Positions 1 through 64,000 of a stretch of DNA of 64,000 bases are shown here, in pieces. Position 1 is the stretch's first letter; each line of letters begins with the position of its first letter. The stretch is from Bacteroidales bacterium (GTDB lineage Bacteria; Bacteroidota; Bacteroidia; Bacteroidales; JAYRGN01). The notes beneath the pieces are model-generated. The model saw nothing but the letters and a program-made list of their open reading frames with translations, was not told where the DNA came from and did not search any database. The DNA is taken from assembly GCA_041907825.1 (NCBI GenBank), contig JAYRGN010000002.1, forward strand, positions 124,924-188,923. Reading direction: 5' to 3'. The position numbers and the translations under genes were made by a program.

Positions 1-4
1 GCTG

Positions 5-1858
5 ATGGATTTAATACCCGATCCTATTTATATGAAAGACAAGGACGGACATTATACCAAAATGAACCTTTCCAAAGCAAAGCTATTAGGAGTAAACCAT
101 CCTCGCGAAGCCATCGGAAAAACCGATCGTGATTTTCTGGGAGCAAACAAGATAATCGAAAACCGATTGAGAGAGCTCGAAGTTCAACGTTCAGGAAACG
201 AAATAATTAGTGAGACAGAAAAAATCATTTTTGAAAATGGGCAGGAATCTTGGTATTCAACGTCTATCGTTCCGGTTTTTGATGGGAATCATCATATTAA
301 TGGAATAGTCGGCATTTCACGCGATATAACAACCCAACAAATGTTCATGCAGACACTTTCACGCGATCGGGTTTTGTTTGAACGGCTGATGGATAATCTT
401 CCCTACTTTATCTATTTTAAAGATGAAAACGGCTATTTTACCCGAATAAATAAAGCGTTGGCAATACGTTTGAATTTAGATTCGCCTGACGATGTTGTCG
501 GAAAAACCGATTCTGATTTCTTTAGCGATGATTTTTCAGCAGAATCGCAACAGGAAGAGCAACAGATTTTTAGTAAAGGAATTGCACTTATAGGAAAAGA
601 AAGAAAAATAGATTTCCCCAATGGCGATTTTGCATGGATTTCGATGATTAAAATTCCTATTCCTGATGATAAAGGTTTGTTTACCAGTCTTGTTGGAATG
701 GGTATTGATATTACCCAGCGTAAAATGGCCGAAGAAAAGCTTATTCTGGCAAAAGAAAAAGCAGAAGAGAACGAACGTCTGAAGTCTGCTTTTTTATCGA
801 ATATTTCGCACGAAGTTCGTACACCCATGAATGGAATCATTGGGTTTACCAATCTGTTGCTTGCAGGGGAGCTAAGCAGAGAGGAAAGTGAAGAATATCT
901 GAAACATATAAAAGATTGCGGGCATTCACTTCTTCGCCTTTTTGAAGATATTATTGATATTTCGCTTATCGAAAGCGGACAGATTGTTCCGCACATTACA
1001 GCTGTTGATCTTAACGAGATAATGGACGAATTGCTTCTTACCTATAAGCAGGTTGTTCATCAGTTGTGTCCTGCTATTGAAATAGAATATATTGGAGAAC
1101 CGCCAGCTCAAAAAATCTTTACTGACGTATTTCGTCTGCGTCAGATTATGTCCAATTTACTCGATAATGCCGTAAAATTTACACAGCAGGGAAAAATAAC
1201 ATTTGGGGTCAAAAGTCTTTCACCTAAAAGCCTGTGTTTTTGGGTAAAAGATACAGGGATTGGTATTTCTGTAAACAAACAAAAAGAAATTTTTGAAGGT
1301 TACGGTATTTTTAAAGGAACAGAAGTGGGGCAAAAAAATACAGGTCTTGGTCTACCCATTTCGTATAAACTCGCAAAATTACTAGGAGGAAAATTGACGG
1401 TTGAATCTCAAAAAGGAATAGGCTCTACTTTTTGTTTCGAACTCCCTTTTCAGATTGTAGATAAAAATGATTCATTTGGAAACATTGGTTCTTATTATTA
1501 TCCTAAACTGCAAAATAAGAAGCTTTTAATTATAGAAGAAGACGAAACAAACTATATTTATTTTAATTCGTTACTAAATAATTCGCCTATCGAAGTACGT
1601 TGGGTCCGCAATAGTTTCGATGCAACAAACATTATCCTAAACGAAAAAATAGATGTCTTGCTGCTGGATAACGACTTACTGACTAAAAATAAAGCAGAAG
1701 TTATGCACAAGATAAAAACAAAATTTCCGCATCTTTCTGTAATAGTGCGAAATGACGATTGCGTCGAACAGCAAAACTGTATAGAGATACAACATGCTTT
1801 TATCCAGACTCCCGTATTGAAAGAAGAACTTATGTCGGCTCTGGAACAGGTTTTGTAA
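5..1858 (+). CDS. PAS-domain hybrid sensor histidine kinase with C-terminal receiver-like domain (frame is open to the window edge, so the N-terminus may lie upstream)
   Basis: 617-aa ORF; PAS-like blocks ending GISRDITTQQ and GMGIDITQRK; H-box SNISHEVRTPMNGI; N-box LLDNAVKFT; G-boxes VKDTGIGI and GLGLPISYKL; C-terminal LLIIEEDE...DVLLLDNDL receiver-like segment. Confidence 0.9.
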   Translation: MDLIPDPIYMKDKDGHYTKMNLSKAKLLGVNHPREAIGKTDRDFLGANKIIENRLRELEVQRSGNEIISETEKIIFENGQESWYSTSIVPVFDGNHHINGIVGISRDITTQQMFMQTLSRDRVLFERLMDNLPYFIYFKDENGYFTRINKALAIRLNLDSPDDVVGKTDSDFFSDDFSAESQQEEQQIFSKGIALIGKERKIDFPNGDFAWISMIKIPIPDDKGLFTSLVGMGIDITQRKMAEEKLILAKEKAEENERLKSAFLSNISHEVRTPMNGIIGFTNLLLAGELSREESEEYLKHIKDCGHSLLRLFEDIIDISLIESGQIVPHITAVDLNEIMDELLLTYKQVVHQLCPAIEIEYIGEPPAQKIFTDVFRLRQIMSNLLDNAVKFTQQGKITFGVKSLSPKSLCFWVKDTGIGISVNKQKEIFEGYGIFKGTEVGQKNTGLGLPISYKLAKLLGGKLTVESQKGIGSTFCFELPFQIVDKNDSFGNIGSYYYPKLQNKKLLIIEEDETNYIYFNSLLNNSPIEVRWVRNSFDATNIILNEKIDVLLLDNDLLTKNKAEVMHKIKTKFPHLSVIVRNDDCVEQQNCIEIQHAFIQTPVLKEELMSALEQVL

Positions 1859-1890
1859 TTTTGAAGTCAGAAAATAATTAAAGTACCAAA

Positions 1891-2310
1891 ATGACAACAA
1901 TATATTTCGCCGGACCTCTGTTTTCGGCTGCCGAAATACAATTTAATCTTTCGCTGGCGAAGATTTTACAGCAAAACAGCTACCATGTATTTTTACCGCA
2001 ACGCGAATGCGAAGGAAAAGAACTTGCTGATATTTATACTACCTGTAAGTCGGGAATAGATAAGTCTAATGTTGTTGTTGCTATCATGGATGGTGCCGAT
2101 GCGGACAGTGGAACCTGCTGGGAATGCGGATATGCTTATGCAAAGGGAATTCCGGTTGTTATTGTTCGTACTGATTTTCGTAAAAGCGGAGATACCCGGG
2201 GATTCAACGCCATGCTTTATTACAGTGCTGCTGCGATTGTGGAAAGTACAGATAATTATGCCCTCGAATTATTGGAAACATTGTCGAAGGTGTGTCTTTT
2301 AAATAGATAA
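1891..2310 (+). CDS. nucleoside 2-deoxyribosyltransferase-like protein (PF05014-like)
   Basis: 139 aa; N-terminal IYFAGPLFS and DSGTCWECGYAYAKGIPVV motifs typical of the nucleoside 2-deoxyribosyltransferase-like fold. Confidence 0.6.
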   Translation: MTTIYFAGPLFSAAEIQFNLSLAKILQQNSYHVFLPQRECEGKELADIYTTCKSGIDKSNVVVAIMDGADADSGTCWECGYAYAKGIPVVIVRTDFRKSGDTRGFNAMLYYSAAAIVESTDNYALELLETLSKVCLLNR

Positions 2311-2415
2311 CAGATCTTTAGCAAGTAGTTTTACCGATAAAAACCAGATAAACTCCGGTAAAATTGTTGTCATTCTGCAAAAAACAATACTTTTAAAAGC
2401 AAAAGAACAGAGAGA

Positions 2416-3213
2416 ATGCAACGATTGCTGGGCTTGTTTGTCGCGTTATTCGGATTTTATGTTGTCCGGGCTCAGGATACGTTAACGATTAACCAGTCCG
2501 AAATCCATCATAAACACATCATTTCGCTAGGTGTCGGATCTTTAGGTTATCGAAATTCTTATTTTATGCCCGCCGGGCAGACGGGATTTAACTCAAGTAC
2601 ACAGTACGAATATCAGGTTCGTCATCCTAAAAGTTTTTATGTATTAAATGCGCGATTCGACCTTGCATTGCTTAATAATTATTCGGGCGAATCGAGTTTA
2701 AACTATACCACACACTTGTCGACTCTTGATGTTGGCTTTGAGCATTATTTTAAGATACTGCATAGGCATAAATTGAATGTTTATGCAGGCTATAACGCTT
2801 CGTTTTATGGAGATTTGTCGTATAACTATCATTTAAGTAATGACGATCCGTACCACATGCCGGCTTTCGGACTCTGGTTTGTTTCGGCAGGAACGGGGAT
2901 AGCGGTCGATTATGCGTTGTCTGAATTCAGATTAGAGTTGCGCAGCATGGCTTCTTTGTTTTCTTATGGCTTTTTTCTTGATTATCAGAATCATCCGACT
3001 GATGAGCCATTGTCTTATTTTTTAACGCATACCCGTGTGGCTGGTCCCAATCATAATTTTAATTTTACTAATTACCTGCGACTGATTTACACAGGTTTAA
3101 AAATACCCGTTTTTCTTCAGTATAGCCTGAACGGACAACGATCGGATGTAAATGAAAATATGCAGCAATATCGGAAAAACACTTTTTACATCGGAATAAT
3201 ACTTGGTAAATGA
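2416..3213 (+). CDS. hypothetical secreted / outer-membrane protein
   Basis: 265-aa ORF with signal peptide MQRLLGLFVALFGFYVVRAQ; aromatic-rich alternating pattern; 4-nt ATGA overlap with the next gene. Confidence 0.6.
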   Translation: MQRLLGLFVALFGFYVVRAQDTLTINQSEIHHKHIISLGVGSLGYRNSYFMPAGQTGFNSSTQYEYQVRHPKSFYVLNARFDLALLNNYSGESSLNYTTHLSTLDVGFEHYFKILHRHKLNVYAGYNASFYGDLSYNYHLSNDDPYHMPAFGLWFVSAGTGIAVDYALSEFRLELRSMASLFSYGFFLDYQNHPTDEPLSYFLTHTRVAGPNHNFNFTNYLRLIYTGLKIPVFLQYSLNGQRSDVNENMQQYRKNTFYIGIILGK

Positions 3214-4226
3214 AAAAAACGATGCTTCTGATAATAATCGCATGCGTTGCTTTGATGAATCAGAGCTGCTATCGTGATATTATAGAGAGCAATACTCCTT
3301 CCGATGTTTTTGATGTTTTCTGGACCAGCATGAACGAGCGCTATGTCTATTTTAATGAAAAACATGTCGACTGGGATTCGGTTTATCAGGTTTGTCGTCC
3401 TAAAATTAACGCTTCTACTACTGAGAATGATTTAACACAAATTTTCCAGTCTGTTTTAGACAGACTGAATGATGGCCATATTTCAATTTACATAAATTCG
3501 AATGTCCACTTGGCGGCATCGGAAATTAATGTCTCTAAAACGATCAACTGGAATAAAATTTACCAACATTATTTTGCACAAAAAGGTAAAAATGATCAAC
3601 CGGTTTTCTTCGGCCAGCTTCCGGATAACATATTGTACATTCATCTTTCAACTTTCATGGAAATGCCGTCGAAGGATTCTATTATGCGTGCAATGAACAC
3701 GCATTCGTATTCGAACGGCGTTATTGTCGATGTTCGCGAAAATGCTGGTGGCTATTTTGTTAACATGGCCGATATGTTGTCGTTGTTTTTCGATCAGTCA
3801 ACTTTAGTAGGGTATGAAAAATATAAGACAGGAAAAGGGAAAAACGATTTTTCGGATTATAATAAAGTTTACATCGAAGGGTGCAATTTTGTGTCACAAT
3901 CAATACCTAAAGTGGTCTTAATCAATAAAGATGTGTACAGTGCCGCTAATATTTTTGCTGCATTTATGCAGGAATTGTCCAATACATCCGTAATAGGTCT
4001 CGAAACGCTTGGTGGTGGCGGAAGTCCTTATTCAATGCTGTTGCCGAATAATTGGGTATTGTCTTTTCCCCGCAATAAATTTTTCGATATAAATTACCGT
4101 TCGCTCGAATCTGGCCTTTCGCCTGATATTGATCTTGTCAATATACTGGAAACTAACATAACCGTTGGCGATGCTGTTGATCCTACTATAGAAGCAGGCG
4201 TTAGTCACATCTTGTCACAAAAGTAA
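3210..4226 (+). CDS. S41-family (tail-specific protease-like) peptidase-like lipoprotein, no PDZ domain
   Basis: 338 aa; lipoprotein-type signal ending NQSC; VIVDVRENAGGYF and VLINKDVYSAANIFA blocks resemble the S41 peptidase core. Confidence 0.55.
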   Translation: MKKTMLLIIIACVALMNQSCYRDIIESNTPSDVFDVFWTSMNERYVYFNEKHVDWDSVYQVCRPKINASTTENDLTQIFQSVLDRLNDGHISIYINSNVHLAASEINVSKTINWNKIYQHYFAQKGKNDQPVFFGQLPDNILYIHLSTFMEMPSKDSIMRAMNTHSYSNGVIVDVRENAGGYFVNMADMLSLFFDQSTLVGYEKYKTGKGKNDFSDYNKVYIEGCNFVSQSIPKVVLINKDVYSAANIFAAFMQELSNTSVIGLETLGGGGSPYSMLLPNNWVLSFPRNKFFDINYRSLESGLSPDIDLVNILETNITVGDAVDPTIEAGVSHILSQK

Positions 4227-4251
4227 AAACAGGTTTTCGGTACAAAACATG

Positions 4252-4259
4252 TACTTTTG
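4252..4259 (+). promoter_or_regulatory. -7 box TActTTTG
   Basis: Matches TAnnTTTG, 19 nt upstream of ATG 4278. Confidence 0.45.
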
Positions 4260-4277
4260 CTCAAAATAAATTTGATT

Positions 4278-5570
4278 ATGGCTCATAATAATGCACCCAA
4301 AGACAGTCCGGAGAAGGCAATTCGTGAACGTGCCCGTAAGCTTCCGCTTTATAAATGTTATGTAAACCGCGACTGGGAAGATTCTCAGATGGCGCATGTT
4401 ATTGTTTCGCGTAAGCATGTAAACGGAAATATTACTTGTGGATTTTATCTTATTGATTTACTTTGTCTTGGATTAAAAGATACTTTTTTTTATTTTAATA
4501 TTCCGCAACGTGAATTTGAGGAGCAGATGACGGTTTTTAAAGATCAGGGCGATGCCGATGAAATAGATTATGTAACCGCTCATAATATTGTTTATGCCGG
4601 AGTTGAATTTGCTGAAAGTCTTGGTTTTAAGCCTCATAAATTGTTTGAAATCTCGAAATTTATACTTGAAGAAGACGACGATAAAATCGAAATGATGGAG
4701 ATCGAATGCGGTCAGGATGGTATGCCTGTTGTTTTGGTTGCCGATGATGATCCGCAAAGCCGAACAATTGCGCATCTCGAAAAAACGCTTGGTCGTGATA
4801 ATTTCCTGATCTATAATGTTGACGAAGAAAGTGAAGAGGAAGAGAATGATGAAGACGATAGCGAAGGAGAAGAAGAAACCGAAATTACCGATGCCGATAT
4901 TCGGCGGATTAAGGATATTCTGAGAAAACAAAATCCAACAGCCGAAGATGTCGAATTTTTAACCGAAGCGGTTGCTCCTACGCTTTTTAATAATGAAAAT
5001 CTTGATGAAAGTATACCTGTTGTAGAGTATGATAATCTTGATTTTGGGGAAGATAATGAGGTTACCGATGACGATATCGAAAATTACGAAAAGCTGGAAG
5101 CTGAAACAAAAGCACTACCTGATAATGCTGCCTGCATTGATTTTCTGACCGAAAAATATGCGGCTACTCACGATCAGAGTGTTGCCTCGTTGCTGGCCAA
5201 ATACCTTTCGCTCGAAAAGCAGACCGAAAAAGCAGCCGCCGTGTTACAGGATGCAGTGGAATGTCATCCGGGTAATATGAATATGTTGTCAACTTTTCTT
5301 TCCTTCCTTTTAATGGGCGGAATGCAAGAGGAGGCTGCACGGTTTTTAAATAACCGATTGAGTATTGCCGCTTTGTTTCCTGAAAAGAAAGTCTTTGATG
5401 AATATGCGGTTATGCGTTTGTACTGCAATCTGGCATTGTTCCTTGCGCAAAAGGGCGAATACGATAGAGCTATAACTTATCTCTATGCCGTCGATCCGGT
5501 TCGTGAAGAATATGAACCTCTTCCCGAATGGATGATGGCTGTATTTACTGTTTTACCGCATAAACTGTAA
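4278..5570 (+). CDS. hypothetical protein with strongly acidic central linker and helical-repeat C-terminus
   Basis: ORF-track frame 4257..5570. I place the start at ATG 4278 because a TActTTTG -7 box (4252-4259) overlaps the TTG at 4257. Contains the acidic run EESEEEENDEDDSEGEEETE. Confidence 0.7.
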   Translation: MAHNNAPKDSPEKAIRERARKLPLYKCYVNRDWEDSQMAHVIVSRKHVNGNITCGFYLIDLLCLGLKDTFFYFNIPQREFEEQMTVFKDQGDADEIDYVTAHNIVYAGVEFAESLGFKPHKLFEISKFILEEDDDKIEMMEIECGQDGMPVVLVADDDPQSRTIAHLEKTLGRDNFLIYNVDEESEEEENDEDDSEGEEETEITDADIRRIKDILRKQNPTAEDVEFLTEAVAPTLFNNENLDESIPVVEYDNLDFGEDNEVTDDDIENYEKLEAETKALPDNAACIDFLTEKYAATHDQSVASLLAKYLSLEKQTEKAAAVLQDAVECHPGNMNMLSTFLSFLLMGGMQEEAARFLNNRLSIAALFPEKKVFDEYAVMRLYCNLALFLAQKGEYDRAITYLYAVDPVREEYEPLPEWMMAVFTVLPHKL

Positions 5571-5583
5571 ATGATACAAGAAT

Positions 5584-5627
5584 AAAAAGAGAAAGGCCGA
5601 AATATCAATTCCGGCCTTTCTCTTTTT
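5584..5627. terminator. bidirectional intrinsic terminator between convergent genes
   Basis: 16-bp perfect stem aaaaagagaaaggccg / cggcctttctcttttt with a 12-nt loop; the A-run and T-run are built into the stem. Confidence 0.8.
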
Positions 5628-5630
5628 CTG

Positions 5631-7508
5631 TTAGTTGTTACTTAGTGTGTGGAAATCAAGGTGAGAGCTTTGAATAGGTGTGTGGTAAACCCGGTTGGTT
5701 GCCTTGATAAAATCTTCGGCTTTTGCTTTGTAAATGTTTTCAATGTATTTCTGCGGATTAATATCGGCAAGCGGAAACCATGTGCTCTGAATCTGCATCA
5801 TTATGCGGTGTCCTTTCAGAAAACAGTGTAAAACATCCTGTAAATCAATTTCTATTTCCTCGACTTTTCCTGCTTCGAACGGAACCGGATGCTCAAAACT
5901 TTTGCGGTAACGTCCGCGTAAAATTTCGCTGCGAACCATCTGTTGATATTCACCCATTTTCATGCCCTTAGCTGTCGACGGATTTTGCGGTGCATAAGCA
6001 GGGTAAACATCAATCAGTTTTACTGCGAAATCGGCATCTGTACCGGTTGTGGAAACGAATAGCTTTGCTTTTAACGGACCTGCAAGTGTAATATCACTGG
6101 TCAACGAGTCTGTTTCAAAAACTAAAACGTCCGGGCGGTGGGCGGCAAAACGCTGATCGTCGGTCATGTAATTGCGGGCCATACCAAACGAAATTTCTTC
6201 GGTATAAGGAACCGGTTTTGCAGGATCGCTAATGTATTCGTCATAAGGTATTTCATTTTTGGTTACAGGTTCAAATGAAAGTTTATTATGATCGTGCAGA
6301 AACAGCTTTCTTTCTTCGATATTTCTGGGTGGCCAGCAATCAAATTGTTTCCATTCGTTTTTTCCTGTTTCAAACATCGTTGCCCGTGCAATGGAAGGAT
6401 TCTCTTTGTCTTTCAGGTAATAATTAAAAAAAGGAAGTTCGAGGCTGTCGCGATAGTAAAGTGAGGTTTTTTGTGCAAACGAAACATTTCCTAAAAAAGA
6501 GCCGTCGCTGCGAGCCCAGCCTCCATGGTACCAGGGACCAATCACAACCGAAATATTGCCTTTAGGACTGTTTTTTGTCATGGAATGATAGGTGTGAAAT
6601 GTCCCGTAAAGATCTTCGGCGTCATACCATCCGCCAACCAATAAAACGGCTGGTTTTATGTTTTTCAGATGAGGAATGATGCTGCGCTTTTGCCAAAATT
6701 CGTCGTAATCGGGGTGTTCGGTAATTTCGTTCCAGAAAATAATGCTGTCGCCAAAATATTGTTTGCGAGCATTGGCTAACGACCCCAACCGCAAGTAAAA
6801 GTCGTATCCATCGGGGGATTCCCATTTGTAAAGATGTCTCCATTCGGTAGTTAAACCATGTCGGGGAAGATCCATATCGCCAAAGAAACCAAGGTTGGCT
6901 GCTGTAAAAAATGTTCCCTGATGGTGAACATCGTCGAAAAACCAATCGCCAATAGGAGCCTGTGGCGATACACATTTTAAAGCCGGATGTGCATTAATGG
7001 CAGCACAAGACGTGTAAAATCCCGGATACGAAATGCCCCACATTCCAACACGTCCGTTGTTGTTGGGAATATTTTTTACCAGCCAGTCAATAGCATCGTA
7101 AGCATCAGAGCTTTCGTCAACCTCTTTTTTTGACTTTTTATTTTCGATGAAAGGAGTCATGTGAACGAAAGTTCCTTCGGACATAAATCGACCTCTTACA
7201 TCCTGATAAACAAAAATATAACCTTCCCTTAAAAAGGCAGACGAAAGTCCACGACTAAAGTTAAACTTCATTTCTTTTCCGTAAGGAGCCACATTGTAAG
7301 GCGTCCGGTTGAAAAGTATCGGGTACTTTTTGCTTTGATCGACAGGCGAATATACGATTGTAAATAACGTTACACCATCGCGCATCGGTATGCGGTATTC
7401 AGCTTTCGTATAATGCTCAGTCAGATAAAGTGAATCTTCGTTAACAACGGTTTTTGCCGCTGAGATGCTGCAATAAAACAGCGTCAGTAAAAAAAAGAGG
7501 TTTCTCAT
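5631..7508 (-). CDS. CocE/NonD-family serine hydrolase, Xaa-Pro dipeptidyl-peptidase (S15)-like, secreted
   Basis: ORF 5631..7541; likely start at ATG 7508 giving signal peptide MRNLFFLLTLFYCSISA; nucleophile-elbow GISYPGFY; family-typical VYQDVRGR and YDAIDWL blocks. Confidence 0.8.
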   Translation of the reverse strand: MRNLFFLLTLFYCSISAAKTVVNEDSLYLTEHYTKAEYRIPMRDGVTLFTIVYSPVDQSKKYPILFNRTPYNVAPYGKEMKFNFSRGLSSAFLREGYIFVYQDVRGRFMSEGTFVHMTPFIENKKSKKEVDESSDAYDAIDWLVKNIPNNNGRVGMWGISYPGFYTSCAAINAHPALKCVSPQAPIGDWFFDDVHHQGTFFTAANLGFFGDMDLPRHGLTTEWRHLYKWESPDGYDFYLRLGSLANARKQYFGDSIIFWNEITEHPDYDEFWQKRSIIPHLKNIKPAVLLVGGWYDAEDLYGTFHTYHSMTKNSPKGNISVVIGPWYHGGWARSDGSFLGNVSFAQKTSLYYRDSLELPFFNYYLKDKENPSIARATMFETGKNEWKQFDCWPPRNIEERKLFLHDHNKLSFEPVTKNEIPYDEYISDPAKPVPYTEEISFGMARNYMTDDQRFAAHRPDVLVFETDSLTSDITLAGPLKAKLFVSTTGTDADFAVKLIDVYPAYAPQNPSTAKGMKMGEYQQMVRSEILRGRYRKSFEHPVPFEAGKVEEIEIDLQDVLHCFLKGHRIMMQIQSTWFPLADINPQKYIENIYKAKAEDFIKATNRVYHTPIQSSHLDFHTLSNN

Positions 7509-7850
7509 CTTGTAAAGATTTTGTCTGCAAAACTTAATCACAAATGTATGCTTTGTGGAAACTTTTAAAAATAATCAGCATGATTTTAATTATAGGGGGT
7601 CTGACATGGAATTTTTTTCAAAAAAGCAGAAGATGCTGCTGTTTTTTCCAGGGGTAAAGAGCCTCTTTGATTTTTCTTACAGAAATGTCTCTCTAAAAAA
7701 GAAAACAAAACAGAAATGTCTTGAAATTTAATGAATTTTATAGTGTAATATTCTTATTATCAAGTTTAAACAAGATTGGCACGTGTTCTGTAATGAATTC
7801 GCGGTTTTGAATAAACAGATAGAAAAGACCTTTACTTAAAAAATATAGAG

Positions 7851-8438
7851 ATGAACTTGAAAAATTATGTATTGCTTAGCCTGTGTGTAATGTTTGCAGG
7901 CAATTTAATGGCGAAAGATTCTAAGAATCTTGTTTCGGGAGTATATCTGACGTATAACGATTTTAAATGTAACAAACTTGCCCATGAAGCAGTTGCCGGA
8001 AAGGAACGTATTAAAACTTACGATGCGTTTGGTTTTTCTTTTATTAAAGTGATTTGTGGCGACCAATCGTATGTATATCCCAAAAGTAATATTTATGGAT
8101 ATGCTGACAATAAAGGAGTTACTTATCGTTTTTTTAATCAGGAGAAATATAAACTGGAGAGTACCGGAAATCTGTTTATATATTCCCGAAATGCAGAGGT
8201 TAAGAAGGGATCTTTAAAAAATGTAACCATAGCAATTGAAACAAAGTATTTTTTCAGTCTGAAAGGCGATTCTGAGATAATGCCTCTGACCCTTTACAAT
8301 GTGAAAAAGACATTCATTGCAGATGCTAAAATTCAGACTATGCTGGATGAAAAATTTAAAACCGACGAAGATTTAGCTCAGTACGACCCGGTGAGGGGAG
8401 AATACCGTTTATGTTGTTTGCTATCAATCGAAAAGTAG
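7851..8438 (+). CDS. hypothetical secreted protein
   Basis: 195-aa ORF with signal peptide MNLKNYVLLSLCVMFAGNLMA, followed by a terminator hairpin. Confidence 0.6.
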   Translation: MNLKNYVLLSLCVMFAGNLMAKDSKNLVSGVYLTYNDFKCNKLAHEAVAGKERIKTYDAFGFSFIKVICGDQSYVYPKSNIYGYADNKGVTYRFFNQEKYKLESTGNLFIYSRNAEVKKGSLKNVTIAIETKYFFSLKGDSEIMPLTLYNVKKTFIADAKIQTMLDEKFKTDEDLAQYDPVRGEYRLCCLLSIEK

Positions 8439-8488
8439 AGTTTCCATAGTTGGTTTTAGTCTACATAGACGTAAACTTCGTAGTTTTT

Positions 8489-8523
8489 CAGGGTCGCTTA
8501 AAAGAAAGCGACCCTGTTTTTTT
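8489..8523 (+). terminator. intrinsic terminator after 7851..8438
   Basis: Stem cagggtcgc / gcgaccctg followed by a T7 run. Confidence 0.8.
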
Positions 8524-10767
8524 CTATTTTATAGATGCGTTCCAAGCCGGCGGGTTGCAGTTTAACAAATGCTGAACAAAAAAATCGCGGCGCTTGCGTT
8601 CGCCGTAAGTTCCACCAAGGGTGTGGTTCATTTCCGGTAAGACAACCAATTCAAAGTCCTTCTTTGCATTAATCAACGCATTGGCAACCTGCATGGTAGA
8701 AGCCGGATCGACGTTATCGTCCATTTCGCCAACAATTAACATCAGGTTCCCTTTTAGTCGCCATGCATTGTCAACATTCGAGCATTCAGCATATTGCGGG
8801 CCAATCGGATAACCCATCCACTGCTCGTTCCACCACATTTTGTCCATGCGATTGTCGTGACAGCCGCACGAAGCCACCGAAGCTTTGTAAAATTCGGGAT
8901 GAAAGAGCACGGCCGCCATTGCGTTCTGGCCTCCGGCCGACCCGCCAAAAATACCAACGCGCGTGGTGTCCATGTACGGATATTTTTCGGCCGCAGCCTT
9001 CGTCCATTTGATGCGGTCGGGAAAGCCGGCGTCTTTCAAATTTTTGTAACACACATTTTGAAAGGCTTTTGAGCGATACGAAGTTCCCATACCGTCAATC
9101 GACACAATGATGAATCCCAGCTCGGCCAGCCCCGAAAACGGATAATAATATGGGCGGAAAGTCTTCGAAACGAAAGCGCCCTGTGGCCCGGCATAAATGT
9201 ATTCGATAATGGGATATTTTTTGTTCGGGTCGAAATTGCTTGGGCGATAGATATTTCCCCAAATTTCGGTTTTACCGTCGCGTGCCGTAGCCGTAAAAAC
9301 TTCGGGCAAGCGATAGCCGGTTTTAAGCAAAGCTGAAATGTCCGCTTTTTCGAGCGAGAGAAGCGCTTTTCCGGTTTTGCCGTCGCGCAGTACCGATTGC
9401 TGCGGCTGGTCGGCTCGTGAGTAACAATCTACAAAGAACTTATAATCAGGCGAAAAGCTTGCATCGTGATTTGCACCTTCGGGCGTAAGGTCGGTTAAGT
9501 TTGTTCCATCAAAATTAACTATATAATAATGAATAAGATACGGGTCTTCGCCCGGATTTTCCCCACTTCCTTTAAAAAGAATGGTGCGGCTTTTTTCGTC
9601 AACGTTTACAACTTCGCGTACAACCCATTCACCATTGGTAATCTGATTCTTAACCTGTCCGGTTGAGCCATCGTACAGGTACAAATGGTTCCAGCCATCG
9701 CGTTCCGACGCCCAAATAATTTCTTTACCATCGTTTACGTCCGACCGGAATTTTTTTCCGCTGTAATCAATAAACGTATTGCTGTGTTCTTTAATCAGTT
9801 CCGTAGTCTGACCCGTAATAGCGTTAACTTCAACTACTTTGTAGTTTTGATGGCCGCGTTCGTTAAATTCGAACGTAAAAGCTCGACTATCTTTAAACCA
9901 ATGTAAATCGCTGATTTCGAACTGATTTTCGTAAGCCTTCGTGTCAACCGGAATTTGTTTTTTGTCGGCTACACTAAAAAGCGACGGCATGCGAATGGGC
10001 AGCGCGTCGCCGGGCTTGAGGTAATCGCGTTTCTGCAAAATAGGCTGTAGCTGCGTTTTGGGCGACGATTCCACAAAATAAATATACTTCTTCGTATTAG
10101 CTCGTACTTTATTGGTAACAAGATGTTTAGAGTCGGGTGCCCACTCAATAAACGACGAATAGAACTCGCCTTCGGAACCGTCGAAACTCAGAGCCGTTTC
10201 TTCGCCGGTTTTGCGGTTTTTCAGGTAAACGTTGTAGTTTTTGATAAAGGCAATCCACGCGCTATCGGGCGAAACGACAGGCGGATTTTTGGTATCGTCA
10301 AAAAAGGCATTCCAGTACTCGTTGGTCTGTGCTTCAATTTTACCTTTGTTAATTATTTGATAATTAGAAAGTTTACATTCATATCGAAAACTATCTACAA
10401 CAAAATTGAAACTTTTAAAGGAAGCATCAAACTTTAACTCCTTGATTGGCAAGGCAAAAGCTTTGTACGATTTGTGTGTCAAACTGTTGAGGCTCTGAGC
10501 CAGTTTCACCTGATCGAAAGCTTCGGCCTTCTTCAAACTTTTGGCATCGACCAACATATATTCCTGACCTTTAGGAGTATGCACTTCGTACCAAAAATGA
10601 GTTCCTTTCTCGTCCCACTTAGGCGAAATGGCTCCGTGGTAAACCAGTTTGCTCCAGTTTTCGGTCGAGTCGGCCCGCTGATAGTCCGACAGGCTAACCT
10701 GAGCTAATAAATTGGTTTGCAGCAATATAAAAATTGCCGTCAGTAGTTGCATTGTTTTGTTTCTCAT
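8524..10767 (-). CDS. dipeptidyl-peptidase IV family (S9B) prolyl peptidase
   Basis: 747 aa; signal peptide; long N-terminal beta-propeller-type region; catalytic-domain motif GIFGGSAGGQNAM (GxSxGG) plus later D and H blocks (VGEMDDNVD, MNHTLGG). Confidence 0.9.
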   Translation of the reverse strand: MRNKTMQLLTAIFILLQTNLLAQVSLSDYQRADSTENWSKLVYHGAISPKWDEKGTHFWYEVHTPKGQEYMLVDAKSLKKAEAFDQVKLAQSLNSLTHKSYKAFALPIKELKFDASFKSFNFVVDSFRYECKLSNYQIINKGKIEAQTNEYWNAFFDDTKNPPVVSPDSAWIAFIKNYNVYLKNRKTGEETALSFDGSEGEFYSSFIEWAPDSKHLVTNKVRANTKKYIYFVESSPKTQLQPILQKRDYLKPGDALPIRMPSLFSVADKKQIPVDTKAYENQFEISDLHWFKDSRAFTFEFNERGHQNYKVVEVNAITGQTTELIKEHSNTFIDYSGKKFRSDVNDGKEIIWASERDGWNHLYLYDGSTGQVKNQITNGEWVVREVVNVDEKSRTILFKGSGENPGEDPYLIHYYIVNFDGTNLTDLTPEGANHDASFSPDYKFFVDCYSRADQPQQSVLRDGKTGKALLSLEKADISALLKTGYRLPEVFTATARDGKTEIWGNIYRPSNFDPNKKYPIIEYIYAGPQGAFVSKTFRPYYYPFSGLAELGFIIVSIDGMGTSYRSKAFQNVCYKNLKDAGFPDRIKWTKAAAEKYPYMDTTRVGIFGGSAGGQNAMAAVLFHPEFYKASVASCGCHDNRMDKMWWNEQWMGYPIGPQYAECSNVDNAWRLKGNLMLIVGEMDDNVDPASTMQVANALINAKKDFELVVLPEMNHTLGGTYGERKRRDFFVQHLLNCNPPAWNASIK

Positions 10768-10787
10768 CTAATATTTCTTTTGCGGTT

Positions 10788-13151
10788 TTACATGGTTTCG
10801 TGTTCGGTACGGCAAATGATCTCATTTTGAAGATCTTCGCCCAAATCGTTAAAATAATCGCTGTACCCGGCAACGCGGACAATCAGGTCGCGGTGGTTTT
10901 CGGGATGCAATTGCGCATCACGCAGTGTATCAGCCGATACGACATTAAATTGAATATGGTGCCCGTCCATTCTGAAATAGCTGCGCACAAGCTGCACCAT
11001 GTTGCGGATGGCTTCGTCGTCCTCGAAAAATTCGGGCGCAAATTTTTGGTTCAGCAATGTGCCGCCGGTGCGCAAATGGTCAATCTTGGCCGCCGAGCGA
11101 ATAACCGCTGTCGGGCCGCAATGGTCGGCACCCTGAACCGGCGAAATGCCTTCGGACAAAGCGATGCGCGCCTTCCGGCCGTCGGGCAGCGCTCCGGTTA
11201 CTTTGCCAAAATACACGTGGCAGGTGGTCGGGAGCAAATTGATGCGATGGACACCGCCCCTTGTGTTGGGCTTTCCGTTAATTGCATCGTAGTATATTTC
11301 AAACACTTTGCAAAGTTGAGCGTCGGCAGCATCGTCGTCGTTGCCATATTTGGGCGTGTTGTAAATCAGTTCGTAACGCAGTTTTTCGAAGCCTTCAAAG
11401 TTGGCACTTAGAGCTTTAAGCATCTCAGACATCGAAACAGCTTGTTTGTCGTAAACCTGAAATTTCATGGCAGCAAGACAATCGGTAATAGAACCTAGCC
11501 CAACTCCCTGAATATAAGTAGTATTGTAACGAGCACCGCCGGCCACGTAATCCATACCTTTGTCGATGCAGTCGTCGATAAATAACGATAGAAAGGGGAC
11601 AGGCAGATTGTTGGCAAAAATTCGTTCTATAATATTGTTACCCTGTATTTTAATGTTGATAAAATATTCGATCTGGCGGCGAAAAGCATCGAGCAACATG
11701 GTGTACGAACTGAAGGTTTCGGGATTGCCGGTTTCGAGTCCTATTCTTTTACCCGAACGCGGGTCGACGCCGTTATTCAACGTAATTTCGAACACCTTCG
11801 GAAGGTTGAAATAGCCCGTAAGTATGTATGCTTCAGTGCCAAATGCACCAGCTTCCACGCAACCGCTCGCTCCGCCACGGCGGGCATCAATCAGGTCTTT
11901 TCCCTGACGGAGATGTTCCTGAATGATGGCGTCGGTGTTGAAAATGGAAGGCTGGCCAAAACCTGTTTTTACAATTTTCATCACACGTTCGAGCATGCGG
12001 TCGGGATTCTTTTTCGAAACCTGAACCATCGAGCTGGGTTGCAGCAAACGCATTTCTTCAATAACGTCCATTATCATGTATGTCATGTCGTTACAAGCAT
12101 CGCTGCCATCGTCTTTTACTCCGCCAAGGTTGATAAGGCAAAAGTCGGTGTATGTGCTGCTTTCTTCGGCCGTTACGCCCACTTTGGGTGGCGACGGGTG
12201 GTTGTTGAACTTCACCCAAAATGCTTCTAAAAGTTCAATAAAGAGCTCTCTATCAAAGGTTCCGTCGGCTTCTTCTTTTAGGTAAAATGGAAAAAGATGC
12301 TGGTCGAGACGGCCAGGGTTGAACGAATCCCACGGATTGAGCTCGGTAACCACGCCCAAATGCACAAACCAGTAATACTGAAGCGCTTCGTGAAGATTTT
12401 GCGGCGCATGGGCCGGAACCCTCCGGCAAACCTTGGCCATTGCGCTCAATTCGGCACGGCGATTTGCATTTTTTTCATTTACAGCCATTTGATCGATGTC
12501 CTCGGCATGGCGTTCGGCCCACATAACCAAGGCATTGGCTGTAATTTCCATAGCCTTAAGCTCTTCGCGTTTTTCGTATGCCTTAGCATCGTTTACAAAA
12601 TCGAGTTTGGAAATGCTTTCGTGTATGTCGTTGATAATGTCGAACATACCTTTGTGGTAAATTTTGTTGCCACAAACGGTATGTCCCGGAGCCCGTTGTT
12701 CTTGAAATTCAGTAAAAATACCGGCTTCGAACGCAGCGTGCCATTCGGGGCTCATGGCGTTCATTATCTTTTCGCGATTGGTTTTGCCAGCCCAAAACGG
12801 AATGATGGTTTCCTCGTAATTCTTCATGGTTTCGGCATCCACTTTAAACGAAACCTTTGGGCGCGAGTCTAAAATTTCGAGGTCGTGCCGCGTGTGCACA
12901 CAAATTTCCGGATATGTGGGAGTTGCCTTAGGTGCAGGTCCGCGTTCGCCCACTATCAATTCGTCAGCGCCAATGTAAATATGTTTGTGCCGAAGAATGT
13001 ACTCGAACGATTTTGCCCGCGTAACCGGTACTGAAAGGCCGCGCGATTCTTCACTTTTGTAAAATTCAGTAATCAATAAAGCCCGTTCGGCTGAAATACG
13101 GTTAACGGCATTGATGCTCTCGTTACGAAGTCGTTTTATTCTGTCGTTCAT
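10788..13151 (-). CDS. glycyl radical enzyme of the PFL-like dehydratase/lyase class; candidate trans-4-hydroxy-L-proline dehydratase (HypD-like)
   Basis: 787 aa; C-terminal glycyl-radical fingerprint LIVRVAGYSDYF; active-site loop GASGCVEAGAFG (Cys-x-Glu); the blocks EQRAPGHTVCG, WDSFNPGRLDQHL and FWVKFNNHPSPPKVG match my recollection of HypD sequences. The GRE call is firm (0.95); the subfamily call is tentative (about 0.5). Confidence 0.9.
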   Translation of the reverse strand: MNDRIKRLRNESINAVNRISAERALLITEFYKSEESRGLSVPVTRAKSFEYILRHKHIYIGADELIVGERGPAPKATPTYPEICVHTRHDLEILDSRPKVSFKVDAETMKNYEETIIPFWAGKTNREKIMNAMSPEWHAAFEAGIFTEFQEQRAPGHTVCGNKIYHKGMFDIINDIHESISKLDFVNDAKAYEKREELKAMEITANALVMWAERHAEDIDQMAVNEKNANRRAELSAMAKVCRRVPAHAPQNLHEALQYYWFVHLGVVTELNPWDSFNPGRLDQHLFPFYLKEEADGTFDRELFIELLEAFWVKFNNHPSPPKVGVTAEESSTYTDFCLINLGGVKDDGSDACNDMTYMIMDVIEEMRLLQPSSMVQVSKKNPDRMLERVMKIVKTGFGQPSIFNTDAIIQEHLRQGKDLIDARRGGASGCVEAGAFGTEAYILTGYFNLPKVFEITLNNGVDPRSGKRIGLETGNPETFSSYTMLLDAFRRQIEYFINIKIQGNNIIERIFANNLPVPFLSLFIDDCIDKGMDYVAGGARYNTTYIQGVGLGSITDCLAAMKFQVYDKQAVSMSEMLKALSANFEGFEKLRYELIYNTPKYGNDDDAADAQLCKVFEIYYDAINGKPNTRGGVHRINLLPTTCHVYFGKVTGALPDGRKARIALSEGISPVQGADHCGPTAVIRSAAKIDHLRTGGTLLNQKFAPEFFEDDEAIRNMVQLVRSYFRMDGHHIQFNVVSADTLRDAQLHPENHRDLIVRVAGYSDYFNDLGEDLQNEIICRTEHETM

Positions 13152-13209
13152 GATGTTATGTTTTTCTTTTTTTGTTCAGATTTACTAAAGGTTGAATGTG
13201 CAAATGCAC

Positions 13210-14010
13210 TCACCCGCCAATTTTTACCCGAAATCCGTCTTGCTTAAATAAGTCGACAAAAGCGTGTAAGTCTTCCTTTTTCAGGCCTTTAACATTTTCG
13301 GGCATGCGACTTTCTATATCAAAACGCTTGTATTTGTTTCGGGCAATGGTGTGGTAAGGAAGTAGGTCGATTTGTTCAATATTCCCGGTTAACGACTTTA
13401 ATAACAATAAAATATCCATCATGTCGTTTTCGTTAAAATTAAAACCTGGAATAACCGGAATCCGTATGCGGACGCGTTTTTTCCGACTCAGTACAAACGC
13501 AAGGTTGTCGATTATAGGCTGAAGCGTAACTCCCGTTGCATCAATGTGTTTCTGAGGATTAGCATGTTTTAGGTCGAATAAAAAAATGTCGGTATACGGA
13601 AGGATCTCTTTGTAAACACTTTGTGCCGCAAAACCGCTGGTGTCGACCGCCGTGTGCAGTCCCTCTTTTTTACACTCCTGCAAAAGAGCAAGCAGAAACT
13701 CCGGCTGAAAAGTAGGCTCGCCTCCCGAAAATGTAACGCCACCGCCAGAATCTTCCATAAACAGCCTATCTCTAACAATTTGCTTTACAACAAATCGACT
13801 ATCCATAAGTTGTCCGGCAGTTTCGGCCTGATTAAATTCAAATCCGTCGAGCTTTACTTTTTTTACAGTGCTAACAGGTTCATGGGTAATACCTTCCGGG
13901 TTATGACACCACAAACATTTAAGCGGACAACCTTTCAGGAATACCGTTGTGCGGATACCCGGCCCGTCGTGCACTGCAAATCGTTTGATATCGAAAACGA
14001 TTCCTTGCAT
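13210..14010 (-). CDS. glycyl-radical enzyme activating protein (radical SAM), PflA-like short form
   Basis: 266 aa; CPLKCLWCHNPE (CxxxCxxC) cluster motif; GGGVTFSGGEP SAM-binding motif; C-terminal VKIGG; lies 58 bp upstream of the GRE on the same strand. Confidence 0.9.
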   Translation of the reverse strand: MQGIVFDIKRFAVHDGPGIRTTVFLKGCPLKCLWCHNPEGITHEPVSTVKKVKLDGFEFNQAETAGQLMDSRFVVKQIVRDRLFMEDSGGGVTFSGGEPTFQPEFLLALLQECKKEGLHTAVDTSGFAAQSVYKEILPYTDIFLFDLKHANPQKHIDATGVTLQPIIDNLAFVLSRKKRVRIRIPVIPGFNFNENDMMDILLLLKSLTGNIEQIDLLPYHTIARNKYKRFDIESRMPENVKGLKKEDLHAFVDLFKQDGFRVKIGG

Positions 14011-14213
14011 GAATTAAAATGAAAAAATTGAACAGAGATACCTATTGAAAAGCAATAAGACTCCTCTTTATGTAATTGATTTATTGATAATTAAAGACAT
14101 AGAACTTGTCTTTGCAGAAAGGAAAGTAGGCTCATAAAATCCAGCATTCGTACAAACCCTTGCCGAATTGATGATAAAGTGTATTTTGGTATTTATTACA
14201 TTCCATATAAAGT

Positions 14214-14221
14214 CAAAAATA
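14214..14221 (-). promoter_or_regulatory. -7 box TAttTTTG, candidate promoter of the activase-GRE operon (long leader)
   Basis: Plus-strand caaaaata. This is the nearest full TAnnTTTG match I found by eye upstream of ATG 14010, about 200 nt away. Confidence 0.3.
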
Positions 14222-14462
14222 CATATTTTTCTGAATATTTATAATTTTTCAAAATTTTGTTGAATATTAGAAATAAGTTATAAAATGCAACATAAATAGA
14301 CTTTTATCATTAATATTTATTTTTATGACTAATATATTTGATAAATCTGTTATGAGCGTATAACTCGATATTTTTATTCTTCACTGACCGGACAGTAAGG
14401 TTAGTCCTGCCTGATTTTTACTTTATAGTTTAGTAGTAAAATTTATTTTAATCTTTCTTATA

Positions 14463-15296
14463 ATGAAAAAGATAGGATTGTATTTGCTCTCACTTTTGTT
14501 CTTGTTTGTATATGTAGACAAAATAAAAGCAGTAGAAGAAATTTCGACTGAAAAATCTGCTGATTCTCTTGTTATTACTGCTCCTCCCGTCGTTTTAAAT
14601 CTGGATCCATTTTATAAAAAATATATTGATGCCAATGGAATTCCAATTGTAAGTTCGTGGCGGGTACCGAACAGAGCAATCTTGCAGGCCCGGTCTATAG
14701 TTGTTTATATGACAAGCATTTTGCCTAAACCCGTTCTTGATAAAATGAAAGCTTCTAAGCTTAGGGTTGGTGTGATGGGACGTTATGAGGGAACCACGAA
14801 TATTCCTGAACATCATCATCTTGTAAATGATACTTCTTTAAATTGGGATCTTCGGGCCCGCGGACTTGGTGGTGATCTGGAACTTCCGCTTACGACTTGT
14901 GCCGAAGAAAATTTACTTTGCTATCAGATTGATAAATATCATGCTGAAGATATTCTTATACACGAATTTGCACATTCTATTCATTTAATTGGAATCGTTC
15001 AGGTTGATACAACTATAAATACCCGGTTGCAAAGCGCGTTGAATGCTGCTAAAGCTGCTGGCAAATGGAAAGACACTTATGCTGCCACCGACATATACGA
15101 GTATTTTGCAGAAGGCGTTCAGGATTGGTTTAATGTTAATGCGGAAGTGCCTGTGCCAGATGGTAAACATTGCTATGTAAACACTCGTGATGAGCTGAAA
15201 GATTATGATCCAACGTTATATGCAATTATAAAAGAATATTTTTCGGAAACTACCGATTGTATAAGCTGCCATTCCATTCCTTTCAATAAAAAATAA
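14463..15296 (+). CDS. putative secreted zinc metallopeptidase (HExxH)
   Basis: 277 aa; signal peptide; ILIHEFAHSIH (HExxH) followed by EYFAEGVQDWF, a gluzincin-like arrangement. Confidence 0.55.
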   Translation: MKKIGLYLLSLLFLFVYVDKIKAVEEISTEKSADSLVITAPPVVLNLDPFYKKYIDANGIPIVSSWRVPNRAILQARSIVVYMTSILPKPVLDKMKASKLRVGVMGRYEGTTNIPEHHHLVNDTSLNWDLRARGLGGDLELPLTTCAEENLLCYQIDKYHAEDILIHEFAHSIHLIGIVQVDTTINTRLQSALNAAKAAGKWKDTYAATDIYEYFAEGVQDWFNVNAEVPVPDGKHCYVNTRDELKDYDPTLYAIIKEYFSETTDCISCHSIPFNKK

Positions 15297-15305
15297 AGGG
15301 TTTAT

Positions 15306-15360
15306 TTCAATAAAAAACGAGCATGTCTAAACAATTTAGGCATGCTCGTTTTTTATTGAA
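15306..15360. terminator. bidirectional terminator, 20-bp perfect inverted repeat
   Basis: ttcaataaaaaacgagcatg (15306-15325) and catgctcgttttttattgaa (15341-15360), with a 15-nt loop. Confidence 0.75.
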
Positions 15361-15533
15361 ATAGGGTTGTTATTTATTCTTTTTCTTTTATTCGTAAAAT
15401 GGTAATTGATAAAGGCTTAAAAGTATATTTGAAATTTGAGTTAAAACCTGAATAAAGAGATGACAGAGGTGTGTATTTACTTTTCCTTCTGTATAGACCT
15501 TAGCTTCGTTTAGATTTGTGCTTGTTTTGCAAT

Positions 15534-16934
15534 CTATTCTTTTCTTTTGAGTGTAATCATAATAACGCCGTTTCGCCCATCTTCTCCGTAGGTTATAATG
15601 GCGTTTTCATTTTTTAACACACTGATCGACTCAATATCCTCTGAATTTATTTTACCGATCTCTTTAAAAGAAGTTCTTTTTCCGTTTACAATACAAAGTG
15701 GTTGATTTGTATTGTTTTCTTGTTGCTGGTCTTTATGCGAAACAACCACACACAGCGTTTTTTTGTTTTCTGAAGAAACCGTGATGGCTTTGGTTGAGTC
15801 ATTGCAAACCGTGATGGTTGTACTTGTATTTGCCAGATTCTGATCTTTAACGTCCTTTATAGTAATTTGTTTTCCATTAACATAAACAGTTGTATTCTCT
15901 GGTAATGAATTGACTGTTACTTCAACGGGTGGAACAGGTGGAGCAGGAGGCATAGGCGGAGTAGTGGGTGCGGATGCTATTGGCTCTGAAACCAGTGTAT
16001 CAGTAAGTGATGCAGAACCTGGCTGAGTGGTGTTGGCTTGTATTGCGTTTTGAACGGATGAGGTTTGTGCAATAACAGTTCTTTCGGTTGTTGCGGTAAG
16101 AACAAACACTACAGCTACCGGCACGAGGAGCGCAAAGTTTTTCAATAGGTGCCATTTCGGAGATTTAGACTTGTTCATCATTTTGATTCGTTTTTTTAAA
16201 AGATTGGTAATAAAATGATTGGCAATCAACAGGCGTTGCCCGCCCATTGCTGTTTGCAGAAGTGAGTATTGGTAGCTTCTGGCTTCTGTTCCATTTATGA
16301 TGATTTGATTGTCAACAATATACTCATGATTTTGAGCAATTGCTTTTTTTAACCACCAAGCAAACGGATTGAACCACTGAACCATTACAATCATTTCGGC
16401 AAGAAACAGATCAAACGAATGGTACTGCTGGCAATGTACCGTTTCGTGCTGAACTATTTGTTCGATATCGGGATGTTCCCTGTATTTATCGGGAACGACG
16501 ATCCATTTGATTAATGAAAATGGTAAAACATTTATTGGCGTGATTGCGAGTATATTCTTACCAAGTTTCTGTTTGTCGGCATTCTTTACAAGCTGAAAAA
16601 CTTTTCGGTATGCCCAAATGAGGCGAAACAGCATAATCAAAATTCCTGTTAAGAATGAGAAAGTGAATAAGTTGTAAAATAAGTCAGTACGAGATAATGT
16701 TGACGAATGAGCGGTGCTGGTGGTAACCTGAAGGGCTTCAACTGGTAAATATACCACGTGTGTGCGAAACGGAATATTGATAAGCGGAATGAGGAACGGT
16801 GCAATTAATGCACATAATAAATAAAACCGATTGCGTACAAACAGTGTGTCGTTGCTAAATAGCAGCTGGTACCCAATATAGAAAATGGATATCCCTAAAG
16901 CTACTTTCAGATTATAAGCGAGCAGCGTGTTCAT
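15534..16934 (-). CDS. BlaR1/MecR1-like M56 peptidase signal transducer with Pro-rich linker and TonB-dependent-receptor-plug-like C-terminal domain
   Basis: 466 aa; N-terminal TM helices; HETVHCQQYH (HExxH) and downstream NHEYIVDN; linker PTTPPMPPAPPVPPVEV; C-terminus SEDIESISVLKNENAIITYGEDGRNGVIMITLKRKE; 4-nt overlap with the upstream BlaI-like gene. Confidence 0.85.
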   Translation of the reverse strand: MNTLLAYNLKVALGISIFYIGYQLLFSNDTLFVRNRFYLLCALIAPFLIPLINIPFRTHVVYLPVEALQVTTSTAHSSTLSRTDLFYNLFTFSFLTGILIMLFRLIWAYRKVFQLVKNADKQKLGKNILAITPINVLPFSLIKWIVVPDKYREHPDIEQIVQHETVHCQQYHSFDLFLAEMIVMVQWFNPFAWWLKKAIAQNHEYIVDNQIIINGTEARSYQYSLLQTAMGGQRLLIANHFITNLLKKRIKMMNKSKSPKWHLLKNFALLVPVAVVFVLTATTERTVIAQTSSVQNAIQANTTQPGSASLTDTLVSEPIASAPTTPPMPPAPPVPPVEVTVNSLPENTTVYVNGKQITIKDVKDQNLANTSTTITVCNDSTKAITVSSENKKTLCVVVSHKDQQQENNTNQPLCIVNGKRTSFKEIGKINSEDIESISVLKNENAIITYGEDGRNGVIMITLKRKE

Positions 16935-17293
16935 TTTTTTCCTTTTTCGATCAGATTAATAATTTCTTTTAAGTCGTCGACGCTAAGTTTCTCTTCCTGA
17001 GCAAAAAATGAAACAATTTCTTTATAAGAATTTTCAAAATAACTGTCAACAAAGCCCGAAAGGAAATTGCTGGTATATGCTTCTTTTGTGATAAGCGGAT
17101 AATACTCGTATGTGTTGCCATAGGTTTTATGATCGACATAATTTTTAGCTTCGAGGCTGCGAATAAGCGATGAAATTGTATTGTAATGAGGTTTTGGGTC
17201 GGGAAAATTGTCGAGAACATCTTTTGCAAATCCTTTTTCTATTTTCCAGAGTGCCTGCATTGCTTTTTCTTCTTGTCTTGTAAGCTTTTCCAT
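16931..17293 (-). CDS. BlaI/MecI/CopY-family transcriptional repressor
   Basis: 120 aa; winged-helix N-terminus LTRQEEKAMQALWK...YNTISSLIRSLEAKNYV; paired with an M56 transducer, the classical arrangement. Confidence 0.9.
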   Translation of the reverse strand: MEKLTRQEEKAMQALWKIEKGFAKDVLDNFPDPKPHYNTISSLIRSLEAKNYVDHKTYGNTYEYYPLITKEAYTSNFLSGFVDSYFENSYKEIVSFFAQEEKLSVDDLKEIINLIEKGKK

Positions 17294-17309
17294 AAATCAA
17301 ATCAATTTG

Positions 17310-17324
17310 TACATTGCAAATGTA
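17310..17324. promoter_or_regulatory. candidate BlaI-family operator, palindrome TACATT-gca-AATGTA
   Basis: Perfect 6-3-6 inverted repeat containing the TACA/TGTA half-sites known for BlaI/MecI operators. It lies 17 bp upstream of the blaI-like ATG and overlaps its -7 box. Confidence 0.5.
17317..17324 (-). promoter_or_regulatory. Bacteroidota -7 promoter box TAcaTTTG for the blaI/blaR1-like operon
   Basis: Plus-strand caaatgta is TACATTTG on the minus strand, 24 nt upstream of ATG 17293. Confidence 0.45.
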
Positions 17325-17485
17325 AACGAAAAAAACAGTTTTACAACGAAAAACTTCGTTTTAAAACTAATTATTTCGTTAGTTGTTGAAATTTAGTAAA
17401 TTGAATAGCGCAAAAGAATCTTACTGTAAGCCTATGAAGAGTAGCGATAAGCTTCTTTAATCAGCTAACCTTTTATTGTTGAAGT

Positions 17486-17520
17486 GACTTTACCGATTTG
17501 TAAAACGACTTTACCGATTT
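17486..17520 (+). promoter_or_regulatory. direct repeat GACTTTACCGATTT x2 with 21-bp period, candidate LytTR-type activator site upstream of the LiaF-like/LytS/LytTR operon
   Basis: Identical 14-mers at 17486-17499 and 17507-17520, 28-62 bp upstream of the TAcaTTTG -7 box at 17548. Confidence 0.45.
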
Positions 17521-17547
17521 AAACTTGTGCTATACTTTCTTGCTGTG

Positions 17548-17555
17548 TACATTTG
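17548..17555 (+). promoter_or_regulatory. -7 box TAcaTTTG for the LiaF-like/LytS/LytTR operon
   Basis: Matches TAnnTTTG, 39 nt upstream of ATG 17594. Confidence 0.45.
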
Positions 17556-17593
17556 CGGCAATGGTTTAAGAACTGTAAAAAAAACGACGATAT

Positions 17594-18355
17594 ATGGTAA
17601 TGTTATCACGATTTCATCATCGGCATAAGCACAATCAGGTGAGCAGAATTGTATTTGGGTTGATTGTTATCTTGCTGGGCGCTTTACTGTTAGCAGATAA
17701 CATGGGTGTGCTGCCTCACGATGTAAAAGAAATGATACTCACCTGGCAAATGTTGCTTATTGCAATAGGCATTATTAATATGGCTAATCGCGAGTTTTTC
17801 TCTGGTTTTGTGCTGGTTTTTATTGGTGCATTTTTTCTGGCTTCACAGCGGGTAAACTGGGGTTTCGATTTTGCCAGTCTTTTCTGGCCAGTATTGCTGA
17901 TTGTCTTTGGGTTAATGATTCTTATCAAACTCGGATTTAATCGTCCTCGTTGCAGTAAGACTGAACGATGCGGAGGCATTTCCTCTCACGACGATGTGCT
18001 GGAAGATTCTGCTATTTTTGGCGGTATTAAAAAGAATATTGGATCCCAGCAGTTTAAGGGAGGTCATATTCTTGGCATATTTGGAGGTCTTGAACTTGAT
18101 TTTACACAGGCTCAGCTTGCTCCCGGTTCTAATGTTTTGGAAATGATCTTTGTCTTTGGCGGTTGTACGCTTGTTTTTCCTCCCGACTGGAAGGTCAGGA
18201 ATGAAGTTACTACTGTTTTAGGCGGTGTTGAAGATAAGCGCCGGTTTGTTCTTAATAATACCCAGACAGGCGAAGAATCTGTTCTCATTCTTAAAGGAGT
18301 GGCTGTTTTGGGTGGTTGCGAAATTAAAAGCTACCCGCGTACTGAAAATATTTAA
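17594..18355 (+). CDS. LiaF-like membrane protein (cell-wall-active-antibiotic response, DUF2154-like C-terminal domain)
   Basis: 253 aa; 4 predicted TM helices, then repeated FGG/LGG beta-type segments (AIFGGIKK, GIFGGLELD, FVFGGCTLV, VLGGVED, VLGGCEI); 2 bp upstream of the LytS-like kinase. Confidence 0.7.
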   Translation: MVMLSRFHHRHKHNQVSRIVFGLIVILLGALLLADNMGVLPHDVKEMILTWQMLLIAIGIINMANREFFSGFVLVFIGAFFLASQRVNWGFDFASLFWPVLLIVFGLMILIKLGFNRPRCSKTERCGGISSHDDVLEDSAIFGGIKKNIGSQQFKGGHILGIFGGLELDFTQAQLAPGSNVLEMIFVFGGCTLVFPPDWKVRNEVTTVLGGVEDKRRFVLNNTQTGEESVLILKGVAVLGGCEIKSYPRTENI

Positions 18356-18357
18356 TT

Positions 18358-19434
18358 ATGCATCCGCTGATTGCCAGCAAGCAGTTGCTCTTTATTTACA
18401 TTGGGCTTTGTCTGTTCATTATCCTGACTCATTTCACGGTAATGTACATGTTTTATGATTTTAAGCCTTTGAATGAACTGGTTGAAGCATCTGTATTTAC
18501 AATTCTGTATTTTGTTTTTGGTTTTTCGATTTGGTACACCATTCGAATTGAAATTCCTGAAAATGTCAGTAAATGGTCGGTAGCTGCCAGTCAATTAGGA
18601 ACTGCTTCGATTTTTCTTGCATTGTGGATATTATCGGGCAATGCTCTTTGTAATTACATCATTCCTAACGACCCTGAGTTTTCGCATTATTTGATTCAGA
18701 GTCTGCCTTTGCGTATTGCTATTGGTGCTTTTGGGTATGCCGTTACTGTGCTTTCGTTTTATCTTATAGTTTATACCCGCGATTTGCGCGAACGCAGCGA
18801 ACGCGAAGCTCTGTTGCAAACCAAAGTCAGGGAGGCCGAGCTGAACTTGCTTAAAGCTCAGATTAATCCTCATTTTTTGTTCAATAGTTTAAATTCCGCT
18901 TGTTCGTTAACTATTTATAATCCGGGAAAAGCACACGAAATGATTATTGAATTGTCTGATTTTCTCCGTTATTCTCTGGCTTATGGCAATAATCGATTTA
19001 CCCGGCTCGATAACGAGATAAAAAATATTCAACGTTATCTTTCAATCGAAAAGATAAGATTTGGTGATAAACTGATGTTTGAGTTTAAACTGGATCCCGA
19101 CAGTCTGGAAATGCTTGTTCCGGGTATGATGCTTCAGCCCTTGTTCGAAAATGCAATAAAACATGGTGTTTATGAAAGTTCCGAGCCTGTTACGGTTTTG
19201 TGCACATGCAAAAAAATGGAAAGCTATACCGAAATTGCTATTCATAATACATTCGATCCGAATGCTCCACCACGTAAAGGAACAGGTACCGGACTTAAAA
19301 ACATTCGGGAGCGTCTTAACCTTATTTACCATGAGGCTAACCTGTTATTTACCAAAAAAGAGACTACCGATTTTACTGTAATTTTGCGTATTCCTCATTA
19401 TTCTGTCATTTTCGATAATGTTCAAAACCTATAG
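18358..19434 (+). CDS. LytS/YehU-type sensor histidine kinase (His_kinase PF06580 type)
   Basis: 358 aa; multi-TM N-terminus; LKAQINPHFLFNSLNS H-region; QPLFENAIKHG N-box; GTGTGLKNIRERL G-box. Confidence 0.9.
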   Translation: MHPLIASKQLLFIYIGLCLFIILTHFTVMYMFYDFKPLNELVEASVFTILYFVFGFSIWYTIRIEIPENVSKWSVAASQLGTASIFLALWILSGNALCNYIIPNDPEFSHYLIQSLPLRIAIGAFGYAVTVLSFYLIVYTRDLRERSEREALLQTKVREAELNLLKAQINPHFLFNSLNSACSLTIYNPGKAHEMIIELSDFLRYSLAYGNNRFTRLDNEIKNIQRYLSIEKIRFGDKLMFEFKLDPDSLEMLVPGMMLQPLFENAIKHGVYESSEPVTVLCTCKKMESYTEIAIHNTFDPNAPPRKGTGTGLKNIRERLNLIYHEANLLFTKKETTDFTVILRIPHYSVIFDNVQNL

Positions 19435-19437
19435 ATC

Positions 19438-20187
19438 ATGCCCATACGAACTTTATTAATAGAAGACGAACAACCCGCCCGCGAACTGGTTAAACATTTC
19501 TTGTCCGGCTCGGACGATGTCGAAATTATTGGCGAATGTGCCGATGGTTTTGCCGGACTGAAAGCTATTCAGGATTTAAAGCCTGATCTGGTTTTTCTTG
19601 ATATTCAGCTTCCTAAACTTACAGGGCTGGAGTTGCTCGAATTGCTTGAAAATCCGCCGGTGATAATCTTTACAACTGCCTACGATCAATATGCAATTAA
19701 GGCTTTTGAGATGAGCGCTTTGGATTATTTGCTTAAACCTTTTTCTCTTGAACGTTTTAATGCTGCACTTGATAAAGCCCGTCAGCGAATTGTTTCAGGG
19801 ACGAGCGATAAGCCTGTTGTTGACAAGTTGCTTCAGCATCAGAGTGAACAACCCGGATTTCTTGATCGCGTGGCCATAAAGTCGGGAAGCCGGATTCATG
19901 TTGTTTCAACAGCTTCTATTCGCTACATCGAAGCTCAGGACGATTATGTAATGATTTACTGCGCAGAAGGTAAGTTTCTGAAAGAAAAGACTATGAAATA
20001 TTTCGAGGCTCATCTCGATCCGGATATGTTTGTCCGGATTCATCGTTCTTATATTATTAATGTACATGAAATTAAACAGATCGAACCTCTTGAAAAAGAA
20101 AGCTACGTGGTAATACTGAAAGATGGCGCCAAGTTAAGGGCCAGTGCTACCGGCTACAAAACATTAAGGGAAAGACTGGGTTATTAA
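19438..20187 (+). CDS. LytTR-family response regulator
   Basis: 249 aa; receiver domain (LLIEDEQ, DLVFLDIQLP, LLKPF); C-terminal LytTR DNA-binding domain (IRYIEAQDDYVMIY...FVRIHRSYIINV). Confidence 0.92.
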   Translation: MPIRTLLIEDEQPARELVKHFLSGSDDVEIIGECADGFAGLKAIQDLKPDLVFLDIQLPKLTGLELLELLENPPVIIFTTAYDQYAIKAFEMSALDYLLKPFSLERFNAALDKARQRIVSGTSDKPVVDKLLQHQSEQPGFLDRVAIKSGSRIHVVSTASIRYIEAQDDYVMIYCAEGKFLKEKTMKYFEAHLDPDMFVRIHRSYIINVHEIKQIEPLEKESYVVILKDGAKLRASATGYKTLRERLGY

Positions 20188-20205
20188 TCCGGTCTTTCCC
20201 TTTTC
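20168..20205 (+). terminator. intrinsic terminator overlapping the end of the LytTR regulator gene
   Basis: Stem gggaaagactgg / ccggtctttccc (one G-U pair) followed by tttt. Confidence 0.65.
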
Positions 20206-20229
20206 TGTAATGCTTTTGTGAGATTTATT

Positions 20230-20808
20230 CTATTCTCCTTTTATTCCCAGCTGTTCAATTTTTTCAAGCCATCTTGTCCGTCTATTTTCGTCCGAGCTTT
20301 TTACCGGACCTAAATGTGTGACGCGAACCGGTTTAATTCCGCAAAAGTTCAAAACAGCTTTCTTTAATGCATTTGTACCGGGACTGTGATAAATCCATTT
20401 GTAATACCACACCGGCGAATCCATTGTGGCAATAATCCGGGCCGATTTCCCTTTAAGCAATTTATCCCAGAAAACCGATTTTTCGCGATACTGAAAAGCA
20501 TATCCTGGTAAGAAAACTCTGTCGATAAAACCCTTGAGCAGAGCAGGCATGTTTCCCCACCAAATCGGGAAAACGAAAACCAGATGTGTAGCTTTTTTAA
20601 TGTCTTTTTGTATTTCAACAAGTTTTGGCTCCAATTCGGTACGCTTATGGTAACCATGTTCCAAAACAGGATTGAAATCGAGATCGGAGAGATGAACAAG
20701 TTTTACAGGAGTACCCGATTGCAGTACTCCTTTTTCGTATGCTTCTGCCAGTTGCGCACAAAAACTTTCCTTATCGGGATGTCCGTTAAGAATTAAAATG
20801 CTTTTCAT
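20230..20808 (-). CDS. flavodoxin-like fold NAD(P)H dehydrogenase (quinone) family protein
   Basis: 192 aa; MKSILILNGHP N-terminus and FVFPIWWGNMPALLKGFIDRV block typical of NAD(P)H oxidoreductases of the KefF/MdaB/general stress protein 14 type. Confidence 0.8.
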   Translation of the reverse strand: MKSILILNGHPDKESFCAQLAEAYEKGVLQSGTPVKLVHLSDLDFNPVLEHGYHKRTELEPKLVEIQKDIKKATHLVFVFPIWWGNMPALLKGFIDRVFLPGYAFQYREKSVFWDKLLKGKSARIIATMDSPVWYYKWIYHSPGTNALKKAVLNFCGIKPVRVTHLGPVKSSDENRRTRWLEKIEQLGIKGE

Positions 20809-20817
20809 GACAGGTGC

Positions 20818-21366
20818 TTATTTGCCGAGCGTAACTTTGGTTGAACCGAAAACAGTGCTGGTGCGCAGGTGTAATTCCTGACGGGAATGATCGAAAACAG
20901 GCGAACGATACTCAACACTTCCGAATGCAGCGGCAGTGCGGTCTGGTAATTTTACTTCGCCAAAAGCAGCATCCGAATGAACAACTACCGGAATAGAGTC
21001 GGGCAATATTACTTTCGATTCGCCAAAAACGGTACTGATGCTGATGTCGTCGGTTAAAACTGTGCTGTCGGTAACATTCGATAAATCTAATACGGCGTTA
21101 CCAAACACAACACTGTAATTATTTTTGCCTGGCTGATAAGTAAAAGTGTTATTTCCAAAAACGACACTGTTGCTGTCGACATAGTGCATGTTTCGTTTGC
21201 AACCTGCCGATCCGGTGAGCATTTTTATACCAATCCAGATAAAGAAAATAGCTAAGGCTATACGAAAGACGGGGATATGAATATGAAAAATAACGTTTAA
21301 TATCATGGATAACCCAAACAACATGATAATGACCCCGATAATGATTCCAATATTCATTTTTCTCAT
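20818..21366 (-). CDS. LiaF-like membrane protein (second copy in the window)
   Basis: 182 aa; two N-terminal TM helices, then seven xxFG(N/E/S) repeats (VVFGNN, VVFGNA, TVFGES, AAFGEV, AAFGSV, PVFDHS, TVFGST). Confidence 0.6.
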   Translation of the reverse strand: MRKMNIGIIIGVIIMLFGLSMILNVIFHIHIPVFRIALAIFFIWIGIKMLTGSAGCKRNMHYVDSNSVVFGNNTFTYQPGKNNYSVVFGNAVLDLSNVTDSTVLTDDISISTVFGESKVILPDSIPVVVHSDAAFGEVKLPDRTAAAFGSVEYRSPVFDHSRQELHLRTSTVFGSTKVTLGK

Positions 21367-21489
21367 GGTTTAAATTGATTTTATGTCACGAAAGTAAACG
21401 TTTGGGGTAAGCTTTTTTACTAAAAACCAGAACTTCCGGTGAATTTCCGGTGAATTTAAAAAAAACACCGGACAAATAGATTTCTTCTT

Positions 21490-22680
21490 TTATTTATATA
21501 AACGCATGCAGACTCTGCGGTTTTTTGCCCTGCCTGTTTCCGTTTTGTTATCGGCCAACGGGTTGGTGGCTCCGGCACCGTTTACAATCAATCTGTTTCT
21601 GGCAACACCTTTGGTTTGAAGATATTGTGCAACACTTTCGGCACGATTAACCGACAAGGTTTTATTCTTATCGAAAGAGCCTGTATTGTCGGTGTAGCCG
21701 GTTATTTCAATTTTAAAATCGAAATAACGGTTTACTGTTTCGGCGATGTTGTTAAGTGTTGACCTCATTTCGGGACTGATGGTGCTTGAATTAATGGCAA
21801 ATTCGGTGTTTGGCATAAAAAGCGAGGTGTTATTCGTGCTCTTTATCTCTGCATCTTTTTGCAGATCGGCTAATAACCTTTTATTTGTAATGCTGTCGGG
21901 TTCTGGTTTTCCTGAAGATTTAAACGAATTTGCGTTGAGCAGAACAGCCGAATCGTAAAAACCATCGCCAACATCGGCAATGCTTAGCTTGATGTGATAA
22001 ATATGGTAAGGAATCAGTTTAAAACCTGCCGATAACTTAGTGGTGAGCCCGTCGAATTGCAATGCCGAATGCAGGCAGCCATATTCGCTGTTATAAGGAT
22101 ATGAATTGGACACGTAATAGTTGTTGTTCGTCTGATCGTTAATGGTATTGATGCTGACCGGAAGCTGATTGCATGTTGCGATATTTTTGCAGGTATTGCT
22201 TGTTTTGTCGGTAACAAAAAAACCGAAAACGTCGTTAACGCCTTTGTTTACATATTCGGGATATTCTTCGGATGCGAAAATGTATTCGAATGCAATGCTG
22301 TCGCTGTTTGCTTCAAAGTCGAATTCGAGCGAAACTGCATCAAACGTTTTGCCTTGTGCGAGTATTTCTAACTCTTTATTGCCCGGTTCGTAGTTGTTTG
22401 TCCCGTTGTTTTGCCTGTCGTTGGGACCAATTATATCCCAACTGTTACCCGTCGAAAGAACAATTCCTTTTGCAAGAGGCAAATCTTTGCAATGATTGAC
22501 AAAAACGCCGGATGCAAATTTGTTTCCCGTATAACGAATATTAAAAGTGCGAATAGACTGACTGTTCTGAACAAAGTTTCTGACGAGATAGTTCGGGGTA
22601 TTGCAAGTATCAATAAGAATCTGCGAAAAAACGGACAGATGTAAGCTTAACAAGACAAACAGTAAAAAAGGTTTTTGCAT
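21490..22680 (-). CDS. choice-of-anchor-L domain / OmpA-family peptidoglycan-binding protein
   Basis: 396 aa; signal peptide; N-terminal GIVLSTGN...SLEFDFEANSDSIAFEYIFASEEYPEYV...NDVFGFFV blocks; C-terminal OmpA motif TGYTDNTGS...NRRV. Confidence 0.8.
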   Translation of the reverse strand: MQKPFLLFVLLSLHLSVFSQILIDTCNTPNYLVRNFVQNSQSIRTFNIRYTGNKFASGVFVNHCKDLPLAKGIVLSTGNSWDIIGPNDRQNNGTNNYEPGNKELEILAQGKTFDAVSLEFDFEANSDSIAFEYIFASEEYPEYVNKGVNDVFGFFVTDKTSNTCKNIATCNQLPVSINTINDQTNNNYYVSNSYPYNSEYGCLHSALQFDGLTTKLSAGFKLIPYHIYHIKLSIADVGDGFYDSAVLLNANSFKSSGKPEPDSITNKRLLADLQKDAEIKSTNNTSLFMPNTEFAINSSTISPEMRSTLNNIAETVNRYFDFKIEITGYTDNTGSFDKNKTLSVNRAESVAQYLQTKGVARNRLIVNGAGATNPLADNKTETGRAKNRRVCMRLYK

Positions 22681-22793
22681 AAGGCTTTTATAAGCAGAGA
22701 TAACCCAAAGACTTGTTTTGGCAAAGTAACATTCTATTTTTAAAAACTTTTATCCGTGCATCTGAAAAATTAAACAATAGCAAATAAGAAAAC

Positions 22794-23045
22794 TTACATT
22801 TTTACTAACAAAGGAACTATTGTTAACAAGAATGGTTCCTTTCTTGTTAACAATACAACCATTCTTACTAAAAATGTAACCATTCTTGTTAAGGATACAA
22901 CCATTGATGCAAAGAATGGTTCCTTTCTTAATAAGAATTGAACCATTCTTATTAAGGATACAACCATTCTTGCTAACAATGCAACCATTGTTGTTAAGAA
23001 TGCAACCATTCTTGTTAAGGAAACAACTATTGTTAACAAAATTGA
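22794..23045. repeat. tandem array of 12 x 21-bp units (consensus AACCATTCTTGTTAAGGATAC) with an 84-bp super-period and internal inverted copies
   Basis: Hand alignment shows an exact 21-bp register with no indels from 22794 to 23045. Terminal units are degenerate. GAATGGTTCC at 22830 and 22914 is the reverse complement of the unit head. Confidence 0.9.
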
Positions 23046-23205
23046 GAGAAGGGTAACGAAAACTGTGTGGATTGCTGTTTCTGTCCGAACCGTTGACGAT
23101 AAGGAATGAACCTTTTACCGGATGTTTTTAAGAATTGACGGCGCCAGTAAAAATTGGCGAAAAGACTAACGAAGGTAAGGGTTGAAGTAAGCCGGGTTTT
23201 GCATC

Positions 23206-23246
23206 AAATATAAAATAGCAGAGACGAGCACCGGTCCCGTCTCTGC
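23206..23246 (-). terminator. intrinsic terminator after the dsbD-like gene
   Basis: Stem gcagagacg / cgtctctgc (23218-23226 / 23238-23246). The plus-strand A/T-rich run caaatataaaata gives a U-rich tract on the minus transcript. Confidence 0.6.
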
Positions 23247-23258
23247 AAAAAGTTCAGC

Positions 23259-25301
23259 TTATTTTTTAAACGCTTTAATGCCGGCATCCAGAAAATCGGC
23301 AAACGCTTTTACATCATAATTCGCACCCGAAGGCTGTTCAAGCAAATTTCCATCGGAATCGAGCAAAACATAAAACGGTTGTGAGTTTGAGTTGAACCGC
23401 GAAGCCTGCAAATCACTCCATTTATTCCCAATTGTTTTAATGCTTTTGCCGCTGAGTTTCGAAACCGTTTGTTCTTCTTTGGCCAGATCCTTTTTGTCGT
23501 CAACATAAAGCTGAATAACAACAAAATCGTTCTTTAATTTCGAAAGAACCTGCTGGTCTGGCCAGACTCCTTCTTCCATTTTACGGCAGTTAACACAGGC
23601 ATGACCGGTAAAGTCAATGAACACAGGTTTGTTTACTTTCTTAGCATAAGCCAGACCTTCGTCGTAATCAAAGAAGGCATCGATGCCAAGAGGCGCATGA
23701 AAAAGATCGCTGTATTTATGGTTGCCGGTAGTTTTCGATTCATCGTTTCTCGATAAGTCGAAATCCTGAGTGGTTTTGGGAGGCAAAAAGGCCGCAATCG
23801 ATTTAAGCGGAGCGCCCCAAAGTCCGGGAATCATATAAATGGTGAAAGACAAAGTTATAATGGCCAGCATTAAACGAGGCGTCGAAACATGTTTTAAATC
23901 GCTGTCGTTAGGGAGTTTAAGTTTGCCAAGAAGGTAAATGCCCAATAAAGCGGAGATAACAATCCACAAAGAAAGGTAAACCTCTCTGTCAAACCAGTTC
24001 CAGTGATAAGCCAGATCGACATTCGATAAGAACTTAAGCGACAGAGCCAGCTCCAGAAATCCTAAGACAACTTTTATACTGTTAAGCCATCCGCCTGATT
24101 TGGGTAAAGCTTTCATCCAAGCGGGAAACATTGCGAAAAGAGCAAAAGGAAGAGCCAAAGCAATGGCAAAGCCCAGCATGCCAATGGCAGGACCGAGCAA
24201 CTGTCCCATTGTAGCCGCCTGAACAAGCAACGTTCCGATAATAGGACCGGTACACGAAAATGAAACTAAGGCAAGCGTAGCCGCCATAAAAAATAAACCG
24301 GCCCAGCCACCTTTTTCCGATTTACTGTCCATCTTATTAATCCACGACGAAGGCAGAACAATTTCAAAAGCACCCAGAAAAGACAAGGCAAAAACGACTA
24401 ATAATAAGAAAAAGAAGAAATTAAAAATGCCATTGGTCGAAAGATCATTGAGAGCATCGGCACCAAAAAGGACAGTAATGAGAAGGCCGAGAACAACGTA
24501 AATAACGATAATTGAAAGTCCATAAATCAGCGCATTGAAAATGCCTTTGCTTTTAGAGCTTTCTTTTTTGGTGAAATAACTTACCGTAAGCGGAAGCATA
24601 GGAAAGATGCAGGGCATAACAAAAGCGGCAAAACCACCTAACAGTCCGGCAATAAAAATAGCCCAAAGCGATTTCTTTTCGTTAGCAGGCGCTTTTACTA
24701 AGGTATTTGCCGGTTGAACTTTTACGGTAGAATCGGCAGGTTTTGCGGGTGCCGTCTGCGCTAAGGCTTTAGCGGTATCGGCTGCGGGTTTGGTCTCGGT
24801 GGCAGAAGTTGTGGCGGCAACCGTTTTATCTGTAGTTGCAGCTTTTGCGCCTTTTACCTGAAAAGAAAAATCGACATCCTCGGGAGGCAGACATTGATTG
24901 TCGTTGCAAACCATGAACTCGAGCGTTCCTTTTATTGTAGTTGCCGGAACTTTCAGTTTGATTTTTTGAGTAAAAACGGCTTTTTTTTCAAAAAAAGACA
25001 CGTCCATGTTAAACGCTTTTTCAAAGACTTTCTTCGGCTTGGGAGATTCGCTTGCTTTGCCAATTAACTGATAATCGGCAGAAGGAGTGAACTTAAAAGA
25101 AGTCGGAATTGGCCCGCCATCGGCAATAAACTGAGAGTATAAGTGCCAGTTGTTGTCAATTTTTGCAGTAAGCGTAAGCTCAAATTCCTGATCGCCCGTT
25201 TGTTTAGACGAAAAACTCCAGCTTACCGGCTTTAATATTTGCGCCTGAGTCATTAGTACACAACTAAGCAGCAAAAGAGAAAAAAGAAGCTTCTTTACCA
25301 T
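23259..25301 (-). CDS. dsbD: thiol:disulfide interchange protein DsbD-like (N-terminal domain, cytochrome-c-biogenesis-type TM core, C-terminal thioredoxin)
   Basis: 680 aa; signal peptide; TM core with FVMPCIFPMLP and FSCTGPI cysteines; C-terminal thioredoxin FTGHACVNCRKME (CxxC). Confidence 0.85.
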   Translation of the reverse strand: MVKKLLFSLLLLSCVLMTQAQILKPVSWSFSSKQTGDQEFELTLTAKIDNNWHLYSQFIADGGPIPTSFKFTPSADYQLIGKASESPKPKKVFEKAFNMDVSFFEKKAVFTQKIKLKVPATTIKGTLEFMVCNDNQCLPPEDVDFSFQVKGAKAATTDKTVAATTSATETKPAADTAKALAQTAPAKPADSTVKVQPANTLVKAPANEKKSLWAIFIAGLLGGFAAFVMPCIFPMLPLTVSYFTKKESSKSKGIFNALIYGLSIIVIYVVLGLLITVLFGADALNDLSTNGIFNFFFFLLLVVFALSFLGAFEIVLPSSWINKMDSKSEKGGWAGLFFMAATLALVSFSCTGPIIGTLLVQAATMGQLLGPAIGMLGFAIALALPFALFAMFPAWMKALPKSGGWLNSIKVVLGFLELALSLKFLSNVDLAYHWNWFDREVYLSLWIVISALLGIYLLGKLKLPNDSDLKHVSTPRLMLAIITLSFTIYMIPGLWGAPLKSIAAFLPPKTTQDFDLSRNDESKTTGNHKYSDLFHAPLGIDAFFDYDEGLAYAKKVNKPVFIDFTGHACVNCRKMEEGVWPDQQVLSKLKNDFVVIQLYVDDKKDLAKEEQTVSKLSGKSIKTIGNKWSDLQASRFNSNSQPFYVLLDSDGNLLEQPSGANYDVKAFADFLDAGIKAFKK

Positions 25302-25432
25302 AATTACATGTTCAATGTTTACGAGACCATTTACAAAAATAAGAAAGTTAGTCGGGGCAAACCTTATCCGATCGAAGGTGACCGTTTATTCGTTGTTGGT
25401 TTTGTGTGTTAAATATTTATAACGATAAACGG

Positions 25433-26743
25433 TTATTCGCCTTTGCTGGTCATAATCTTTAATACCATTTTATCGGTTTCATTCATGCCTTCAGAGCCGA
25501 TCTTAGTGAGATTAAGAATGGTTTTATCGACATCTTCGTCGGTAATACCTTCAACAGAAGTGACCACTTTATTGTCCATTGCCATAAGAGCCGACAAGGT
25601 AGCGGTCGAAACGCCATTCGAAACTTTAAGTGCGCAACTGGGTTTTGCTCCATCGCAAATCATTCCGGTAATATTGCCAATCATATTTTTAATGGCGTAA
25701 GCAATTTGTTCGCGTGAGCCACCCATCAGGTAAGTTATCCCGCAAGCCGACCCTGTAGCGGCAACAACAGCTCCGCATAATCCTGATAATCTTCCAAGAC
25801 TTTGTTTGATATAAATGGTCATCAGATGACTTAACGTTAATGCGCGGATAAGTTCGTCTTCAGATTTGCCGGTTTCTTCGGCAAAAACAGAGACCGGCAG
25901 AGTAGCGGCAATACCCTGGTTTCCACTGCCGGAGTTACTCATAACCGGGAACATGGCTCCGGCCATTCGCGCATCGCAGGCTGCTGCAGTTACCGAAAGC
26001 ATGCGGGTAAAAATGGTGTTTCCCATTATGTTGTGCTGACAACCATGCTGTACGGTTTGTGCAACGCAATGACCGTATTCTCCTTTCATCGATTCGAGCG
26101 CAGCGGCTTTATTCATCTCTGCTGTTTCGAGAATAAAACGCAAATCGTCGATTGGACTTTCGAGCGAAAAGTCGCATACCTTGTTAAAAGAGAGCGCAAC
26201 CTTTGTTTCGGAATTGTCATGGATACCCGGAACATCATCGAGGTGCAGGCTGATGTGTTCATTTTTCTGAAGATGCGAAAAGCGGGTATGATCCCGGCTG
26301 ATAATGACTTTGGCAACGTCTTCATCCTTGCGGGCAATAACTTCAATATACAGTTTTTCGGTAATGTCGTCTTTCAGATGAACAGACATCACTTTATCTT
26401 CAATCATCTTTTTCCCGGTTTCGAGTGCTTCGGGCGAAAGATCTTTGAGAACCTCAAGGCCATATTCGGATTTCCCGATAAGCGCGCCTAGTGCAATGGC
26501 AATTGGCAAACCAACCATTCCGGTTCCGGGAATACCGACACCCATAGCGTTTTTTAGCATGTTTGCACTTAAGAAAACTTCGATGTGTGAAGGTATTTCT
26601 TCGAGAATTTCTTTTGCTTTGGCTACGGCCAGTGCAACGGCTACCGGTTCTGTGCATCCAATTGCCGGCGTAACTTCATGTCGGATGAGGCTGATAATGT
26701 CTAAATGTTCCTGCTGTGTCAGCATTTTTATGATTTTTGCCAA
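25433..26743 (-). CDS. L-cysteine desulfidase-like / serine dehydratase alpha-like family protein (UPF0597)
   Basis: 436 aa; N-terminal EVTPAIGCTEPVAVALA and later SGSGNQGI and CDGAKPSCALK blocks typical of the UPF0597/CyuA-like family. Confidence 0.75.
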   Translation of the reverse strand: MAKIIKMLTQQEHLDIISLIRHEVTPAIGCTEPVAVALAVAKAKEILEEIPSHIEVFLSANMLKNAMGVGIPGTGMVGLPIAIALGALIGKSEYGLEVLKDLSPEALETGKKMIEDKVMSVHLKDDITEKLYIEVIARKDEDVAKVIISRDHTRFSHLQKNEHISLHLDDVPGIHDNSETKVALSFNKVCDFSLESPIDDLRFILETAEMNKAAALESMKGEYGHCVAQTVQHGCQHNIMGNTIFTRMLSVTAAACDARMAGAMFPVMSNSGSGNQGIAATLPVSVFAEETGKSEDELIRALTLSHLMTIYIKQSLGRLSGLCGAVVAATGSACGITYLMGGSREQIAYAIKNMIGNITGMICDGAKPSCALKVSNGVSTATLSALMAMDNKVVTSVEGITDEDVDKTILNLTKIGSEGMNETDKMVLKIMTSKGE

Positions 26744-26841
26744 AAATATTACTGACTTTACAGCTATTCTATGATAAAAACAACTCTTTAACGGTTATTT
26801 CCTGCGATTTTTCGCAACATAGGTGTAATTGTTGAATAAAA

Positions 26842-28554
26842 TTATCTGCTGCCCGGTACGCTTTTCAATAAATGACGGGTATAAGCCTGCTGAGGGTTTT
26901 CGAAAAGTTTATCTGCTTCGTTAAATTCCACCAATTGGCCTTTTTGCATAACCATTATGCGATCGCACATGTAGCGGATAACACCCAGATCGTGCGAAAT
27001 AAATATGTACGTCAGCCCGTATGTGGTCTTTAGCTCGTTCAGAACATTTAAAACCATTGCCTGTACCGAAACATCGAGTGCAGAAACCGACTCATCGCAA
27101 ATGACAATTTCGGGTCGTGTTGCCAGTGCTCTGGCAATAGCCACTCTTTGTCGCTGACCTCCGGATAATTCGTGCGGATAACGATTTAAAAAACCGACAG
27201 GCAGTCCAACCTGTTCGAATAGTTCTCCGGCTTTTTGCCATCGCTCTTTTCCCGATTGATAGATCTGATGGACATACATGGGTTCTACAACACATTCGCC
27301 AACAGTAAGCCTCGGATTAAGAGAGGAAAATGGATCCTGAAAGATAAACTGAATGTTTCGTCGCAGTTTTCGCAGGTTGTCAGGAGAAAGAGCGGTCATT
27401 TCCTGATTATGGTAAGTTACCGAACCCGATATGTTTTCGGTAAGTTGCATAATGGCTTTTCCGAGTGTCGATTTTCCGCAGCCCGATTCGCCGACCAGTC
27501 CCAGCGTTTCGCCCGGATAAAGCTGAAAAGAAATATTGCTTACCGCTTTAAACAATTTGATTGCCGAGAATAACGAAGACTTCTGGTTGTAGCTGACAGA
27601 CAAATCTTTTACTTCTAAAACGGGTTTTCCGGAGTATAAAGTGGTATGTCGTAGCTGGCGTTCTTCGGTGGTTTCATTATGTGTTTCAGGTGTATGCCCT
27701 TCGGTAAAATCGGATACTGTGGGCAGCGGAAATTGCCTCAATTTTCCCGACGGACGACAGGCTATTAATCCTTTTGTGTAAGGGTGCGTCGGCGCGTTAA
27801 ATACTTCATGTGCATTTCCCGATTCAACAACATCTCCACGATAAAGAACAATTAACTGGTCTGCAATACTTTGAACCAAAGCTAAATCGTGCGAAATAAA
27901 AAGAATGCTTAGTTCTCTTTCTTCCTGTATGTTGCGTAATAATTCGATAATTTCCTTTTGTACCGAAACATCAAGTGCAGTGGTAGGTTCGTCGGCTATA
28001 AGCAGTTGCGGATTGCAAGACAATGCCAGCGCAATCATTACCCTTTGTCGCTGTCCTCCGGATAGCTGGTGAGGATAGCGGCGATAGATGGTTTCGGGCG
28101 AAGGAAGTTTTACTTCATCAAAAAGTTGTAAAACACGTTCTTTTTGCTCTTTGCTGTTGCCGATACGATGTAGTTGCATCGCTTCTTCAACCTGCTTACC
28201 GCAACGTAAAAACGGATTTAACGAAGTCATGGGCTCCTGAAAAATCATGGCCACTTCTTTACCTCTGAAATGCTGGTATTCTTTCTGCGAAAGCGAAGTG
28301 AGACAGACTTTTTCTTGTCCGAACAAAATATTACCCGATGCAATGCGGGCCCCTTTAGGCAAAAGTCCCATGATGGCAAGCGAGGTAAGTGATTTGCCGG
28401 AACCCGATTCGCCAACTAGTCCGACACATGCTCCTTTTTGAATGCAAAACGAAATGTTGCGAACAACCGGTGCTTTTTCTTTTCCAAAAGCGATCGATAA
28501 ATCGTTAACGGAAAGTATCGTATTGTTTAGATTTTCAGACATTTTACCAGACAT
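26842..28554 (-). CDS. fused double-ATPase ABC transporter protein (oligopeptide/dipeptide DppD-DppF/YejF type)
   Basis: 570 aa; two Walker A motifs (GESGSGKS, GESGCGKST); two signatures (LSGGQRQRV twice); two Walker B motifs (LLIADEPT, IVICDESV). Confidence 0.9.
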   Translation of the reverse strand: MSGKMSENLNNTILSVNDLSIAFGKEKAPVVRNISFCIQKGACVGLVGESGSGKSLTSLAIMGLLPKGARIASGNILFGQEKVCLTSLSQKEYQHFRGKEVAMIFQEPMTSLNPFLRCGKQVEEAMQLHRIGNSKEQKERVLQLFDEVKLPSPETIYRRYPHQLSGGQRQRVMIALALSCNPQLLIADEPTTALDVSVQKEIIELLRNIQEERELSILFISHDLALVQSIADQLIVLYRGDVVESGNAHEVFNAPTHPYTKGLIACRPSGKLRQFPLPTVSDFTEGHTPETHNETTEERQLRHTTLYSGKPVLEVKDLSVSYNQKSSLFSAIKLFKAVSNISFQLYPGETLGLVGESGCGKSTLGKAIMQLTENISGSVTYHNQEMTALSPDNLRKLRRNIQFIFQDPFSSLNPRLTVGECVVEPMYVHQIYQSGKERWQKAGELFEQVGLPVGFLNRYPHELSGGQRQRVAIARALATRPEIVICDESVSALDVSVQAMVLNVLNELKTTYGLTYIFISHDLGVIRYMCDRIMVMQKGQLVEFNEADKLFENPQQAYTRHLLKSVPGSR

Positions 28555-29383
28555 AATGAAAAGGATCGGATGATGTGGAAGATGCCCGATCGGGGGTAAA
28601 ATAAAAATTCAGAGGTTTCGATTTTATGCTTACGATGAGGAAAACCAACGACCGGCAATCGGTTCGTGAAGGTGCAATTTTCCGTATTACTCTATATGGT
28701 GTAATGTTTTCAAACGTAATATATTCGGATGCAATATGCTCGCGGGTACTTCCGATATAATCAATCCGAACGGTAATTTCGTCGATGACAAATTCAGAGG
28801 TATTCTCAACTACTACCGAAATGTCCTGAACTCCGTTCGATTCGTTTGACATAAAACTGCTTCGGCTGGTTCGTACAAATTCCGAAATATGGTTGCGAAT
28901 ATAACGTTTGCGCGCCTCTATTCCGGTTGCGCCAAGTGTATTAGGACTTTCATTTGGTATGGAGGCAAGCGAAATGTTCCCAATCGGAGCCATAAGCGAA
29001 TCGCGTACAATTTTATCTTTCTTTTTCTTAGTTCGATGAATTTTTTCTTCGATACTGGTTTTTGTATATTGAATTTCATCAGGTTGAAGAGGCTTTAGCG
29101 GTTGTGTTGGCTGATGTCTCTTTTGCCATTCGTTATACAAATAAAAAGATGCTAAGAATATAATTATGAGTGAAATGCTTGTAATAATCAGCGTTCTGAT
29201 TTTCCGATGTCGGGTTTGCCGTTTTAGTTCGGCAGACAATTGGGCATTGTCTGTAATCGAAAGCCAGAGATTTTCTTCGGCATAGCAATACTGCATGCCT
29301 TTACGGAGCTTGGTTTTATGCAGTTGATCAAGCGTATAAGGTCCCGACTCAACTTCTTTGTATTTTAAAAAGAAAACCTTCAT
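28544..29383 (-). CDS. hypothetical single-pass membrane protein with N-terminal GYF_2-like domain
   Basis: 279 aa; N-terminus SGPYTLDQL...ENLWLSI; one TM helix (TLIITSISLIIIFLASFYLY); 11-nt overlap with the downstream ABC ATPase ORF. Confidence 0.6.
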   Translation of the reverse strand: MKVFFLKYKEVESGPYTLDQLHKTKLRKGMQYCYAEENLWLSITDNAQLSAELKRQTRHRKIRTLIITSISLIIIFLASFYLYNEWQKRHQPTQPLKPLQPDEIQYTKTSIEEKIHRTKKKKDKIVRDSLMAPIGNISLASIPNESPNTLGATGIEARKRYIRNHISEFVRTSRSSFMSNESNGVQDISVVVENTSEFVIDEITVRIDYIGSTREHIASEYITFENITPYRVIRKIAPSRTDCRSLVFLIVSIKSKPLNFYFTPDRASSTSSDPFHYVW

Positions 29384-29435
29384 GTATCTGTGTTGACCAT
29401 TGTTGCAACGGGTTTAAAGGTAATAAGAAAGAATT

Positions 29436-30788
29436 TTAGCCGAAAAGATATTTTACCAGCTGCCCGATATGACTGATGGCTAATACTTTTACGCCTTCAT
29501 TTTCGGATATTTTCGGACTGTGAGTCGAAACAACAATGGTAGAAAAACCAAGCCGCGCGGCTTCGGAAATGCGTTGGGCAACACGGTTTACCGGACGAAT
29601 TTCGCCCGAAAGACTTATTTCGGCAGCAAAACAAATGTCGGAAGAGATTGGAACATCGAAATAAGAAGAAAGTATAGCTGCCGCTATTGCCAGATCGATA
29701 GCGGGATCAACTACACGTAAGCCTCCTGCAATATTCAGAAATACATCGCGTTGTGCCAGTTTAAAACCAGCTCGTTTTTCGAGCACTGCCAGTAACATAT
29801 TCAACCGTCGCAGATCAAATCCGGTGGTTGACCGTTGTGGAGTTCCGTACGCGGCTGTACTTACCAGCGATTGTGTTTCGATCATAAACGGACGAACGCC
29901 GTCGAGCGTAGCTGCAATTGCAACACCACTTGGCGGCTGACTGGTACGGTTTATCAATACCTGTGATGGATTAGAAACTTCGTTAAGCCCATTTTCATTC
30001 ATCTCGAAGATTCCTAATTCAGAAGTAGATCCGAAACGGTTTTTCAATCCGCGCAAAATACGATAATTGTAATGCTGGTCTCCTTCAAATTGAAGTACCA
30101 CATCAACAATGTGTTCGAGAACTTTTGGCCCGGCCAGCGTTCCGTCTTTCGTGATGTGGCCAATGATTAAAACGGTAGTTTGGGTGGTTTTTGCCAGACG
30201 CAAAAGCTGAACCGTGCATTCCCGTATTTGGGTAATCGTACCGGCTGATGATTCTAACTGGTTGGTTTGTAGCGTTTGAATAGAATCGATAATAACCAGA
30301 TCTGGCGAAATTTTTTTGCAGTATTCCAGAATGTTTTGCATCTGATTATCAGCTGCAAAAAGACAAGTTTCGTTTTCTATTTTTAAACGTTCGGCTCTGA
30401 GTTTCAATTGACGCAGACTTTCTTCGCCTGTTACATAAAGCGTTTTAATAGATTTTAACCCAAGAGCAGCCTGTAAAGCCAGCGTCGATTTGCCTATCCC
30501 AGGTTCTCCGCCAACCAAAATCAGCGAGCCAGGAACCATTCCTCCACCCAGAACACGGTTTAACTCGCCAATGCAGGTGTCTATGCGTGGTTCGTCGCTT
30601 AATTCTATATCTTTAAGTAAAACAGGAGCTTGCATTTCACCCGATATTACGGATGAGACGGGCGTGTTTTTTTCTCTTATTTCTTCGGTAAACGTATTCC
30701 ATTCGCCGCATGAAGGGCATCGACCCAGCCATTTTGGCGATTCGTTTCCGCAATTGCGGCAAAAATAGACAGTTTTAGGGCGTGCCAT
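29436..30788 (-). CDS. radA: DNA repair protein RadA
   Basis: 450 aa; N-terminal zinc finger CRNCGNESPKWLGRCPSCGEWN; Walker A GGEPGIGKST; KNRFG motif; Lon-like C-terminal domain. Confidence 0.97.
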   Translation of the reverse strand: MARPKTVYFCRNCGNESPKWLGRCPSCGEWNTFTEEIREKNTPVSSVISGEMQAPVLLKDIELSDEPRIDTCIGELNRVLGGGMVPGSLILVGGEPGIGKSTLALQAALGLKSIKTLYVTGEESLRQLKLRAERLKIENETCLFAADNQMQNILEYCKKISPDLVIIDSIQTLQTNQLESSAGTITQIRECTVQLLRLAKTTQTTVLIIGHITKDGTLAGPKVLEHIVDVVLQFEGDQHYNYRILRGLKNRFGSTSELGIFEMNENGLNEVSNPSQVLINRTSQPPSGVAIAATLDGVRPFMIETQSLVSTAAYGTPQRSTTGFDLRRLNMLLAVLEKRAGFKLAQRDVFLNIAGGLRVVDPAIDLAIAAAILSSYFDVPISSDICFAAEISLSGEIRPVNRVAQRISEAARLGFSTIVVSTHSPKISENEGVKVLAISHIGQLVKYLFG

Positions 30789-30837
30789 TTTATCAGGTTT
30801 AAGCGATTTTCTTCTGAAATCGGTTTTTATAATGAAT

Positions 30838-31518
30838 TTAAAGAGTCCAGTCTATCGGTTTTTTGCCGTGGTTAGCAAGGTATTCGTTTGCTTTCGAAAA
30901 GTGCTTGCATCCAAAAAATCCGTTATAGGCGGACAGGGGAGAGGGATGTGCCGATTTCAGAATGAGATGTTTACTGCTGTCGATGAGTGATTCTTTTGCT
31001 TTGGCATAGTTTCCCCAGAGCATAAAAACAACACTATTAGACGATTGTGAAATAATGCGAATCACGGCATCTGTAAACTGTTCCCATCCTTTTTTCTGGT
31101 GACTTCCGGCCTGACCTGCCCGTACCGTAAGGGTTGCATTAAGAAGAAAAACACCTTCGGTTGCCCATTTCTCAAGATTTCCGTGAGCGGGAATTGAAAA
31201 GCCAATGTCGTTATGAAGTTCCTTGAAAATATTTACCAACGATGGAGGTTGAGCAATACCCTGAGGTACCGAAAACGATAAGCCATGAGCCTGACCAGGC
31301 CCATGATAAGGGTCCTGGCCTAAAATTACAACCTTCACATTTTCGGGAGGGGTAAGATTAAAAGCTGTAAAAATATTTTGTCCTGCCGGATATACTCTGA
31401 ACTGAGATTTTTCGTGAACCAGAAATTCTTTTAGCTGCAGGAAATATTCTGAATTAAACTCGTTGTTTAGCAGTTGCTTCCAATGATCGTTTATCTGAGG
31501 ATTTATCGGTGTTGTCAT
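30838..31518 (-). CDS. ung: uracil-DNA glycosylase (family 1)
   Basis: 226 aa; GQDPYHGPGQAHGLSFSV water-activating loop and HPSPLSA motif. Confidence 0.97.
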   Translation of the reverse strand: MTTPINPQINDHWKQLLNNEFNSEYFLQLKEFLVHEKSQFRVYPAGQNIFTAFNLTPPENVKVVILGQDPYHGPGQAHGLSFSVPQGIAQPPSLVNIFKELHNDIGFSIPAHGNLEKWATEGVFLLNATLTVRAGQAGSHQKKGWEQFTDAVIRIISQSSNSVVFMLWGNYAKAKESLIDSSKHLILKSAHPSPLSAYNGFFGCKHFSKANEYLANHGKKPIDWTL

Positions 31519-31661
31519 CGCTTTATGGTTTTTGTTGAAAAACCGAGAAAATTATCGACACAAACATAAGCATTTTAGCTTTTGGCGTGTTTATGTAAAT
31601 AAATTGCGTAAAATTATCTTATACGTACATCAAATTTAGGTGCCTGTCACAGTAGATAATG

Positions 31662-31669
31662 TATATTTG
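31662..31669 (+). promoter_or_regulatory. -7 box TAtaTTTG
   Basis: Matches TAnnTTTG, 57 nt upstream of ATG 31726, and overlaps the ORF-track GTG start. Confidence 0.45.
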
Positions 31670-31725
31670 TGTTAAAAGATTTAAAAAGAGAAATTATAAA
31701 AAATGTTCCTAAACACAAAAAACCT

Positions 31726-33285
31726 ATGAAAAAGTATAGTCTGGCTTTTATCTGGTTGTTTACAATCCTATTGTTTTCTTCGTGTGTTGATAGTCAGTTC
31801 GACCTGGATCGAGTTTCTTCGCAGGGAGAATTAACTCCTTATATAGATGTTCCGTTAGGATCAACAACAATTAGTATGAAGGATTTGCTGGAAAAAATAG
31901 ATCCTAATACGTATATAAAAACGGGGGTCGATAATATTTTATATTTTGACTATTTAGATACGCTTTATTCTTTAAAAGCAAGCCAGTTAGCTCTTTTACC
32001 AAATCAGGGGCCGCAATCCTTCTCTATTACTGTTCCCGGAATGGTGGTTCCTTCGACAGGCCTTGTTCTTAAGCAAACTTATAATTTTGTCATAAATCTG
32101 GGCAATAACGCTTCGTTTAGTACTGCATATCTTAAATCAGGTAATGCCAGCATTAATCTTACCAATGCTGGTAATATTGGTGTTACGCTTGATATTCCTG
32201 GATTAACTCATGGTACTACGCCTTTTAATAAAACGCTTGTTTCTGGTAGTAATACTGCTTCGTTAGCTGGCGATTCTTTGAAAGTTGATAATAGCAATCC
32301 TAATAGTATTGTATTGCCGATAACCTTTACGCTAACAGCTAAGGGTGGAAGTGTAATTACGCCTGGGACTGTTGCGGTTAATGTGAGTCTGAATAATCTT
32401 TCTTTTTCAATTGTAAAAGGTAACATCGGAACAAATGAAGTGCTGAATAAGAGTGGCTCTGTTTCTTTGAGTATGTTCAATAATTCATTTATTCATGATA
32501 TTACTTTTACTGATCCTCAGTTTTCTATTATTACCGAAAATAGTTATGGCGCAGGTGTACGGTTAACCTTATCAAATGTTGTATTACAAACTGAAAATGG
32601 ACCTTTTGTTGCGACTTTTAATGGCGGATCAAGTACTTATTTTGATATAAATAAGGCAACTACTTACGGAGCAGTGATAACTAATACGAATACATTTACC
32701 CGAAGTAATACCACACTTTTTGATGCGTTGACAAAAAGTCCACAATCAATGAACTATACTTTAAAGGCTTTGACGAATCCTAACGGAGGCGGTGCAAATT
32801 CAGATTTTGCATTAGATACGAGCAAGTTAAATGTGTATGCTAAAATTCATATTCCCGTTAAATTTAGCGCGTCAGCAGTAACCTTACAGCCTGATACAAT
32901 AGATTTTGATTTTGACAAGTATTATGACACAATGAAACACGCTGACAGTGCAAAATTTGTACTTGAAACCAGTAACGAATTTCCGCTGGCAACAGCCGTT
33001 ACATTGGCCGCAGTTGATGAAAACTATCAATATATCATGAAAATATACAATGGAACTGTACTGAAACCAGGAGTTCCAAATTCCTCTAATCCACAAAATT
33101 CTACGCCAACTGTATCTAAAACAGAAAGTGTAAACCTAACCAATGCCGATATTGAAAAGCTAAAGGTGTGTAAGCATTTTCTTGTTTATACTACAATAGG
33201 GACAAGCGGAACAGCAACTATTTACAGCAATTATAAATTATCGCTAAAGCTTTCTGTTCTCGCAAAAGCACGAATTAAATTTTAG
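31726..33285 (+). CDS. hypothetical Thr/Asn/Ser-rich lipoprotein
   Basis: ORF-track start 31669 (GTG) overlaps a TAtaTTTG -7 box. ATG 31726 gives the lipoprotein signal MKKYSLAFIWLFTILLFSSC. Confidence 0.7.
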   Translation: MKKYSLAFIWLFTILLFSSCVDSQFDLDRVSSQGELTPYIDVPLGSTTISMKDLLEKIDPNTYIKTGVDNILYFDYLDTLYSLKASQLALLPNQGPQSFSITVPGMVVPSTGLVLKQTYNFVINLGNNASFSTAYLKSGNASINLTNAGNIGVTLDIPGLTHGTTPFNKTLVSGSNTASLAGDSLKVDNSNPNSIVLPITFTLTAKGGSVITPGTVAVNVSLNNLSFSIVKGNIGTNEVLNKSGSVSLSMFNNSFIHDITFTDPQFSIITENSYGAGVRLTLSNVVLQTENGPFVATFNGGSSTYFDINKATTYGAVITNTNTFTRSNTTLFDALTKSPQSMNYTLKALTNPNGGGANSDFALDTSKLNVYAKIHIPVKFSASAVTLQPDTIDFDFDKYYDTMKHADSAKFVLETSNEFPLATAVTLAAVDENYQYIMKIYNGTVLKPGVPNSSNPQNSTPTVSKTESVNLTNADIEKLKVCKHFLVYTTIGTSGTATIYSNYKLSLKLSVLAKARIKF

Positions 33286-33310
33286 TCAAACCCCATGTAA
33301 AAAGTCCCTT

Positions 33311-34723
33311 ATGAAAACAAGAATTTATTATATATTCTTTTTGCTGATTTTTGCAGCTTGCACGGTAAAAGCTCAAGATGTTAATACATTGTATTTTATG
33401 CGTAATGTACCGCAGCGTACATTGCTCAATCCTGCATTTCAGCCAACCAGCACGGTGTATGTCGGTTTTCCTGCACTTTCAACTGTTCAGTTCGGAATTT
33501 CTAATAATTCGTTGACGGCCAATAAAGTATTAATCTATAATTCGTCATTGGATTCTCTTGTAACGTTTATGTATTCGGATAAAACAAAAGCCGATTTTCT
33601 TAATGCCTTGAAAGAGAATAATAAGATTGAAACCAATTTTGAACTGGGTATTCTTGATTTCGGTTTTAAAGTAAACGATTGGTATTATACGGTTAATGTT
33701 TCGGCTCATGCTAATATAAATGCCGGATTACCAAAAGATTTCTTCAGATTTGGTTTGAATATGCTTGATGGACACAGCGATTATAATTTATCTAAGATGA
33801 ATTTTCATGCTGTTTCGTATACCCAGTTTGCTTTTGGAATGTCTAAAAAAATTGACGAGAAATGGCAGTTTGGTGGTCGGTTTAAGTTGTTGTTTGGAAG
33901 CGCAACCATCAATACAACAAAACTGAATGCGCATGTAAAGTCTGATACCTCGGCAATTACATTAACAAGCGATTCCCGCATTGATATGAGTATCCCGAAC
34001 TTTACTTATACAACCGACGAGTATGGCTATATTAGTAATACCGATTTTGCGAGCGGACAAAAAAGAAAATATGTTTTTAACCCGAAAAACAGCGGTGTCG
34101 GCTTAGATCTGGGTGTTCAGTATAAACCTTTTGAAAATCTTTCTCTTTCGGCCAGTGTGATTGATTTTGGACGGATATGGTGGCGTGACAACGTTTATAA
34201 CATGACTCAAAACGGTACGTATAAGTTTACAGGGGTTAATTATAATATTAACAATGACTCTACCGATTATTTTAATGCTTACATCGATACTTTGAAAAAT
34301 AACATGAAGGTGTCCAATAAAAAAGAAAATTTCTCAACGGCTTTGCCGACAAAAGTTTTTTTAGGTGGTGAATTTTCTGTTGCAAATTGGTTTTCTTTGG
34401 GTTTACTTTCTCGTACGGTTTTTTATCCTAATTATTTATGGGAAGAAGTTACCGCATCGGCAAACATTAATGCCGGGCGAGGTTTTTCTACTTCTTTTAG
34501 TTATTCGTTTACCAATAACTCATTCAGCTCAATTGGGTTAGGATTGATGTTTAAAACGGGACCTCTTAGCTTTTACATGATTTCGGACCATATACCGCTT
34601 TATTATGGTAAGCAGTATATTCCATACAAATCAGGTGCGGCCGATTTTCGCTTTGGTATAAATTTATTATTCGGAAATCCAGCAAAGAAAATGCAGGATA
34701 AACCATTGTATTACACTAATTAA
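33311..34723 (+). CDS. hypothetical outer-membrane beta-barrel-like protein
   Basis: 470 aa; signal peptide MKTRIYYIFFLLIFAACTVKAQ; aromatic-rich alternating strands; lies 25 bp after the lipoprotein gene. Confidence 0.65.
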   Translation: MKTRIYYIFFLLIFAACTVKAQDVNTLYFMRNVPQRTLLNPAFQPTSTVYVGFPALSTVQFGISNNSLTANKVLIYNSSLDSLVTFMYSDKTKADFLNALKENNKIETNFELGILDFGFKVNDWYYTVNVSAHANINAGLPKDFFRFGLNMLDGHSDYNLSKMNFHAVSYTQFAFGMSKKIDEKWQFGGRFKLLFGSATINTTKLNAHVKSDTSAITLTSDSRIDMSIPNFTYTTDEYGYISNTDFASGQKRKYVFNPKNSGVGLDLGVQYKPFENLSLSASVIDFGRIWWRDNVYNMTQNGTYKFTGVNYNINNDSTDYFNAYIDTLKNNMKVSNKKENFSTALPTKVFLGGEFSVANWFSLGLLSRTVFYPNYLWEEVTASANINAGRGFSTSFSYSFTNNSFSSIGLGLMFKTGPLSFYMISDHIPLYYGKQYIPYKSGAADFRFGINLLFGNPAKKMQDKPLYYTN

Positions 34724-34743
34724 TAATTATTTCTAAAATATAG

Positions 34744-34785
34744 AATGCGGAATACTGTCTTAACCGGATAGTTTCCGCATTTTTC
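34744..34785 (+). terminator. intrinsic terminator after 33311..34723
   Basis: Stem aatgcggaa / ttccgcatt followed by a T-run. Confidence 0.6.
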
Positions 34786-34812
34786 ATACCTTTGGCGAAA
34801 TTTTTCTCAATC

Positions 34813-35031
34813 ATGCAGATTCTTCGCCTTCTTCTTGTCTTTTTTATTTTCTATTATCTGGTAAAATTCTTACGAAACCTGTATAATGGCGCTTTTAATG
34901 GAAAGTCAGGTCAACAGGGAACTTCTGCAAAACGAACAGGTTCTGTTACTATAGATTATATTCCACCTAAACAAAAGCGGAAAGTTTCAAAAGAAGAAGC
35001 AGAGTCAATTGATTTTGAGGAAATAAAGTAA
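34813..35031 (+). CDS. small membrane protein (one TM helix, basic tail)
   Basis: ORF track starts at TTG 34792. ATG 34813 gives MQILRLLLVFFIFYYLVKFL plus a charged C-terminus. Confidence 0.5.
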   Translation: MQILRLLLVFFIFYYLVKFLRNLYNGAFNGKSGQQGTSAKRTGSVTIDYIPPKQKRKVSKEEAESIDFEEIK

Positions 35032-35036
35032 GAAAC

Positions 35037-35624
35037 ATGTCAGGGATAGTTCAGGTTCCTCAAGATCTACATATTCATACTACTTATTCGAGTGCCGATC
35101 ACTCTATAGTTCCGGAGCAAACGGTTGAACTTATTGCTGCAGTAAAGCACGCTCGTGTTATAGGTATAAGCGATCATCTCGAAGCAATTTATCCGGTTAA
35201 AATAGACGAATATCTTAACGATGTTCGTAGTCATGGCCTTAAAGTTGGCGTTGAGGTAAATGGCCATGAGTGGGCTGGTATTGCAACTACTGTTGATACA
35301 GATTATTACATTTATCATTGTTACGATACGGAGGCCGATTATAAGGGTGCTCAGAAGCTTTTAACTTTAGGAAAACCTGTAATTATTGCACATCCTCAAT
35401 TTTTAAAAACAAATCTAGATAAAGTTCCCGAAGGTTGTTTTATCGAACTAAATAACCGTTACGTTTGGCGTGGCGATTGGCAATCTGGCTATTATTCACG
35501 AGTAAAAGATCGTTTTCGTTTTGTTGTTGGAAGCGATGCTCATCAGCCAAATTGGTTGAATCAGAATCTAGCTCGTTATGTTATGAATGAACTTGGTATT
35601 ACAGAAACGCTCTTGTTCAATTAA
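35037..35624 (+). CDS. PHP-domain (histidinol-phosphatase-like) metal-dependent phosphoesterase
   Basis: 195 aa; DLHIHTTYSSADHS N-terminal motif; later GISDHLE and GSDAHQP His/Asp motifs. Confidence 0.7.
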   Translation: MSGIVQVPQDLHIHTTYSSADHSIVPEQTVELIAAVKHARVIGISDHLEAIYPVKIDEYLNDVRSHGLKVGVEVNGHEWAGIATTVDTDYYIYHCYDTEADYKGAQKLLTLGKPVIIAHPQFLKTNLDKVPEGCFIELNNRYVWRGDWQSGYYSRVKDRFRFVVGSDAHQPNWLNQNLARYVMNELGITETLLFN

Positions 35625-35629
35625 TTACC

Positions 35630-36187
35630 ATGGATTTTGTTACCGTCTTTATATTAGCTATTGGTTTATCTTTCGACACTTTTGCGGTTTCGGTAACTTG
35701 TGGATTACTTCGGCAGCAAATGAATTTCAGGCAGGCTGCTCGTATTGCTATTGTTTTTGCTTTTGTTCAAGCGCTGTTCCCTCTTGTCGGATGGATCATT
35801 GGCGTAAGTCTGTCCCGATTTATTTCTCAATATGATCATTGGATTGCATTTGGTTTGCTCACGCTTTTAGGTATAAAAATGATTATTGAAAGTCAGAAAG
35901 CGCATGAAGAAAAGACAATAGATCCGTACCATCTTTATACACAATTAAAACTGGCTATTGCAACCAGCATTGATGCTCTTATTGCAGGATTAGGTTTTGG
36001 CTTTCTCTCGCCGGCAGGAATAGTTCCCTCGTTAGTTATTATTGGTTTTGTCACTTTTATGGTTGCTATGCTAGGAATGTTGTTTGGAAAGAAGGCTAGG
36101 GGACTATTAGGCGAAAAAATGGAAATATTGGGCGGATTAATTTTGATAAGTATTGGCGTTAAAATATTATTAGAAAATATTTTATAA
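35630..36187 (+). CDS. mntP: manganese efflux pump MntP family protein
   Basis: 185 aa; six hydrophobic segments; duplicated LSFDTFAVS / TSIDALIAG motifs typical of MntP. Confidence 0.8.
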   Translation: MDFVTVFILAIGLSFDTFAVSVTCGLLRQQMNFRQAARIAIVFAFVQALFPLVGWIIGVSLSRFISQYDHWIAFGLLTLLGIKMIIESQKAHEEKTIDPYHLYTQLKLAIATSIDALIAGLGFGFLSPAGIVPSLVIIGFVTFMVAMLGMLFGKKARGLLGEKMEILGGLILISIGVKILLENIL

Positions 36188-36256
36188 AAACAATACCGAA
36201 TTTTAAGAATTACCTAAAAAAATAGAGAAAAGATAATGCCGACGGTATATTTTTTA

Positions 36257-36264
36257 TATTTTTG
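36257..36264 (+). promoter_or_regulatory. -7 box TAttTTTG for tRNA-Gln
   Basis: Matches TAnnTTTG and ends 14 nt before the mature tRNA 5' end. Confidence 0.55.
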
Positions 36265-36277
36265 CACACGGAAATTT

Positions 36278-36350
36278 TGTCCTGTAGTGTAATTGGCAAC
36301 ACGCCTGACTCTGGATCAGGAAAGTCCAGGTTCGACCCCTGGCAGGACAA
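36278..36350 (+). tRNA. tRNA-Gln (anticodon CUG)
   Basis: Hand-folded cloverleaf: acceptor tgtcctg/caggaca with a U1-A72 pair, D-stem gtgt/acac, anticodon stem cctga/tcagg with loop ctCTGga, T-arm ccagg-ttcgacc-cctgg; -7 box upstream and terminator downstream; CCA not encoded. Confidence 0.9.
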
Positions 36351-36351
36351 C

Positions 36352-36381
36352 AAAAGCCACTCAGTATTGGGTGGCTTTTTT
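36352..36381 (+). terminator. intrinsic terminator after tRNA-Gln
   Basis: Stem aaaagccac / gtggctttt, 10-nt loop, T-run. Confidence 0.75.
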
Positions 36382-36590
36382 ATTTTCAGATCAGCCTTCT
36401 TTCTGAATTTTTCTTCTGATCATTTCTTTCTGTGTAAATATTTAAGAATCTGTTTCTATCGCAGACACGGAAAGTTAATTTCTTACGTTTTTATTCTTAA
36501 TCTATTGTGTATTAATTACACGACAACGAGTATCTTAGTGCCGTATTTTGTATGGAATACAAAGCGAATGAAACCAAATAGATAACTACA

Positions 36591-38318
36591 ATGAAAACAA
36601 CGATGTTAACGGCTTTGCTGGCCGCAACTGTATTTTGCTGTAATGCTCAGCAGAATAGCGAGAACATTAAGCTAAATCAGTTAGGTTTTTTCCCGGAAGG
36701 GCAAAAAATAGCTATTGTAACTAATTCTAAATCGGAAGATTTTGAAGTAAAAACAGCAGACTTGAAAACTACTGTTTTTAAAGGAATGTTAAGCCCGGAA
36801 AAAGAATGGAATAAATCGGGCGAAAAGGTTAAACTGGCTGATTTTTCTGCATTTAATAAACCTGGAAAATATATTCTGGTTGTAAAAGGAGAAGTACAAT
36901 CGTATCCTTTTTTGATCGGAGAAACGGTGTTTGAAAATGTAGTAAAAGGATCATTGAAAGCGTATTATTACAATAGGGCATCAATAGAGCTTTTACCAAA
37001 ATTTGCAGGAAAATATGCAAGGCCCGAAGGTCATCCTGATACTCAGGTTGTCGTACTCCCTTCGGCTGCTTCCGATAAACGCCCGGCAGGAACTGTAATT
37101 TCAACACCTGGAGGTTGGTATGATGCTGGTGATTATAATAAGTATATTGTTAATTCTGGAATAAGTACCTATACGTTATTACTGGCTTACGAAAATTATT
37201 CATCGTTATTAGATACGTTGCAATTTAATATTCCCGAAAGTGGCAACGGAATGCCTGATATACTGAATGAAGCGTTATGGAACATTCGCTGGATGACCAC
37301 CATGCAGGATCCAAACGACGGAGGTGTCTACAATAAAACCACCAATGCAAGTTTTGATCCTATGGTATTGCCACATCTTTGTAAAACAATGCGCTATGTT
37401 ACAGCAAAAGGAACGGCTGCGGCCCTCGATTTTGCTTCGGTGATGGCTGTTTGTTCGCGTGTTTATAAAAAATATTTGCCGGCATTTGCCGATAGTTGCC
37501 TGAAACGTGCGTTGTTAGCTTGGAACTGGGCCAAAGTAAATCCGAATAAACCGTTTACCAATCCGAAAGAACAGGATGGTTATCCTGGCGTTGTTACCGG
37601 AGAATATGGCGATCCTCATTTGGCTGACGAATTTCAGTGGGCTGCGGCAGAACTTTATCTGGCTACCGGTAATGATTTGTATTATAACGAAATTGGCCTC
37701 GAAAAATCTGGGTTTACCGTGCCTTCGTGGGGAGATGTCCGCACACTCGGTTTACTCTCAATGGCAGCATGCCCAAAATTTCCTACATCTGTTGCTGACG
37801 CTCAATTAGTAAAAAAACAGTTGCTGGTACTTGCTGATTCGCTAAAAGATTTTCAAATGAAAAAGTCTCCTTATAAAATTAGTATCGATAGTTTTGTATG
37901 GGGAAGTAATTCAGATGTAGCCAATCAGGGTATGATTCTTATGATGGCGTACAAGCTTACTCATAATGTTGATTATCTGAATGCTGCGCTTTCGAATGCC
38001 GATTATCTGCTTGGGCGTAATGCTACTGGTTATTGTTTTGTAACGGGTTTTGGTTTGCGTTTTCCTCATCATGTTCATCATCGTCCTTCCGTTGGTTATG
38101 GATTTGAAGAATCGGTTCCCGGCTTTTTATCGGGAGGTCCAAATCCCTATAATCAGTACGATTGCCAGGGCGTAAATAATGCATATCCAACCTCGTTACC
38201 AGCTAAATGTTTTGCCGATAATATTTGCAGTTATTCGACTAACGAAATAGCAATTAACTGGAATGCACCGTTGGTATTTCTTACCAGTGCTTTACAATCA
38301 ACATTTCTTGATAAATAA
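36591..38318 (+). CDS. glycoside hydrolase family 9 endoglucanase with N-terminal Ig-like domain
   Basis: 575 aa; signal peptide; GH9 signature GGWYDAGDYNKY; later HHRPS and NEIAINWNAP catalytic-region blocks. Confidence 0.9.
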   Translation: MKTTMLTALLAATVFCCNAQQNSENIKLNQLGFFPEGQKIAIVTNSKSEDFEVKTADLKTTVFKGMLSPEKEWNKSGEKVKLADFSAFNKPGKYILVVKGEVQSYPFLIGETVFENVVKGSLKAYYYNRASIELLPKFAGKYARPEGHPDTQVVVLPSAASDKRPAGTVISTPGGWYDAGDYNKYIVNSGISTYTLLLAYENYSSLLDTLQFNIPESGNGMPDILNEALWNIRWMTTMQDPNDGGVYNKTTNASFDPMVLPHLCKTMRYVTAKGTAAALDFASVMAVCSRVYKKYLPAFADSCLKRALLAWNWAKVNPNKPFTNPKEQDGYPGVVTGEYGDPHLADEFQWAAAELYLATGNDLYYNEIGLEKSGFTVPSWGDVRTLGLLSMAACPKFPTSVADAQLVKKQLLVLADSLKDFQMKKSPYKISIDSFVWGSNSDVANQGMILMMAYKLTHNVDYLNAALSNADYLLGRNATGYCFVTGFGLRFPHHVHHRPSVGYGFEESVPGFLSGGPNPYNQYDCQGVNNAYPTSLPAKCFADNICSYSTNEIAINWNAPLVFLTSALQSTFLDK

Positions 38319-38339
38319 ATTTGGTTTTTCTGTTAAATA

Positions 38340-38376
38340 AAAAGTCCGAAGCATTAATTTGCCTCGGACTTTTGTT
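38340..38376. terminator. bidirectional terminator between GH9 and GIN-domain genes
   Basis: Stem aaaagtccga / tcggactttt with a 14-nt loop. Confidence 0.7.
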
Positions 38377-38399
38377 TAACTAACCTACTAATTGAACTA

Positions 38400-39233
38400 T
38401 TATTCTTTTCTTATTTTTCCTGATCCCCAATGTTTTGTTTGGCTGTCGGTTACCGGACCACTGTAAGTAATATTACCACTCCCGTGAACCGAAGCATTGA
38501 ATTTTTCGCTGGCATATACGCGGCAATTGCCGGATCCATGTACGCTTACATCAACTTTTGCAGCTTTCATGTTCTTGGCATCAACATTGCCGGAACCATG
38601 TGACTGGATTGTTAAATTATTTGTTGAGCCTTCAATTACCATATCACCCGAACCGCTGTTCGAGATTTCGATATCATCGCTATTAGTTTGAGCAACAGTT
38701 CTTCCAGAGCCACTTGAATAGATGAATAATTTCTTTGCCATTCCAGAGAAATCAAATGCGCCTGATCCTTCGAGTGAAAGTTTAGCCTGATTTCCTTCAT
38801 ATTGAAGAGAAATGGTTCCCGATCCATGGTTTTCGGCAGTTAAAACATCGCCTGTAAATTTGTTCATGCCTTTGATGAGGCCTGAACCCGACTGCGAAAT
38901 TCCTATTACTTGCGGCATTGAAATGTAAATGTTGACTTTATTTTTTCCTCTAAAAGAAAAATTGTTTTTCATACTAATGTATAACGTCTTATCGTTCACA
39001 TTAGTAATTATATATGGTAAAATATTGTCATCGGCTTCTACTTTTACCTGAAAAGATGAAGCTTGTGTGATAAACACATTGAAGGATGACCGTGATTGAA
39101 CTTGCACGAAACCATCGAGTTGCCGGTTCTCTGTTTGTACTTTTCCCGAACCTTCAATGATATTGTTTCCAAACGAAATACAAGTAGATAAGAAAAATGC
39201 CAACGTGAGGCAAATACTGTTTATCGCTTTCAT
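38400..39233 (-). CDS. GIN-domain (DUF2807) beta-helical repeat protein, secreted
   Basis: 277 aa; signal peptide; more than 8 repeats of the (H/S)GSG(x)(x) motif. Confidence 0.75.
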   Translation of the reverse strand: MKAINSICLTLAFFLSTCISFGNNIIEGSGKVQTENRQLDGFVQVQSRSSFNVFITQASSFQVKVEADDNILPYIITNVNDKTLYISMKNNFSFRGKNKVNIYISMPQVIGISQSGSGLIKGMNKFTGDVLTAENHGSGTISLQYEGNQAKLSLEGSGAFDFSGMAKKLFIYSSGSGRTVAQTNSDDIEISNSGSGDMVIEGSTNNLTIQSHGSGNVDAKNMKAAKVDVSVHGSGNCRVYASEKFNASVHGSGNITYSGPVTDSQTKHWGSGKIRKE

Positions 39234-39350
39234 ATTATTGTTTTTAGATTTTGATACATCGTTTCAACAATTCTATGACGTGGCGATAATTCAAATAGTT
39301 ACAAGAGCATGAATATATTTTGAATATAGGGCTTTAAATCAAACTATTAA

Positions 39351-39959
39351 TTAGTTCTTTTGCCATAATCTTACTCCCACACGAATTACCGGTGATAAAT
39401 CAACATTTGGAATCGTATAATTTATACCGTTGAAATCGAGGCTTTTGTCTTTTCGAAGGTAAATGTGCATTCCTGGTTGCAGATAAAGATATTTTCCGAT
39501 AAAGAACTGATAACTAATACCTGCACCACAATCGGTGCTGTGCAGATTGTGTTTTAAACCGGTTGCTTTTTGCTCAATTTGGAAGGTATGAAATTCAAGG
39601 TAAGTATAAATTTCCAAGTTGCGCCAAACATTATAACCCAGAAAGATGCCCGGAGAAGTTTTGTAAGAACGCTTAAAATTGTCGGACGAATTGTGTATTC
39701 CTGCAGTCTCGGCATCGTATTTTCCTCCGTTTATAACGCTTATTCTTACCCTAACCCGTTCGTAGCGGTATCCGGCCGCGACATGAAAGCCTCCTGTAAT
39801 AAACATCGGGAAAAGGCTTTCTATTTCAACTGCTTGTTTTGCCTGATAACTGGCCGGAACCGGGTGCCAAAAGCTGCATGAGTCTTTGCGTATTGTTTGC
39901 GCTTGCAGCGATGATAACGATATAATAAACAAAAGAATAAAAGCTAATCTGTTTTTCAT
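39351..39959 (-). CDS. hypothetical small outer-membrane beta-barrel protein
   Basis: 202 aa; signal peptide MKNRLAFILLFIISLSSLQAQ; alternating aromatic/hydrophobic strands. Confidence 0.6.
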   Translation of the reverse strand: MKNRLAFILLFIISLSSLQAQTIRKDSCSFWHPVPASYQAKQAVEIESLFPMFITGGFHVAAGYRYERVRVRISVINGGKYDAETAGIHNSSDNFKRSYKTSPGIFLGYNVWRNLEIYTYLEFHTFQIEQKATGLKHNLHSTDCGAGISYQFFIGKYLYLQPGMHIYLRKDKSLDFNGINYTIPNVDLSPVIRVGVRLWQKN

Positions 39960-40059
39960 CGTAAAAAGAATTTTAGTCGTAATTATTTGCTGACAAAATT
40001 CTGTTACAACGAAGGTTTGATTGCTTCACATTTGTTACCAAATCAAAATGCCGTGCATT

Positions 40060-41043
40060 TTAATCATGATCGGGATATGTAATGTTGCATTGTTTCCGTA
40101 TAGTGTCTAGTAATTCAATAAGTTGAATGCTGAAATCATGACTCATTATTCGGCTTTCAAGTTGTCCGTTAAGCAAACAATCGGTTACTTCCTGAGCTTC
40201 GTAATTATAACCATTACCTTTAACTGTAATATTTACAGGTACTTCGTTGTTGTTTTCATCAAATAGATGAATATTTACCGGACAAAACCATAAAGGATCG
40301 AAAATTATTTTCCCTTTTGTGCCTACTATTTCTGCTATCGTTTCAGTTTTTGCAACAGCCGATGAACAAAGCGAAGCCAGCGCATTGGGGTATCGGAATG
40401 TCATGCCGCAACTATGGTCAACAAGAGTTGGACCAATATGTGCCAATGAATTTATTTCTAATGGTTTGCCTAATAGAAAGAGAGATAAAAACACCGGATA
40501 AATACCAAGATCAAGGAGTGAACCACCGATAAGTTGGCGGTTAAACCATCGGTTTTGTTCGTCATAACCCGGATTAATACCAAAATCGCATTTTAAAAAC
40601 CGGACTTCTCCAATTGTTCCACTATCGATCAGCTCTTTAGCTTTTATTACGTTGGGAAGAAAACGGCTCCACATCGCTTCCATAAGGAATAATTTACGAT
40701 GAGAAGCTTCTTGTATCATTTGTTTTACTTCTTTTTCGTTAACCGCAAAAGGCTTTTCGCAAAGTACGTGCTTATTGTTTCGTAAACACATTAAGGTGTT
40801 GTCGTAATGAAGATTATGAGGTGTTGCAATATATACAACATCAACGTTTGGGTCACGAGCGAGTGCTTCGTATGAACAGAATGAAACATGAATATTGTAT
40901 TCTTGCGCAAAATCAGATGCTGTAATTTGATTTCTTGAAGCAACAGCATATAATTCACTGTTTTCTGTGTTCTTAAGACCTTCGGCAAATTTGCGGGCAA
41001 TGTATCCTGTTCCTAATATTCCCCAACGTATAGTCTGTTTCAT
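40060..41043 (-). CDS. Gfo/Idh/MocA-family NAD(P)-dependent oxidoreductase
   Basis: 327 aa; N-terminal Rossmann motif IRWGILGTGYIARKF and EKP motif (VLCEKPFA). Confidence 0.9.
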   Translation of the reverse strand: MKQTIRWGILGTGYIARKFAEGLKNTENSELYAVASRNQITASDFAQEYNIHVSFCSYEALARDPNVDVVYIATPHNLHYDNTLMCLRNNKHVLCEKPFAVNEKEVKQMIQEASHRKLFLMEAMWSRFLPNVIKAKELIDSGTIGEVRFLKCDFGINPGYDEQNRWFNRQLIGGSLLDLGIYPVFLSLFLLGKPLEINSLAHIGPTLVDHSCGMTFRYPNALASLCSSAVAKTETIAEIVGTKGKIIFDPLWFCPVNIHLFDENNNEVPVNITVKGNGYNYEAQEVTDCLLNGQLESRIMSHDFSIQLIELLDTIRKQCNITYPDHD

Positions 41044-41235
41044 TGCTCGTTTTTTATAGTTGTTTTATTTTTTTGCAAAAATCATTCGATCTTGATGGAA
41101 AGATGCAAAGGAAATTGCAGATAGTGTGTTAAAAGAATGACAATTATTGAAAATAATATTGTATTAAAAAATATTTGACAGATTGTTCTGTAATTCTAAA
41201 AACAAAAGAGACGCACCTTAACAACAAGAATGCTT

Positions 41236-41243
41236 TATATTTG
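41236..41243 (+). promoter_or_regulatory. -7 box TAtaTTTG for the dCMP deaminase-ctp operon
   Basis: Matches TAnnTTTG, 35 nt upstream of ATG 41278. Confidence 0.45.
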
Positions 41244-41277
41244 TCACTAATTATTGCGACAAGAGTAATTTAAACGT

Positions 41278-41730
41278 ATGACAGACGGAAAAGAATATCC
41301 GTACGGTGAAAAACAACGACAGTTTGATCGTCGGTATCTGGAAATGGCCCGTATCTGGGCAGCCAATTCATATTGCAAACGCCGTCAGGTTGGCGCACTT
41401 ATTGTAAAAGATAAAATGATAATTTCTGATGGATATAACGGAACTCCATCGGGATTTGAAAATATTTGCGAAGACGACGATTATCGAACTAAACCATATG
41501 TTCTTCATGCTGAGGCAAATGCTATTACAAAAGTTGCCAAATCGAGCAACAGCAGCGAAGGAGCCACACTTTATATTACTACGTCTCCATGTCTGGAATG
41601 TGCAAAGCTGATAATACAGTCGGGCATTGTCCGGGTTGTTTTTAGCGATAAATATCATAACGAAGATGGTTTGGCTCTTTTAAAAAGAGCCAATATCGAA
41701 GTTATTCACTTAAATATCGAACGTTTATGA
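41278..41730 (+). CDS. deoxycytidylate (dCMP) deaminase
   Basis: 150 aa; zinc-binding HAEANAI and PCLECAKLI motifs; 4-nt overlap with the downstream S41 protease gene. Confidence 0.9.
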   Translation: MTDGKEYPYGEKQRQFDRRYLEMARIWAANSYCKRRQVGALIVKDKMIISDGYNGTPSGFENICEDDDYRTKPYVLHAEANAITKVAKSSNSSEGATLYITTSPCLECAKLIIQSGIVRVVFSDKYHNEDGLALLKRANIEVIHLNIERL

Positions 41731-43334
41731 ACCGTCGTATTGCGATATGGTTGCCTTTGCTTTTAGCCGTTGTGCTTTCTGCAGGTTTTTTTATGGGAAC
41801 ACGCTTGTCATCGTCCCGCTTGGGCGCACGTCTATCTATTACCCCAAATTCATCATCAAAACTCGAGTCTATTATTCAATATATTCAAAATGAATATGTT
41901 GATTCTGTGTCGGGTAAAGAATTGTCGGAAGAAGCAATAACAGCCTTGCTCAAAGATCTTGATCCTCACTCTGTTTACATTCCCGCAAGTGAAGTTAGCG
42001 ATGCCAATGAACCGCTCGAAGGTGGATTTAGTGGTATTGGAGTCCAGTTCAGTATGCAAACAGATACCGTTTATGTTATTAATACAGTGCCAAATGGACC
42101 TTCAGCAAAATTAGGAATTTTGCCAGGAGACAAAATTATTAAGGTTAACGATTCGGTTATTGCGGGTAAAAAGCTCTCGACTGATAAAGTTGTGAAAATG
42201 TTAAAAGGCCCGAAAGGGACGAAAGTCCGAGTGGCAATTCTTCGTCATGGCGTTAAACAACTGGTTGATTATACCATTACGCGAGGAGAAATTCCGCTTT
42301 ACAGCGTCGATTATTCGTATATGCTTGCCCCTTCTGTCGGATATGTAAAAATTAATCAGTTTGCCCGAACAACACCTGCCGAATTTATAAAAGCGGTAAC
42401 CAAGCTGCATCAGCAGGGAATGAAGAAACTTGTGCTTGACTTGCGCGGTAATGGTGGCGGCTTGCTTGACGCTGCTATTGCGGTTGCTGATCAGTTCTTG
42501 GATAAAGGTCAGTTAATTGTTTATACTCAAGGTCGTATGCGTCCTCGTCAGGAAGCTCGAGCAACCGAAAAGGGTTTATGTCAGTCCGATAAACTTGTTG
42601 TTCTGATTGATGAGTATTCCGCTTCTGCAAGCGAAATTGTTTCGGGAGCTATTCAGGATAACGATCGCGGAACCATTATCGGTCGCCGTTCGTTTGGTAA
42701 AGGTCTTGTTCAGGAGCAAAGTGAATTTCCTGACGGATCTGCTATTCGACTTACGGTTGCTCGTTATTACACACCTTCCGGACGTTGCATTCAGAAACCT
42801 TATTCAAAAGGAAAGGGCGAGGAGGATTACGAAATGGATATTCTTAATCGCTATAATCATGGCGAATTGGTTTCGAAGGACAGTATTCATCTGGATCATT
42901 CTAAGAAATACACAACCGTTAGTGGCCGGGTTGTGTATGGCGGAGGCGGTATTATGCCCGATATTTTTGTGCCAATGGATACCGCAGGTTATTCAACCGG
43001 TTATGGAAAACTTCGTGATCAGGGACTTATATATAAGTTTTCGTTTGAATTTACCGATAAGTATCGAGATCAGATGAAAGCCTTTAAAGATGTAAAAAGT
43101 TTGCGTCAGTGGCTTGCAGGGCAGAATGTTACAAAACAGTTTATTGCTTATGCCAAAACACATAAGGTGGAATTGACTGCGAAAGATCTGCGAACATCTT
43201 ATCGTTTGCTTACCGTAGAACTCGAAGCTTATATTGCTCGAAATATGCTTGATAACGATGGATTTTATCCTGTTATACAGGAAGTTGATGCAACATTACA
43301 ACGAAGTATTAACTTTCTCGAAAAAGGTAAATAA
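41727..43334 (+). CDS. carboxyl-terminal processing protease (S41A, PDZ-containing)
   Basis: 535 aa; N-terminal TM/signal; PDZ block GILPGDKIIKVND; catalytic blocks LRGNGGGLL, DEYSASASEI and SFGKGLVQ. Confidence 0.9.
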   Translation: MNRRIAIWLPLLLAVVLSAGFFMGTRLSSSRLGARLSITPNSSSKLESIIQYIQNEYVDSVSGKELSEEAITALLKDLDPHSVYIPASEVSDANEPLEGGFSGIGVQFSMQTDTVYVINTVPNGPSAKLGILPGDKIIKVNDSVIAGKKLSTDKVVKMLKGPKGTKVRVAILRHGVKQLVDYTITRGEIPLYSVDYSYMLAPSVGYVKINQFARTTPAEFIKAVTKLHQQGMKKLVLDLRGNGGGLLDAAIAVADQFLDKGQLIVYTQGRMRPRQEARATEKGLCQSDKLVVLIDEYSASASEIVSGAIQDNDRGTIIGRRSFGKGLVQEQSEFPDGSAIRLTVARYYTPSGRCIQKPYSKGKGEEDYEMDILNRYNHGELVSKDSIHLDHSKKYTTVSGRVVYGGGGIMPDIFVPMDTAGYSTGYGKLRDQGLIYKFSFEFTDKYRDQMKAFKDVKSLRQWLAGQNVTKQFIAYAKTHKVELTAKDLRTSYRLLTVELEAYIARNMLDNDGFYPVIQEVDATLQRSINFLEKGK

Positions 43335-43394
43335 GAATGATCTATCTAACACTTGTGTATTTATATCAGTGTTAGATTTAGTATAATAAAATAA

Positions 43395-43435
43395 AAAAGA
43401 GAACGCCGAAGAATATAACTTCGGCGTTCTCTTTT
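43395..43435. terminator. bidirectional terminator between ctp and tatA
   Basis: 17-bp perfect stem aaaagagaacgccgaag / cttcggcgttctctttt with a 7-nt loop. Confidence 0.8.
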
Positions 43436-43467
43436 GAGTTATAAAACAAACAGTTATTGACTGCTTG

Positions 43468-43689
43468 CTATTTTTTTTCGTCTGTTTTTTTGTCTTTTTC
43501 AGAAGCGTTATTGACCGGTGTTTTTTTAGTATCCTCTAGGTTTGCCGCTTTTTTGAACTCACGAACACCTTCACCTATTCCACGCATTAATTCTGGGATT
43601 TTTCTGCCTCCAAATAAAAGCAGTAAGATGACAACAACAAGAACAATTTGTCCTGGGCCAATAACTCCTAAAATTGTAATAAGGTCCAT
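43468..43689 (-). CDS. tatA: twin-arginine translocase subunit TatA/E
   Basis: 73 aa; TM helix followed by LLLFGGRKIPELMRGIGEGVREFKKA. Confidence 0.92.
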   Translation of the reverse strand: MDLITILGVIGPGQIVLVVVILLLLFGGRKIPELMRGIGEGVREFKKAANLEDTKKTPVNNASEKDKKTDEKK

Positions 43690-43750
43690 ATTTATAGTTT
43701 TGTTATGTAAACTTACGCTTTATCGTTCAATAAACCAGTAGATTGATTTG

Positions 43751-45076
43751 TTAATGTTTAAAGAAGAAACGTAAAACATCGTTCATATTAGCGTAGAGCA
43801 TTAGCGCAATAAGAATTACCATTCCGGTTATCTGGGCATATTCCATAAACTTATCACCGGGTTTACGTCCTGTAATCATTTCGTAAAGCAAAAATAGTAC
43901 ATGGCCGCCGTCGAGTGCAGGAATTGGTAAAATATTCATAATGGCCAGAATAATCGATAAGAAAGCCGTTAGAGACCAGAATGACTGCCAGTCCCAAACA
44001 CCAGGAAAAATGCTTCCAATTGTAAGAAAACTGCCCAGCTGCTCATATCCTTTTGCTTTGGGAGAAAAAATAAGTTTAAGCTGTTTTATATAATCACCGA
44101 TTGTCTGAAATCCTTTTGTGATACCAGCAGGGATAGCACTGAAAAAGCCATAATTGGTATGCTCCAGCGTAAAGAATTTCGAAAGATTTCCATCCGGATA
44201 AATGCCTAAAAGTCCGGTTTCAGGGACTTTTATTTTGAATTGTATTGGTTCACCTTTTCGGTCAACCGAAACCGTTACTTCCTGATTTTTATAATTCGAA
44301 ATTTTCTGACGGAACTCGTCGAAAAATTTAGCACTATCTCCATTAATAGCCAATATACGATCGCCAGCCTGCATTCCTGCCACTTTAGCCGGAGAATCTT
44401 TTGTAAAATCATTGATAATAAATGGAATGCGTACAGAAATAAAACCTTTCTGACGGATAAGTTTTGCCACTAAATCAGGTGAAAGATTAATGTTCAGAAC
44501 CTGAGTGTCCCGTTTTACGGTTATGGTTTTTGCCTGATTTAAAATAACCGCAAGTGAAATTTCGGCATAATTGTCAATTGTTTTACCGTCAACTGCCAGA
44601 ACATGGTCTCCGCTTTGCAGACCGGCCTGAATGGCAAGAGAATCAGCGGCAATACCGTACTTCATGTTTTTGGTTGGCAAATAATCTTCGCCCCAGACGA
44701 ATAAGACGCCTGCATAGATAATAAGAGCCAAAATGAAGTTTACGAGTACTCCGCCCAGCATGATTAACAATCGTTGCCACGCGGGTTTTGCTCTAAATTC
44801 CCAAGGTTGAGCAGGTTGTTTCATCTGCTCCATATCCATAGACTCGTCAATCATTCCCGATATTTTAACATAACCACCAAGCGGGAGCCATCCGATACCG
44901 TATTCGGTGTCGCCTTTCTTCATCTTGAAAAGAGAAAACCATGGATCGAAGAATAAATAAAATTTTTCGACGCGGGTTTTAAAAATGCGGGCGAAAATAA
45001 AATGTCCAAACTCGTGTAAAAGAACAAGTATGGATAAGCTAAGTATTAACTGTAATGCTTTTGTTAAAATTACCAT
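43751..45076 (-). CDS. rseP: RIP zinc metalloprotease RseP (site-2 protease)
   Basis: 441 aa; HEFGHFIFAR motif; two PDZ-like segments; NILPIPALDGG motif; immediately downstream of dxr. Confidence 0.95.
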   Translation of the reverse strand: MVILTKALQLILSLSILVLLHEFGHFIFARIFKTRVEKFYLFFDPWFSLFKMKKGDTEYGIGWLPLGGYVKISGMIDESMDMEQMKQPAQPWEFRAKPAWQRLLIMLGGVLVNFILALIIYAGVLFVWGEDYLPTKNMKYGIAADSLAIQAGLQSGDHVLAVDGKTIDNYAEISLAVILNQAKTITVKRDTQVLNINLSPDLVAKLIRQKGFISVRIPFIINDFTKDSPAKVAGMQAGDRILAINGDSAKFFDEFRQKISNYKNQEVTVSVDRKGEPIQFKIKVPETGLLGIYPDGNLSKFFTLEHTNYGFFSAIPAGITKGFQTIGDYIKQLKLIFSPKAKGYEQLGSFLTIGSIFPGVWDWQSFWSLTAFLSIILAIMNILPIPALDGGHVLFLLYEMITGRKPGDKFMEYAQITGMVILIALMLYANMNDVLRFFFKH

Positions 45077-45087
45077 AAGGACTTTTT

Positions 45088-46239
45088 TTAACCGATAAAT
45101 TCATTGGCTATGTTTCGCGCCAGATTGTCTGTTTCGCGATACGCAGGCATATCGGGGTTTGCAATAAAATCTATTTTCTCGAGTGTTTTTTCTATAATAA
45201 CGGGCATTCGCGTAAAAGAAAGCTGTCCGCAAAGAAAGGCGCTGACAACAACTTCGTTGGCCGCATTCATTGCACATGCCATGTTTCCTCCTTTTTTCAT
45301 GACATCGAAGGCAATGGCCAAATTGGGAAATTTTTCAATATCAGGCTTTTCGAACGTTAAAGTTGGGAAAGCTGCAATGCTGAAACGAGGCCAGTCAGTT
45401 TTTAATCGTTGCGGATACCCTATGGCATACTGAATCGGCAAGCGCATGTCCGGCAACCCTAACTGGGCTTTAATGCTGCCGTCTTCAAACTGAACCATTG
45501 AATGGATAATTGATTGGGGATGAACCACTACTTCAATCTGGTCGGCGGTAAGTCCAAATAACCATTTTGCTTCAATCGATTCTAGCCCTTTGTTCATTAA
45601 CGAAGCCGAATCGATCGTTACTTTTGCTCCCATGCACCAGTTCGGATGTTTCAGTGCTTTGTCTGGCGTTATTTTTTGCATTTCTTCTTTGGGTAGTGTA
45701 CGAAATGGTCCGCCCGAAGCTGTAAGATATATTTTTTCAATTCGATTGTGATATTCACCCTGCAAACATTGAAAAATAGCAGAATGTTCAGAATCAACAG
45801 GATAGACAGGTACTTTATTCGTTTCTGCAAGCCGGGTTATTAATTCTCCGGCAACTACCAGTGTTTCTTTATTTGCCAGAGCAATGGTTTTATGTGCTTC
45901 GATTGCCCGTATAGTAGGTTCAAGTCCCGAATACCCAACCATTGCCGTAAGCACCACATCAACAGAAGGTAACGTGACGATTTGTTCTATGGCTTCATTG
46001 CCGGCAAAAACTTTTACCGGTAAATGTTTTAAGGCTTCTTTTACCTGCTTGTATTTTTCTTTGTTTGCAATAACAACATGATTAGGAACAAATTGATGAG
46101 CTTGCTGTATAAGTAGTTCTGCATTATTATTGGCTGTAAGCACCTCTACCTCAAACTGGTCAGGATTTGCCGCAATAACATCAAGTGTTTGCGTTCCGAT
46201 TGATCCGGTTGATCCGAGGATGGCAATGCGTCGTTTCAC
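45088..46239 (-). CDS. dxr: 1-deoxy-D-xylulose 5-phosphate reductoisomerase
   Basis: 383 aa; ILGSTGSIGTQTLDV NADPH-binding N-terminus; LANKETLV and VDSEHSAIFQCL motifs. Confidence 0.97.
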   Translation of the reverse strand: MKRRIAILGSTGSIGTQTLDVIAANPDQFEVEVLTANNNAELLIQQAHQFVPNHVVIANKEKYKQVKEALKHLPVKVFAGNEAIEQIVTLPSVDVVLTAMVGYSGLEPTIRAIEAHKTIALANKETLVVAGELITRLAETNKVPVYPVDSEHSAIFQCLQGEYHNRIEKIYLTASGGPFRTLPKEEMQKITPDKALKHPNWCMGAKVTIDSASLMNKGLESIEAKWLFGLTADQIEVVVHPQSIIHSMVQFEDGSIKAQLGLPDMRLPIQYAIGYPQRLKTDWPRFSIAAFPTLTFEKPDIEKFPNLAIAFDVMKKGGNMACAMNAANEVVVSAFLCGQLSFTRMPVIIEKTLEKIDFIANPDMPAYRETDNLARNIANEFIG

Positions 46240-46329
46240 TGAAAATGTTTTGTTTATTAGTTTGTTACGTGTTTTGAATTGTAAAAACTCAGAAAGACAA
46301 AATAACGTAAATTATTGTTTGAAATCGCG

Positions 46330-47205
46330 TTAGAACACAATATATTCTTCTGGATTAATAGGCTGGCCGTCATGCCACAATTCAAAATGGAGATGAGGGC
46401 CTGTTGAAAGTTCTCCGGTATTACCAACTATAGCAATGGCTTCTCCTGCCGAAACTCTGGCTCCCTGCTGTTTTAATAGCACTGCACAATGTTTGTAAAC
46501 AGAGATAACATTCGATGAATGTTGTACTTGTATAATATAACCGGTTTCTAAAGTCCATGTAGAGAGAATAACTGTTCCATCAAGCGTCGATTTGATAACC
46601 GTATTGGCAGCTGTTGCAATGTCGATACCCAAATGTTTTGCATTAGGATTGTAATGACTTGTTATAACACCATTTACAGGTTTAAAAAAGTAAAAACGGG
46701 CAAAATCGGAATGTGTTTGCTTGTTTTTATTTTTTGCGGAAGCCGATAAGTTATATTGCTCTTCTTCTTCAATTTGTTTACGAAAAAGCGAATCGGTTTT
46801 TGATCGTTGAAATTTGATGTCTTTAAGCTTTACACTGTCAACCTGTTTGGAGTTGAATTCCGGATTTTCGGGCTGTTTGCCTGATATCACAGCTTCCAGA
46901 TCATGCATGTAACGATCCCTGAGATTTATTTCTTTCTGAAGAGAATCGAGTCGGAGTGCACTTTCAACAATACTTCTTCTCATATTCGGATCCGGGTAGC
47001 CGGGTATTAATTCTCTGATGTCGGTATAAGCGACCAGGAAAAAGACAATAGCGATTAATAGAAAACCCAGCAAGCCGCCTATCCATGCAAAATTGAATGC
47101 AGAGAGTCGCAGGTGTGCCAGTTCTTCAAACGTATTATCGTTGTAAATTATCAGCCTGTATTTGTCTTTCAGCTTTCTGATAAATTTACGTTTAGGCTTG
47201 TTCAT
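46330..47205 (-). CDS. M23-family peptidoglycan metalloendopeptidase
   Basis: 291 aa; TM anchor; HLGIDIA (HxxxD) and GPHLHFE (HxH) motifs. Confidence 0.9.
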   Translation of the reverse strand: MNKPKRKFIRKLKDKYRLIIYNDNTFEELAHLRLSAFNFAWIGGLLGFLLIAIVFFLVAYTDIRELIPGYPDPNMRRSIVESALRLDSLQKEINLRDRYMHDLEAVISGKQPENPEFNSKQVDSVKLKDIKFQRSKTDSLFRKQIEEEEQYNLSASAKNKNKQTHSDFARFYFFKPVNGVITSHYNPNAKHLGIDIATAANTVIKSTLDGTVILSTWTLETGYIIQVQHSSNVISVYKHCAVLLKQQGARVSAGEAIAIVGNTGELSTGPHLHFELWHDGQPINPEEYIVF

Positions 47206-47304
47206 TTGCTTGTTGCTATTTTACCCTAAAGCTGCAAAAATAACCTGAAATACAGGTTCGCCGGATGCTTTATAATATGTTAACAAAATAAAAGTTTTGA
47301 AATG

Positions 47305-47706
47305 TTAACCGACCGTGCCATCCGGATGTATCACTTTTACATGTACAGCTTCACTTTGCCATAAACCATGTTTGGTGCAATAAGCCATGGCTTGCAGGCA
47401 TACGCTAACCTGAGGAGTAATGTAAAAGTCAACTTCTGCATGAGCTGGCTTTCCTCCAAGTGAACCCGGAAGATAGCGCATTTCTGCGAGCATTGTTTCG
47501 CGATCCCAAAGCTGAATGTATCCGATATGGTGTGTTCCTTCGTCCGGATGAACAAATTGACTACCCATCCGTATCTTTACTTTCAGAACTTCGCCTTCTT
47601 TTACTTCGTTTGCACATTCAATATATGGTGTGTGACGATCGAAATAATCTTGTTGTAACTCATTTTCAGGCTTTTTTATGTCGCTGTATTTCGAAACTCG
47701 AGGCAT
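47305..47706 (-). CDS. superoxide reductase (neelaredoxin/desulfoferrodoxin centre-II type, SORL domain)
   Basis: 133 aa; DRHTPYIE, HPDEGTHHIGYIQL and YCTKHGLWQ align with the Fe ligand blocks (EKHVPVIE, HPxxxxHHIxYIEL, YCNIHGLWE) of archaeal/bacterial SORs. Confidence 0.85.
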   Translation of the reverse strand: MPRVSKYSDIKKPENELQQDYFDRHTPYIECANEVKEGEVLKVKIRMGSQFVHPDEGTHHIGYIQLWDRETMLAEMRYLPGSLGGKPAHAEVDFYITPQVSVCLQAMAYCTKHGLWQSEAVHVKVIHPDGTVG

Positions 47707-47795
47707 AACACAATGATTTTAATTCTATCCAAACTTATAAAAACTCTTTTGAAAAAAATATTTTAGAAAAAGCTTGCATTGAATAGAAATAGCAG

Positions 47796-47803
47796 TATCT
47801 TTG
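47796..47803 (+). promoter_or_regulatory. -7 box TAtcTTTG for initiator tRNA-Met
   Basis: Matches TAnnTTTG and ends 12 nt before the mature tRNA 5' end. Confidence 0.55.
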
Positions 47804-47814
47804 CAGCACAAAAT

Positions 47815-47887
<73 letters not shown>

Positions 47888-47891
47888 CTTC

Positions 47892-47919
47892 AAGGCAGTC
47901 TTTCAAGGCTGCCTTTTTT
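47892..47919 (+). terminator. intrinsic terminator after initiator tRNA
   Basis: Stem aaggcag / ctgcctt followed by a T6 run. Confidence 0.75.
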
Positions 47920-48009
47920 ATTTTATTATTCTTTTTACGACAATCATAGATCTTTTAAAACAAAAAGAGCTACCTCTTAAGTAGCTCTTTTTGGTGATTA
48001 AGATGAAAA

Positions 48010-49722
48010 TCAGGCTTTTTCTGCAGAAGAGATTTTTGCCCATGTATCTTTTAATGTTACAGTTCTGTTAAATACTGGTTTTTCGATTGTACTATCAGGA
48101 TCTACACAAAAATAGCCGATACGTTCAAATTGAAATTTATCAAGCGCTTTCGCTCCTTTTACAAAGGGTTCGATATATCCGGTTACAGTTTTTAAAGAGT
48201 CGGGGTTGAGATTTTCCTTGTAATCGTGTCCTTCCTCAACGTCTTCAGGACTTTCACTTTGAAATAAACGGTCGTAAATACGTACTTCTGCTTCAACGGC
48301 ATGTTTTGCCGAAACCCAGTGAATGGTACTTTTAACCTTGCGCCCATCAGGCGAATTACCTCCACGAGAAGCCGGATCGTACGTGCAATGTATAATGGTA
48401 ACGTTACCATTGTTATCTTTTTCAATGCTTTCGCATTTAATGAAATAAGCATATCGTAAACGAACTTCGATGCCTGGCGAAAGTCGGAAGAATTTTTTAG
48501 GAGGATTTTCCATAAAATCTTCCCGTTCGATGTAAAGTTCTTTCGAAAAAGGAACCTGACGAGTGCCGTCTTCCGGATTTTCCGGATTGTTGATGGCTTC
48601 GAGATATTCTTCCTGATTATCAGGATAGTTGTCTATTATAAGTTTCACCGGATTAACAACACCCATTACACGTAGAGCTCTTTTATTCAGATCTTCGCGT
48701 AAGCAAAATTCAAGGAATGAAACATCAATAACGTTATCTCGTTTTGCTACGCCTACTTTTTCGGCGAAACTGCGTAATGCTTCGGGTGTAAAACCACGAC
48801 GCCTTAATCCGCAAATAGTTGGCATTCGAGGGTCGTCCCAACCACTTACGAATTTGTTTTTAACCAGTTCGAGCAATTTTCGTTTACTCATAACGGTATA
48901 GCTGATATTAAGACGAGCAAACTCTATTTGTTGCGGAGCATAAATGCCTATGGCATTTACAAACCATTCGTACAACGGACGATGAACGTCAAACTCAAGT
49001 GTACAGATAGAGTGAGTGATGCCTTCGATTGAATCGCTTTCGCCGTGCGCATAGTCGTACATAGGATAAATACACCATTTGTTACCTGTGCGGTGATGTT
49101 CGGAATGAAGAATGCGGTACATTACCGGGTCGCGAAGCAACATATTGGGTGAAGCCATGTCTATTTTTGCACGTAGTGTGCGTGAGCCATCAGAAAACTC
49201 ACCAGCTCGCATACGCCGGAAAAGATCAAGATTTTCTTCGACCGAACGATTGCGGTATGGGCTTTCTTTTCCCGGAATGGTCGGTGTTCCACGGTATTGG
49301 CTCATTTCTTCAGCATTAAGATCGCAAACATAAGCTTTACCGAGCGTGATTAATTTTTCGGCCCATTCATATAACTGATCGAAATAATCGGATGCATAAT
49401 ATTCCCCGTCCCACTGAAATCCGAGCCAACGAACATCTTCTCGGATAGAATCGACATATTCGGTATCTTCTTTTACCGGATTAGTATCGTCAAAACGAAG
49501 ATTACATTTACCTCCGTATTTTTTTGCTAAACCGAAATTCAGGCAGATAGACTTTGCATGTCCTATATGCAGGTAACCATTAGGTTCTGGCGGAAATCGA
49601 GTATGTACACGGTTTCCAAACCTTCCGGTACGGTTGTCTTCGTCAATTCGTTGTTCAATAAAATTCTTGATTTCTTTAATTCCGGATTCTTCTGTATTTA
49701 CCGGGTTTACAACATCGCTCAT
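48010..49722 (-). CDS. glnS: glutamine--tRNA ligase
   Basis: ORF open to 49860, but the conserved protein begins at ATG 49722 (MSDVVNPV...) and a TActTTTG -7 box lies inside the extension. HIGH motif (YLHIGHAKS) and KMSKS variant (VMSKRK). Confidence 0.95.
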
Positions 49723-49793
49723 ACGATCGTTTTTTAGGACAATTACAACTAAGCCTTTCGGCAAATAGATAATTATATTGATACTGTATATTA

Positions 49794-49801
49794 CAAAAGT
49801 A
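49794..49801 (-). promoter_or_regulatory. -7 box TActTTTG for glnS
   Basis: Plus-strand caaaagta, 72 nt upstream of ATG 49722. Confidence 0.4.
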
Positions 49802-49863
49802 AAGGAATATTTGCTTGAAAGAAGAACTCCTGCCAAAAAATTCCTTATGTCGTACAGCAAATG

Positions 49864-49871
49864 TATTTTTG
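49864..49871 (+). promoter_or_regulatory. -7 box TAttTTTG for folB
   Basis: Matches TAnnTTTG, 19 nt upstream of ATG 49890; divergent from the glnS promoter. Confidence 0.45.
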
Positions 49872-49889
49872 CAGAAAAAAGAATAAAAA

Positions 49890-50246
49890 ATGGGCGTAAT
49901 ACATCTCGAAAACATGGAATTTTATGCTTACCATGGTTGTTTTGCAGAAGAAGCTATAGTAGGAAATAATTTTATTGTAAATCTTTGGTTGGAAACCAAT
50001 ACGGAAAAGCCTTCGGAAACAGATGATATAAACGATGCGCTTAACTACCAACAGACATATTTATTGGTAAAGGCTCAAATGGAGATCCGTTCTCATTTGC
50101 TTGAAAATGTTTGTATGCGAATACTAGACACTCTTTTTGATAACTTTTCTCAATTAAATGAGGCAAGAGTGAAAGTAAGCAAGCTGAATCCTCCAATGGG
50201 AGGGCCTATGAAAGCTGTCAGTGTTGAACTTTCGCATAAAAAATAA
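49890..50246 (+). CDS. folB: dihydroneopterin aldolase
   Basis: 118 aa; [26 protein letters not shown] and [10 protein letters not shown] blocks typical of FolB. Confidence 0.85.
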
Positions 50247-50249
50247 ATT

Positions 50250-50420
50250 ATGGGAAAGCAAAAGACATGTCCACGATGTGGAAAAACATTCGAATGTAAT
50301 CACGGTTCTGTATGCTGGTGTTCTTCTTATTCTATTGATAAAGAAAATATTGAACTATTAAAAAGAGAATTTGAAGACTGCCTTTGTGAAGATTGTTTGA
50401 GACTTTACGCTAAAAAATGA
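50250..50420 (+). CDS. small cysteine-rich CWC-family protein (not in the ORF track)
   Basis: ATG 50250 lies 3 nt after the folB stop. 56 codons: MGKQKTCPRCGKTFECNHGSVCWCSSYSIDKENIELLKREFEDCLCEDCLRLYAKK, with 8 Cys including CPRC, CWC and CEDC; TGA at 50418-50420. Confidence 0.6.
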   Translation: MGKQKTCPRCGKTFECNHGSVCWCSSYSIDKENIELLKREFEDCLCEDCLRLYAKK

Positions 50421-50451
50421 CACTGATATTTTCGTATTTAACGAATTTGTG

Positions 50452-50459
50452 TACATTTG
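50452..50459 (+). promoter_or_regulatory. -7 box TAcaTTTG for tRNA-Cys
   Basis: Matches TAnnTTTG and ends 12 nt before the mature tRNA 5' end. Confidence 0.55.
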
Positions 50460-50470
50460 CAGTCCCAAAT

Positions 50471-50541
50471 GGTCGCTTGGCCGAGTGGTTAGGCAGCGGT
50501 CTGCAAAACCGCGTACGGCGGTTCGAATCCGCCAGTGACCT
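50471..50541 (+). tRNA. tRNA-Cys (anticodon GCA)
   Basis: Hand-folded: acceptor ggtcgct/agtgacc; 3-bp D-stem; anticodon stem gcggt/accgc with loop ctGCAaa; T-arm ggcgg-ttcgaat-ccgcc; discriminator U73 (a Cys identity element). Confidence 0.9.
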
Positions 50542-50549
50542 CACTTGTT

Positions 50550-50584
50550 AATCGCAATTATCTTTTAGATGATTGCGATTTTTT
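50550..50584 (+). terminator. intrinsic terminator after tRNA-Cys
   Basis: Stem aatcgcaat / attgcgatt followed by a T-run. Confidence 0.7.
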
Positions 50585-50730
50585 ATTTTTTGTAGTCTAA
50601 AATTATTTGTAATTGGAATTAAATACAAATTTAGTAAATGCTTTGCATTAAGCATTTCATTGAACTTAAAGGCAATAAGTTTGTGATTTGTATTATTTGT
50701 CGATTGTGTTTAGTCTATGCTTAATTCATT

Positions 50731-51504
50731 TTAATCTCGGTGCTCTTTAAGTAATATTTTCTTTAATTCTTTTGCCATATTTGATGCAAAAACGAAGTCG
50801 TTAAGATGTTCATTGTCATTAAATAAAATTTCTTTATTACATCCTTCCCATTCTTTCTTTCCTTTGTAAATGAACACAATTTTTTCACCAATTTCCATTA
50901 CTGAATTCATGTCGTGAGTATTGATAATGGTGGTAATGTTGTATTCTTCTGTGATTTCTTTAATTAAATTATCTATGATGATAGAAGTTTGAGGATCGAG
51001 TCCCGAATTGGGTTCGTCACAAAATAAATATTTAGGATTTAAGGCGATAGCACGAGCAATGGCAACGCGTTTTTGCATCCCTCCACTTATTTCGCTTGGA
51101 TATAAATGGTTTACATTCTTTAAATTAACTCTCTCAAGACAAAAATTAGCACGATCTCTTTTTTCAGATGATGACATATCGGTGAACATATCCATTGGAT
51201 ACATAATGTTTTCTTCTACTGTCGAAGAATCGAAAAGGGCCCCGCTTTGAAAAAGCATTCCAATTTCCATTCGGAGTCTCTTTTTTTCGATAAACGATAA
51301 GTTGTTGAAAAAAATATCACTACCGTATATAATGTCTCCTTCATCAACCTCGTGTAGTCCGATAATTGATTTTAATAAAACAGTCTTACCCGATCCGCTT
51401 TGGCCAATAATCAGGTTCGTTTTTCCGGTTTCAAAAGTTACCGATATGTTTTGTAAAACTTGTTTTTCTGCAAAGGATTTTGATATATTTCGAACCTCAA
51501 TCAT
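50731..51504 (-). CDS. mlaF: ABC transporter ATP-binding protein, MlaF-like
   Basis: 257 aa; Walker A GQSGSGKT; signature ISGGMQKRVAIARA; Walker B LFCDEPNSGLD; 4-nt overlap with the upstream permease. Confidence 0.85.
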   Translation of the reverse strand: MIEVRNISKSFAEKQVLQNISVTFETGKTNLIIGQSGSGKTVLLKSIIGLHEVDEGDIIYGSDIFFNNLSFIEKKRLRMEIGMLFQSGALFDSSTVEENIMYPMDMFTDMSSSEKRDRANFCLERVNLKNVNHLYPSEISGGMQKRVAIARAIALNPKYLFCDEPNSGLDPQTSIIIDNLIKEITEEYNITTIINTHDMNSVMEIGEKIVFIYKGKKEWEGCNKEILFNDNEHLNDFVFASNMAKELKKILLKEHRD

Positions 51505-52250
51505 GAGAGAAGTAGTTGTGTGAGTAATACATTAAAAAACAAAATAAGCACACTGCTATAAACAACTGCCATTGTACTGGAGCGCCCTACACTTACCGAT
51601 CCTCCTTCGACATAATACCCCATATATCCGGAAACGGTAGTAATAATAAAAGCAAATATGGCCGATTTTATTACAGAATAAGTGACATAAAAAGGAACAA
51701 ATCCACGTTGAACGCCTGTAATAAAATCATTGGTGGATAATGAACCGGTTGCAATTACGGCTAGCCATCCTCCCCAAATTCCTGTAACCATGCTTATTAA
51801 GGTTAAAATAGGGTTGAATAAAACTAATGCAACTATCTTGGGTAAATTAAGGTAACTGGCCGAGTTTACTCCCATAATTTCGAGAGCATCAATTTGTTCG
51901 GTTACCCGCATAGTGCCAATTTCTGACGCAATATTAGATCCAACTTTTCCCGCAAGAATAAGACCAACCATTGTTGAAGAAAATTCTAAAATCATGGTGT
52001 CTCTTGCAGATAATCCGACAATGTACATCGGTAGTAGCGGATTATTAAGATTATAGCGCACTTGCAGCGTGATTACTGCCCCCATAAAAATGGAAATTAT
52101 AATAACAATAGGAATAGAATTTACTCCCAGTTTTTGAATTTCTTTAACCATTTGTCTGTAGTACATCGTGTAATTTTCAGGACGGACAAACGTTTTCTTC
52201 AAAAAGAGGAAGTAGCATCCCAATTGGTGCATTACTTTATCTATAATCAT
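51501..52250 (-). CDS. mlaE: ABC transporter permease, MlaE family
   Basis: ORF open to 52307. ATG 52250 (MIIDKVMHQLG) is preferred because a TAcaTTTG -7 box (52271-52278, minus) lies inside the extension. Multi-TM MlaE-like sequence. Confidence 0.85.
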   Translation of the reverse strand: MIIDKVMHQLGCYFLFLKKTFVRPENYTMYYRQMVKEIQKLGVNSIPIVIIISIFMGAVITLQVRYNLNNPLLPMYIVGLSARDTMILEFSSTMVGLILAGKVGSNIASEIGTMRVTEQIDALEIMGVNSASYLNLPKIVALVLFNPILTLISMVTGIWGGWLAVIATGSLSTNDFITGVQRGFVPFYVTYSVIKSAIFAFIITTVSGYMGYYVEGGSVSVGRSSTMAVVYSSVLILFFNVLLTQLLLS

Positions 52251-52270
52251 TTTTATCTGTATTGAGATTG

Positions 52271-52278
52271 CAAATGTA
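52271..52278 (-). promoter_or_regulatory. -7 box TAcaTTTG for the mlaE-mlaF operon
   Basis: Plus-strand caaatgta, 21 nt upstream of ATG 52250. Confidence 0.45.
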
Positions 52279-52380
52279 GGTACAAATCGAGTAATTCTCA
52301 GCGACAAGCTGATTTCCTATGCTTGCTTATGTCATTTATAACTGAAAAAAAAATGTAATTTCGCAAAAAAACTACTTAGC

Positions 52381-53463
52381 ATGAACCAAAATTATTATTG
52401 CGTGATTATGGCGGGAGGAATAGGAAGTCGTTTTTGGCCTCTTAGTCGTAAGTCAAAACCAAAACAATTTCTTGATATACTGGGTACTGGTAAAACATTA
52501 ATTCAGCAGACTTTCGATCGTTTTAAAAGTATTATTCCAGTTGAAAATATATTAATCGTTAGTAATCAGGAATATGCTGATCTGATTTACGAACAGTTAC
52601 CTGAAGTTTTAAAAGAGAATGTTTTGTTAGAGCCAATGCGCAGAAACACAGCACCTTGTATAGCATATTCTAATTTTAAGATTTTGAAATCAAATCCACA
52701 TGCCAGCATTGTGGTTGCTCCTTCCGATCATTTGATTTTAGATGAAAAACGTTTTATTGAAAATATTGAACATGGTTTAGCTTTTGTTTCTTCGCAAAAA
52801 GTATTATTAACTTTGGGTATTCATCCTAGCCGACCAGAAACAGGCTATGGCTATATTCAGGCTGACAGCGAAGTTATTTGTGACTATTTTAGACCGGTGA
52901 AAGTTTTTACAGAAAAGCCAGACTTAGCGATGGCTAAGTTGTTTTTAGAGAGTGGAGACTTCTACTGGAATTCTGGCATTTTCATGTGGTCGTTACCCTC
53001 TATTCTTGATGCTTTTAATGAATATTTGCCAGAAATTCAGGCTTTATTTTCTGAAGATGTCCAGTATTTCAATACTGACAAAGAAGCTGATTATATCAAA
53101 TCTGTTTATTCTCATTGTAAGAATATCTCAATTGATTATGGAATAATGGAAAAAGCATCTAATGTCTATGTAATATGCTGTGATTTTGGTTGGTCTGATT
53201 TGGGAACCTGGGGGTCATTGTATGATCATATTTCGCATGATGAATATGCTAATGCTATTTCTGGGAACAGGGTTCAAACATATAAAACGAAAAATTGTAT
53301 AGTTAGTGTTCCTGAAGATAAATTAGTTGTTATACAAGGACTTGAAAATTATATTATTGCAGAATCTGATAATGTTTTAATGATTTGTAAAAAAGAAGAA
53401 GAACAAGAAATTAGAACAATTGTAAATGATGTTGCACTGAAGCAAGGTGAAAAATTTATATAG
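52381..53463 (+). CDS. mannose-1-phosphate guanylyltransferase
   Basis: 360 aa; N-terminal VIMAGGIGSRFWPLSR nucleotidyltransferase motif; RRNTAPCIA and GYGYI blocks. Confidence 0.85.
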   Translation: MNQNYYCVIMAGGIGSRFWPLSRKSKPKQFLDILGTGKTLIQQTFDRFKSIIPVENILIVSNQEYADLIYEQLPEVLKENVLLEPMRRNTAPCIAYSNFKILKSNPHASIVVAPSDHLILDEKRFIENIEHGLAFVSSQKVLLTLGIHPSRPETGYGYIQADSEVICDYFRPVKVFTEKPDLAMAKLFLESGDFYWNSGIFMWSLPSILDAFNEYLPEIQALFSEDVQYFNTDKEADYIKSVYSHCKNISIDYGIMEKASNVYVICCDFGWSDLGTWGSLYDHISHDEYANAISGNRVQTYKTKNCIVSVPEDKLVVIQGLENYIIAESDNVLMICKKEEEQEIRTIVNDVALKQGEKFI

Positions 53464-53480
53464 AGCAAGTTAGTTGTTTG

Positions 53481-53537
53481 ATGTAAAAGGAGAAAGGGAC
53501 TTAAATTTTAAATTTAAGTCCCTTTCTCCTTTTACAT
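53481..53537. terminator. 57-nt perfect palindrome (27-bp stem, 3-nt loop) between convergent genes; probably a bidirectional terminator
   Basis: atgtaaaaggagaaagggacttaaatt (53481-53507) / tta / aatttaagtccctttctccttttacat (53511-53537), verified base by base. Confidence 0.65.
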
Positions 53538-53538
53538 T

Positions 53539-54417
53539 TTAATATTCCCAAAGATCTTGTTCGTATTCAAAAATACTATTTTTGATTCTCTCTGATTCAT
53601 ATAACTGATGAACGTTCTGAGTATATTCCTGAATTTGACGATTGTCATAAACGTTTGATTCTGCAATAATTCGACTTCCGAACCTTCTTTGTAAGAAGAA
53701 ATCATCGAATGAAATGGGCTGAGAATCGTTATTAGTATTATAAACCATATGGTTGGCGAAAAGCGGTCTTACCTCAGGAAAGTAGATCCAGAAAGTTTGC
53801 GTTTTAACCAACTCATCAGTTGGGTTCCCATTTTGATCTTCTCTGTATGTAATACGAATAGGGCATAAACCTATTATACGTACTTGTAATGTTGAGTAAT
53901 TGCGATCAAAAAACCAACGTTCTTTAATTAAAAGCTGTTTAACATCGTCTTTGCGACGTTTAAATTGAACAACAGTGTCTTTTGATTCTCCTTGTTCATT
54001 TGTTGCTTTTATCCTTTTTTCTCCAGCACCCATTAATCTTTCAAGCTTTTCTTTAGTAATAACTTGCTTGAACTCATTTTTTGTGTCAATATCAGGGTCG
54101 TAAGCTGTCAAATTATACTTATCAATACCTTCCAGTAAAAGGTCAATAAGACTCATTCTGTCCCCAATAGGTCGTGTCGGAAAATATAAAGGCAAATTTT
54201 GTTTTTCCCTTAGGTCTACTATTCTCCAAATTGTTTTTGACCACATTACATCTGCCTCACGTGTATAAGGGTAAGGAACTAGTTTCTTGTTCGGTATGTG
54301 TTCATTTACATACACTTCTTTCAGGCGATCAACATTGTCCTGAGCGTACACCCCTGTTGTAGCCAGTAACATGGTTATTCCAATAAATAAAAACGATTTT
54401 GCCTTCATAGCGTACAT
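53539..54417 (-). CDS. gldN: gliding motility / T9SS protein GldN (PorN)
   Basis: 292 aa; signal peptide; last gene of the gldK-L-M-N cluster; conserved ERWFFDR and WIYFPE blocks. Confidence 0.85.
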   Translation of the reverse strand: MYAMKAKSFLFIGITMLLATTGVYAQDNVDRLKEVYVNEHIPNKKLVPYPYTREADVMWSKTIWRIVDLREKQNLPLYFPTRPIGDRMSLIDLLLEGIDKYNLTAYDPDIDTKNEFKQVITKEKLERLMGAGEKRIKATNEQGESKDTVVQFKRRKDDVKQLLIKERWFFDRNYSTLQVRIIGLCPIRITYREDQNGNPTDELVKTQTFWIYFPEVRPLFANHMVYNTNNDSQPISFDDFFLQRRFGSRIIAESNVYDNRQIQEYTQNVHQLYESERIKNSIFEYEQDLWEY

Positions 54418-54426
54418 TTTTTTCTA

Positions 54427-56049
54427 TTATTTCAATGTTATAGTAACAGGCGTTAATTCACGAACTTGTGTTCCTACAACTGCTTTTATTTCACTAAAAT
54501 ATAATTTAGTGTTTTTTGCTCCTCTGTTGATATATTCTTCCATTTCCGTAGTTAATTTGTTGGATTTGGAAACAGATTCTTTATTATACCCTCCAACTGT
54601 CAATTCCATTTTAAATGAAACAACACGGCAATTAAGTTCAAAATCAAAATTTTCCATTTGAGCAATGGCAAAAGGTGAAGCAAGAAGCATCTCTTTCGAT
54701 AATCCACCACCTTTAGATCCGCCTATTTTTGCAACAGGATCTGGTACTCCTTTTACTCGAAATGTTTTAGTTCCAATTACTTTTTTAGAGCCTTCTATTT
54801 CTGCATAAATTGTTATAACAGAAGATGTTCCATTTCCTGGATTTACCGCCCAGCCACCGTCCGCGGTTTTATTTATAGCCCCATTCGTAATAGTAGCAGA
54901 TATTTTATCAGAAGGAATACCTGGCACAGAAATATCTACAGGATTACCTCCCGGGACATCACGGTAAAATACATTCATTTTACTAGCTGATATTACAGCT
55001 GAAGGTTCGGATACTTGATATTCTGCACGAAATGATCGTGTTATATCAGCTCCACCATTGGGCGATTTTAACTTTATAAGACCACCCCACTTCCGGGAAC
55101 CTACCGCCCCACCTGTAACTGTATAGACTCCTTTGCCGTTTTTAACGGGAACAGTTTCATATGGTTGTCTCATTTTTAATATGTACGAACCATCGGGCTG
55201 GCGTATAGAATCATAAGACCCTATACAAATTTCTGGATTTTGAGTAGAATCGGATGCAGCAATAAAAATTTGGGCAGAATATTGATTTCCTTTTAAAACA
55301 TAATTAGATTTTGGTAATACAACTGCTTCTAATTTATTGAAAGTAAAGGCTCCTGCATCAATACTTGCATATAAATAGCGAAGAATGTCAGATTCGGCAT
55401 TTCTAACATTAGCTTGAAGACCAGATAATTCTGTAATAATTGCAATCAACGGAATATGCTCAAAGTTTTCTGTTTCCCAAGTCTTTCTTTCTCCATCTGG
55501 AGCAAGAGGAGGATCTTTCGTTTCTAAACTTTTTTCAATAGATTCTTTTACACTTTCAGCTTTTGGATCAAGCATCCCTACAAAAAAGGAATTAAGTTCT
55601 CCTATTTTTTTTCGCAAATCTTTAGATTTACCCTTGTTAATCATGATATTGGCAGGAATATCTTGGTTATCCTTTGAGTTGATTTTTAGAGGGTTTATTT
55701 TCCCTCCTTCTTCAATCGCTTCTGCTTTTTTTCCATCAGCCGTGGTAATTATCTCTATTTTTAAAGATTGAATATAATCTATTACCTCTTTTGTCTGTTT
55801 TTGAACTTGGTGAGCTAAATCTACATATCTTCCAGCCTTTGCATGATTTGTTATGTCTGCCTGAGCAAATGCAGAGTACATTAACTCATTTTTATCTTTA
55901 AAATTTTCAGTTGTTTTTGTCAAACCTGTATCTACATTAACAAAAGCGTTTAGTACTTCTTTTTGAACATTCAATGCTAACATTGCAGTCAAAAATAAGT
56001 ACATCATACCTATCATTTTCTGTCTAGGTGTCTCTTTTCCGTGCCCCAT
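54427..56049 (-). CDS. gldM: gliding motility / T9SS protein GldM (PorM)
   Basis: 540 aa; characteristic N-terminus GKETPRQKMIGMMYLFLTAMLALNV; single TM helix plus long periplasmic region. Confidence 0.92.
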   Translation of the reverse strand: MGHGKETPRQKMIGMMYLFLTAMLALNVQKEVLNAFVNVDTGLTKTTENFKDKNELMYSAFAQADITNHAKAGRYVDLAHQVQKQTKEVIDYIQSLKIEIITTADGKKAEAIEEGGKINPLKINSKDNQDIPANIMINKGKSKDLRKKIGELNSFFVGMLDPKAESVKESIEKSLETKDPPLAPDGERKTWETENFEHIPLIAIITELSGLQANVRNAESDILRYLYASIDAGAFTFNKLEAVVLPKSNYVLKGNQYSAQIFIAASDSTQNPEICIGSYDSIRQPDGSYILKMRQPYETVPVKNGKGVYTVTGGAVGSRKWGGLIKLKSPNGGADITRSFRAEYQVSEPSAVISASKMNVFYRDVPGGNPVDISVPGIPSDKISATITNGAINKTADGGWAVNPGNGTSSVITIYAEIEGSKKVIGTKTFRVKGVPDPVAKIGGSKGGGLSKEMLLASPFAIAQMENFDFELNCRVVSFKMELTVGGYNKESVSKSNKLTTEMEEYINRGAKNTKLYFSEIKAVVGTQVRELTPVTITLK

Positions 56050-56070
56050 TTTATACTAGAAAAAGTAGCG

Positions 56071-57030
56071 TTAACGTTTAGATGCATTCATTGCAGAAAG
56101 CATATTACCATAGATAGTATTAAGACTAGCTAAATTTTGGCTAAGTTTTGCTATCTCTTCACGATAAAGCTTCGTTTCGTCAACTGAAGATTGTAAATTT
56201 TTGAGCATCTCTTCCATTCCTCCGTAGAGTTGCTCTGTATTTTTTAAACTTTCTTGTGTCCCTTTTAATTGTAATTCATAAAGGGCATTAAGTTGGTCTA
56301 AATTTAATGTTAACTGATCTAATTTTTGTCCGTAACTTTTTCCACCTTCTGAAATTGAATTGTAATAAGCAGAAATTGAGTCGGTTAGCTTCTTGTAATT
56401 GTCTGTTAATAATGAACTGGAATTATTAAGCTGTTCAGCAACATGTTGCCCTGATTGTTCTACAATTCCTGCAACTTTTACATAGGAGTTACTTAATGCT
56501 CCCATTGCTGTATGTAATGTTTCGGTTGATGAAGAATAAGAATCAGTTAATTTGTCAAATGTCTGAGCTGCATTTTTTAAATTTTCTGAATATTGCTGAG
56601 CTGCAACGGTCGATTCTGTAATATCTGAAATTTTAGAAGCAGCTGATCCTAATTTTGAAAGACCTTCACCAACTCGATCTATCGCTTCTTCTGAGATATT
56701 GGATCCTCCAACTAGAGCGTCAAAACGTTCTAAATTTGTGCGATTCCCAATAATACCTTCCTTATAGGATTCCATTTCATCATCTTCTGTCATCCCTGCC
56801 AGTTCAGGGTATACCAAAGTCCAATCGAGTTCTTCATGTAATGGCTCAAACGCTGAGAAAAAGAAAATTAAGGCTTCTGTACATAAACCGACTGTAAGCA
56901 TAATCCCTGCACCAGGCCAATGCTGAATTTTGAATAACGCACCGATTAACACTACAGTTGCTCCCCAACCATAGACTTTTGCCATAAATTTTTTCCATCC
57001 AGTTGTCTCTACGAGCTCAGAAATATTCAT
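56071..57030 (-). CDS. gldL: gliding motility / T9SS protein GldL (PorL)
   Basis: 319 aa; characteristic N-terminus KFMAKVYGWGATVVLIGALFKIQHWPGAG...EALIFFFSAFEP (two TM helices) and a coiled-coil tail. Confidence 0.92.
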   Translation of the reverse strand: MNISELVETTGWKKFMAKVYGWGATVVLIGALFKIQHWPGAGIMLTVGLCTEALIFFFSAFEPLHEELDWTLVYPELAGMTEDDEMESYKEGIIGNRTNLERFDALVGGSNISEEAIDRVGEGLSKLGSAASKISDITESTVAAQQYSENLKNAAQTFDKLTDSYSSSTETLHTAMGALSNSYVKVAGIVEQSGQHVAEQLNNSSSLLTDNYKKLTDSISAYYNSISEGGKSYGQKLDQLTLNLDQLNALYELQLKGTQESLKNTEQLYGGMEEMLKNLQSSVDETKLYREEIAKLSQNLASLNTIYGNMLSAMNASKR

Positions 57031-57050
57031 GATCTAATAATTACTTGTTG

Positions 57051-58385
57051 TTAATTACTGTTACCTAAGAAAGAACGTACACATCGGAACCCTATATATG
57101 ATTTAGAGGTATCCTGATATTCGTAAGTACGGGCAGATGTTTGCATGTAATAAGCAATATCTTTCCATGAACCTCCTCTTACAACTTTTCTTTTTAGTAC
57201 TGGCGGATCATCCGGGCGAGCATTGTATTTATAATCTGGATTAAGATCGTGTGTATAGACATAAGCTGATTCATCATATGCGTTAGCGGTCCATTCTGAA
57301 ACATTTCCCGCCATATCATAAAGATTGAACTCGTTTGGCTCAAAACTAGCTACTTTCATACATGTCATGCCTCCATCGTCGCCATAACGACCACGCATTG
57401 GTTTAAAGTTTGCAAGGAAACATCCCTTGTTATTACGGGTGTACAATCCACCCCAAGGGTACATAGATAAAGCTAAACCTCCACGGGCAGCATATTCCCA
57501 TTCTGATTCGGTTGGTAACCGATAATCCTGAACAAAAGATTCCCCTGACTTATGTAAGGCATTGTTTAATAATTGAGTACGCCATATACAAAATGCTGTA
57601 GCCTGTTTCCATGATACCCCGACAACAGGGTAATTATCAAAAGCTGGATGCCAAAAGTACATTGTTGTTGCAGGCTCATTAAATGAATAGGTAAAATCCG
57701 CTATCCAACATAATGTATCTGGATAAACATTAACAACATCACGAATTACGAAAGAAGATCGATTTGTGATTTTTACTTTTTCTCCTTGTGCATTGATTAT
57801 CTGACCGTCGTATTGTTTTGTTTGAAAATTGTAGCGGTTACTTTTTTCAGCAGCTTGCTTTAAATCAACCCAGTAATACTCAAACATCAGTTTACGTGTG
57901 TCTATTTCTTTACGACGATAGAAACGTTCTTGATCAGACAGATAAAGATCTTTTACAGCTTCTGAAACTTCTTGTTCAGATAAATCTATTTTAGTTTCCC
58001 AATTAAGCATTGGAGGGTCAATGGGATTTCCTAATTCATCTTCTGAAATAATGAAATCTTGAATCTGATCTCCTAACATACGACGCATGATAGAATCACG
58101 GACCCAGTAAACAAACTGGCGATATTCATTATTGGTAATTTCTGTCTGATCGATCCAAAAAGCATCGACTGAAACGGTTTTACTCATTGTATTTTGAGCA
58201 TACGCAACTTCTTGATCACTAGGTCCCATGTTGTAGCTTCCCTGAGGTAAAAATACCATTCCGAAAGGTTCGGGCTCTGTGTATTTTTTTCGTCCAGACA
58301 CTCCTTCGAGTTCTCCACTGCCGGACGATCCGCCACAACCGTAAAGTATGGTTGCTAAAATACTGAAAATCAATGCCTTTTTCAT
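57051..58385 (-). CDS. gldK: gliding motility / T9SS lipoprotein GldK (PorK), FGE-sulfatase fold
   Basis: 444 aa; lipoprotein signal ILATILYGC; formylglycine-generating-enzyme-like blocks (VSWKQATAFC, LPTESEWEYAARGG, RGGSWKD). Confidence 0.92.
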   Translation of the reverse strand: MKKALIFSILATILYGCGGSSGSGELEGVSGRKKYTEPEPFGMVFLPQGSYNMGPSDQEVAYAQNTMSKTVSVDAFWIDQTEITNNEYRQFVYWVRDSIMRRMLGDQIQDFIISEDELGNPIDPPMLNWETKIDLSEQEVSEAVKDLYLSDQERFYRRKEIDTRKLMFEYYWVDLKQAAEKSNRYNFQTKQYDGQIINAQGEKVKITNRSSFVIRDVVNVYPDTLCWIADFTYSFNEPATTMYFWHPAFDNYPVVGVSWKQATAFCIWRTQLLNNALHKSGESFVQDYRLPTESEWEYAARGGLALSMYPWGGLYTRNNKGCFLANFKPMRGRYGDDGGMTCMKVASFEPNEFNLYDMAGNVSEWTANAYDESAYVYTHDLNPDYKYNARPDDPPVLKRKVVRGGSWKDIAYYMQTSARTYEYQDTSKSYIGFRCVRSFLGNSN

Positions 58386-58459
58386 ATTAAAAATATATTA
58401 CTCCTCAAAAAAAGTATAGGCGCTAAAATTAACTATTATTTTGAAAATAGGAATCCTCC

Positions 58460-59458
58460 TTATAAAAATCTGATACTTTTATACCGGTGAGGAACTTTTT
58501 CTTTTTTTAACCCAAACGCGTACGAAACCATTAATTCAACTGATCCATCTGAAAATTTTCCAACAGGTGATAACACATTTGCATCATACGCAATACCAAT
58601 CTTCATTCCGTTGAATAGCTGGAATCCAACCATTCCGGTTAATGCATCGTTTACCCGGTACGAGATACCTGCCCAAATTTTATCGTTATACGAAATATTC
58701 GTATTGAAATTTAGTTGTGTACCTTGCCAATATGTCATGATAAAGACCGATGGGCTTAACGTAATAAGAGGATTCGATGGTAACTGGTAATTATAACCTG
58801 CCGTTAAATACGCATGACGAAGTAGTTTTGTTTCACTTACTGTAGAAGTATTTGTTCCGGTATATTTTAATGTTGGACTGTTTATGTGAGTAACAGATGC
58901 TCCAAAGTACACTTCGTCAGTGGAATACCAAATACCAACACCTGCATCAAGAACGTTAATTTTTTCAGCAGTGCTAGGAATGACATTGTCTGTGGAACTT
59001 GATGTTCCTGTAATATCATACGGATATTTCCAGTTAGGAGAAAAATCATTGTTTAGATATCCGATATTGGCTCCAATTCCCATTTTGCCTTTGCCGACAG
59101 AAAAACGATAAGCATATGATAGGGAGAAATCAATGTTTTTAGCTGTGAAATATTCGTCTTTTTTAACAAGAATACCAATGCCATGTTCTAAACCAAATAG
59201 TTTAAAAGGGGTATGAAGTCCTACAACATCAGTTGTTGGAGCTCCATCTACACCCATCCATTGAATGCGATGAAGGAGATACGCGTTAACCATGTTTGTG
59301 CTACCCGTATAACCGGGATTAACAGCAAATTGATTATACATGTTCATTGAAAATTGCGGATCCTGCTGGGCTTGAGCCCAAGGGAAAACAAAAAAACTTA
59401 TTACTATCGAAATAAGTCCTGCTTTCACAAACCTCTTATGTTCTTTAAGATACCTCAA
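58460..59458 (-). CDS. porP: type IX secretion system membrane protein, PorP/SprF family
   Basis: 332 aa; signal peptide followed by the family N-terminal motif QQDPQFSMNMYNQFAVNPGYTG; beta-barrel-like; directly upstream of gldK. Confidence 0.85.
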   Translation of the reverse strand: MRYLKEHKRFVKAGLISIVISFFVFPWAQAQQDPQFSMNMYNQFAVNPGYTGSTNMVNAYLLHRIQWMGVDGAPTTDVVGLHTPFKLFGLEHGIGILVKKDEYFTAKNIDFSLSYAYRFSVGKGKMGIGANIGYLNNDFSPNWKYPYDITGTSSSTDNVIPSTAEKINVLDAGVGIWYSTDEVYFGASVTHINSPTLKYTGTNTSTVSETKLLRHAYLTAGYNYQLPSNPLITLSPSVFIMTYWQGTQLNFNTNISYNDKIWAGISYRVNDALTGMVGFQLFNGMKIGIAYDANVLSPVGKFSDGSVELMVSYAFGLKKEKVPHRYKSIRFL

Positions 59459-59505
59459 TTTTTATGATATTTATAGGTAAAATAAACAAAAAAATATATC
59501 CCGGA

Positions 59506-59513
59506 CAAATTTA
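59506..59513 (-). promoter_or_regulatory. -7 box TAaaTTTG, candidate promoter of the porP-gldKLMN operon
   Basis: Plus-strand caaattta, 48 nt upstream of ATG 59458. Confidence 0.4.
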
Positions 59514-59571
59514 ACTTTCATTTTGAAAAATAAGGTAAAATGGTTTAAATAATGCTTTTAAAAACATTTAT

Positions 59572-60720
59572 TTAGTTAAATCGTTGAAAATAATACCACC
59601 AACGTGCTGGGATCTCTTCATTACAGGCTTTTTGATAATCCGAATAAGTACAGGGAATATAGATACTGTTTGCAGGATCATCTCCTTTTACGGGTATTTC
59701 AATCCACCAGCGAGCTGTTTTATTGCTTTTGAAAAAAATCATTTCTTTATCTACCAAAGGGTGTCTTACCAGAAAACGTTTAAAATTGTCAGAATCGTTG
59801 GGCGTTTCAGGTTCGCGTAGAACAACTCCTTCTAAAAAATACCAAATAGATTGAGCTATTAATGAAGATGTTATGTTGTTTTGATCTAAAGCTGGATTGC
59901 TTTCAAAAAAACCTGCTACTTTAATGTCTGGACTGATTCCTGCATAGCGGGTTAATTGACAGAACTCTTCACCTACAAAGCCATTTGGCGAAGCTTGAGA
60001 AGATCCGGGAGCATCGGCATGTTTAACCGAGCCAATGTCAAAACTTGCCATATTGGCAAATCTAAAATAAGGTTCAGCATCTGCAAGATTAAAACGTATT
60101 TGCCCTACACGTAACGTTGTAAAAAGCTTGTCTTCCATTAAATCGGTTACTGCCGGATCTATATAATAAACCTGACTACCAATGTTAACATAATCCATTG
60201 CCGAGTTTTGATCTGCTATCTGAGAAAGGTACGATCGTGAAACCGGAATTTTTTTATCCGAAGAATAATCAATTCTAGAATCAACTGTAACTAAACGTAA
60301 AGGAAGTGCCAAGTGCGAAGCTGCCATTCCCATAGCAATGGTAAGATCTTGACTTCCACCTATTACCACCGTTACTATATTCTTTGAAGACAATTCAATC
60401 AGAACCTCTCTAAGTCCGTAATACGAATCGTTAACCGTTTTTCCTGTTTTGAGATTTCCTAGATCTGCAATTTTTAATTTTCGTTTAAACCAAAATAGCT
60501 TATAAAGTTGCTCTCTTATTTTATCTGGAGCAGCAGCTGAGCCTTGATTGTCAGAATTACGGTCTTCGCAAACGCCTAAGATAACAACCTGATAATCTTC
60601 AATATTAATCGGGATGTCTTTCGAATGAACGGAGATCTTGTTTATAAACAAGTTTTCATTAGAAATTCCAATATTAATATCTTTAAAGTCAACAGGCTCA
60701 AAATAATCGGTAATGTTCAT
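59572..60720 (-). CDS. arginase/formimidoylglutamase-fold (ureohydrolase-like) protein with substituted metal-ligand motifs
   Basis: 382 aa; blocks VVIGGSQDLT, LVTVDSRIDYS and ASFDIGSVKHADAPGSS occupy the positions of the ureohydrolase motifs GGDHS, DAHxD and SxDxDxxDP. Confidence 0.5.
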   Translation of the reverse strand: MNITDYFEPVDFKDINIGISNENLFINKISVHSKDIPINIEDYQVVILGVCEDRNSDNQGSAAAPDKIREQLYKLFWFKRKLKIADLGNLKTGKTVNDSYYGLREVLIELSSKNIVTVVIGGSQDLTIAMGMAASHLALPLRLVTVDSRIDYSSDKKIPVSRSYLSQIADQNSAMDYVNIGSQVYYIDPAVTDLMEDKLFTTLRVGQIRFNLADAEPYFRFANMASFDIGSVKHADAPGSSQASPNGFVGEEFCQLTRYAGISPDIKVAGFFESNPALDQNNITSSLIAQSIWYFLEGVVLREPETPNDSDNFKRFLVRHPLVDKEMIFFKSNKTARWWIEIPVKGDDPANSIYIPCTYSDYQKACNEEIPARWWYYFQRFN

Positions 60721-60729
60721 AAAGAAGAT

Positions 60730-63069
60730 TTACTTTTTTACTTTTTTCTTGGCTTTCGCTTTTGCCGGAGATTTCGATGCTTCTTTAATTATTTTCATGC
60801 AAGATTCATAATCAAGAGCAGCGGGTTCTACATCTTTTGGTATTTTGTAGTTTTCTTTATTGAAAGAAATGTAAGGTCCCCAACGTCCGTTTAATACTTG
60901 TAATCCTGGTTCGTTCTCAAACGTCTTAATGGTTTTATTCCGATCTTTTTCTCGCTTTTCCTCAATAAGTTCAATTGCTCTTTCTGATTCGATCGTATAA
61001 GGATCGTCAATTCCTTTTTTTAACGAATAAAACGCTGATTTATGTTGAACGTAAGGCCCAAAACGTCCAATTGAAACGACCATCTCTGAACCTTCATATT
61101 GTCCAATTTTACGAGGAAGACTTAATAAAGCCAGCGCTTCTTCCAATGAGATTTTTTCGATATATTGACCTTGTTGTAAACTGGCATAACGTGGTTTCTC
61201 TCCGCCTTCTTCAGTTTTACCAAGTTGTACCATTGGTCCAAATTTGCCCATTTTAGCAAAGACGGGAAGTTTTGTGGCCGGATCTGTTCCTAACTGGCGT
61301 TCTCCAATTGAGTGGTCTTTTGAATTGAGCGCATTTTCTACATGAACATGAAATGGCGTATAAAAATGATCGATCATTTCATTCCATACTCGTTTTCCAT
61401 CCGCAATTTCATCAAATTCCTTTTCGACGCTGGCCGTGAAATTGAAATCCATGATATTAGGGAAATGAATTAATAAATAGTCATTTACAATCATTCCGAT
61501 GTCACTGGGAAATAATTTGGATTTTTCGGCTCCTGTGTTTTCTGTTTTAATCTCTTTTGAAATTTCGGAACCCGAAAGTGTTAAAATCGAGATTTTGCGT
61601 TCAGAACCCATGCGATCTTCTTTCGAAACATATCCACGAGCAAGAATGGTGGATATGGTTGGAGCATAAGTAGATGGACGTCCAATGCCTAATTCTTCCA
61701 ACTTCTTAACCAAGCTAGCTTCTGTATAACGAGCCGGATGATGCGTAAATTTTTCGGAAGCCTGTATTTGCTTACGATTTAGTAATTGATCGATTTCGAG
61801 AGGAGGTAGTAGTGTTTCATCAGTTTCGTCAATTTCCTCGTCTGTCGATTCGTGGTAAACGCGTAAAAAACCGTCGAACTTAATAACTTCTCCGTTTGCT
61901 ATAAAAAGGCCTTTATGTGTTGATATACCAATAGATACAGTTGTTTTTTCAAGTGCAGCATCGCTCATTTGAGAAGCTATGGTTCGTTTCCATATCAATT
62001 CATACAAACGTTTTTCGGCGGCCGAACCCGAAACTGTGTCATTTTCCATGTAGGTGGGACGAATCGCTTCGTGTGCTTCCTGTGCACCTTTGGTTTTTGT
62101 TTTGTAATGACGAATATTAAGATATTTTTCGCCATATAAGCCGGTTATCGCTTCTTTAGCTGCAGAAAGAGCTGTTTCCGAAAGGTTTACAGAGTCAGTA
62201 CGCATGTAGGTTATTTTACCTGCTTCGTACAAGCGTTGCGCAACTGTCATGGTTTGTGCAACCGAAAATCCAAGTTTCCTGCTGGCTTCCTGTTGCAGCG
62301 TGGATGTGGTAAACGGCGGAGCCGGCGTCTTTTTACCGGGTTTAACCGAAATATCTTTAATTCGAAACTCGGCATTTCTACAAATCTCTAAAAATGCCTG
62401 AGCTTCGGTAAGTGTAGCAAAGCGTTCGGGAAGTTCAGCCTGTAGATTGTATTTTTTCCCTTTTTCGTCTAAAACTTCAAAAACAGCAGTAACCCGATAT
62501 GCCGAAGTAGACTGAAATGCCATAATCTCACGTTCGCGCTCAACAATAAGCCGAACCGCTACCGATTGTACTCTTCCTGCAGATAATGAAGGTTTTACCT
62601 TTTTCCAGAGTAGAGGTGAAATTTCAAAACCAACCAAGCGATCCAATATTCGGCGAGCCTGCTGAGCATTTACCAAATTTTGATTTATGGTACGTGGGTT
62701 TTGAATAGCATGTTGTATGGCAGGCTTTGTTATTTCGTTGAAAACTATACGTTTAGTTGTTGTTAAACTTAAACCTAAAACTTCCGCAAGGTGCCATGCA
62801 ATAGCTTCTCCTTCGCGGTCTTCATCGGATGCGAGCCAAACAGTTTTTGCTGTTTTTGCCAGTTTCTTTAATTCTGAAACAATTTGTTTCTTGTCGTCCG
62901 AGACGACATAATCGGGTTTATACTTATTATTAAGATCTATTCCCAGATTTTTTTTTGCCAGATCCCGGATATGACCAAAACTGGATTTTACCAGAAAGTC
63001 TTTTCCCAGAAACTTTTCTATCGTTTTAGCCTTTGCAGGAGACTCAACAATTACAAGATTTTCTTCCAT
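60730..63069 (-). CDS. topA: DNA topoisomerase I (type IA)
   Basis: 779 aa; Toprim N-terminus LVIVESPAKAKTIEKFLG; DEDREGE; catalytic Tyr block ITYMRTDS; C-terminal GRFGPYV/GRWGPYI repeats and a Lys-rich tail. Confidence 0.97.
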   Translation of the reverse strand: MEENLVIVESPAKAKTIEKFLGKDFLVKSSFGHIRDLAKKNLGIDLNNKYKPDYVVSDDKKQIVSELKKLAKTAKTVWLASDEDREGEAIAWHLAEVLGLSLTTTKRIVFNEITKPAIQHAIQNPRTINQNLVNAQQARRILDRLVGFEISPLLWKKVKPSLSAGRVQSVAVRLIVEREREIMAFQSTSAYRVTAVFEVLDEKGKKYNLQAELPERFATLTEAQAFLEICRNAEFRIKDISVKPGKKTPAPPFTTSTLQQEASRKLGFSVAQTMTVAQRLYEAGKITYMRTDSVNLSETALSAAKEAITGLYGEKYLNIRHYKTKTKGAQEAHEAIRPTYMENDTVSGSAAEKRLYELIWKRTIASQMSDAALEKTTVSIGISTHKGLFIANGEVIKFDGFLRVYHESTDEEIDETDETLLPPLEIDQLLNRKQIQASEKFTHHPARYTEASLVKKLEELGIGRPSTYAPTISTILARGYVSKEDRMGSERKISILTLSGSEISKEIKTENTGAEKSKLFPSDIGMIVNDYLLIHFPNIMDFNFTASVEKEFDEIADGKRVWNEMIDHFYTPFHVHVENALNSKDHSIGERQLGTDPATKLPVFAKMGKFGPMVQLGKTEEGGEKPRYASLQQGQYIEKISLEEALALLSLPRKIGQYEGSEMVVSIGRFGPYVQHKSAFYSLKKGIDDPYTIESERAIELIEEKREKDRNKTIKTFENEPGLQVLNGRWGPYISFNKENYKIPKDVEPAALDYESCMKIIKEASKSPAKAKAKKKVKK

Positions 63070-63147
63070 TCACAATGGGTTTTTTTGAAAAACTTCACAA
63101 AGTAAAGCATTTAGAAACGGATGTTCCAAATTCATGGTAAGTTTTGT

Positions 63148-63155
63148 TATTTTTG
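63148..63155 (+). promoter_or_regulatory. -7 box TAttTTTG for the PBP1A gene
   Basis: Matches TAnnTTTG, 21 nt upstream of ATG 63176. Confidence 0.45.
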
Positions 63156-63175
63156 CCCGAAACTCAAAGGAAATT

Positions 63176-64000
63176 ATGAGTAAAAATTCCTACGACGAAA
63201 AAAAATACATTAAAGGCTTCTGGATTATTATCCTTTCGCCTTTTGCCCTTTTGTTTCTCATTCTTTTATTGACAGGAACAGGTTTGTTAGGTTTTATGCC
63301 GACTTTTGAAGATCTGGAAAATCCAAGAAGCAGTCTGGCTTCCGAAGTAATTTCGGATGACGGAGCACTCTTGGGTAAATATTTTTTTGTTAACCGTTCG
63401 TATGTAAGCTTCGATGAGCTTTCGCCAAATGCAGTAAATGCATTGGTTGCAACCGAAGATATTCGCTTTTATAAACATACAGGAGTGGATCTTAGAGGAT
63501 TAGGTCGTGTTTTCTTTAAAACTATTTTATTGGGAAGCAATAGCTCTGGAGGAGGAAGTACCATTACGCAGCAGTTGGCCAAAAATCTTTTTCCACGCGA
63601 TACAACATCTAATCACTCATTTTTTGCTCGAAAAGGAACGCTTGCACTTAGTAAATTTAAAGAGTGGATTACTGCTGTTAAGCTTGAACGCAATTATACG
63701 AAAGAAGAAATTTTATCGATGTATCTTAATACGGTTCCGTTTGGAGGAAATGCCTACGGAATAAAATCGGCATCTAAAATCTTTTTCAATGTAGAACCCA
63801 AGGATCTTAAAATAGAGCAGGCTGCGTTGTTGATTGGTCTGTTGAAAGCTCCTACTGCGTACAGCCCCGTTTTGAACCCCGAGCGCTCGTTAACCCGCCG
63901 GAACGTGGTTCTTAAGCAAATGAACAAATACCATTTTATTACGGATGAACAGTATGATTCTTTGTGTCGTTTGCCTATTCGTCTGAATTACAAACCTCAG
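63176..64000 (+). CDS. penicillin-binding protein 1A-type bifunctional transglycosylase/transpeptidase (3'-truncated by the window edge)
   Basis: ATG 63176 is open to position 64000 (275 codons). TM anchor FWIIILSPFALLFLILLL; GT51 motifs ATEDIRFYKHTGVD, GGSTITQQLAKN and RKGTLALSKFKEWITAVKLE. Confidence 0.9.
   Translation, partial: MSKNSYDEKKYIKGFWIIILSPFALLFLILLLTGTGLLGFMPTFEDLENPRSSLASEVISDDGALLGKYFFVNRSYVSFDELSPNAVNALVATEDIRFYKHTGVDLRGLGRVFFKTILLGSNSSGGGSTITQQLAKNLFPRDTTSNHSFFARKGTLALSKFKEWITAVKLERNYTKEEILSMYLNTVPFGGNAYGIKSASKIFFNVEPKDLKIEQAALLIGLLKAPTAYSPVLNPERSLTRRNVVLKQMNKYHFITDEQYDSLCRLPIRLNYKPQ

Follow-up and report, generated by a model that had tools for sequence, protein, structure and literature searches.

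The stretch of Bacteroidales DNA analysed here, 64 kb long and called the window below, carries on its minus strand a radical SAM activase gene (13210-14010, 266 aa), a glycyl radical enzyme (GRE) gene, named hypD below (10788-13151, 787 aa), and a gene for an S9B peptidase (8524-10767, 747 aa), separated by gaps of 58 and 20 bp, respectively. An S15 gene follows on the same strand, with an opposite-strand ORF, orf195 (7851-8438, plus strand, 195 aa), lying between it and the S9B gene. Domain assignments by Pfam and NCBIfam are Radical_SAM/PFLE_PFLC for the activase, PFL-like and Gly_radical for the GRE, DPPIV_N and Peptidase_S9 for the S9B protein, and Peptidase_S15 and PepX_C for the S15 protein. 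Gene calls reproduced the coordinates, order and gaps given in an earlier note on this DNA. For the S15 gene, the span reported there (7508-5631) starts at an ATG and fits the 625 aa of the gene called in contig L163, from a second strain of the same species; the ORF itself opens at a GTG (5631-7541). The activase-hypD-S9B layout is kept in L163. The earlier note had drawn the limits of a candidate module at 5631-14010, which includes the S15 gene, probably not a member, and overlooks orf277 (14463-15296, plus strand, 277 aa), a predicted secreted zinc metallopeptidase gene just outside these limits. It is divergent from the activase gene, across an AT-rich intergenic region (14011-14462).

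Neither the activase-hypD gap nor the hypD-S9B gap contains a terminator-like hairpin, as had been noticed previously. The S9B and orf195 genes converge; in the space between them, 8 nt past the stop codon of S9B, lies a strong GC-rich hairpin with an 11-bp stem (8489-8516), likely the end of the activase-hypD-S9B transcript. No minus-strand -7 motif was found inside hypD. Since the hypD-S9B gap is of 20 bp only and devoid of terminator, shared transcription is implied, and we infer that the three genes form an apparent operon. The activase/orf277 intergenic region lies in a 1-kb bin (14001-15000) of GC content 0.315, and within it a Bacteroidota-type -7 motif occurs on each strand, TATTTTTG at 14214-14221 (minus) and TATATTTG at 14333-14340 (plus); these are matches to the consensus only, not enriched over shuffled sequences. 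A promoter-like motif and a terminator of its own accompany the S15 gene, a second strong GC hairpin lying 3′ of it (5627-5584).

The GRE scored 1237.1 bits against the HypD equivalog NF043068 (cutoff 1100), over residues 2-785 of 787, and fell far below the respective cutoffs of the other GRE equivalogs. Its best PDB match was HypD itself (6vxc, 1015 bits, against 497 for the next GRE), and it is 54.7% identical to the C. difficile enzyme. The glycyl radical loop RVAGYS (G762), the Cys-x-Glu loop GCVE (C431, E433) and the blocks EQRAPGHTVCG, WDSFNPGRLDQHL and FWVKFNNHPSPPKVG, all quoted in the earlier note, are present in the alignment to 6vxc. The 15 active-site residues known from the literature are all kept, including, beside these three, D275, H157, S331, D336, F337, Y447 and T642. 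The Hyp-binding and acid-base residues listed for C. difficile HypD (PMC7077986) were compared in the same alignment: F152, R156, H160, W277, D278, K326, S334, D339, F340, Y450 and T645 are all identical in the window GRE. The existence of related GRE families for hydroxyproline isomers (PMC13450708; PDB matches 8id1, 8iof, 7vua) raises the question of whether the enzyme acts, like HplG, HpyG, HpzG or a diol dehydratase, on a substrate other than trans-4-hydroxy-L-proline. This is very improbable, given scores of 457, 421 and 393 bits to HpyG, HpzG and HplG, the passing of the HypD equivalog cutoff only, and the identity of every Hyp-binding residue. [quoted passage not shown]

The activase gene shares its strand with hypD and lies 58 bp upstream of it. 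The activase is of a short form, having one cluster motif only, CPLKCLWC, and lacking a ferredoxin-like insert, and its length is also the median (266 aa) across 73 related loci. It passes the GRE-activase subfamily model TIGR02494 (278 bits, cutoff 174), but not the Clostridial T4HPD-activase equivalog, which it matches in two stretches (268 bits, cutoff 425). Compared to the C. difficile HypD/HypD-AE/P5C reductase cluster (Levin et al. 2017; Backman et al. 2020, PMC7077986; PMC6219649), the window has an orthologous enzyme (55% identity, identical active site), an adjacent activase, and, by prediction, the same conversion of hydroxyproline (Hyp) to P5C. It differs by the lack of an adjacent proC and of a Stickland context, by its activase of ∼266 aa without ferredoxin-like clusters, and by the addition of a secreted peptidase to the operon and of a second, divergently transcribed one. 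As stated in the earlier note, the 64-kb window contains no P5C reductase or prolidase gene: Pfam scans (on the longest ORF per locus among ORFs of at least 120 aa, plus some shorter ones) and a six-frame HMM scan detected no gene for a P5C reductase, an M24 prolidase, a proline racemase or an OCD. The reading of this absence as either a gap in the pathway or a sign of another substrate does not hold; it is uninformative, because HypD rarely adjoins proC in loci of this type, and sister loci do hold M24 genes of the prolidase type.

The S9B protein has the architecture of its family, a DPPIV_N propeller and a Peptidase_S9 domain (E-values 8.5e-48 and 3.4e-44), preceded by a signal-peptide-like sequence. 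Its catalytic triad, S610/D683/H715, is invariant within its clade, and at least 561 metagenomic relatives were found. The canonical DPP-IV has a hydrophobic S1 pocket, made of GWSYGG followed by W659, Y662 and Y666 (human numbering). In the window protein, the nucleophile motif is GGSAGGQ, so that GGSAGG replaces GWSYGG, and in the S1 segment CGCHDNRMDKMWWNEQW W659, Y662 and Y666 become N639, D642 and W646, respectively; residues at 4 of the 5 canonical S1-pocket positions are non-hydrophobic. The best PDB match is the prolyl tripeptidyl peptidase PTP-A of P. gingivalis (2d5l, 189 bits). The window enzyme shares with PTP-A and with bacterial DPP-IV (5olj, 7y4f) the propeller and alpha/beta-hydrolase architecture, the Ser-Asp-His triad and secretion, but is only ∼25-28% identical to them, has GGSAGG for GWSYGG and has A, N and D at S1 positions Y631, W659 and Y662. 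The propeller segment carrying the Glu-Glu (DWVYEEE-type) anchor of the substrate N-terminus also appears to be altered: although the propeller alignment is weak, the DG-to-WxPDS segment counts 11 residues, versus 22 in PTP-A and ∼32 in a second group of S9B proteins (clade B), making it ∼11-21 residues shorter; it has no EE pair, and a Lys occupies the position of PTP-A E636. The "secreted DPP-IV" of the earlier note is therefore right as to the S9B domains and the signal-like N-terminus, and not as to DPP-IV: by sequence comparison the protein belongs to a divergent S9B clade, which we call clade A. Nakajima and colleagues reportedly found, in 2008, that the Stenotrophomonas maltophilia DPP-IV accepts Hyp at P1, and linked this to a change at the Tyr631 position. 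In both proteins Tyr631 has given way to a smaller or polar residue (Asn611 there, Ala611 in the window); the Stenotrophomonas enzyme is otherwise canonical, whereas most of the pocket is changed in the window S9B.

The product of orf277 has no Pfam or NCBIfam match and no significant match to M34 sequence models, and its 5515 homologues are all unnamed. It contains a zinc motif HEFAH (167-171), followed by Y206 and E213; these two residues, like H167, E168 and H171, do not vary over 36 homologues, among which 6 match ATLF and 15 match M90, all weakly. A profile match to the lethal factor core aligns the HExxH and Y..E pair. An AF2 model (pTM 0.74, with ∼40% of the model at pLDDT <70) was submitted to Foldseek: Pro-Pro endopeptidases (PPEP-1/2/3, Zmp1) took the top 33 places among the PDB matches, ahead of anthrax lethal factor, the first match outside this group. 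The PPEP matches have a probability of ∼0.9-1.0, but are weak by other measures (E 1e-3 to 1e-1, TM 0.35-0.56). The orf277 product is predicted to be a secreted, remote lethal-factor/PPEP-like zincin. Like PPEP-1/Zmp1, PPEP-2, PPEP-3 and anthrax lethal factor (MEROPS M34), its top structural matches, it has HEXXH and a downstream Tyr/Glu with a 7-residue spacing, and it is secreted. It is larger by ∼80 residues, and its insert at 108-159 is poorly predicted; its family is found in glycoside-hydrolase loci rather than beside adhesin substrates.

The S15 protein had been taken for a CocE/NonD Xaa-Pro dipeptidyl peptidase. The S15 and PepX_C domains and the generic CocE/NonD subfamily assignment stand, the latter being the only subfamily passed. 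The peptidase activity is not supported, as both Xaa-Pro dipeptidyl-peptidase (PepX) NCBIfam models were missed by far (57 bits for a cutoff of 642, 25.9 for a cutoff of 881), and its nearest relatives of solved structure are 4pf1 and alpha-amino-acid ester hydrolases. As none of the other loci surveyed has this gene next to HypD or the S9B clade, it is probably outside the hydroxyproline module.

Gene neighbourhoods were surveyed in 79 species-level loci of the Bacteroidota-type HypD clade. Proline-specific exopeptidases made up 27 of the 227 genes at positions +1 to +4 downstream of hypD, versus 4 of the 296 more distant genes (Fisher p = 3e-7); among them are S9B and S28/S37 peptidases and M24 proteins carrying either AMP_N or creatinase-N. 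At least one was present in 18 of 69 hypD loci, and a clade B S9B gene lies immediately 3′ of HypD in L032, L050 and L053. The link between prolyl peptidases and HypD proposed in the earlier note is thereby borne out for exopeptidases as a class, and not for the S15 gene. It does not extend either to the closest metagenomic relatives of the window S9B, none of which (0/80) has HypD within 10 kb; this S9B clade is therefore independent of HypD. Likewise, orf277 was absent from the 80 GTDB HypD loci, so that only a few lineages have the three-way linkage.

The lack of HypD near these S9B relatives, together with the strong variation of activase-hypD surroundings over the 79 loci, would suit a mobile activase-hypD cassette inserted between two general secreted peptidases, orf277 and S9B, their adjacency being meaningless and HypD using imported free Hyp. 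Indeed, the two peptidase genes are divergent neighbours with nothing between them in L082, and the GC content is 0.43-0.49 over activase-hypD, compared to 0.32 in the flank. We consider such an insertion unlikely: the link recurs independently with different gene orders (in the window, L169 and L166, and with clade B in L032, L050 and L053), peptidases are enriched downstream of hypD, and the short terminator-less gap implies joint transcription with the S9B gene. In L169, S9B, activase, HypD (with 15/15 active-site residues) and GH127 genes are on one strand, divergent from orf277-M24, and in L166, HypD-activase is divergent from orf277-M24-M24-GH127.

The commonest neighbour of the S9B clade is GH127, a beta-L-arabinofuranosidase family (15 genes at most two positions from the S9B gene, over 79 loci), followed by EamA (12) and the orf277 family (10). 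Among 10 sampled orf277 loci, GH127 was within 8 kb in all 10, the S9B clade was present in 6, GH27 in 5, and HypD with its activase in 3; several also hold M24, GH43/GH51, hybrid two-component regulators or SusC/D. No report of this peptidase-glycosidase linkage was found in the literature searched, HypD itself being already known. Because the linked genes elsewhere are GH127, GH27, GH43/GH51 and M24, a plant or algal hydroxyproline-rich glycoprotein (HRGP) such as extensin is likely the substrate, rather than collagen. This reading rests entirely on other genomes, the window having no GH127, GH27, M24, transporter (Pfam and HMM scans of the 64 kb) or proC gene. Arabinans and arabinogalactans are further substrates of GH127, GH27 and GH43.

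The earlier note had favoured collagen-like substrates for both peptidases. On a collagen reading, the S9B enzyme, as a DPP-IV or prolyl tripeptidyl peptidase, and the S15 enzyme, as a second Xaa-Pro dipeptidyl peptidase, would release Xaa-Pro and Xaa-Hyp from collagen or gelatin, and HypD would take the Hyp. P. gingivalis PTP-A, the closest solved relative of the S9B enzyme, has been discussed in connection with collagen breakdown. HypD is genuine, and no source of Hyp is better known than collagen (PMC6219649). Set against this are the plant-type glycosidases (GH127, GH27, GH43, GH51) among which the S9B clade and orf277 sit, the absence of M9 or U32 collagenase in Pfam scans of the window, the lack of canonical DPP-IV S1 residues, and the grouping of the S15 protein, unlinked elsewhere, with alpha-amino-acid ester hydrolases. 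Collagen feeding is thus rather improbable.

We propose, with a probability of about 0.55, that the locus is a hydroxyproline-harvesting module, whose two divergent units share one AT-rich control region and whose peptidases feed HypD with HRGP-derived Hyp. Glycosidases encoded elsewhere would strip arabinose and galactose from a plant or algal extensin-type glycoprotein. Outside the cytoplasm, orf277 would nick the Hyp/Pro-rich polypeptide, the Ser-Hyp4 backbone being its most likely substrate, and the S9B enzyme would trim the fragments, its small or polar S1 residues, aromatic in DPP-IV, possibly fitting the 4-hydroxylated ring. Short peptides would be taken up, and a prolidase whose gene lies elsewhere in the genome would split them. 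Cytoplasmic HypD, on which the activase would install the glycyl radical, would then dehydrate free trans-4-hydroxy-L-proline to P5C, to be used by housekeeping ProC or P5C dehydrogenase.

Removal of arabinose from Ara-Hyp by GH127 is known, and a prolyl oligopeptidase gene adjoins Xanthomonas hypAA (PMC6085000). The clusters concerned, Bifidobacterium longum hypBA1/hypBA2/hypAA and Xanthomonas XeHypBA1/BA2/AA, are of the GH127/GH121/GH43 type and act on Hyp-linked beta-L-arabinooligosaccharides (PMC6085000, PMC7263609); the sister loci L164-L172 similarly have GH127 genes and genes of GH43 type. Arabinose is all that the Bifidobacterium and Xanthomonas clusters harvest, no fate being given for the Hyp backbone, whereas peptidases and HypD are added in the window's relatives; the window, without GH127, holds only the peptide/imino-acid half. 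A tentative extension, which we hold with less confidence than the module itself, is that the orf277 family, as a Hyp-Hyp/Pro-Pro endopeptidase, and S9B clade A, as a Hyp-accepting exopeptidase, are the missing degraders of extensin-type HRGP backbones, the complete locus in anaerobes comprising GH127, GH27, GH43, M24 prolidases and HypD.

HypD is among the most abundant glycyl radical enzymes of gut metagenomes, and its discoverers described its role in Bacteroidetes as poorly understood. The linkage suggests a route by which anaerobes may gain free hydroxyproline, and the window and its sister loci supply testable candidates, two uncharacterised peptidase families tied to HypD and to Hyp-arabinose-stripping glycosidases. 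If the proposal is true, a function would be assigned to a large Pfam-less family (orf277) and to a divergent S9B clade, and enzymes for cutting Hyp-rich sequences would become available. It would also explain the use of extensins and related proteins by anaerobic Bacteroidota, with protease-resistant plant or algal cell-wall protein being converted to arabinose, galactose and P5C via one utilisation locus.

[quoted passage not shown] The enzymes acting on hydroxyproline (Hyp) isomers, HpyG (8id1), HpzG (8iof) and HplG (7vua), gave 457, 421 and 393 bits, and, while the HypD equivalog model NF043068 is passed (1237 bits, cutoff 1100), the score with every other GRE equivalog was far under that model's own cutoff. 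Substrate-binding and catalytic residues were taken from Backman et al. 2020 (PMC7077986) and mapped through the alignment. All 15 are identical in the window protein (F152, R156, H160, W277, D278, K326, S334, D339, F340, C434, V435, E436, Y450, T645 and G765), and the motifs quoted in the earlier note were all found in the alignment with the crystal-structure sequence. Judged by its sequence, the window GRE is HypD, as that note had proposed, grouping with HypD rather than with a GRE of different substrate. HypD, including its occurrence in Bacteroidetes, was already known (PMC6219649). The activase (13210-14010, −; 266 aa, the median length of its clade) carries the radical SAM motif CPLKCLWC only, without ferredoxin-like cysteine clusters. 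It passes the generic GRE-activase model and stays below the cutoff of the Clostridial HypD-activase equivalog, which it matches in two stretches. The HypD activases of this Bacteroidota-type clade, in the window as in comparison loci L001-L080, are about 266 aa long with CxxxCxxC only; the ferredoxin-like insert with auxiliary clusters that the Clostridial model contains is missing from them.

The genes, coordinates, domains and the 58-bp and 20-bp gaps claimed previously were all reproduced in the ORF table and domain scans. The activase and hypD genes are followed on the same strand by a gene for a 747-aa S9B peptidase (8524-10767, −). No terminator hairpin was found by the scan in either gap, in agreement with the earlier claim, and a hairpin with an 11-bp GC stem lies 8 nt downstream of the S9B stop codon. 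Past the activase, on the opposite strand and across a 452-bp AT-rich spacer, is an overlooked gene, orf277 (14463-15296, +), encoding a 277-aa protein with a signal peptide and a HEFAH motif. Bacteroidota-type −7 motifs were seen upstream of both divergent units, and within hypD the minus strand had none; we take them as no more than positional hints, as matches in the sigma-70 and Bacteroidota −7 scans were not enriched relative to shuffled sequences. Gene order is conserved in a same-species contig 96-99% identical to the window (L163, JGI sample 3300048576). From the sequence, activase-hypD-S9B is an apparent operon, with an apparent divergent control region common with orf277. Convergent with the S9B gene, orf195 (7851-8438, +) encodes a secreted 195-aa protein without family match; the two genes have the 8489-8516 hairpin in common, and among the loci examined orf195 has a counterpart only in L163.

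The secreted S15 protein encoded further along the minus strand (5631-7541 in the ORF table; the ATG at 7508 corresponds to the 625-aa gene call in L163) had been taken for a second Xaa-Pro dipeptidyl peptidase of the module, a reading that we abandon. It passes the generic CocE/NonD model only, falls far below both PepX models, and has 4pf1 and alpha-amino-acid ester hydrolases as its nearest matches. A separate −7 motif (7541-7548, a positional hint) lies upstream of the gene, which also has a terminator of its own, a hairpin with a 20-bp stem, and no counterpart was found near HypD, S9B or orf277 outside this species. We therefore leave it out of the module.

As the earlier note had remarked of P5C reductase and prolidase, neither proC nor a prolidase gene was found in the 64 kb; transporters and module glycosidases were absent as well, and the six-frame translation of the window contained no M24, S28/S37, Pro_racemase, OCD, EamA, M64, C69 or M20. 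If the pathway is complete, its glycosidases, prolidase, transporters and proC must therefore lie elsewhere. The sole glycoside hydrolase found in the window is a CelD_N-containing GH9 cellulase (36591-38318, +). Other genes include a BlaI-type repressor gene overlapping an M56 BlaR1-like gene (15534-17293, −), whose product unusually combines a C-terminal SusC/RagA signature with a Plug-domain fragment. A cluster at 17594-21366 encodes a LiaF-TM protein, His_kinase, a LytTR response regulator, a flavodoxin-like protein and a LiaF_C protein. In L099 and L102, a kinase/regulator pair like this one adjoins the S9B clade. At 53539-59458 (−) lie the core genes of type IX secretion, gldN, gldM, gldL, gldK and porP/sprF, by which the organism is assigned to Bacteroidota.

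The S9B protein, previously labelled DPP-IV, consists of a DPPIV_N propeller and an S9 catalytic domain with an intact triad (S610, D683, H715). Its closest solved relative is the prolyl tripeptidyl peptidase PTP-A of P. gingivalis (189 bits), with bacterial DPP-IVs just behind (160-168 bits). In the well-aligned catalytic domain, most positions of the proline pocket are changed relative to the pocket residues of human DPP-IV: Ala611 stands for Tyr631, Cys636 for Val656, Asn639 for Trp659, Asp642 for Tyr662, Lys643 for Asp663 (Glu636 in PTP-A) and Trp646 for Tyr666, and the nucleophile motif is GGSAGG instead of the canonical GWSYGG. In DPP-IV and PTP-A, the glutamates that anchor the N-terminus sit in a propeller segment that has only 11 residues here, versus 22 in PTP-A. 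The protein is better described as a divergent S9B peptidase. A small residue beside the nucleophile has reportedly been tied to Hyp acceptance in the DPP-IV of S. maltophilia, and the wider, more polar pocket predicted here would accommodate a hydroxylated ring well. Two branches make up the clade: A, to which the window protein belongs (GGSAGGQ and CGCHDNRMDKxWWNEQ), and B (GHSAGGY and HDHRMxKAWWPE), in which the propeller insert is kept.

No Pfam or NCBIfam model matched orf277, and its 5,515 homologues are all unnamed or mislabelled; the JGI label 'alpha-glucosidase' on eight of them (P0007, P0025, P0042, P0043, P0074, P0075, P0077, P0106) is probably an annotation error. Residues H167, E168, H171, Y206 and E213 are invariant. 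With the family profile, the sole PDB match was the anthrax lethal factor core (E = 0.09), in which the HExxH and the Tyr...Glu pair align, and for some of the homologues there are weak matches to Pfam ATLF or M90. When the AlphaFold model (pTM 0.74, mean pLDDT 75) was searched with Foldseek, the top 33 matches were Pro-Pro endopeptidases (PPEP-1/Zmp1, PPEP-2, PPEP-3) and the first other was lethal factor; probabilities were about 0.9-1.0, yet E values ranged from 1e-3 to 1e-1 and TM-scores from 0.35 to 0.56. We read orf277 as a putative secreted zinc endopeptidase, remotely similar to lethal factor and the PPEPs.

The general idea of a coupling between HypD and prolyl peptidases received comparative support. 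A scan with one genome per species gave at least 582 HypD relatives, of which the closest 80 (64-77% identity, mostly Bacteroidota) were analysed. The activase is upstream of HypD in 73 of these 80 loci, and neighbourhoods otherwise vary. An S9B peptidase is found at +1 in six loci, and directly after HypD it belongs to branch B in L032, L050 and L053. Ten loci have an AMP_N-bearing M24 of the Xaa-Pro aminopeptidase or dipeptidase type, eleven an S28/S37, four an M24 with creatinase-N and nine an M64 upstream; C69 and M20 dipeptidases recur. The four proline-specific exopeptidase families (S9B, the two M24 types and S28/S37) account for 27/227 genes at +1 to +4 versus 4/296 at five genes or more (Fisher p = 3e-7, a rough figure since relatives share synteny), and at least one such gene is present in 18 of 69 HypD loci. 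Homologues of orf277, S15 and orf195 were absent from the 80 GTDB loci, and GH127, GH27 and DUF5695 from both these loci and the window. A second conserved context, a further peptidase-glycosidase-HypD link, reads EamA - M64 (IgA-hinge-type peptidase) - activase - (outer-membrane barrel) - HypD - GH31 - MFS - transglutaminase-like (L010, L013, L014, L018, L021, L043; in part L058, L063). In some loci of Bacteroidota and Calditrichota (L048, L050, L078, L080, L075, L076), HypD has as neighbours genes of the proline-racemase family (Hyp epimerase-like) and of the ornithine cyclodeaminase/mu-crystallin type.

On the S9B side, a metagenome scan with the clade alignment yielded at least 561 relatives; in a 10-kb neighbourhood of the closest 80 (46-64% identity), neither HypD nor its activase was found. 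The clade as a dedicated HypD partner was thus rejected; it has a HypD-independent life. Among genes no more than two positions away from S9B, the commonest were GH127 beta-L-arabinofuranosidase (15), EamA transporter (12) and the orf277 family (10), followed by sulfatase (8), GH27 alpha-galactosidase (4) and DUF5695 (2). In the nearest relatives the gene order is GH127-(GH27)-S9B-orf277, all on a single strand. In L082, orf277 and S9B are divergently adjacent as in the window, without activase-hypD between them; this arrangement, together with the higher GC of the activase-hypD cassette, is consistent with insertion of the cassette into a pre-existing peptidase pair. Another branch has the context TPP enzyme - S9B - EamA transporter - sulfatase without GH127 (L094, L101, L103, L104, L107-L109, L113, L114, L116, L117, L140), so the clade is not limited to arabinoside loci.

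Ten orf277 homologues, picked for long contigs, were then considered. GH127 lies within 8 kb in all ten, often in two or three copies, the S9B clade is directly upstream or divergent in six (L165, L167-L171), and GH27 is present in five. A 357-aa M24 prolidase-type gene overlaps the orf277 stop codon in L166, L168 and L169, and several loci have GH43 or GH51 arabinofuranosidases, hybrid two-component regulators or SusC/SusD. HypD and activase occur in three: the P0004 contig, whose orf277 is 90% identical to that of the window, L166 and L169. The most complete locus, L169, has S9B-activase-HypD-GH127 on one strand and, on the divergent side, orf277-M24, then GH127, GH27, GH127 and GH51; none of the 15 key residues is changed in its HypD. 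Among cultured relatives, Mangrovibacterium and Saccharicrinis have orf277, with or without S9B. The 742-aa HypD of L166 (4585-6811, −) lacks the C-terminal glycyl-radical domain, so that G762 has no equivalent, and is directly followed or preceded by a 57-aa fragment of IGPS; it probably reflects a pseudogene or a break in the assembly.

The serine of extensin bears alpha-galactose, which fits GH27. GH127 releases arabinose from Ara-Hyp, and the terminal alpha-arabinose of Ara4-Hyp is removed by the GH43 HypAA (PMC6085000). In Xanthomonas, a prolyl oligopeptidase gene lies beside hypAA, and degradation of hydroxyproline-rich glycoproteins (HRGP) was suggested by the authors (PMC6085000). As predicted from their sequences, the enzymes of the orf277 loci would form a set that matches the linkages of extensin-type glycoproteins and the Ser-Hyp4 backbone.

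In the literature searched, which was largely without subscription journals, we found no description of HypD-peptidase or HypD-GH127 linkage; within that literature the operonic S9B clade, the PPEP-like orf277 family and the shared setting of the two peptidases with GH127, GH27, M24 and HypD all appear undescribed. Specificity, co-transcription and substrate source are argued here from gene neighbourhood, sequence and a weak similarity of structure. On this basis, a secreted endopeptidase (orf277) and a secreted S9B peptidase would flank cytoplasmic HypD and its activase, and the window would encode the peptide and imino-acid half of a system for HRGP use. The best-supported substrate is a Hyp-rich plant or algal glycoprotein, with collagen as the alternative.

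Follow-up and report, generated by a model that had tools for sequence, protein, structure and literature searches.

Genomic context and organisation of the array

The window, the whole 64-kb stretch of DNA that was analysed, contains a gap of 578 bp between an OmpA-like gene and dsbD, and an array of short tandem units occupies this gap from 114 to 365 bp upstream of the ATG of the OmpA-like gene (Table 1). The OmpA operon is flanked by a LytTR regulator (19438-20187), a histidine kinase (PF06580) and two LiaF-like genes. Both the gap and the regulator lie where the original prediction had placed them. The conserved region between the array and the OmpA-like gene is likely to hold the proximal promoter of this gene, as suggested by a relaxed -7-like TTACTTTG at 22729-22722.

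Table 1. Features of the array and its surroundings, with positions in the window
Feature	Positions	Strand	Basis
Choice-of-anchor-L/OmpA gene, first of an operon; followed by a LiaF_C-like and a flavodoxin-like gene	21490..22680	-	Pfam
Conserved stretch between the array and the OmpA-like gene	22681..22793	-	1 difference in 113 bp against L001
Open frame of 125 codons, NKNGCIL heptads, without ATG, GTG or TTG; judged not to be a gene	22753..23127	-	pN/pS 0.47; pLDDT 31.7
TILVKNA heptad frame without a start, TGA at 22939 (ACA in L001); judged not to be a gene	22774..23109	+	pN/pS 1.9 (1.91)
TTG-started ORF of 81 codons, LTRMVVS heptads; judged spurious	22794..23039	-	pN/pS 1.8 (1.82); codon score -0.15
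Minisatellite, 12 x 21-bp units in strict register	22794..23045	.	Tandem Repeats Finder, consensus search, unit table
84-bp (4-unit) higher-order repeat, 2 copies (units 2-5 and 6-9)	22815..22982	.	Tandem Repeats Finder, 2.1 copies, 81% matches; inverted repeats I1-I8
Site of the extra unit at the junction of units 9 and 10; AACCATTCTTAATAAGAATAC inserted in L007 and L028, giving 13 units	22982..22983	.	Allele comparison
Variable spacer from the array to the dsbD terminator	23046..23217	.	Differs also in L028
Intrinsic terminator of dsbD, 11-bp stem (7 G-C pairs) and T-rich run	23218..23246	-	Sequence

In the 252 bp of the array, 12 units of 21 bp follow each other head to tail without a single indel. 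The unit consensus is AACCATTCTTGTTAAGAATGC, which consists of a 10-nt box AACCATT(C/G)TT, two variable nucleotides, a 7-nt box TAA(G/C)(A/G)AT and again two variable nucleotides; these two spacers (positions 11-12 and 20-21) are the most variable part of the unit. The units had been described as twelve exact copies in a strict register free of indels. The register stands but the exactness does not, as the individual units match the consensus at 12-20 of the 21 positions (57-95% identity), with unit 1 (12/21) and unit 12 (13/21) being the weakest. Tandem Repeats Finder, the check proposed at the outset, detects the array as a tandem repeat of period 21 at 22841-23031 (9.1 copies, 72% matches, 0% indels) and finds additional periods of 42, 63 and 84 bp over 22815-23036, with 81% matches for the predicted 84-bp super-period. 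Self-match values of the array are 0.65 (lag 21) and 0.69 (lag 42), while all other lags range from 0.15 to 0.41. A search of the 64-kb window for the consensus unit with up to 3 mismatches gave 6 matches, all of them within the array (0.00 expected), and no further copy of the unit or of the whole array was found in the window. The locus is single-copy and A+T-rich, with a G+C content of about 0.30.

The consensus is dyad-symmetric, with CATTCTT-N3-AAGAATG within the unit and AAGAATG-N4-CATTCTT across the unit junctions, and this symmetry explains the hairpins and palindromes of the array. Each of the two 84-bp copies opens with a reversed box, AAGAATGGTT at 22828 and 22912, which seeds the long inverted repeats. 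These two stem arms had been predicted correctly, as had their counterparts AACCATTCTT (22857, 22878, 22941, 22962 and 23004), the reverse-complement motif GAATGGTTCC (22830 and 22914) and the 10-bp palindrome TTGTTAACAA (22820, 22844 and 23030). By contrast, the claim that GTTAA(G/C) cores occur in most units was overstated, since they are present in 6 of the 12.

Alleles and rate of change

The alleles compared here come from related metagenome contigs of one uncultured Bacteroidota species-level lineage, and three of them are distinct. The first allele has 12 units (the window and contig L002), the second has 13 (L007 and L028, two independent samples) and equals the window array plus one unit, while the third (L001) has 12 units with 22 substitutions relative to the window and 19 relative to the 13-unit allele. 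Compared with the 13-unit allele, the unit absent from L001 is a different one from the unit absent from the window. The copy-number variation between strains that was to be looked for was therefore found, in the form of a whole-unit difference (12 versus 13). The array is present in all four or five sampled strains, its 4 complete or near-complete copies share one orientation, and short-read assemblies break within it.

The window and L001 differ at 22 of the 252 positions of the array (8.7%), compared to a mean of 2.7% over 9.2 kb. The adjacent OmpA gene has 0-2 differences per 250-bp window, and 7 differences were counted in the 213 bp on the dsbD side of the array (23046-23258). The excess of the array is nevertheless moderate, as one window in dsbD reaches 7.6%. 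Half of the 22 differences fall into what would be half-site arms of the unit (positions 4, 5, 7, 8, 16, 17 and 19). No indel of 1-2 bp occurs among the 37 sampled units where 1-2.5 would be expected, which is weakly surprising. Conserved boxes within the unit are not statistically demonstrable: the roughly 20 minimal substitution events are compatible with an even spread across its 21 positions, of which 6 are invariant against about 8 expected.

Occurrence in other genomes

Searches of 185,579 species genomes and 241 million metagenome records, and of viral contigs, plasmids and phages, did not find the array. The DNA pattern AACCATTNTTNNTAANNATNNAACCATT gave 4 single matches in genome contigs and 12 in metagenome contigs; those inspected were chance matches, and none had a 21-bp periodicity. 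Several of these chance matches sit in hexapeptide-repeat (LpxA-like) genes. A pattern scan of viral sequences and BLAST searches of plasmids and phages gave 0 matches each. In the sister species, in which OmpA is 78% identical and heads the same operon, the gene found upstream is gldN, at a distance of only 342 bp. A full-size array cannot fit there because 342 bp is less than the 114 bp downstream of the array plus the 252 bp of the array itself. More distant OmpA orthologues are non-syntenic and have no comparable gap.

Alternative functions of the array

Of the alternatives to a minisatellite, a phased operator array survives best, though it is unlikely. Here, each unit (ATTCTT-N3-AAGAAT) would be a putative site for a dimeric DNA-binding protein, so that 12-13 dimers spaced two helical turns apart would line up on one face of the DNA and the copy number would tune expression of the OmpA-like envelope operon. 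This is consistent with the location upstream of the first gene of the operon (114-365 bp), with a 21-bp register that is held in all alleles and altered only by whole units, and with the position of the most variable nucleotides in the two spacers, as expected for half-sites separated by spacers. A protein-site model also needs no base-pair covariation, and none is maintained. On the other hand, half of the 22 allele differences lie in the presumed half-site arms, the palindrome occurs elsewhere in the 64 kb only once and within a gene, a full-size array is impossible in the sister species, and the conservation pattern is not significant given the shared ancestry of the units. In a more specific and somewhat less probable version, the array would be a strain-tunable operator platform whose 12-13 dyad sites are cooperatively coated by a dimeric regulator, possibly an uncharacterised LytTR regulator of Bacteroidota, which would control the OmpA-like/LiaF-like envelope operon with the response gain set by gain and loss of units.

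It is improbable that the array acts as an RNA element. Transcription would start at a distal promoter just past the dsbD terminator and give either a leader of about 520 nt on the OmpA-like mRNA or a small RNA of its own, whose hairpins would work in cis or serve as binding sites for a protein. Folding is indeed predicted to be strong on both strands, with z-scores of -7.8 (minus) and -8.4 (plus), and the sole exact TAnnTTTG that a motif scan found on the minus strand of the gap (23212-23205) lies upstream of the array, where it would be an alternative, distal promoter candidate. However, the chance rate of this motif is 0.7 per kb per strand, which makes one occurrence in 578 bp near chance, and no terminator follows the array. 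Searches of Rfam at gathering thresholds and with E-values up to 10 gave only sub-threshold matches of the eukaryotic microRNA/snoRNA type, which arise from the hairpins of the array; the best was to a microRNA model with 28 bits against a cut-off of 60. Compensatory changes speak against a maintained structure as well, as there are 0 in the intra-unit hairpin, which is fewer than in shuffles, and those in the junction hairpin (2 cells) do not exceed shuffles, while in about 80% of hairpin cells the pairing is simply due to the palindromic consensus. The predicted global folds also differ between the alleles, with no fold common to them.

The proposal that the units are putative boxes for the LytTR regulator 2.6 kb away, which would then control the adjacent convergent OmpA/LiaF_C/flavodoxin operon, is quite improbable. 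Published LytTR sites are direct or inverse repeats of 9-11 nt that are 11-13 nt apart and have no shared consensus (PMC4847170), and a 10-nt box AACCATT(C/G)TT every 21 bp fits this geometry. The kinase, the LytTR regulator and the two LiaF-like genes flank the operon, an arrangement that the sister species shares. Nothing beyond the spacing supports the idea, which fits only in geometry. The GTTAAG/GTTAAC core that had suggested a LytTR box is found in only half of the units, and no positions of the unit vary more than its G and T; two of the boxes are reversed; and 12-13 repeats over 252 bp replace the usual pair just upstream of a promoter. A better candidate for the site of this LytTR regulator is the perfect pair formed by two copies of GACTTTACCGATTT with 21-bp spacing upstream of the TAcaTTTG box of the sensor operon (17486-17520). 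This pair is unlike the array unit, with a best cyclic match of 10/21 where the shuffle mean is 10.5. From the phased operator or LytTR array of the original prediction, the agreement of the 21-bp period with the geometry of such sites is thus what remains.

Coding potential

The array has three frames that read as heptads, and the least probable of the functional readings is that one of them is a coding sequence, be it the remnant of a heptad-repeat gene that decayed recently or a short repetitive protein still translated from an unconventional start; the chance of this is very slim. The 21-bp unit is divisible into whole codons, and the only indels are those of entire units, which would suit a gene. 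But heptad "proteins" on both strands follow directly from a period of 3 x 7 nucleotides and a unit with one stop triplet per strand, and it is improbable that the dyad symmetry of the unit would arise by chance in a coding heptad. The landmarks named in the original prediction, i.e. the TAA at 22771, the in-frame TGA at 22939 and the 81-codon TTG-started ORF on the minus strand (22794-23039), are all as claimed. It is also correct that the plus frame lacks a start, with no ATG, GTG or TTG before 23065, and the NKNGCIL frame has none of these codons either.

The plus frame is fully open in L001 but contains the TGA in two of the three alleles, those of the window and of the 13-unit array (L007/L028). 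Recoding of this codon was rejected because TGA terminates 5 of 47 genes here and is an ordinary stop. The plus frame scores as high in codon usage (0.265) as real genes do on average (0.268), yet this score derives from only 7 distinct, effective codons, and the variable bases of this frame lie at codon positions 1 and 2 while position 3 is conserved. The conservative column substitutions that had been noted are therefore better described at the DNA level. The pN/pS values of the three open frames, which rest on only 22 differences, are 1.8-1.9 in two of them and 0.47 in the NKNGCIL frame, where the value is not significantly below 1. This last frame is open in all alleles. The LTRMVVS ORF, once proposed to be a small hydrophobic protein, is predicted by the gene caller in L001 and not in L028, its start moves between alleles, and its codon score resembles that of out-of-frame sequence. 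No signal peptide or N-terminal region accompanies the heptads.

No homologues of the 81-aa ORF or of the 125-aa NKNGCIL peptide turned up in two word-indexed searches of 5.8 billion proteins, and the called ORFs were not found by exact cluster look-up in the protein collection. Exhaustive phmmer searches returned 193 matches, all of them unrelated low-complexity heptads (GRLIDEQ, SDSGSVL, NKDGCTW, VQNGTIL, TDKNGCI) and several of them eukaryotic. One phmmer match that was examined in context is located on a gene-sparse contig. The NKNGCIL peptide has Pfam matches to DUF3659 (E 4.7e-4) and DUF6799 (E 2.3e-3), both of them sub-threshold. AlphaFold2 predicted no confident fold, such as the beta-solenoid that had been proposed, for the heptad peptide: the mean pLDDT was 31.7 and the pTM 0.18 in a single-sequence run, which is a weak test. 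Neither a decayed or unconventional heptad gene nor a small hydrophobic protein is upheld by these results.

Several readings of the array as structural or mobile DNA were rejected: a curved upstream element (in a wedge model, the predicted curvature of the array is below that of 88% of windows of its size), a MITE or insertion (the flanking inverted repeat I9 with 13/15 matches and a 34-nt direct repeat with the 3' end of dsbD, 74% identical, are weak and A+T-rich, and the window holds no second copy of the gap), an invertible promoter (the same inverted repeat is weak, and 4 copies representing three alleles all have the same orientation), and oriC, iteron and parS readings on account of the context.

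A probable lineage-specific minisatellite

The best reading of the array, with about an even chance of being correct, is that of a non-coding minisatellite (VNTR) specific to this lineage, and not of a gene, a known RNA or an established regulator site. It has tandem units of at least 10 bp, varies between strains by whole units and changes faster than its flanks, as VNTRs do. The original prediction had called it neither a normal gene nor a member of a known repeat class. There is no normal gene and no match to a catalogued repeat or RNA family, but its kind, a minisatellite with variable copy number, is an ordinary one.

A quasi-palindromic 21-bp unit would have been amplified first as single units and then as an 84-bp block of four. 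The present changes may consist of gain and loss of whole units and exchange of unit variants by replication slippage or unequal recombination, and such slippage or recombination of whole units would maintain the 21-bp register without any reading frame. Judged by the sequence, the heptads and hairpins look like by-products. An effect of the minisatellite on the OmpA-like/LiaF_C-like operon would probably be incidental, by spacing or as part of a long leader, with no dedicated sequence-specific mechanism.

Some observations do not sit easily with a minisatellite. A non-functional insert of 252 bp is retained by all four or five sampled strains in a compact genome, the 37 units are free of 1-2-bp indels, the variation is concentrated at the spacer positions 11-12 and 20-21, and a purely neutral origin leaves the dyad symmetry of the unit unexplained. 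The sampling is also thin, comprising three distinct alleles of one species-level lineage.

For annotation, the minisatellite calls for caution, as gene callers predict hypothetical proteins from it: an ORF of 78 aa in L001, and partial genes where the contigs L002, L007, L029 and L032 end. Caution is equally needed in assembly, since the array breaks short-read assemblies. The array could be used to tell strains of this uncultured Bacteroidota lineage apart. Should it be a phased operator array instead, it would be an unusually large phased binding platform for a bacterial chromosome and a rare handle on the targets of the abundant LytTR/LiaF-like envelope systems of Bacteroidota.

Comparison with known systems

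LytTR operators such as those of AgrA at P2/P3 or of YpdB at yhjX (GGCATTTCAT with an 11-nt spacer) resemble the array in having a box of about 10 nt every 21 bp, and a LytTR two-component system is encoded beside the operon downstream of the array. The known operators are, however, pairs of repeats near a promoter, while the array has 12-13 units over 252 bp, conservation within the unit is lowest in the supposed GTTAAG core, and the unit is unrelated to the repeat pair of the sensor operon.

Iterons with internal dyad symmetry are present in the origin of phage lambda, and the 20-bp repeats of pSK41 parC are bound by ParR, with dimers binding cooperatively. The array shares with such iteron and centromere arrays tandem units of about 20 bp, internal symmetry and a spacing of about two helical turns. 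It differs from them by the absence of a rep or par gene nearby and by its chromosomal housekeeping context (dsbD and the OmpA-like gene), has no plasmid or phage match, and exceeds typical iteron sets in copy number.

The REP and BIME elements of enterobacteria are G+C-rich extragenic palindromes of alternating orientation that are dispersed in hundreds of copies. The array is similar to them as a series of short intergenic palindromes after a terminator with strong hairpin potential, but its unit is A+T-rich and is found nowhere else in the 64 kb. In the hmw genes of Haemophilus, 7-bp repeats upstream tune expression, and their short identical units undergo slippage at high frequency. The array is likewise a repeat of variable copy number upstream of a gene for a surface or outer-membrane protein; its units, by contrast, measure 21 bp and are only about 72% alike, so slippage is expected to be rare.

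Compared to intergenic VNTRs and minisatellites of bacteria, including MLVA loci and mycobacterial MIRUs, the array is distinguished by an internally dyad-symmetric unit and two reversed boxes, and it is a single-copy locus outside any dispersed family, whose unit has no relative in any collection searched. It agrees with these repeats in its head-to-tail intergenic units of tens of bp that have diverged from each other, in strain differences of whole units (12 versus 13), in the higher-order 84-bp repeat and in the breaks it causes in assemblies.

Repeat structure of the array

The 21-bp tandem array is a real and tidy feature which behaves like a young, lineage-specific, non-coding minisatellite, as seen in three alleles from one lineage, and there is roughly an even chance that it is a neutral VNTR. 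Tandem Repeats Finder reports a period of 21 bp at 22841-23031 (9.1 copies, 72% matches, no indels), as well as periods of 42, 63 and 84 bp within 22815-23036, of which the 84-bp period has the best score per base (81% matches). The self-match of the array reaches 0.65 and 0.69 at lags 21 and 42, respectively, with 0.15-0.41 at other lags. Head-to-tail units in a strict register without indels and an 84-bp super-period, as described in the original prediction, are thus borne out, while the word “exact” applies to the register only, since the units agree with the consensus AACCATTCTTGTTAAGAATGC at 12-20 of its 21 positions. With up to three mismatches, this consensus has six matches, all within the array (expected 0.00). 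The motif coordinates, the TAA at 22771, the TGA at 22939 and the 578-bp gap were correct on checking.

The consensus is dyad-symmetric both inside the unit (CATTCTT-GTT-AAGAATG) and at the unit junction (AAGAATG-CAAC-CATTCTT), which makes the array a series of 7-mers in alternating orientation, spaced at about 10.5 bp. The long inverted repeats and two long predicted hairpins result from two reversed boxes together with the 84-bp four-unit duplication; the gene-like and hairpin-like layers come down to a single fact, the dyad symmetry of the 21-bp unit. Among 18 distinct internal units from the three alleles, positions 3, 6, 10, 14, 15 and 18 are invariant and positions 11, 12, 20 and 21 most variable. 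Some 20 substitutions spread over the 21 positions are enough to explain this variation and would leave about 8 positions untouched by chance, with 6 observed, so that “conserved boxes” are indistinguishable from the common ancestry of duplicated units.

Genomic setting

On the minus strand, the dsbD terminator is followed by a variable spacer of 172 bp, the array, 113 bp of conserved sequence and an operon of three genes. Convergent with this operon is that of a LiaF-TM protein, a histidine kinase (PF06580) and a LytTR regulator. The OmpA-like gene and gldKLMN are 30 kb apart in the window, while in the sister species gldKLMN stands directly upstream of that gene; this displacement marks the array-bearing gap as a synteny or rearrangement breakpoint. 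A 34-nt direct repeat (74% identity) is shared by the sequence immediately below the array and the final dsbD codons and could be a trace of rearrangement or an A+T-rich chance similarity. Further away, a TACA...TGTA dyad, TTGTACATTGCAAATGTAAAC, in the divergent gap beside the genes of a BlaI-type repressor and a BlaR1-like M56 protein is likely a BlaI-type operator.

Features in and around the array (window positions unless a contig is named)
Feature	Position	Strand	Remarks
BlaR1-like M56 gene	15534-16934
BlaI-type repressor gene	16931-17293		PF03965
TTGTACATTGCAAATGTAAAC dyad	17305-17325
GACTTTACCGATTT direct repeats	17486-17520
TAcaTTTG box	17548-17555
Three-gene operon		minus	choice-of-anchor-L/OmpA, LiaF_C-like and flavodoxin-like genes
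34-nt direct repeat	22737-22770; 23263-23296
Reversed boxes AAGAATGGTT	22828; 22912		two copies
dsbD terminator	23218-23246	minus	good
dsbD	23259-25301	minus
dsbD linker region	24489-24988
gldKLMN	53539-58385
Gene call on array, L007	2-379
Gene call on array, L001	3651-3887
Y1-type transposase gene, L008	5320-5781		1.6 kb downstream of OmpA-like orthologue
Y1-type transposase gene, L024	5432-5863		adjacent to OmpA-like orthologue

Alleles and distribution

Contigs of relatives were reached via exact and near-exact OmpA proteins and belong to one species-level lineage from several metagenomes, in which three alleles of the array were sampled. The window allele, also present in L002, has 12 units, whereas 13 units occur in two independent samples (L007 and L028), corresponding to the window array with AACCATTCTTAATAAGAATAC between units 9 and 10. 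L001 again has 12 units; it carries the AACCATTCTTAATAAGAATAC unit, is missing window unit 10 and differs from the 13-unit allele by 19 substitutions. Copy number thus varies between strains, and the array would change by whole-unit slippage and unit exchange. Over 9.2 kb, L001 and the window share 97.3% identity, with 22 differences in the 252 bp of the array and hardly any in the adjoining OmpA gene. Among coding sequences, the two diverge most (17-19 differences per 250 bp) at the low-complexity linker of DsbD, which is rich in Ala, Thr and Lys.

In L028, a window-like array is joined to a right flank (equivalent of 23046-23258) with several L001 variants, which suggests that strains have recombined, with the junction at or close to the array. 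Four short-read contigs (L002, L029, L031 and L032) terminate within the array. Gene callers make hypothetical proteins from different array frames, one of 78 aa in L001 and partial ones of 66-125 aa where contigs end, and these ORFs are artefact entries in protein databases.

A pattern of 21 specified bases, with five matches in the window (units 4-5, 5-6, 8-9, 9-10 and 10-11), gave chance single matches only in 185,579 species genomes and 241 million metagenome records, and the array was not found in viral, plasmid and phage collections. In the sister species (OmpA 78% identical), the operon is retained in full together with the two-component system, and gldN lies upstream of the OmpA-like gene across a gap of 342 bp, too small for a full array. 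Around more distant OmpA-like orthologues there is neither synteny nor a gap of this kind. Near two of them, on unrelated contigs, lie Y1-type transposase genes of PF01797, a family of REP-associated transposases.

Alternative readings

A generic operator array with putative protein binding is rather unlikely, as half of the between-allele changes fall in the presumed half-sites and the array palindrome has one other copy in 64 kb, within a gene. A wedge model predicted no intrinsic curvature of the array. An RNA role is very unlikely: the folding, far stronger than in shuffled sequences on either strand (z about -8), is a consequence of the palindromic consensus. The array has no match to an Rfam model, compensatory change in both unit hairpins is not above shuffles, changes at unit position 8 or 16 leave the pairing partner unchanged, and the minimum-energy fold is not the same between alleles. 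That the units are boxes putatively bound by the LytTR regulator is less probable still: only 6 of the 12 units contain the GTTAAG core, which falls on the most variable unit positions.

The least probable reading is a coding one. Three frames are open because the unit holds one stop triplet per strand. The plus TILVKNA frame has a codon-usage score equal to the real-gene mean (0.265 and 0.268), with only seven codons behind it, but it has no ATG, GTG or TTG, contains a TGA (an ordinary stop codon in this genome window) in the window and 13-unit alleles, and has a pN/pS of 1.9 between the window and L001, its variable bases being codon positions 1 and 2. The minus NKNGCIL frame stays open over 125 codons in every allele but lacks a start and an N-terminal signal sequence; its pN/pS of 0.47 (window and L001, 22 differences) is not significantly below 1. 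The minus LTRMVVS ORF is called because a start is present, yet it has a pN/pS of 1.8 and a codon score that resembles that of out-of-frame sequence. Both the missing start of the plus frame and the 81-codon TTG ORF had been described correctly. Neither the 81-aa ORF nor the 125-aa NKNGCIL peptide had matches in word-indexed searches of 5.8 billion proteins. An exhaustive phmmer search gave 193 matches, from eukaryotes among other sources, with heptads of the type x-x-[ND]-G-x-[ILV]-[ILV]; they were rejected as homologues since these heptads are unrelated to the array peptide. Pfam matches to DUF3659 and DUF6799 were sub-threshold, and the AlphaFold model of the array peptide has a pLDDT of 31.7. 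A coding heptad would also need coincidental dyad symmetry at the DNA level. We conclude that the heptads are a by-product: the array is indeed not a normal gene, as originally proposed, while the suggested heptad-repeat gene and small hydrophobic protein found no support in pN/pS or the searches.

Comparison with known LytTR sites

A more conventional candidate lies 74 bp before the LiaF-TM/histidine kinase/LytTR operon, where two perfect 14-bp direct repeats, GACTTTACCGATTT, stand 21 bp apart (one match, 0.02 expected), followed after about 30 bp by an exact TAcaTTTG box. This pair has the textbook shape of a candidate autoregulatory LytTR site and is unrelated in sequence to the array unit. 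Published LytTR sites are direct or inverse repeats of 9-11 nt with spacers of 11-13 nt and no common consensus (PMC4847170), and the array geometry is compatible with them. The proposed likeness to LytTR boxes therefore holds for geometry and fails for core and box number: the spacing is alike, whereas 12-13 boxes do not match the known architecture of LytTR sites.
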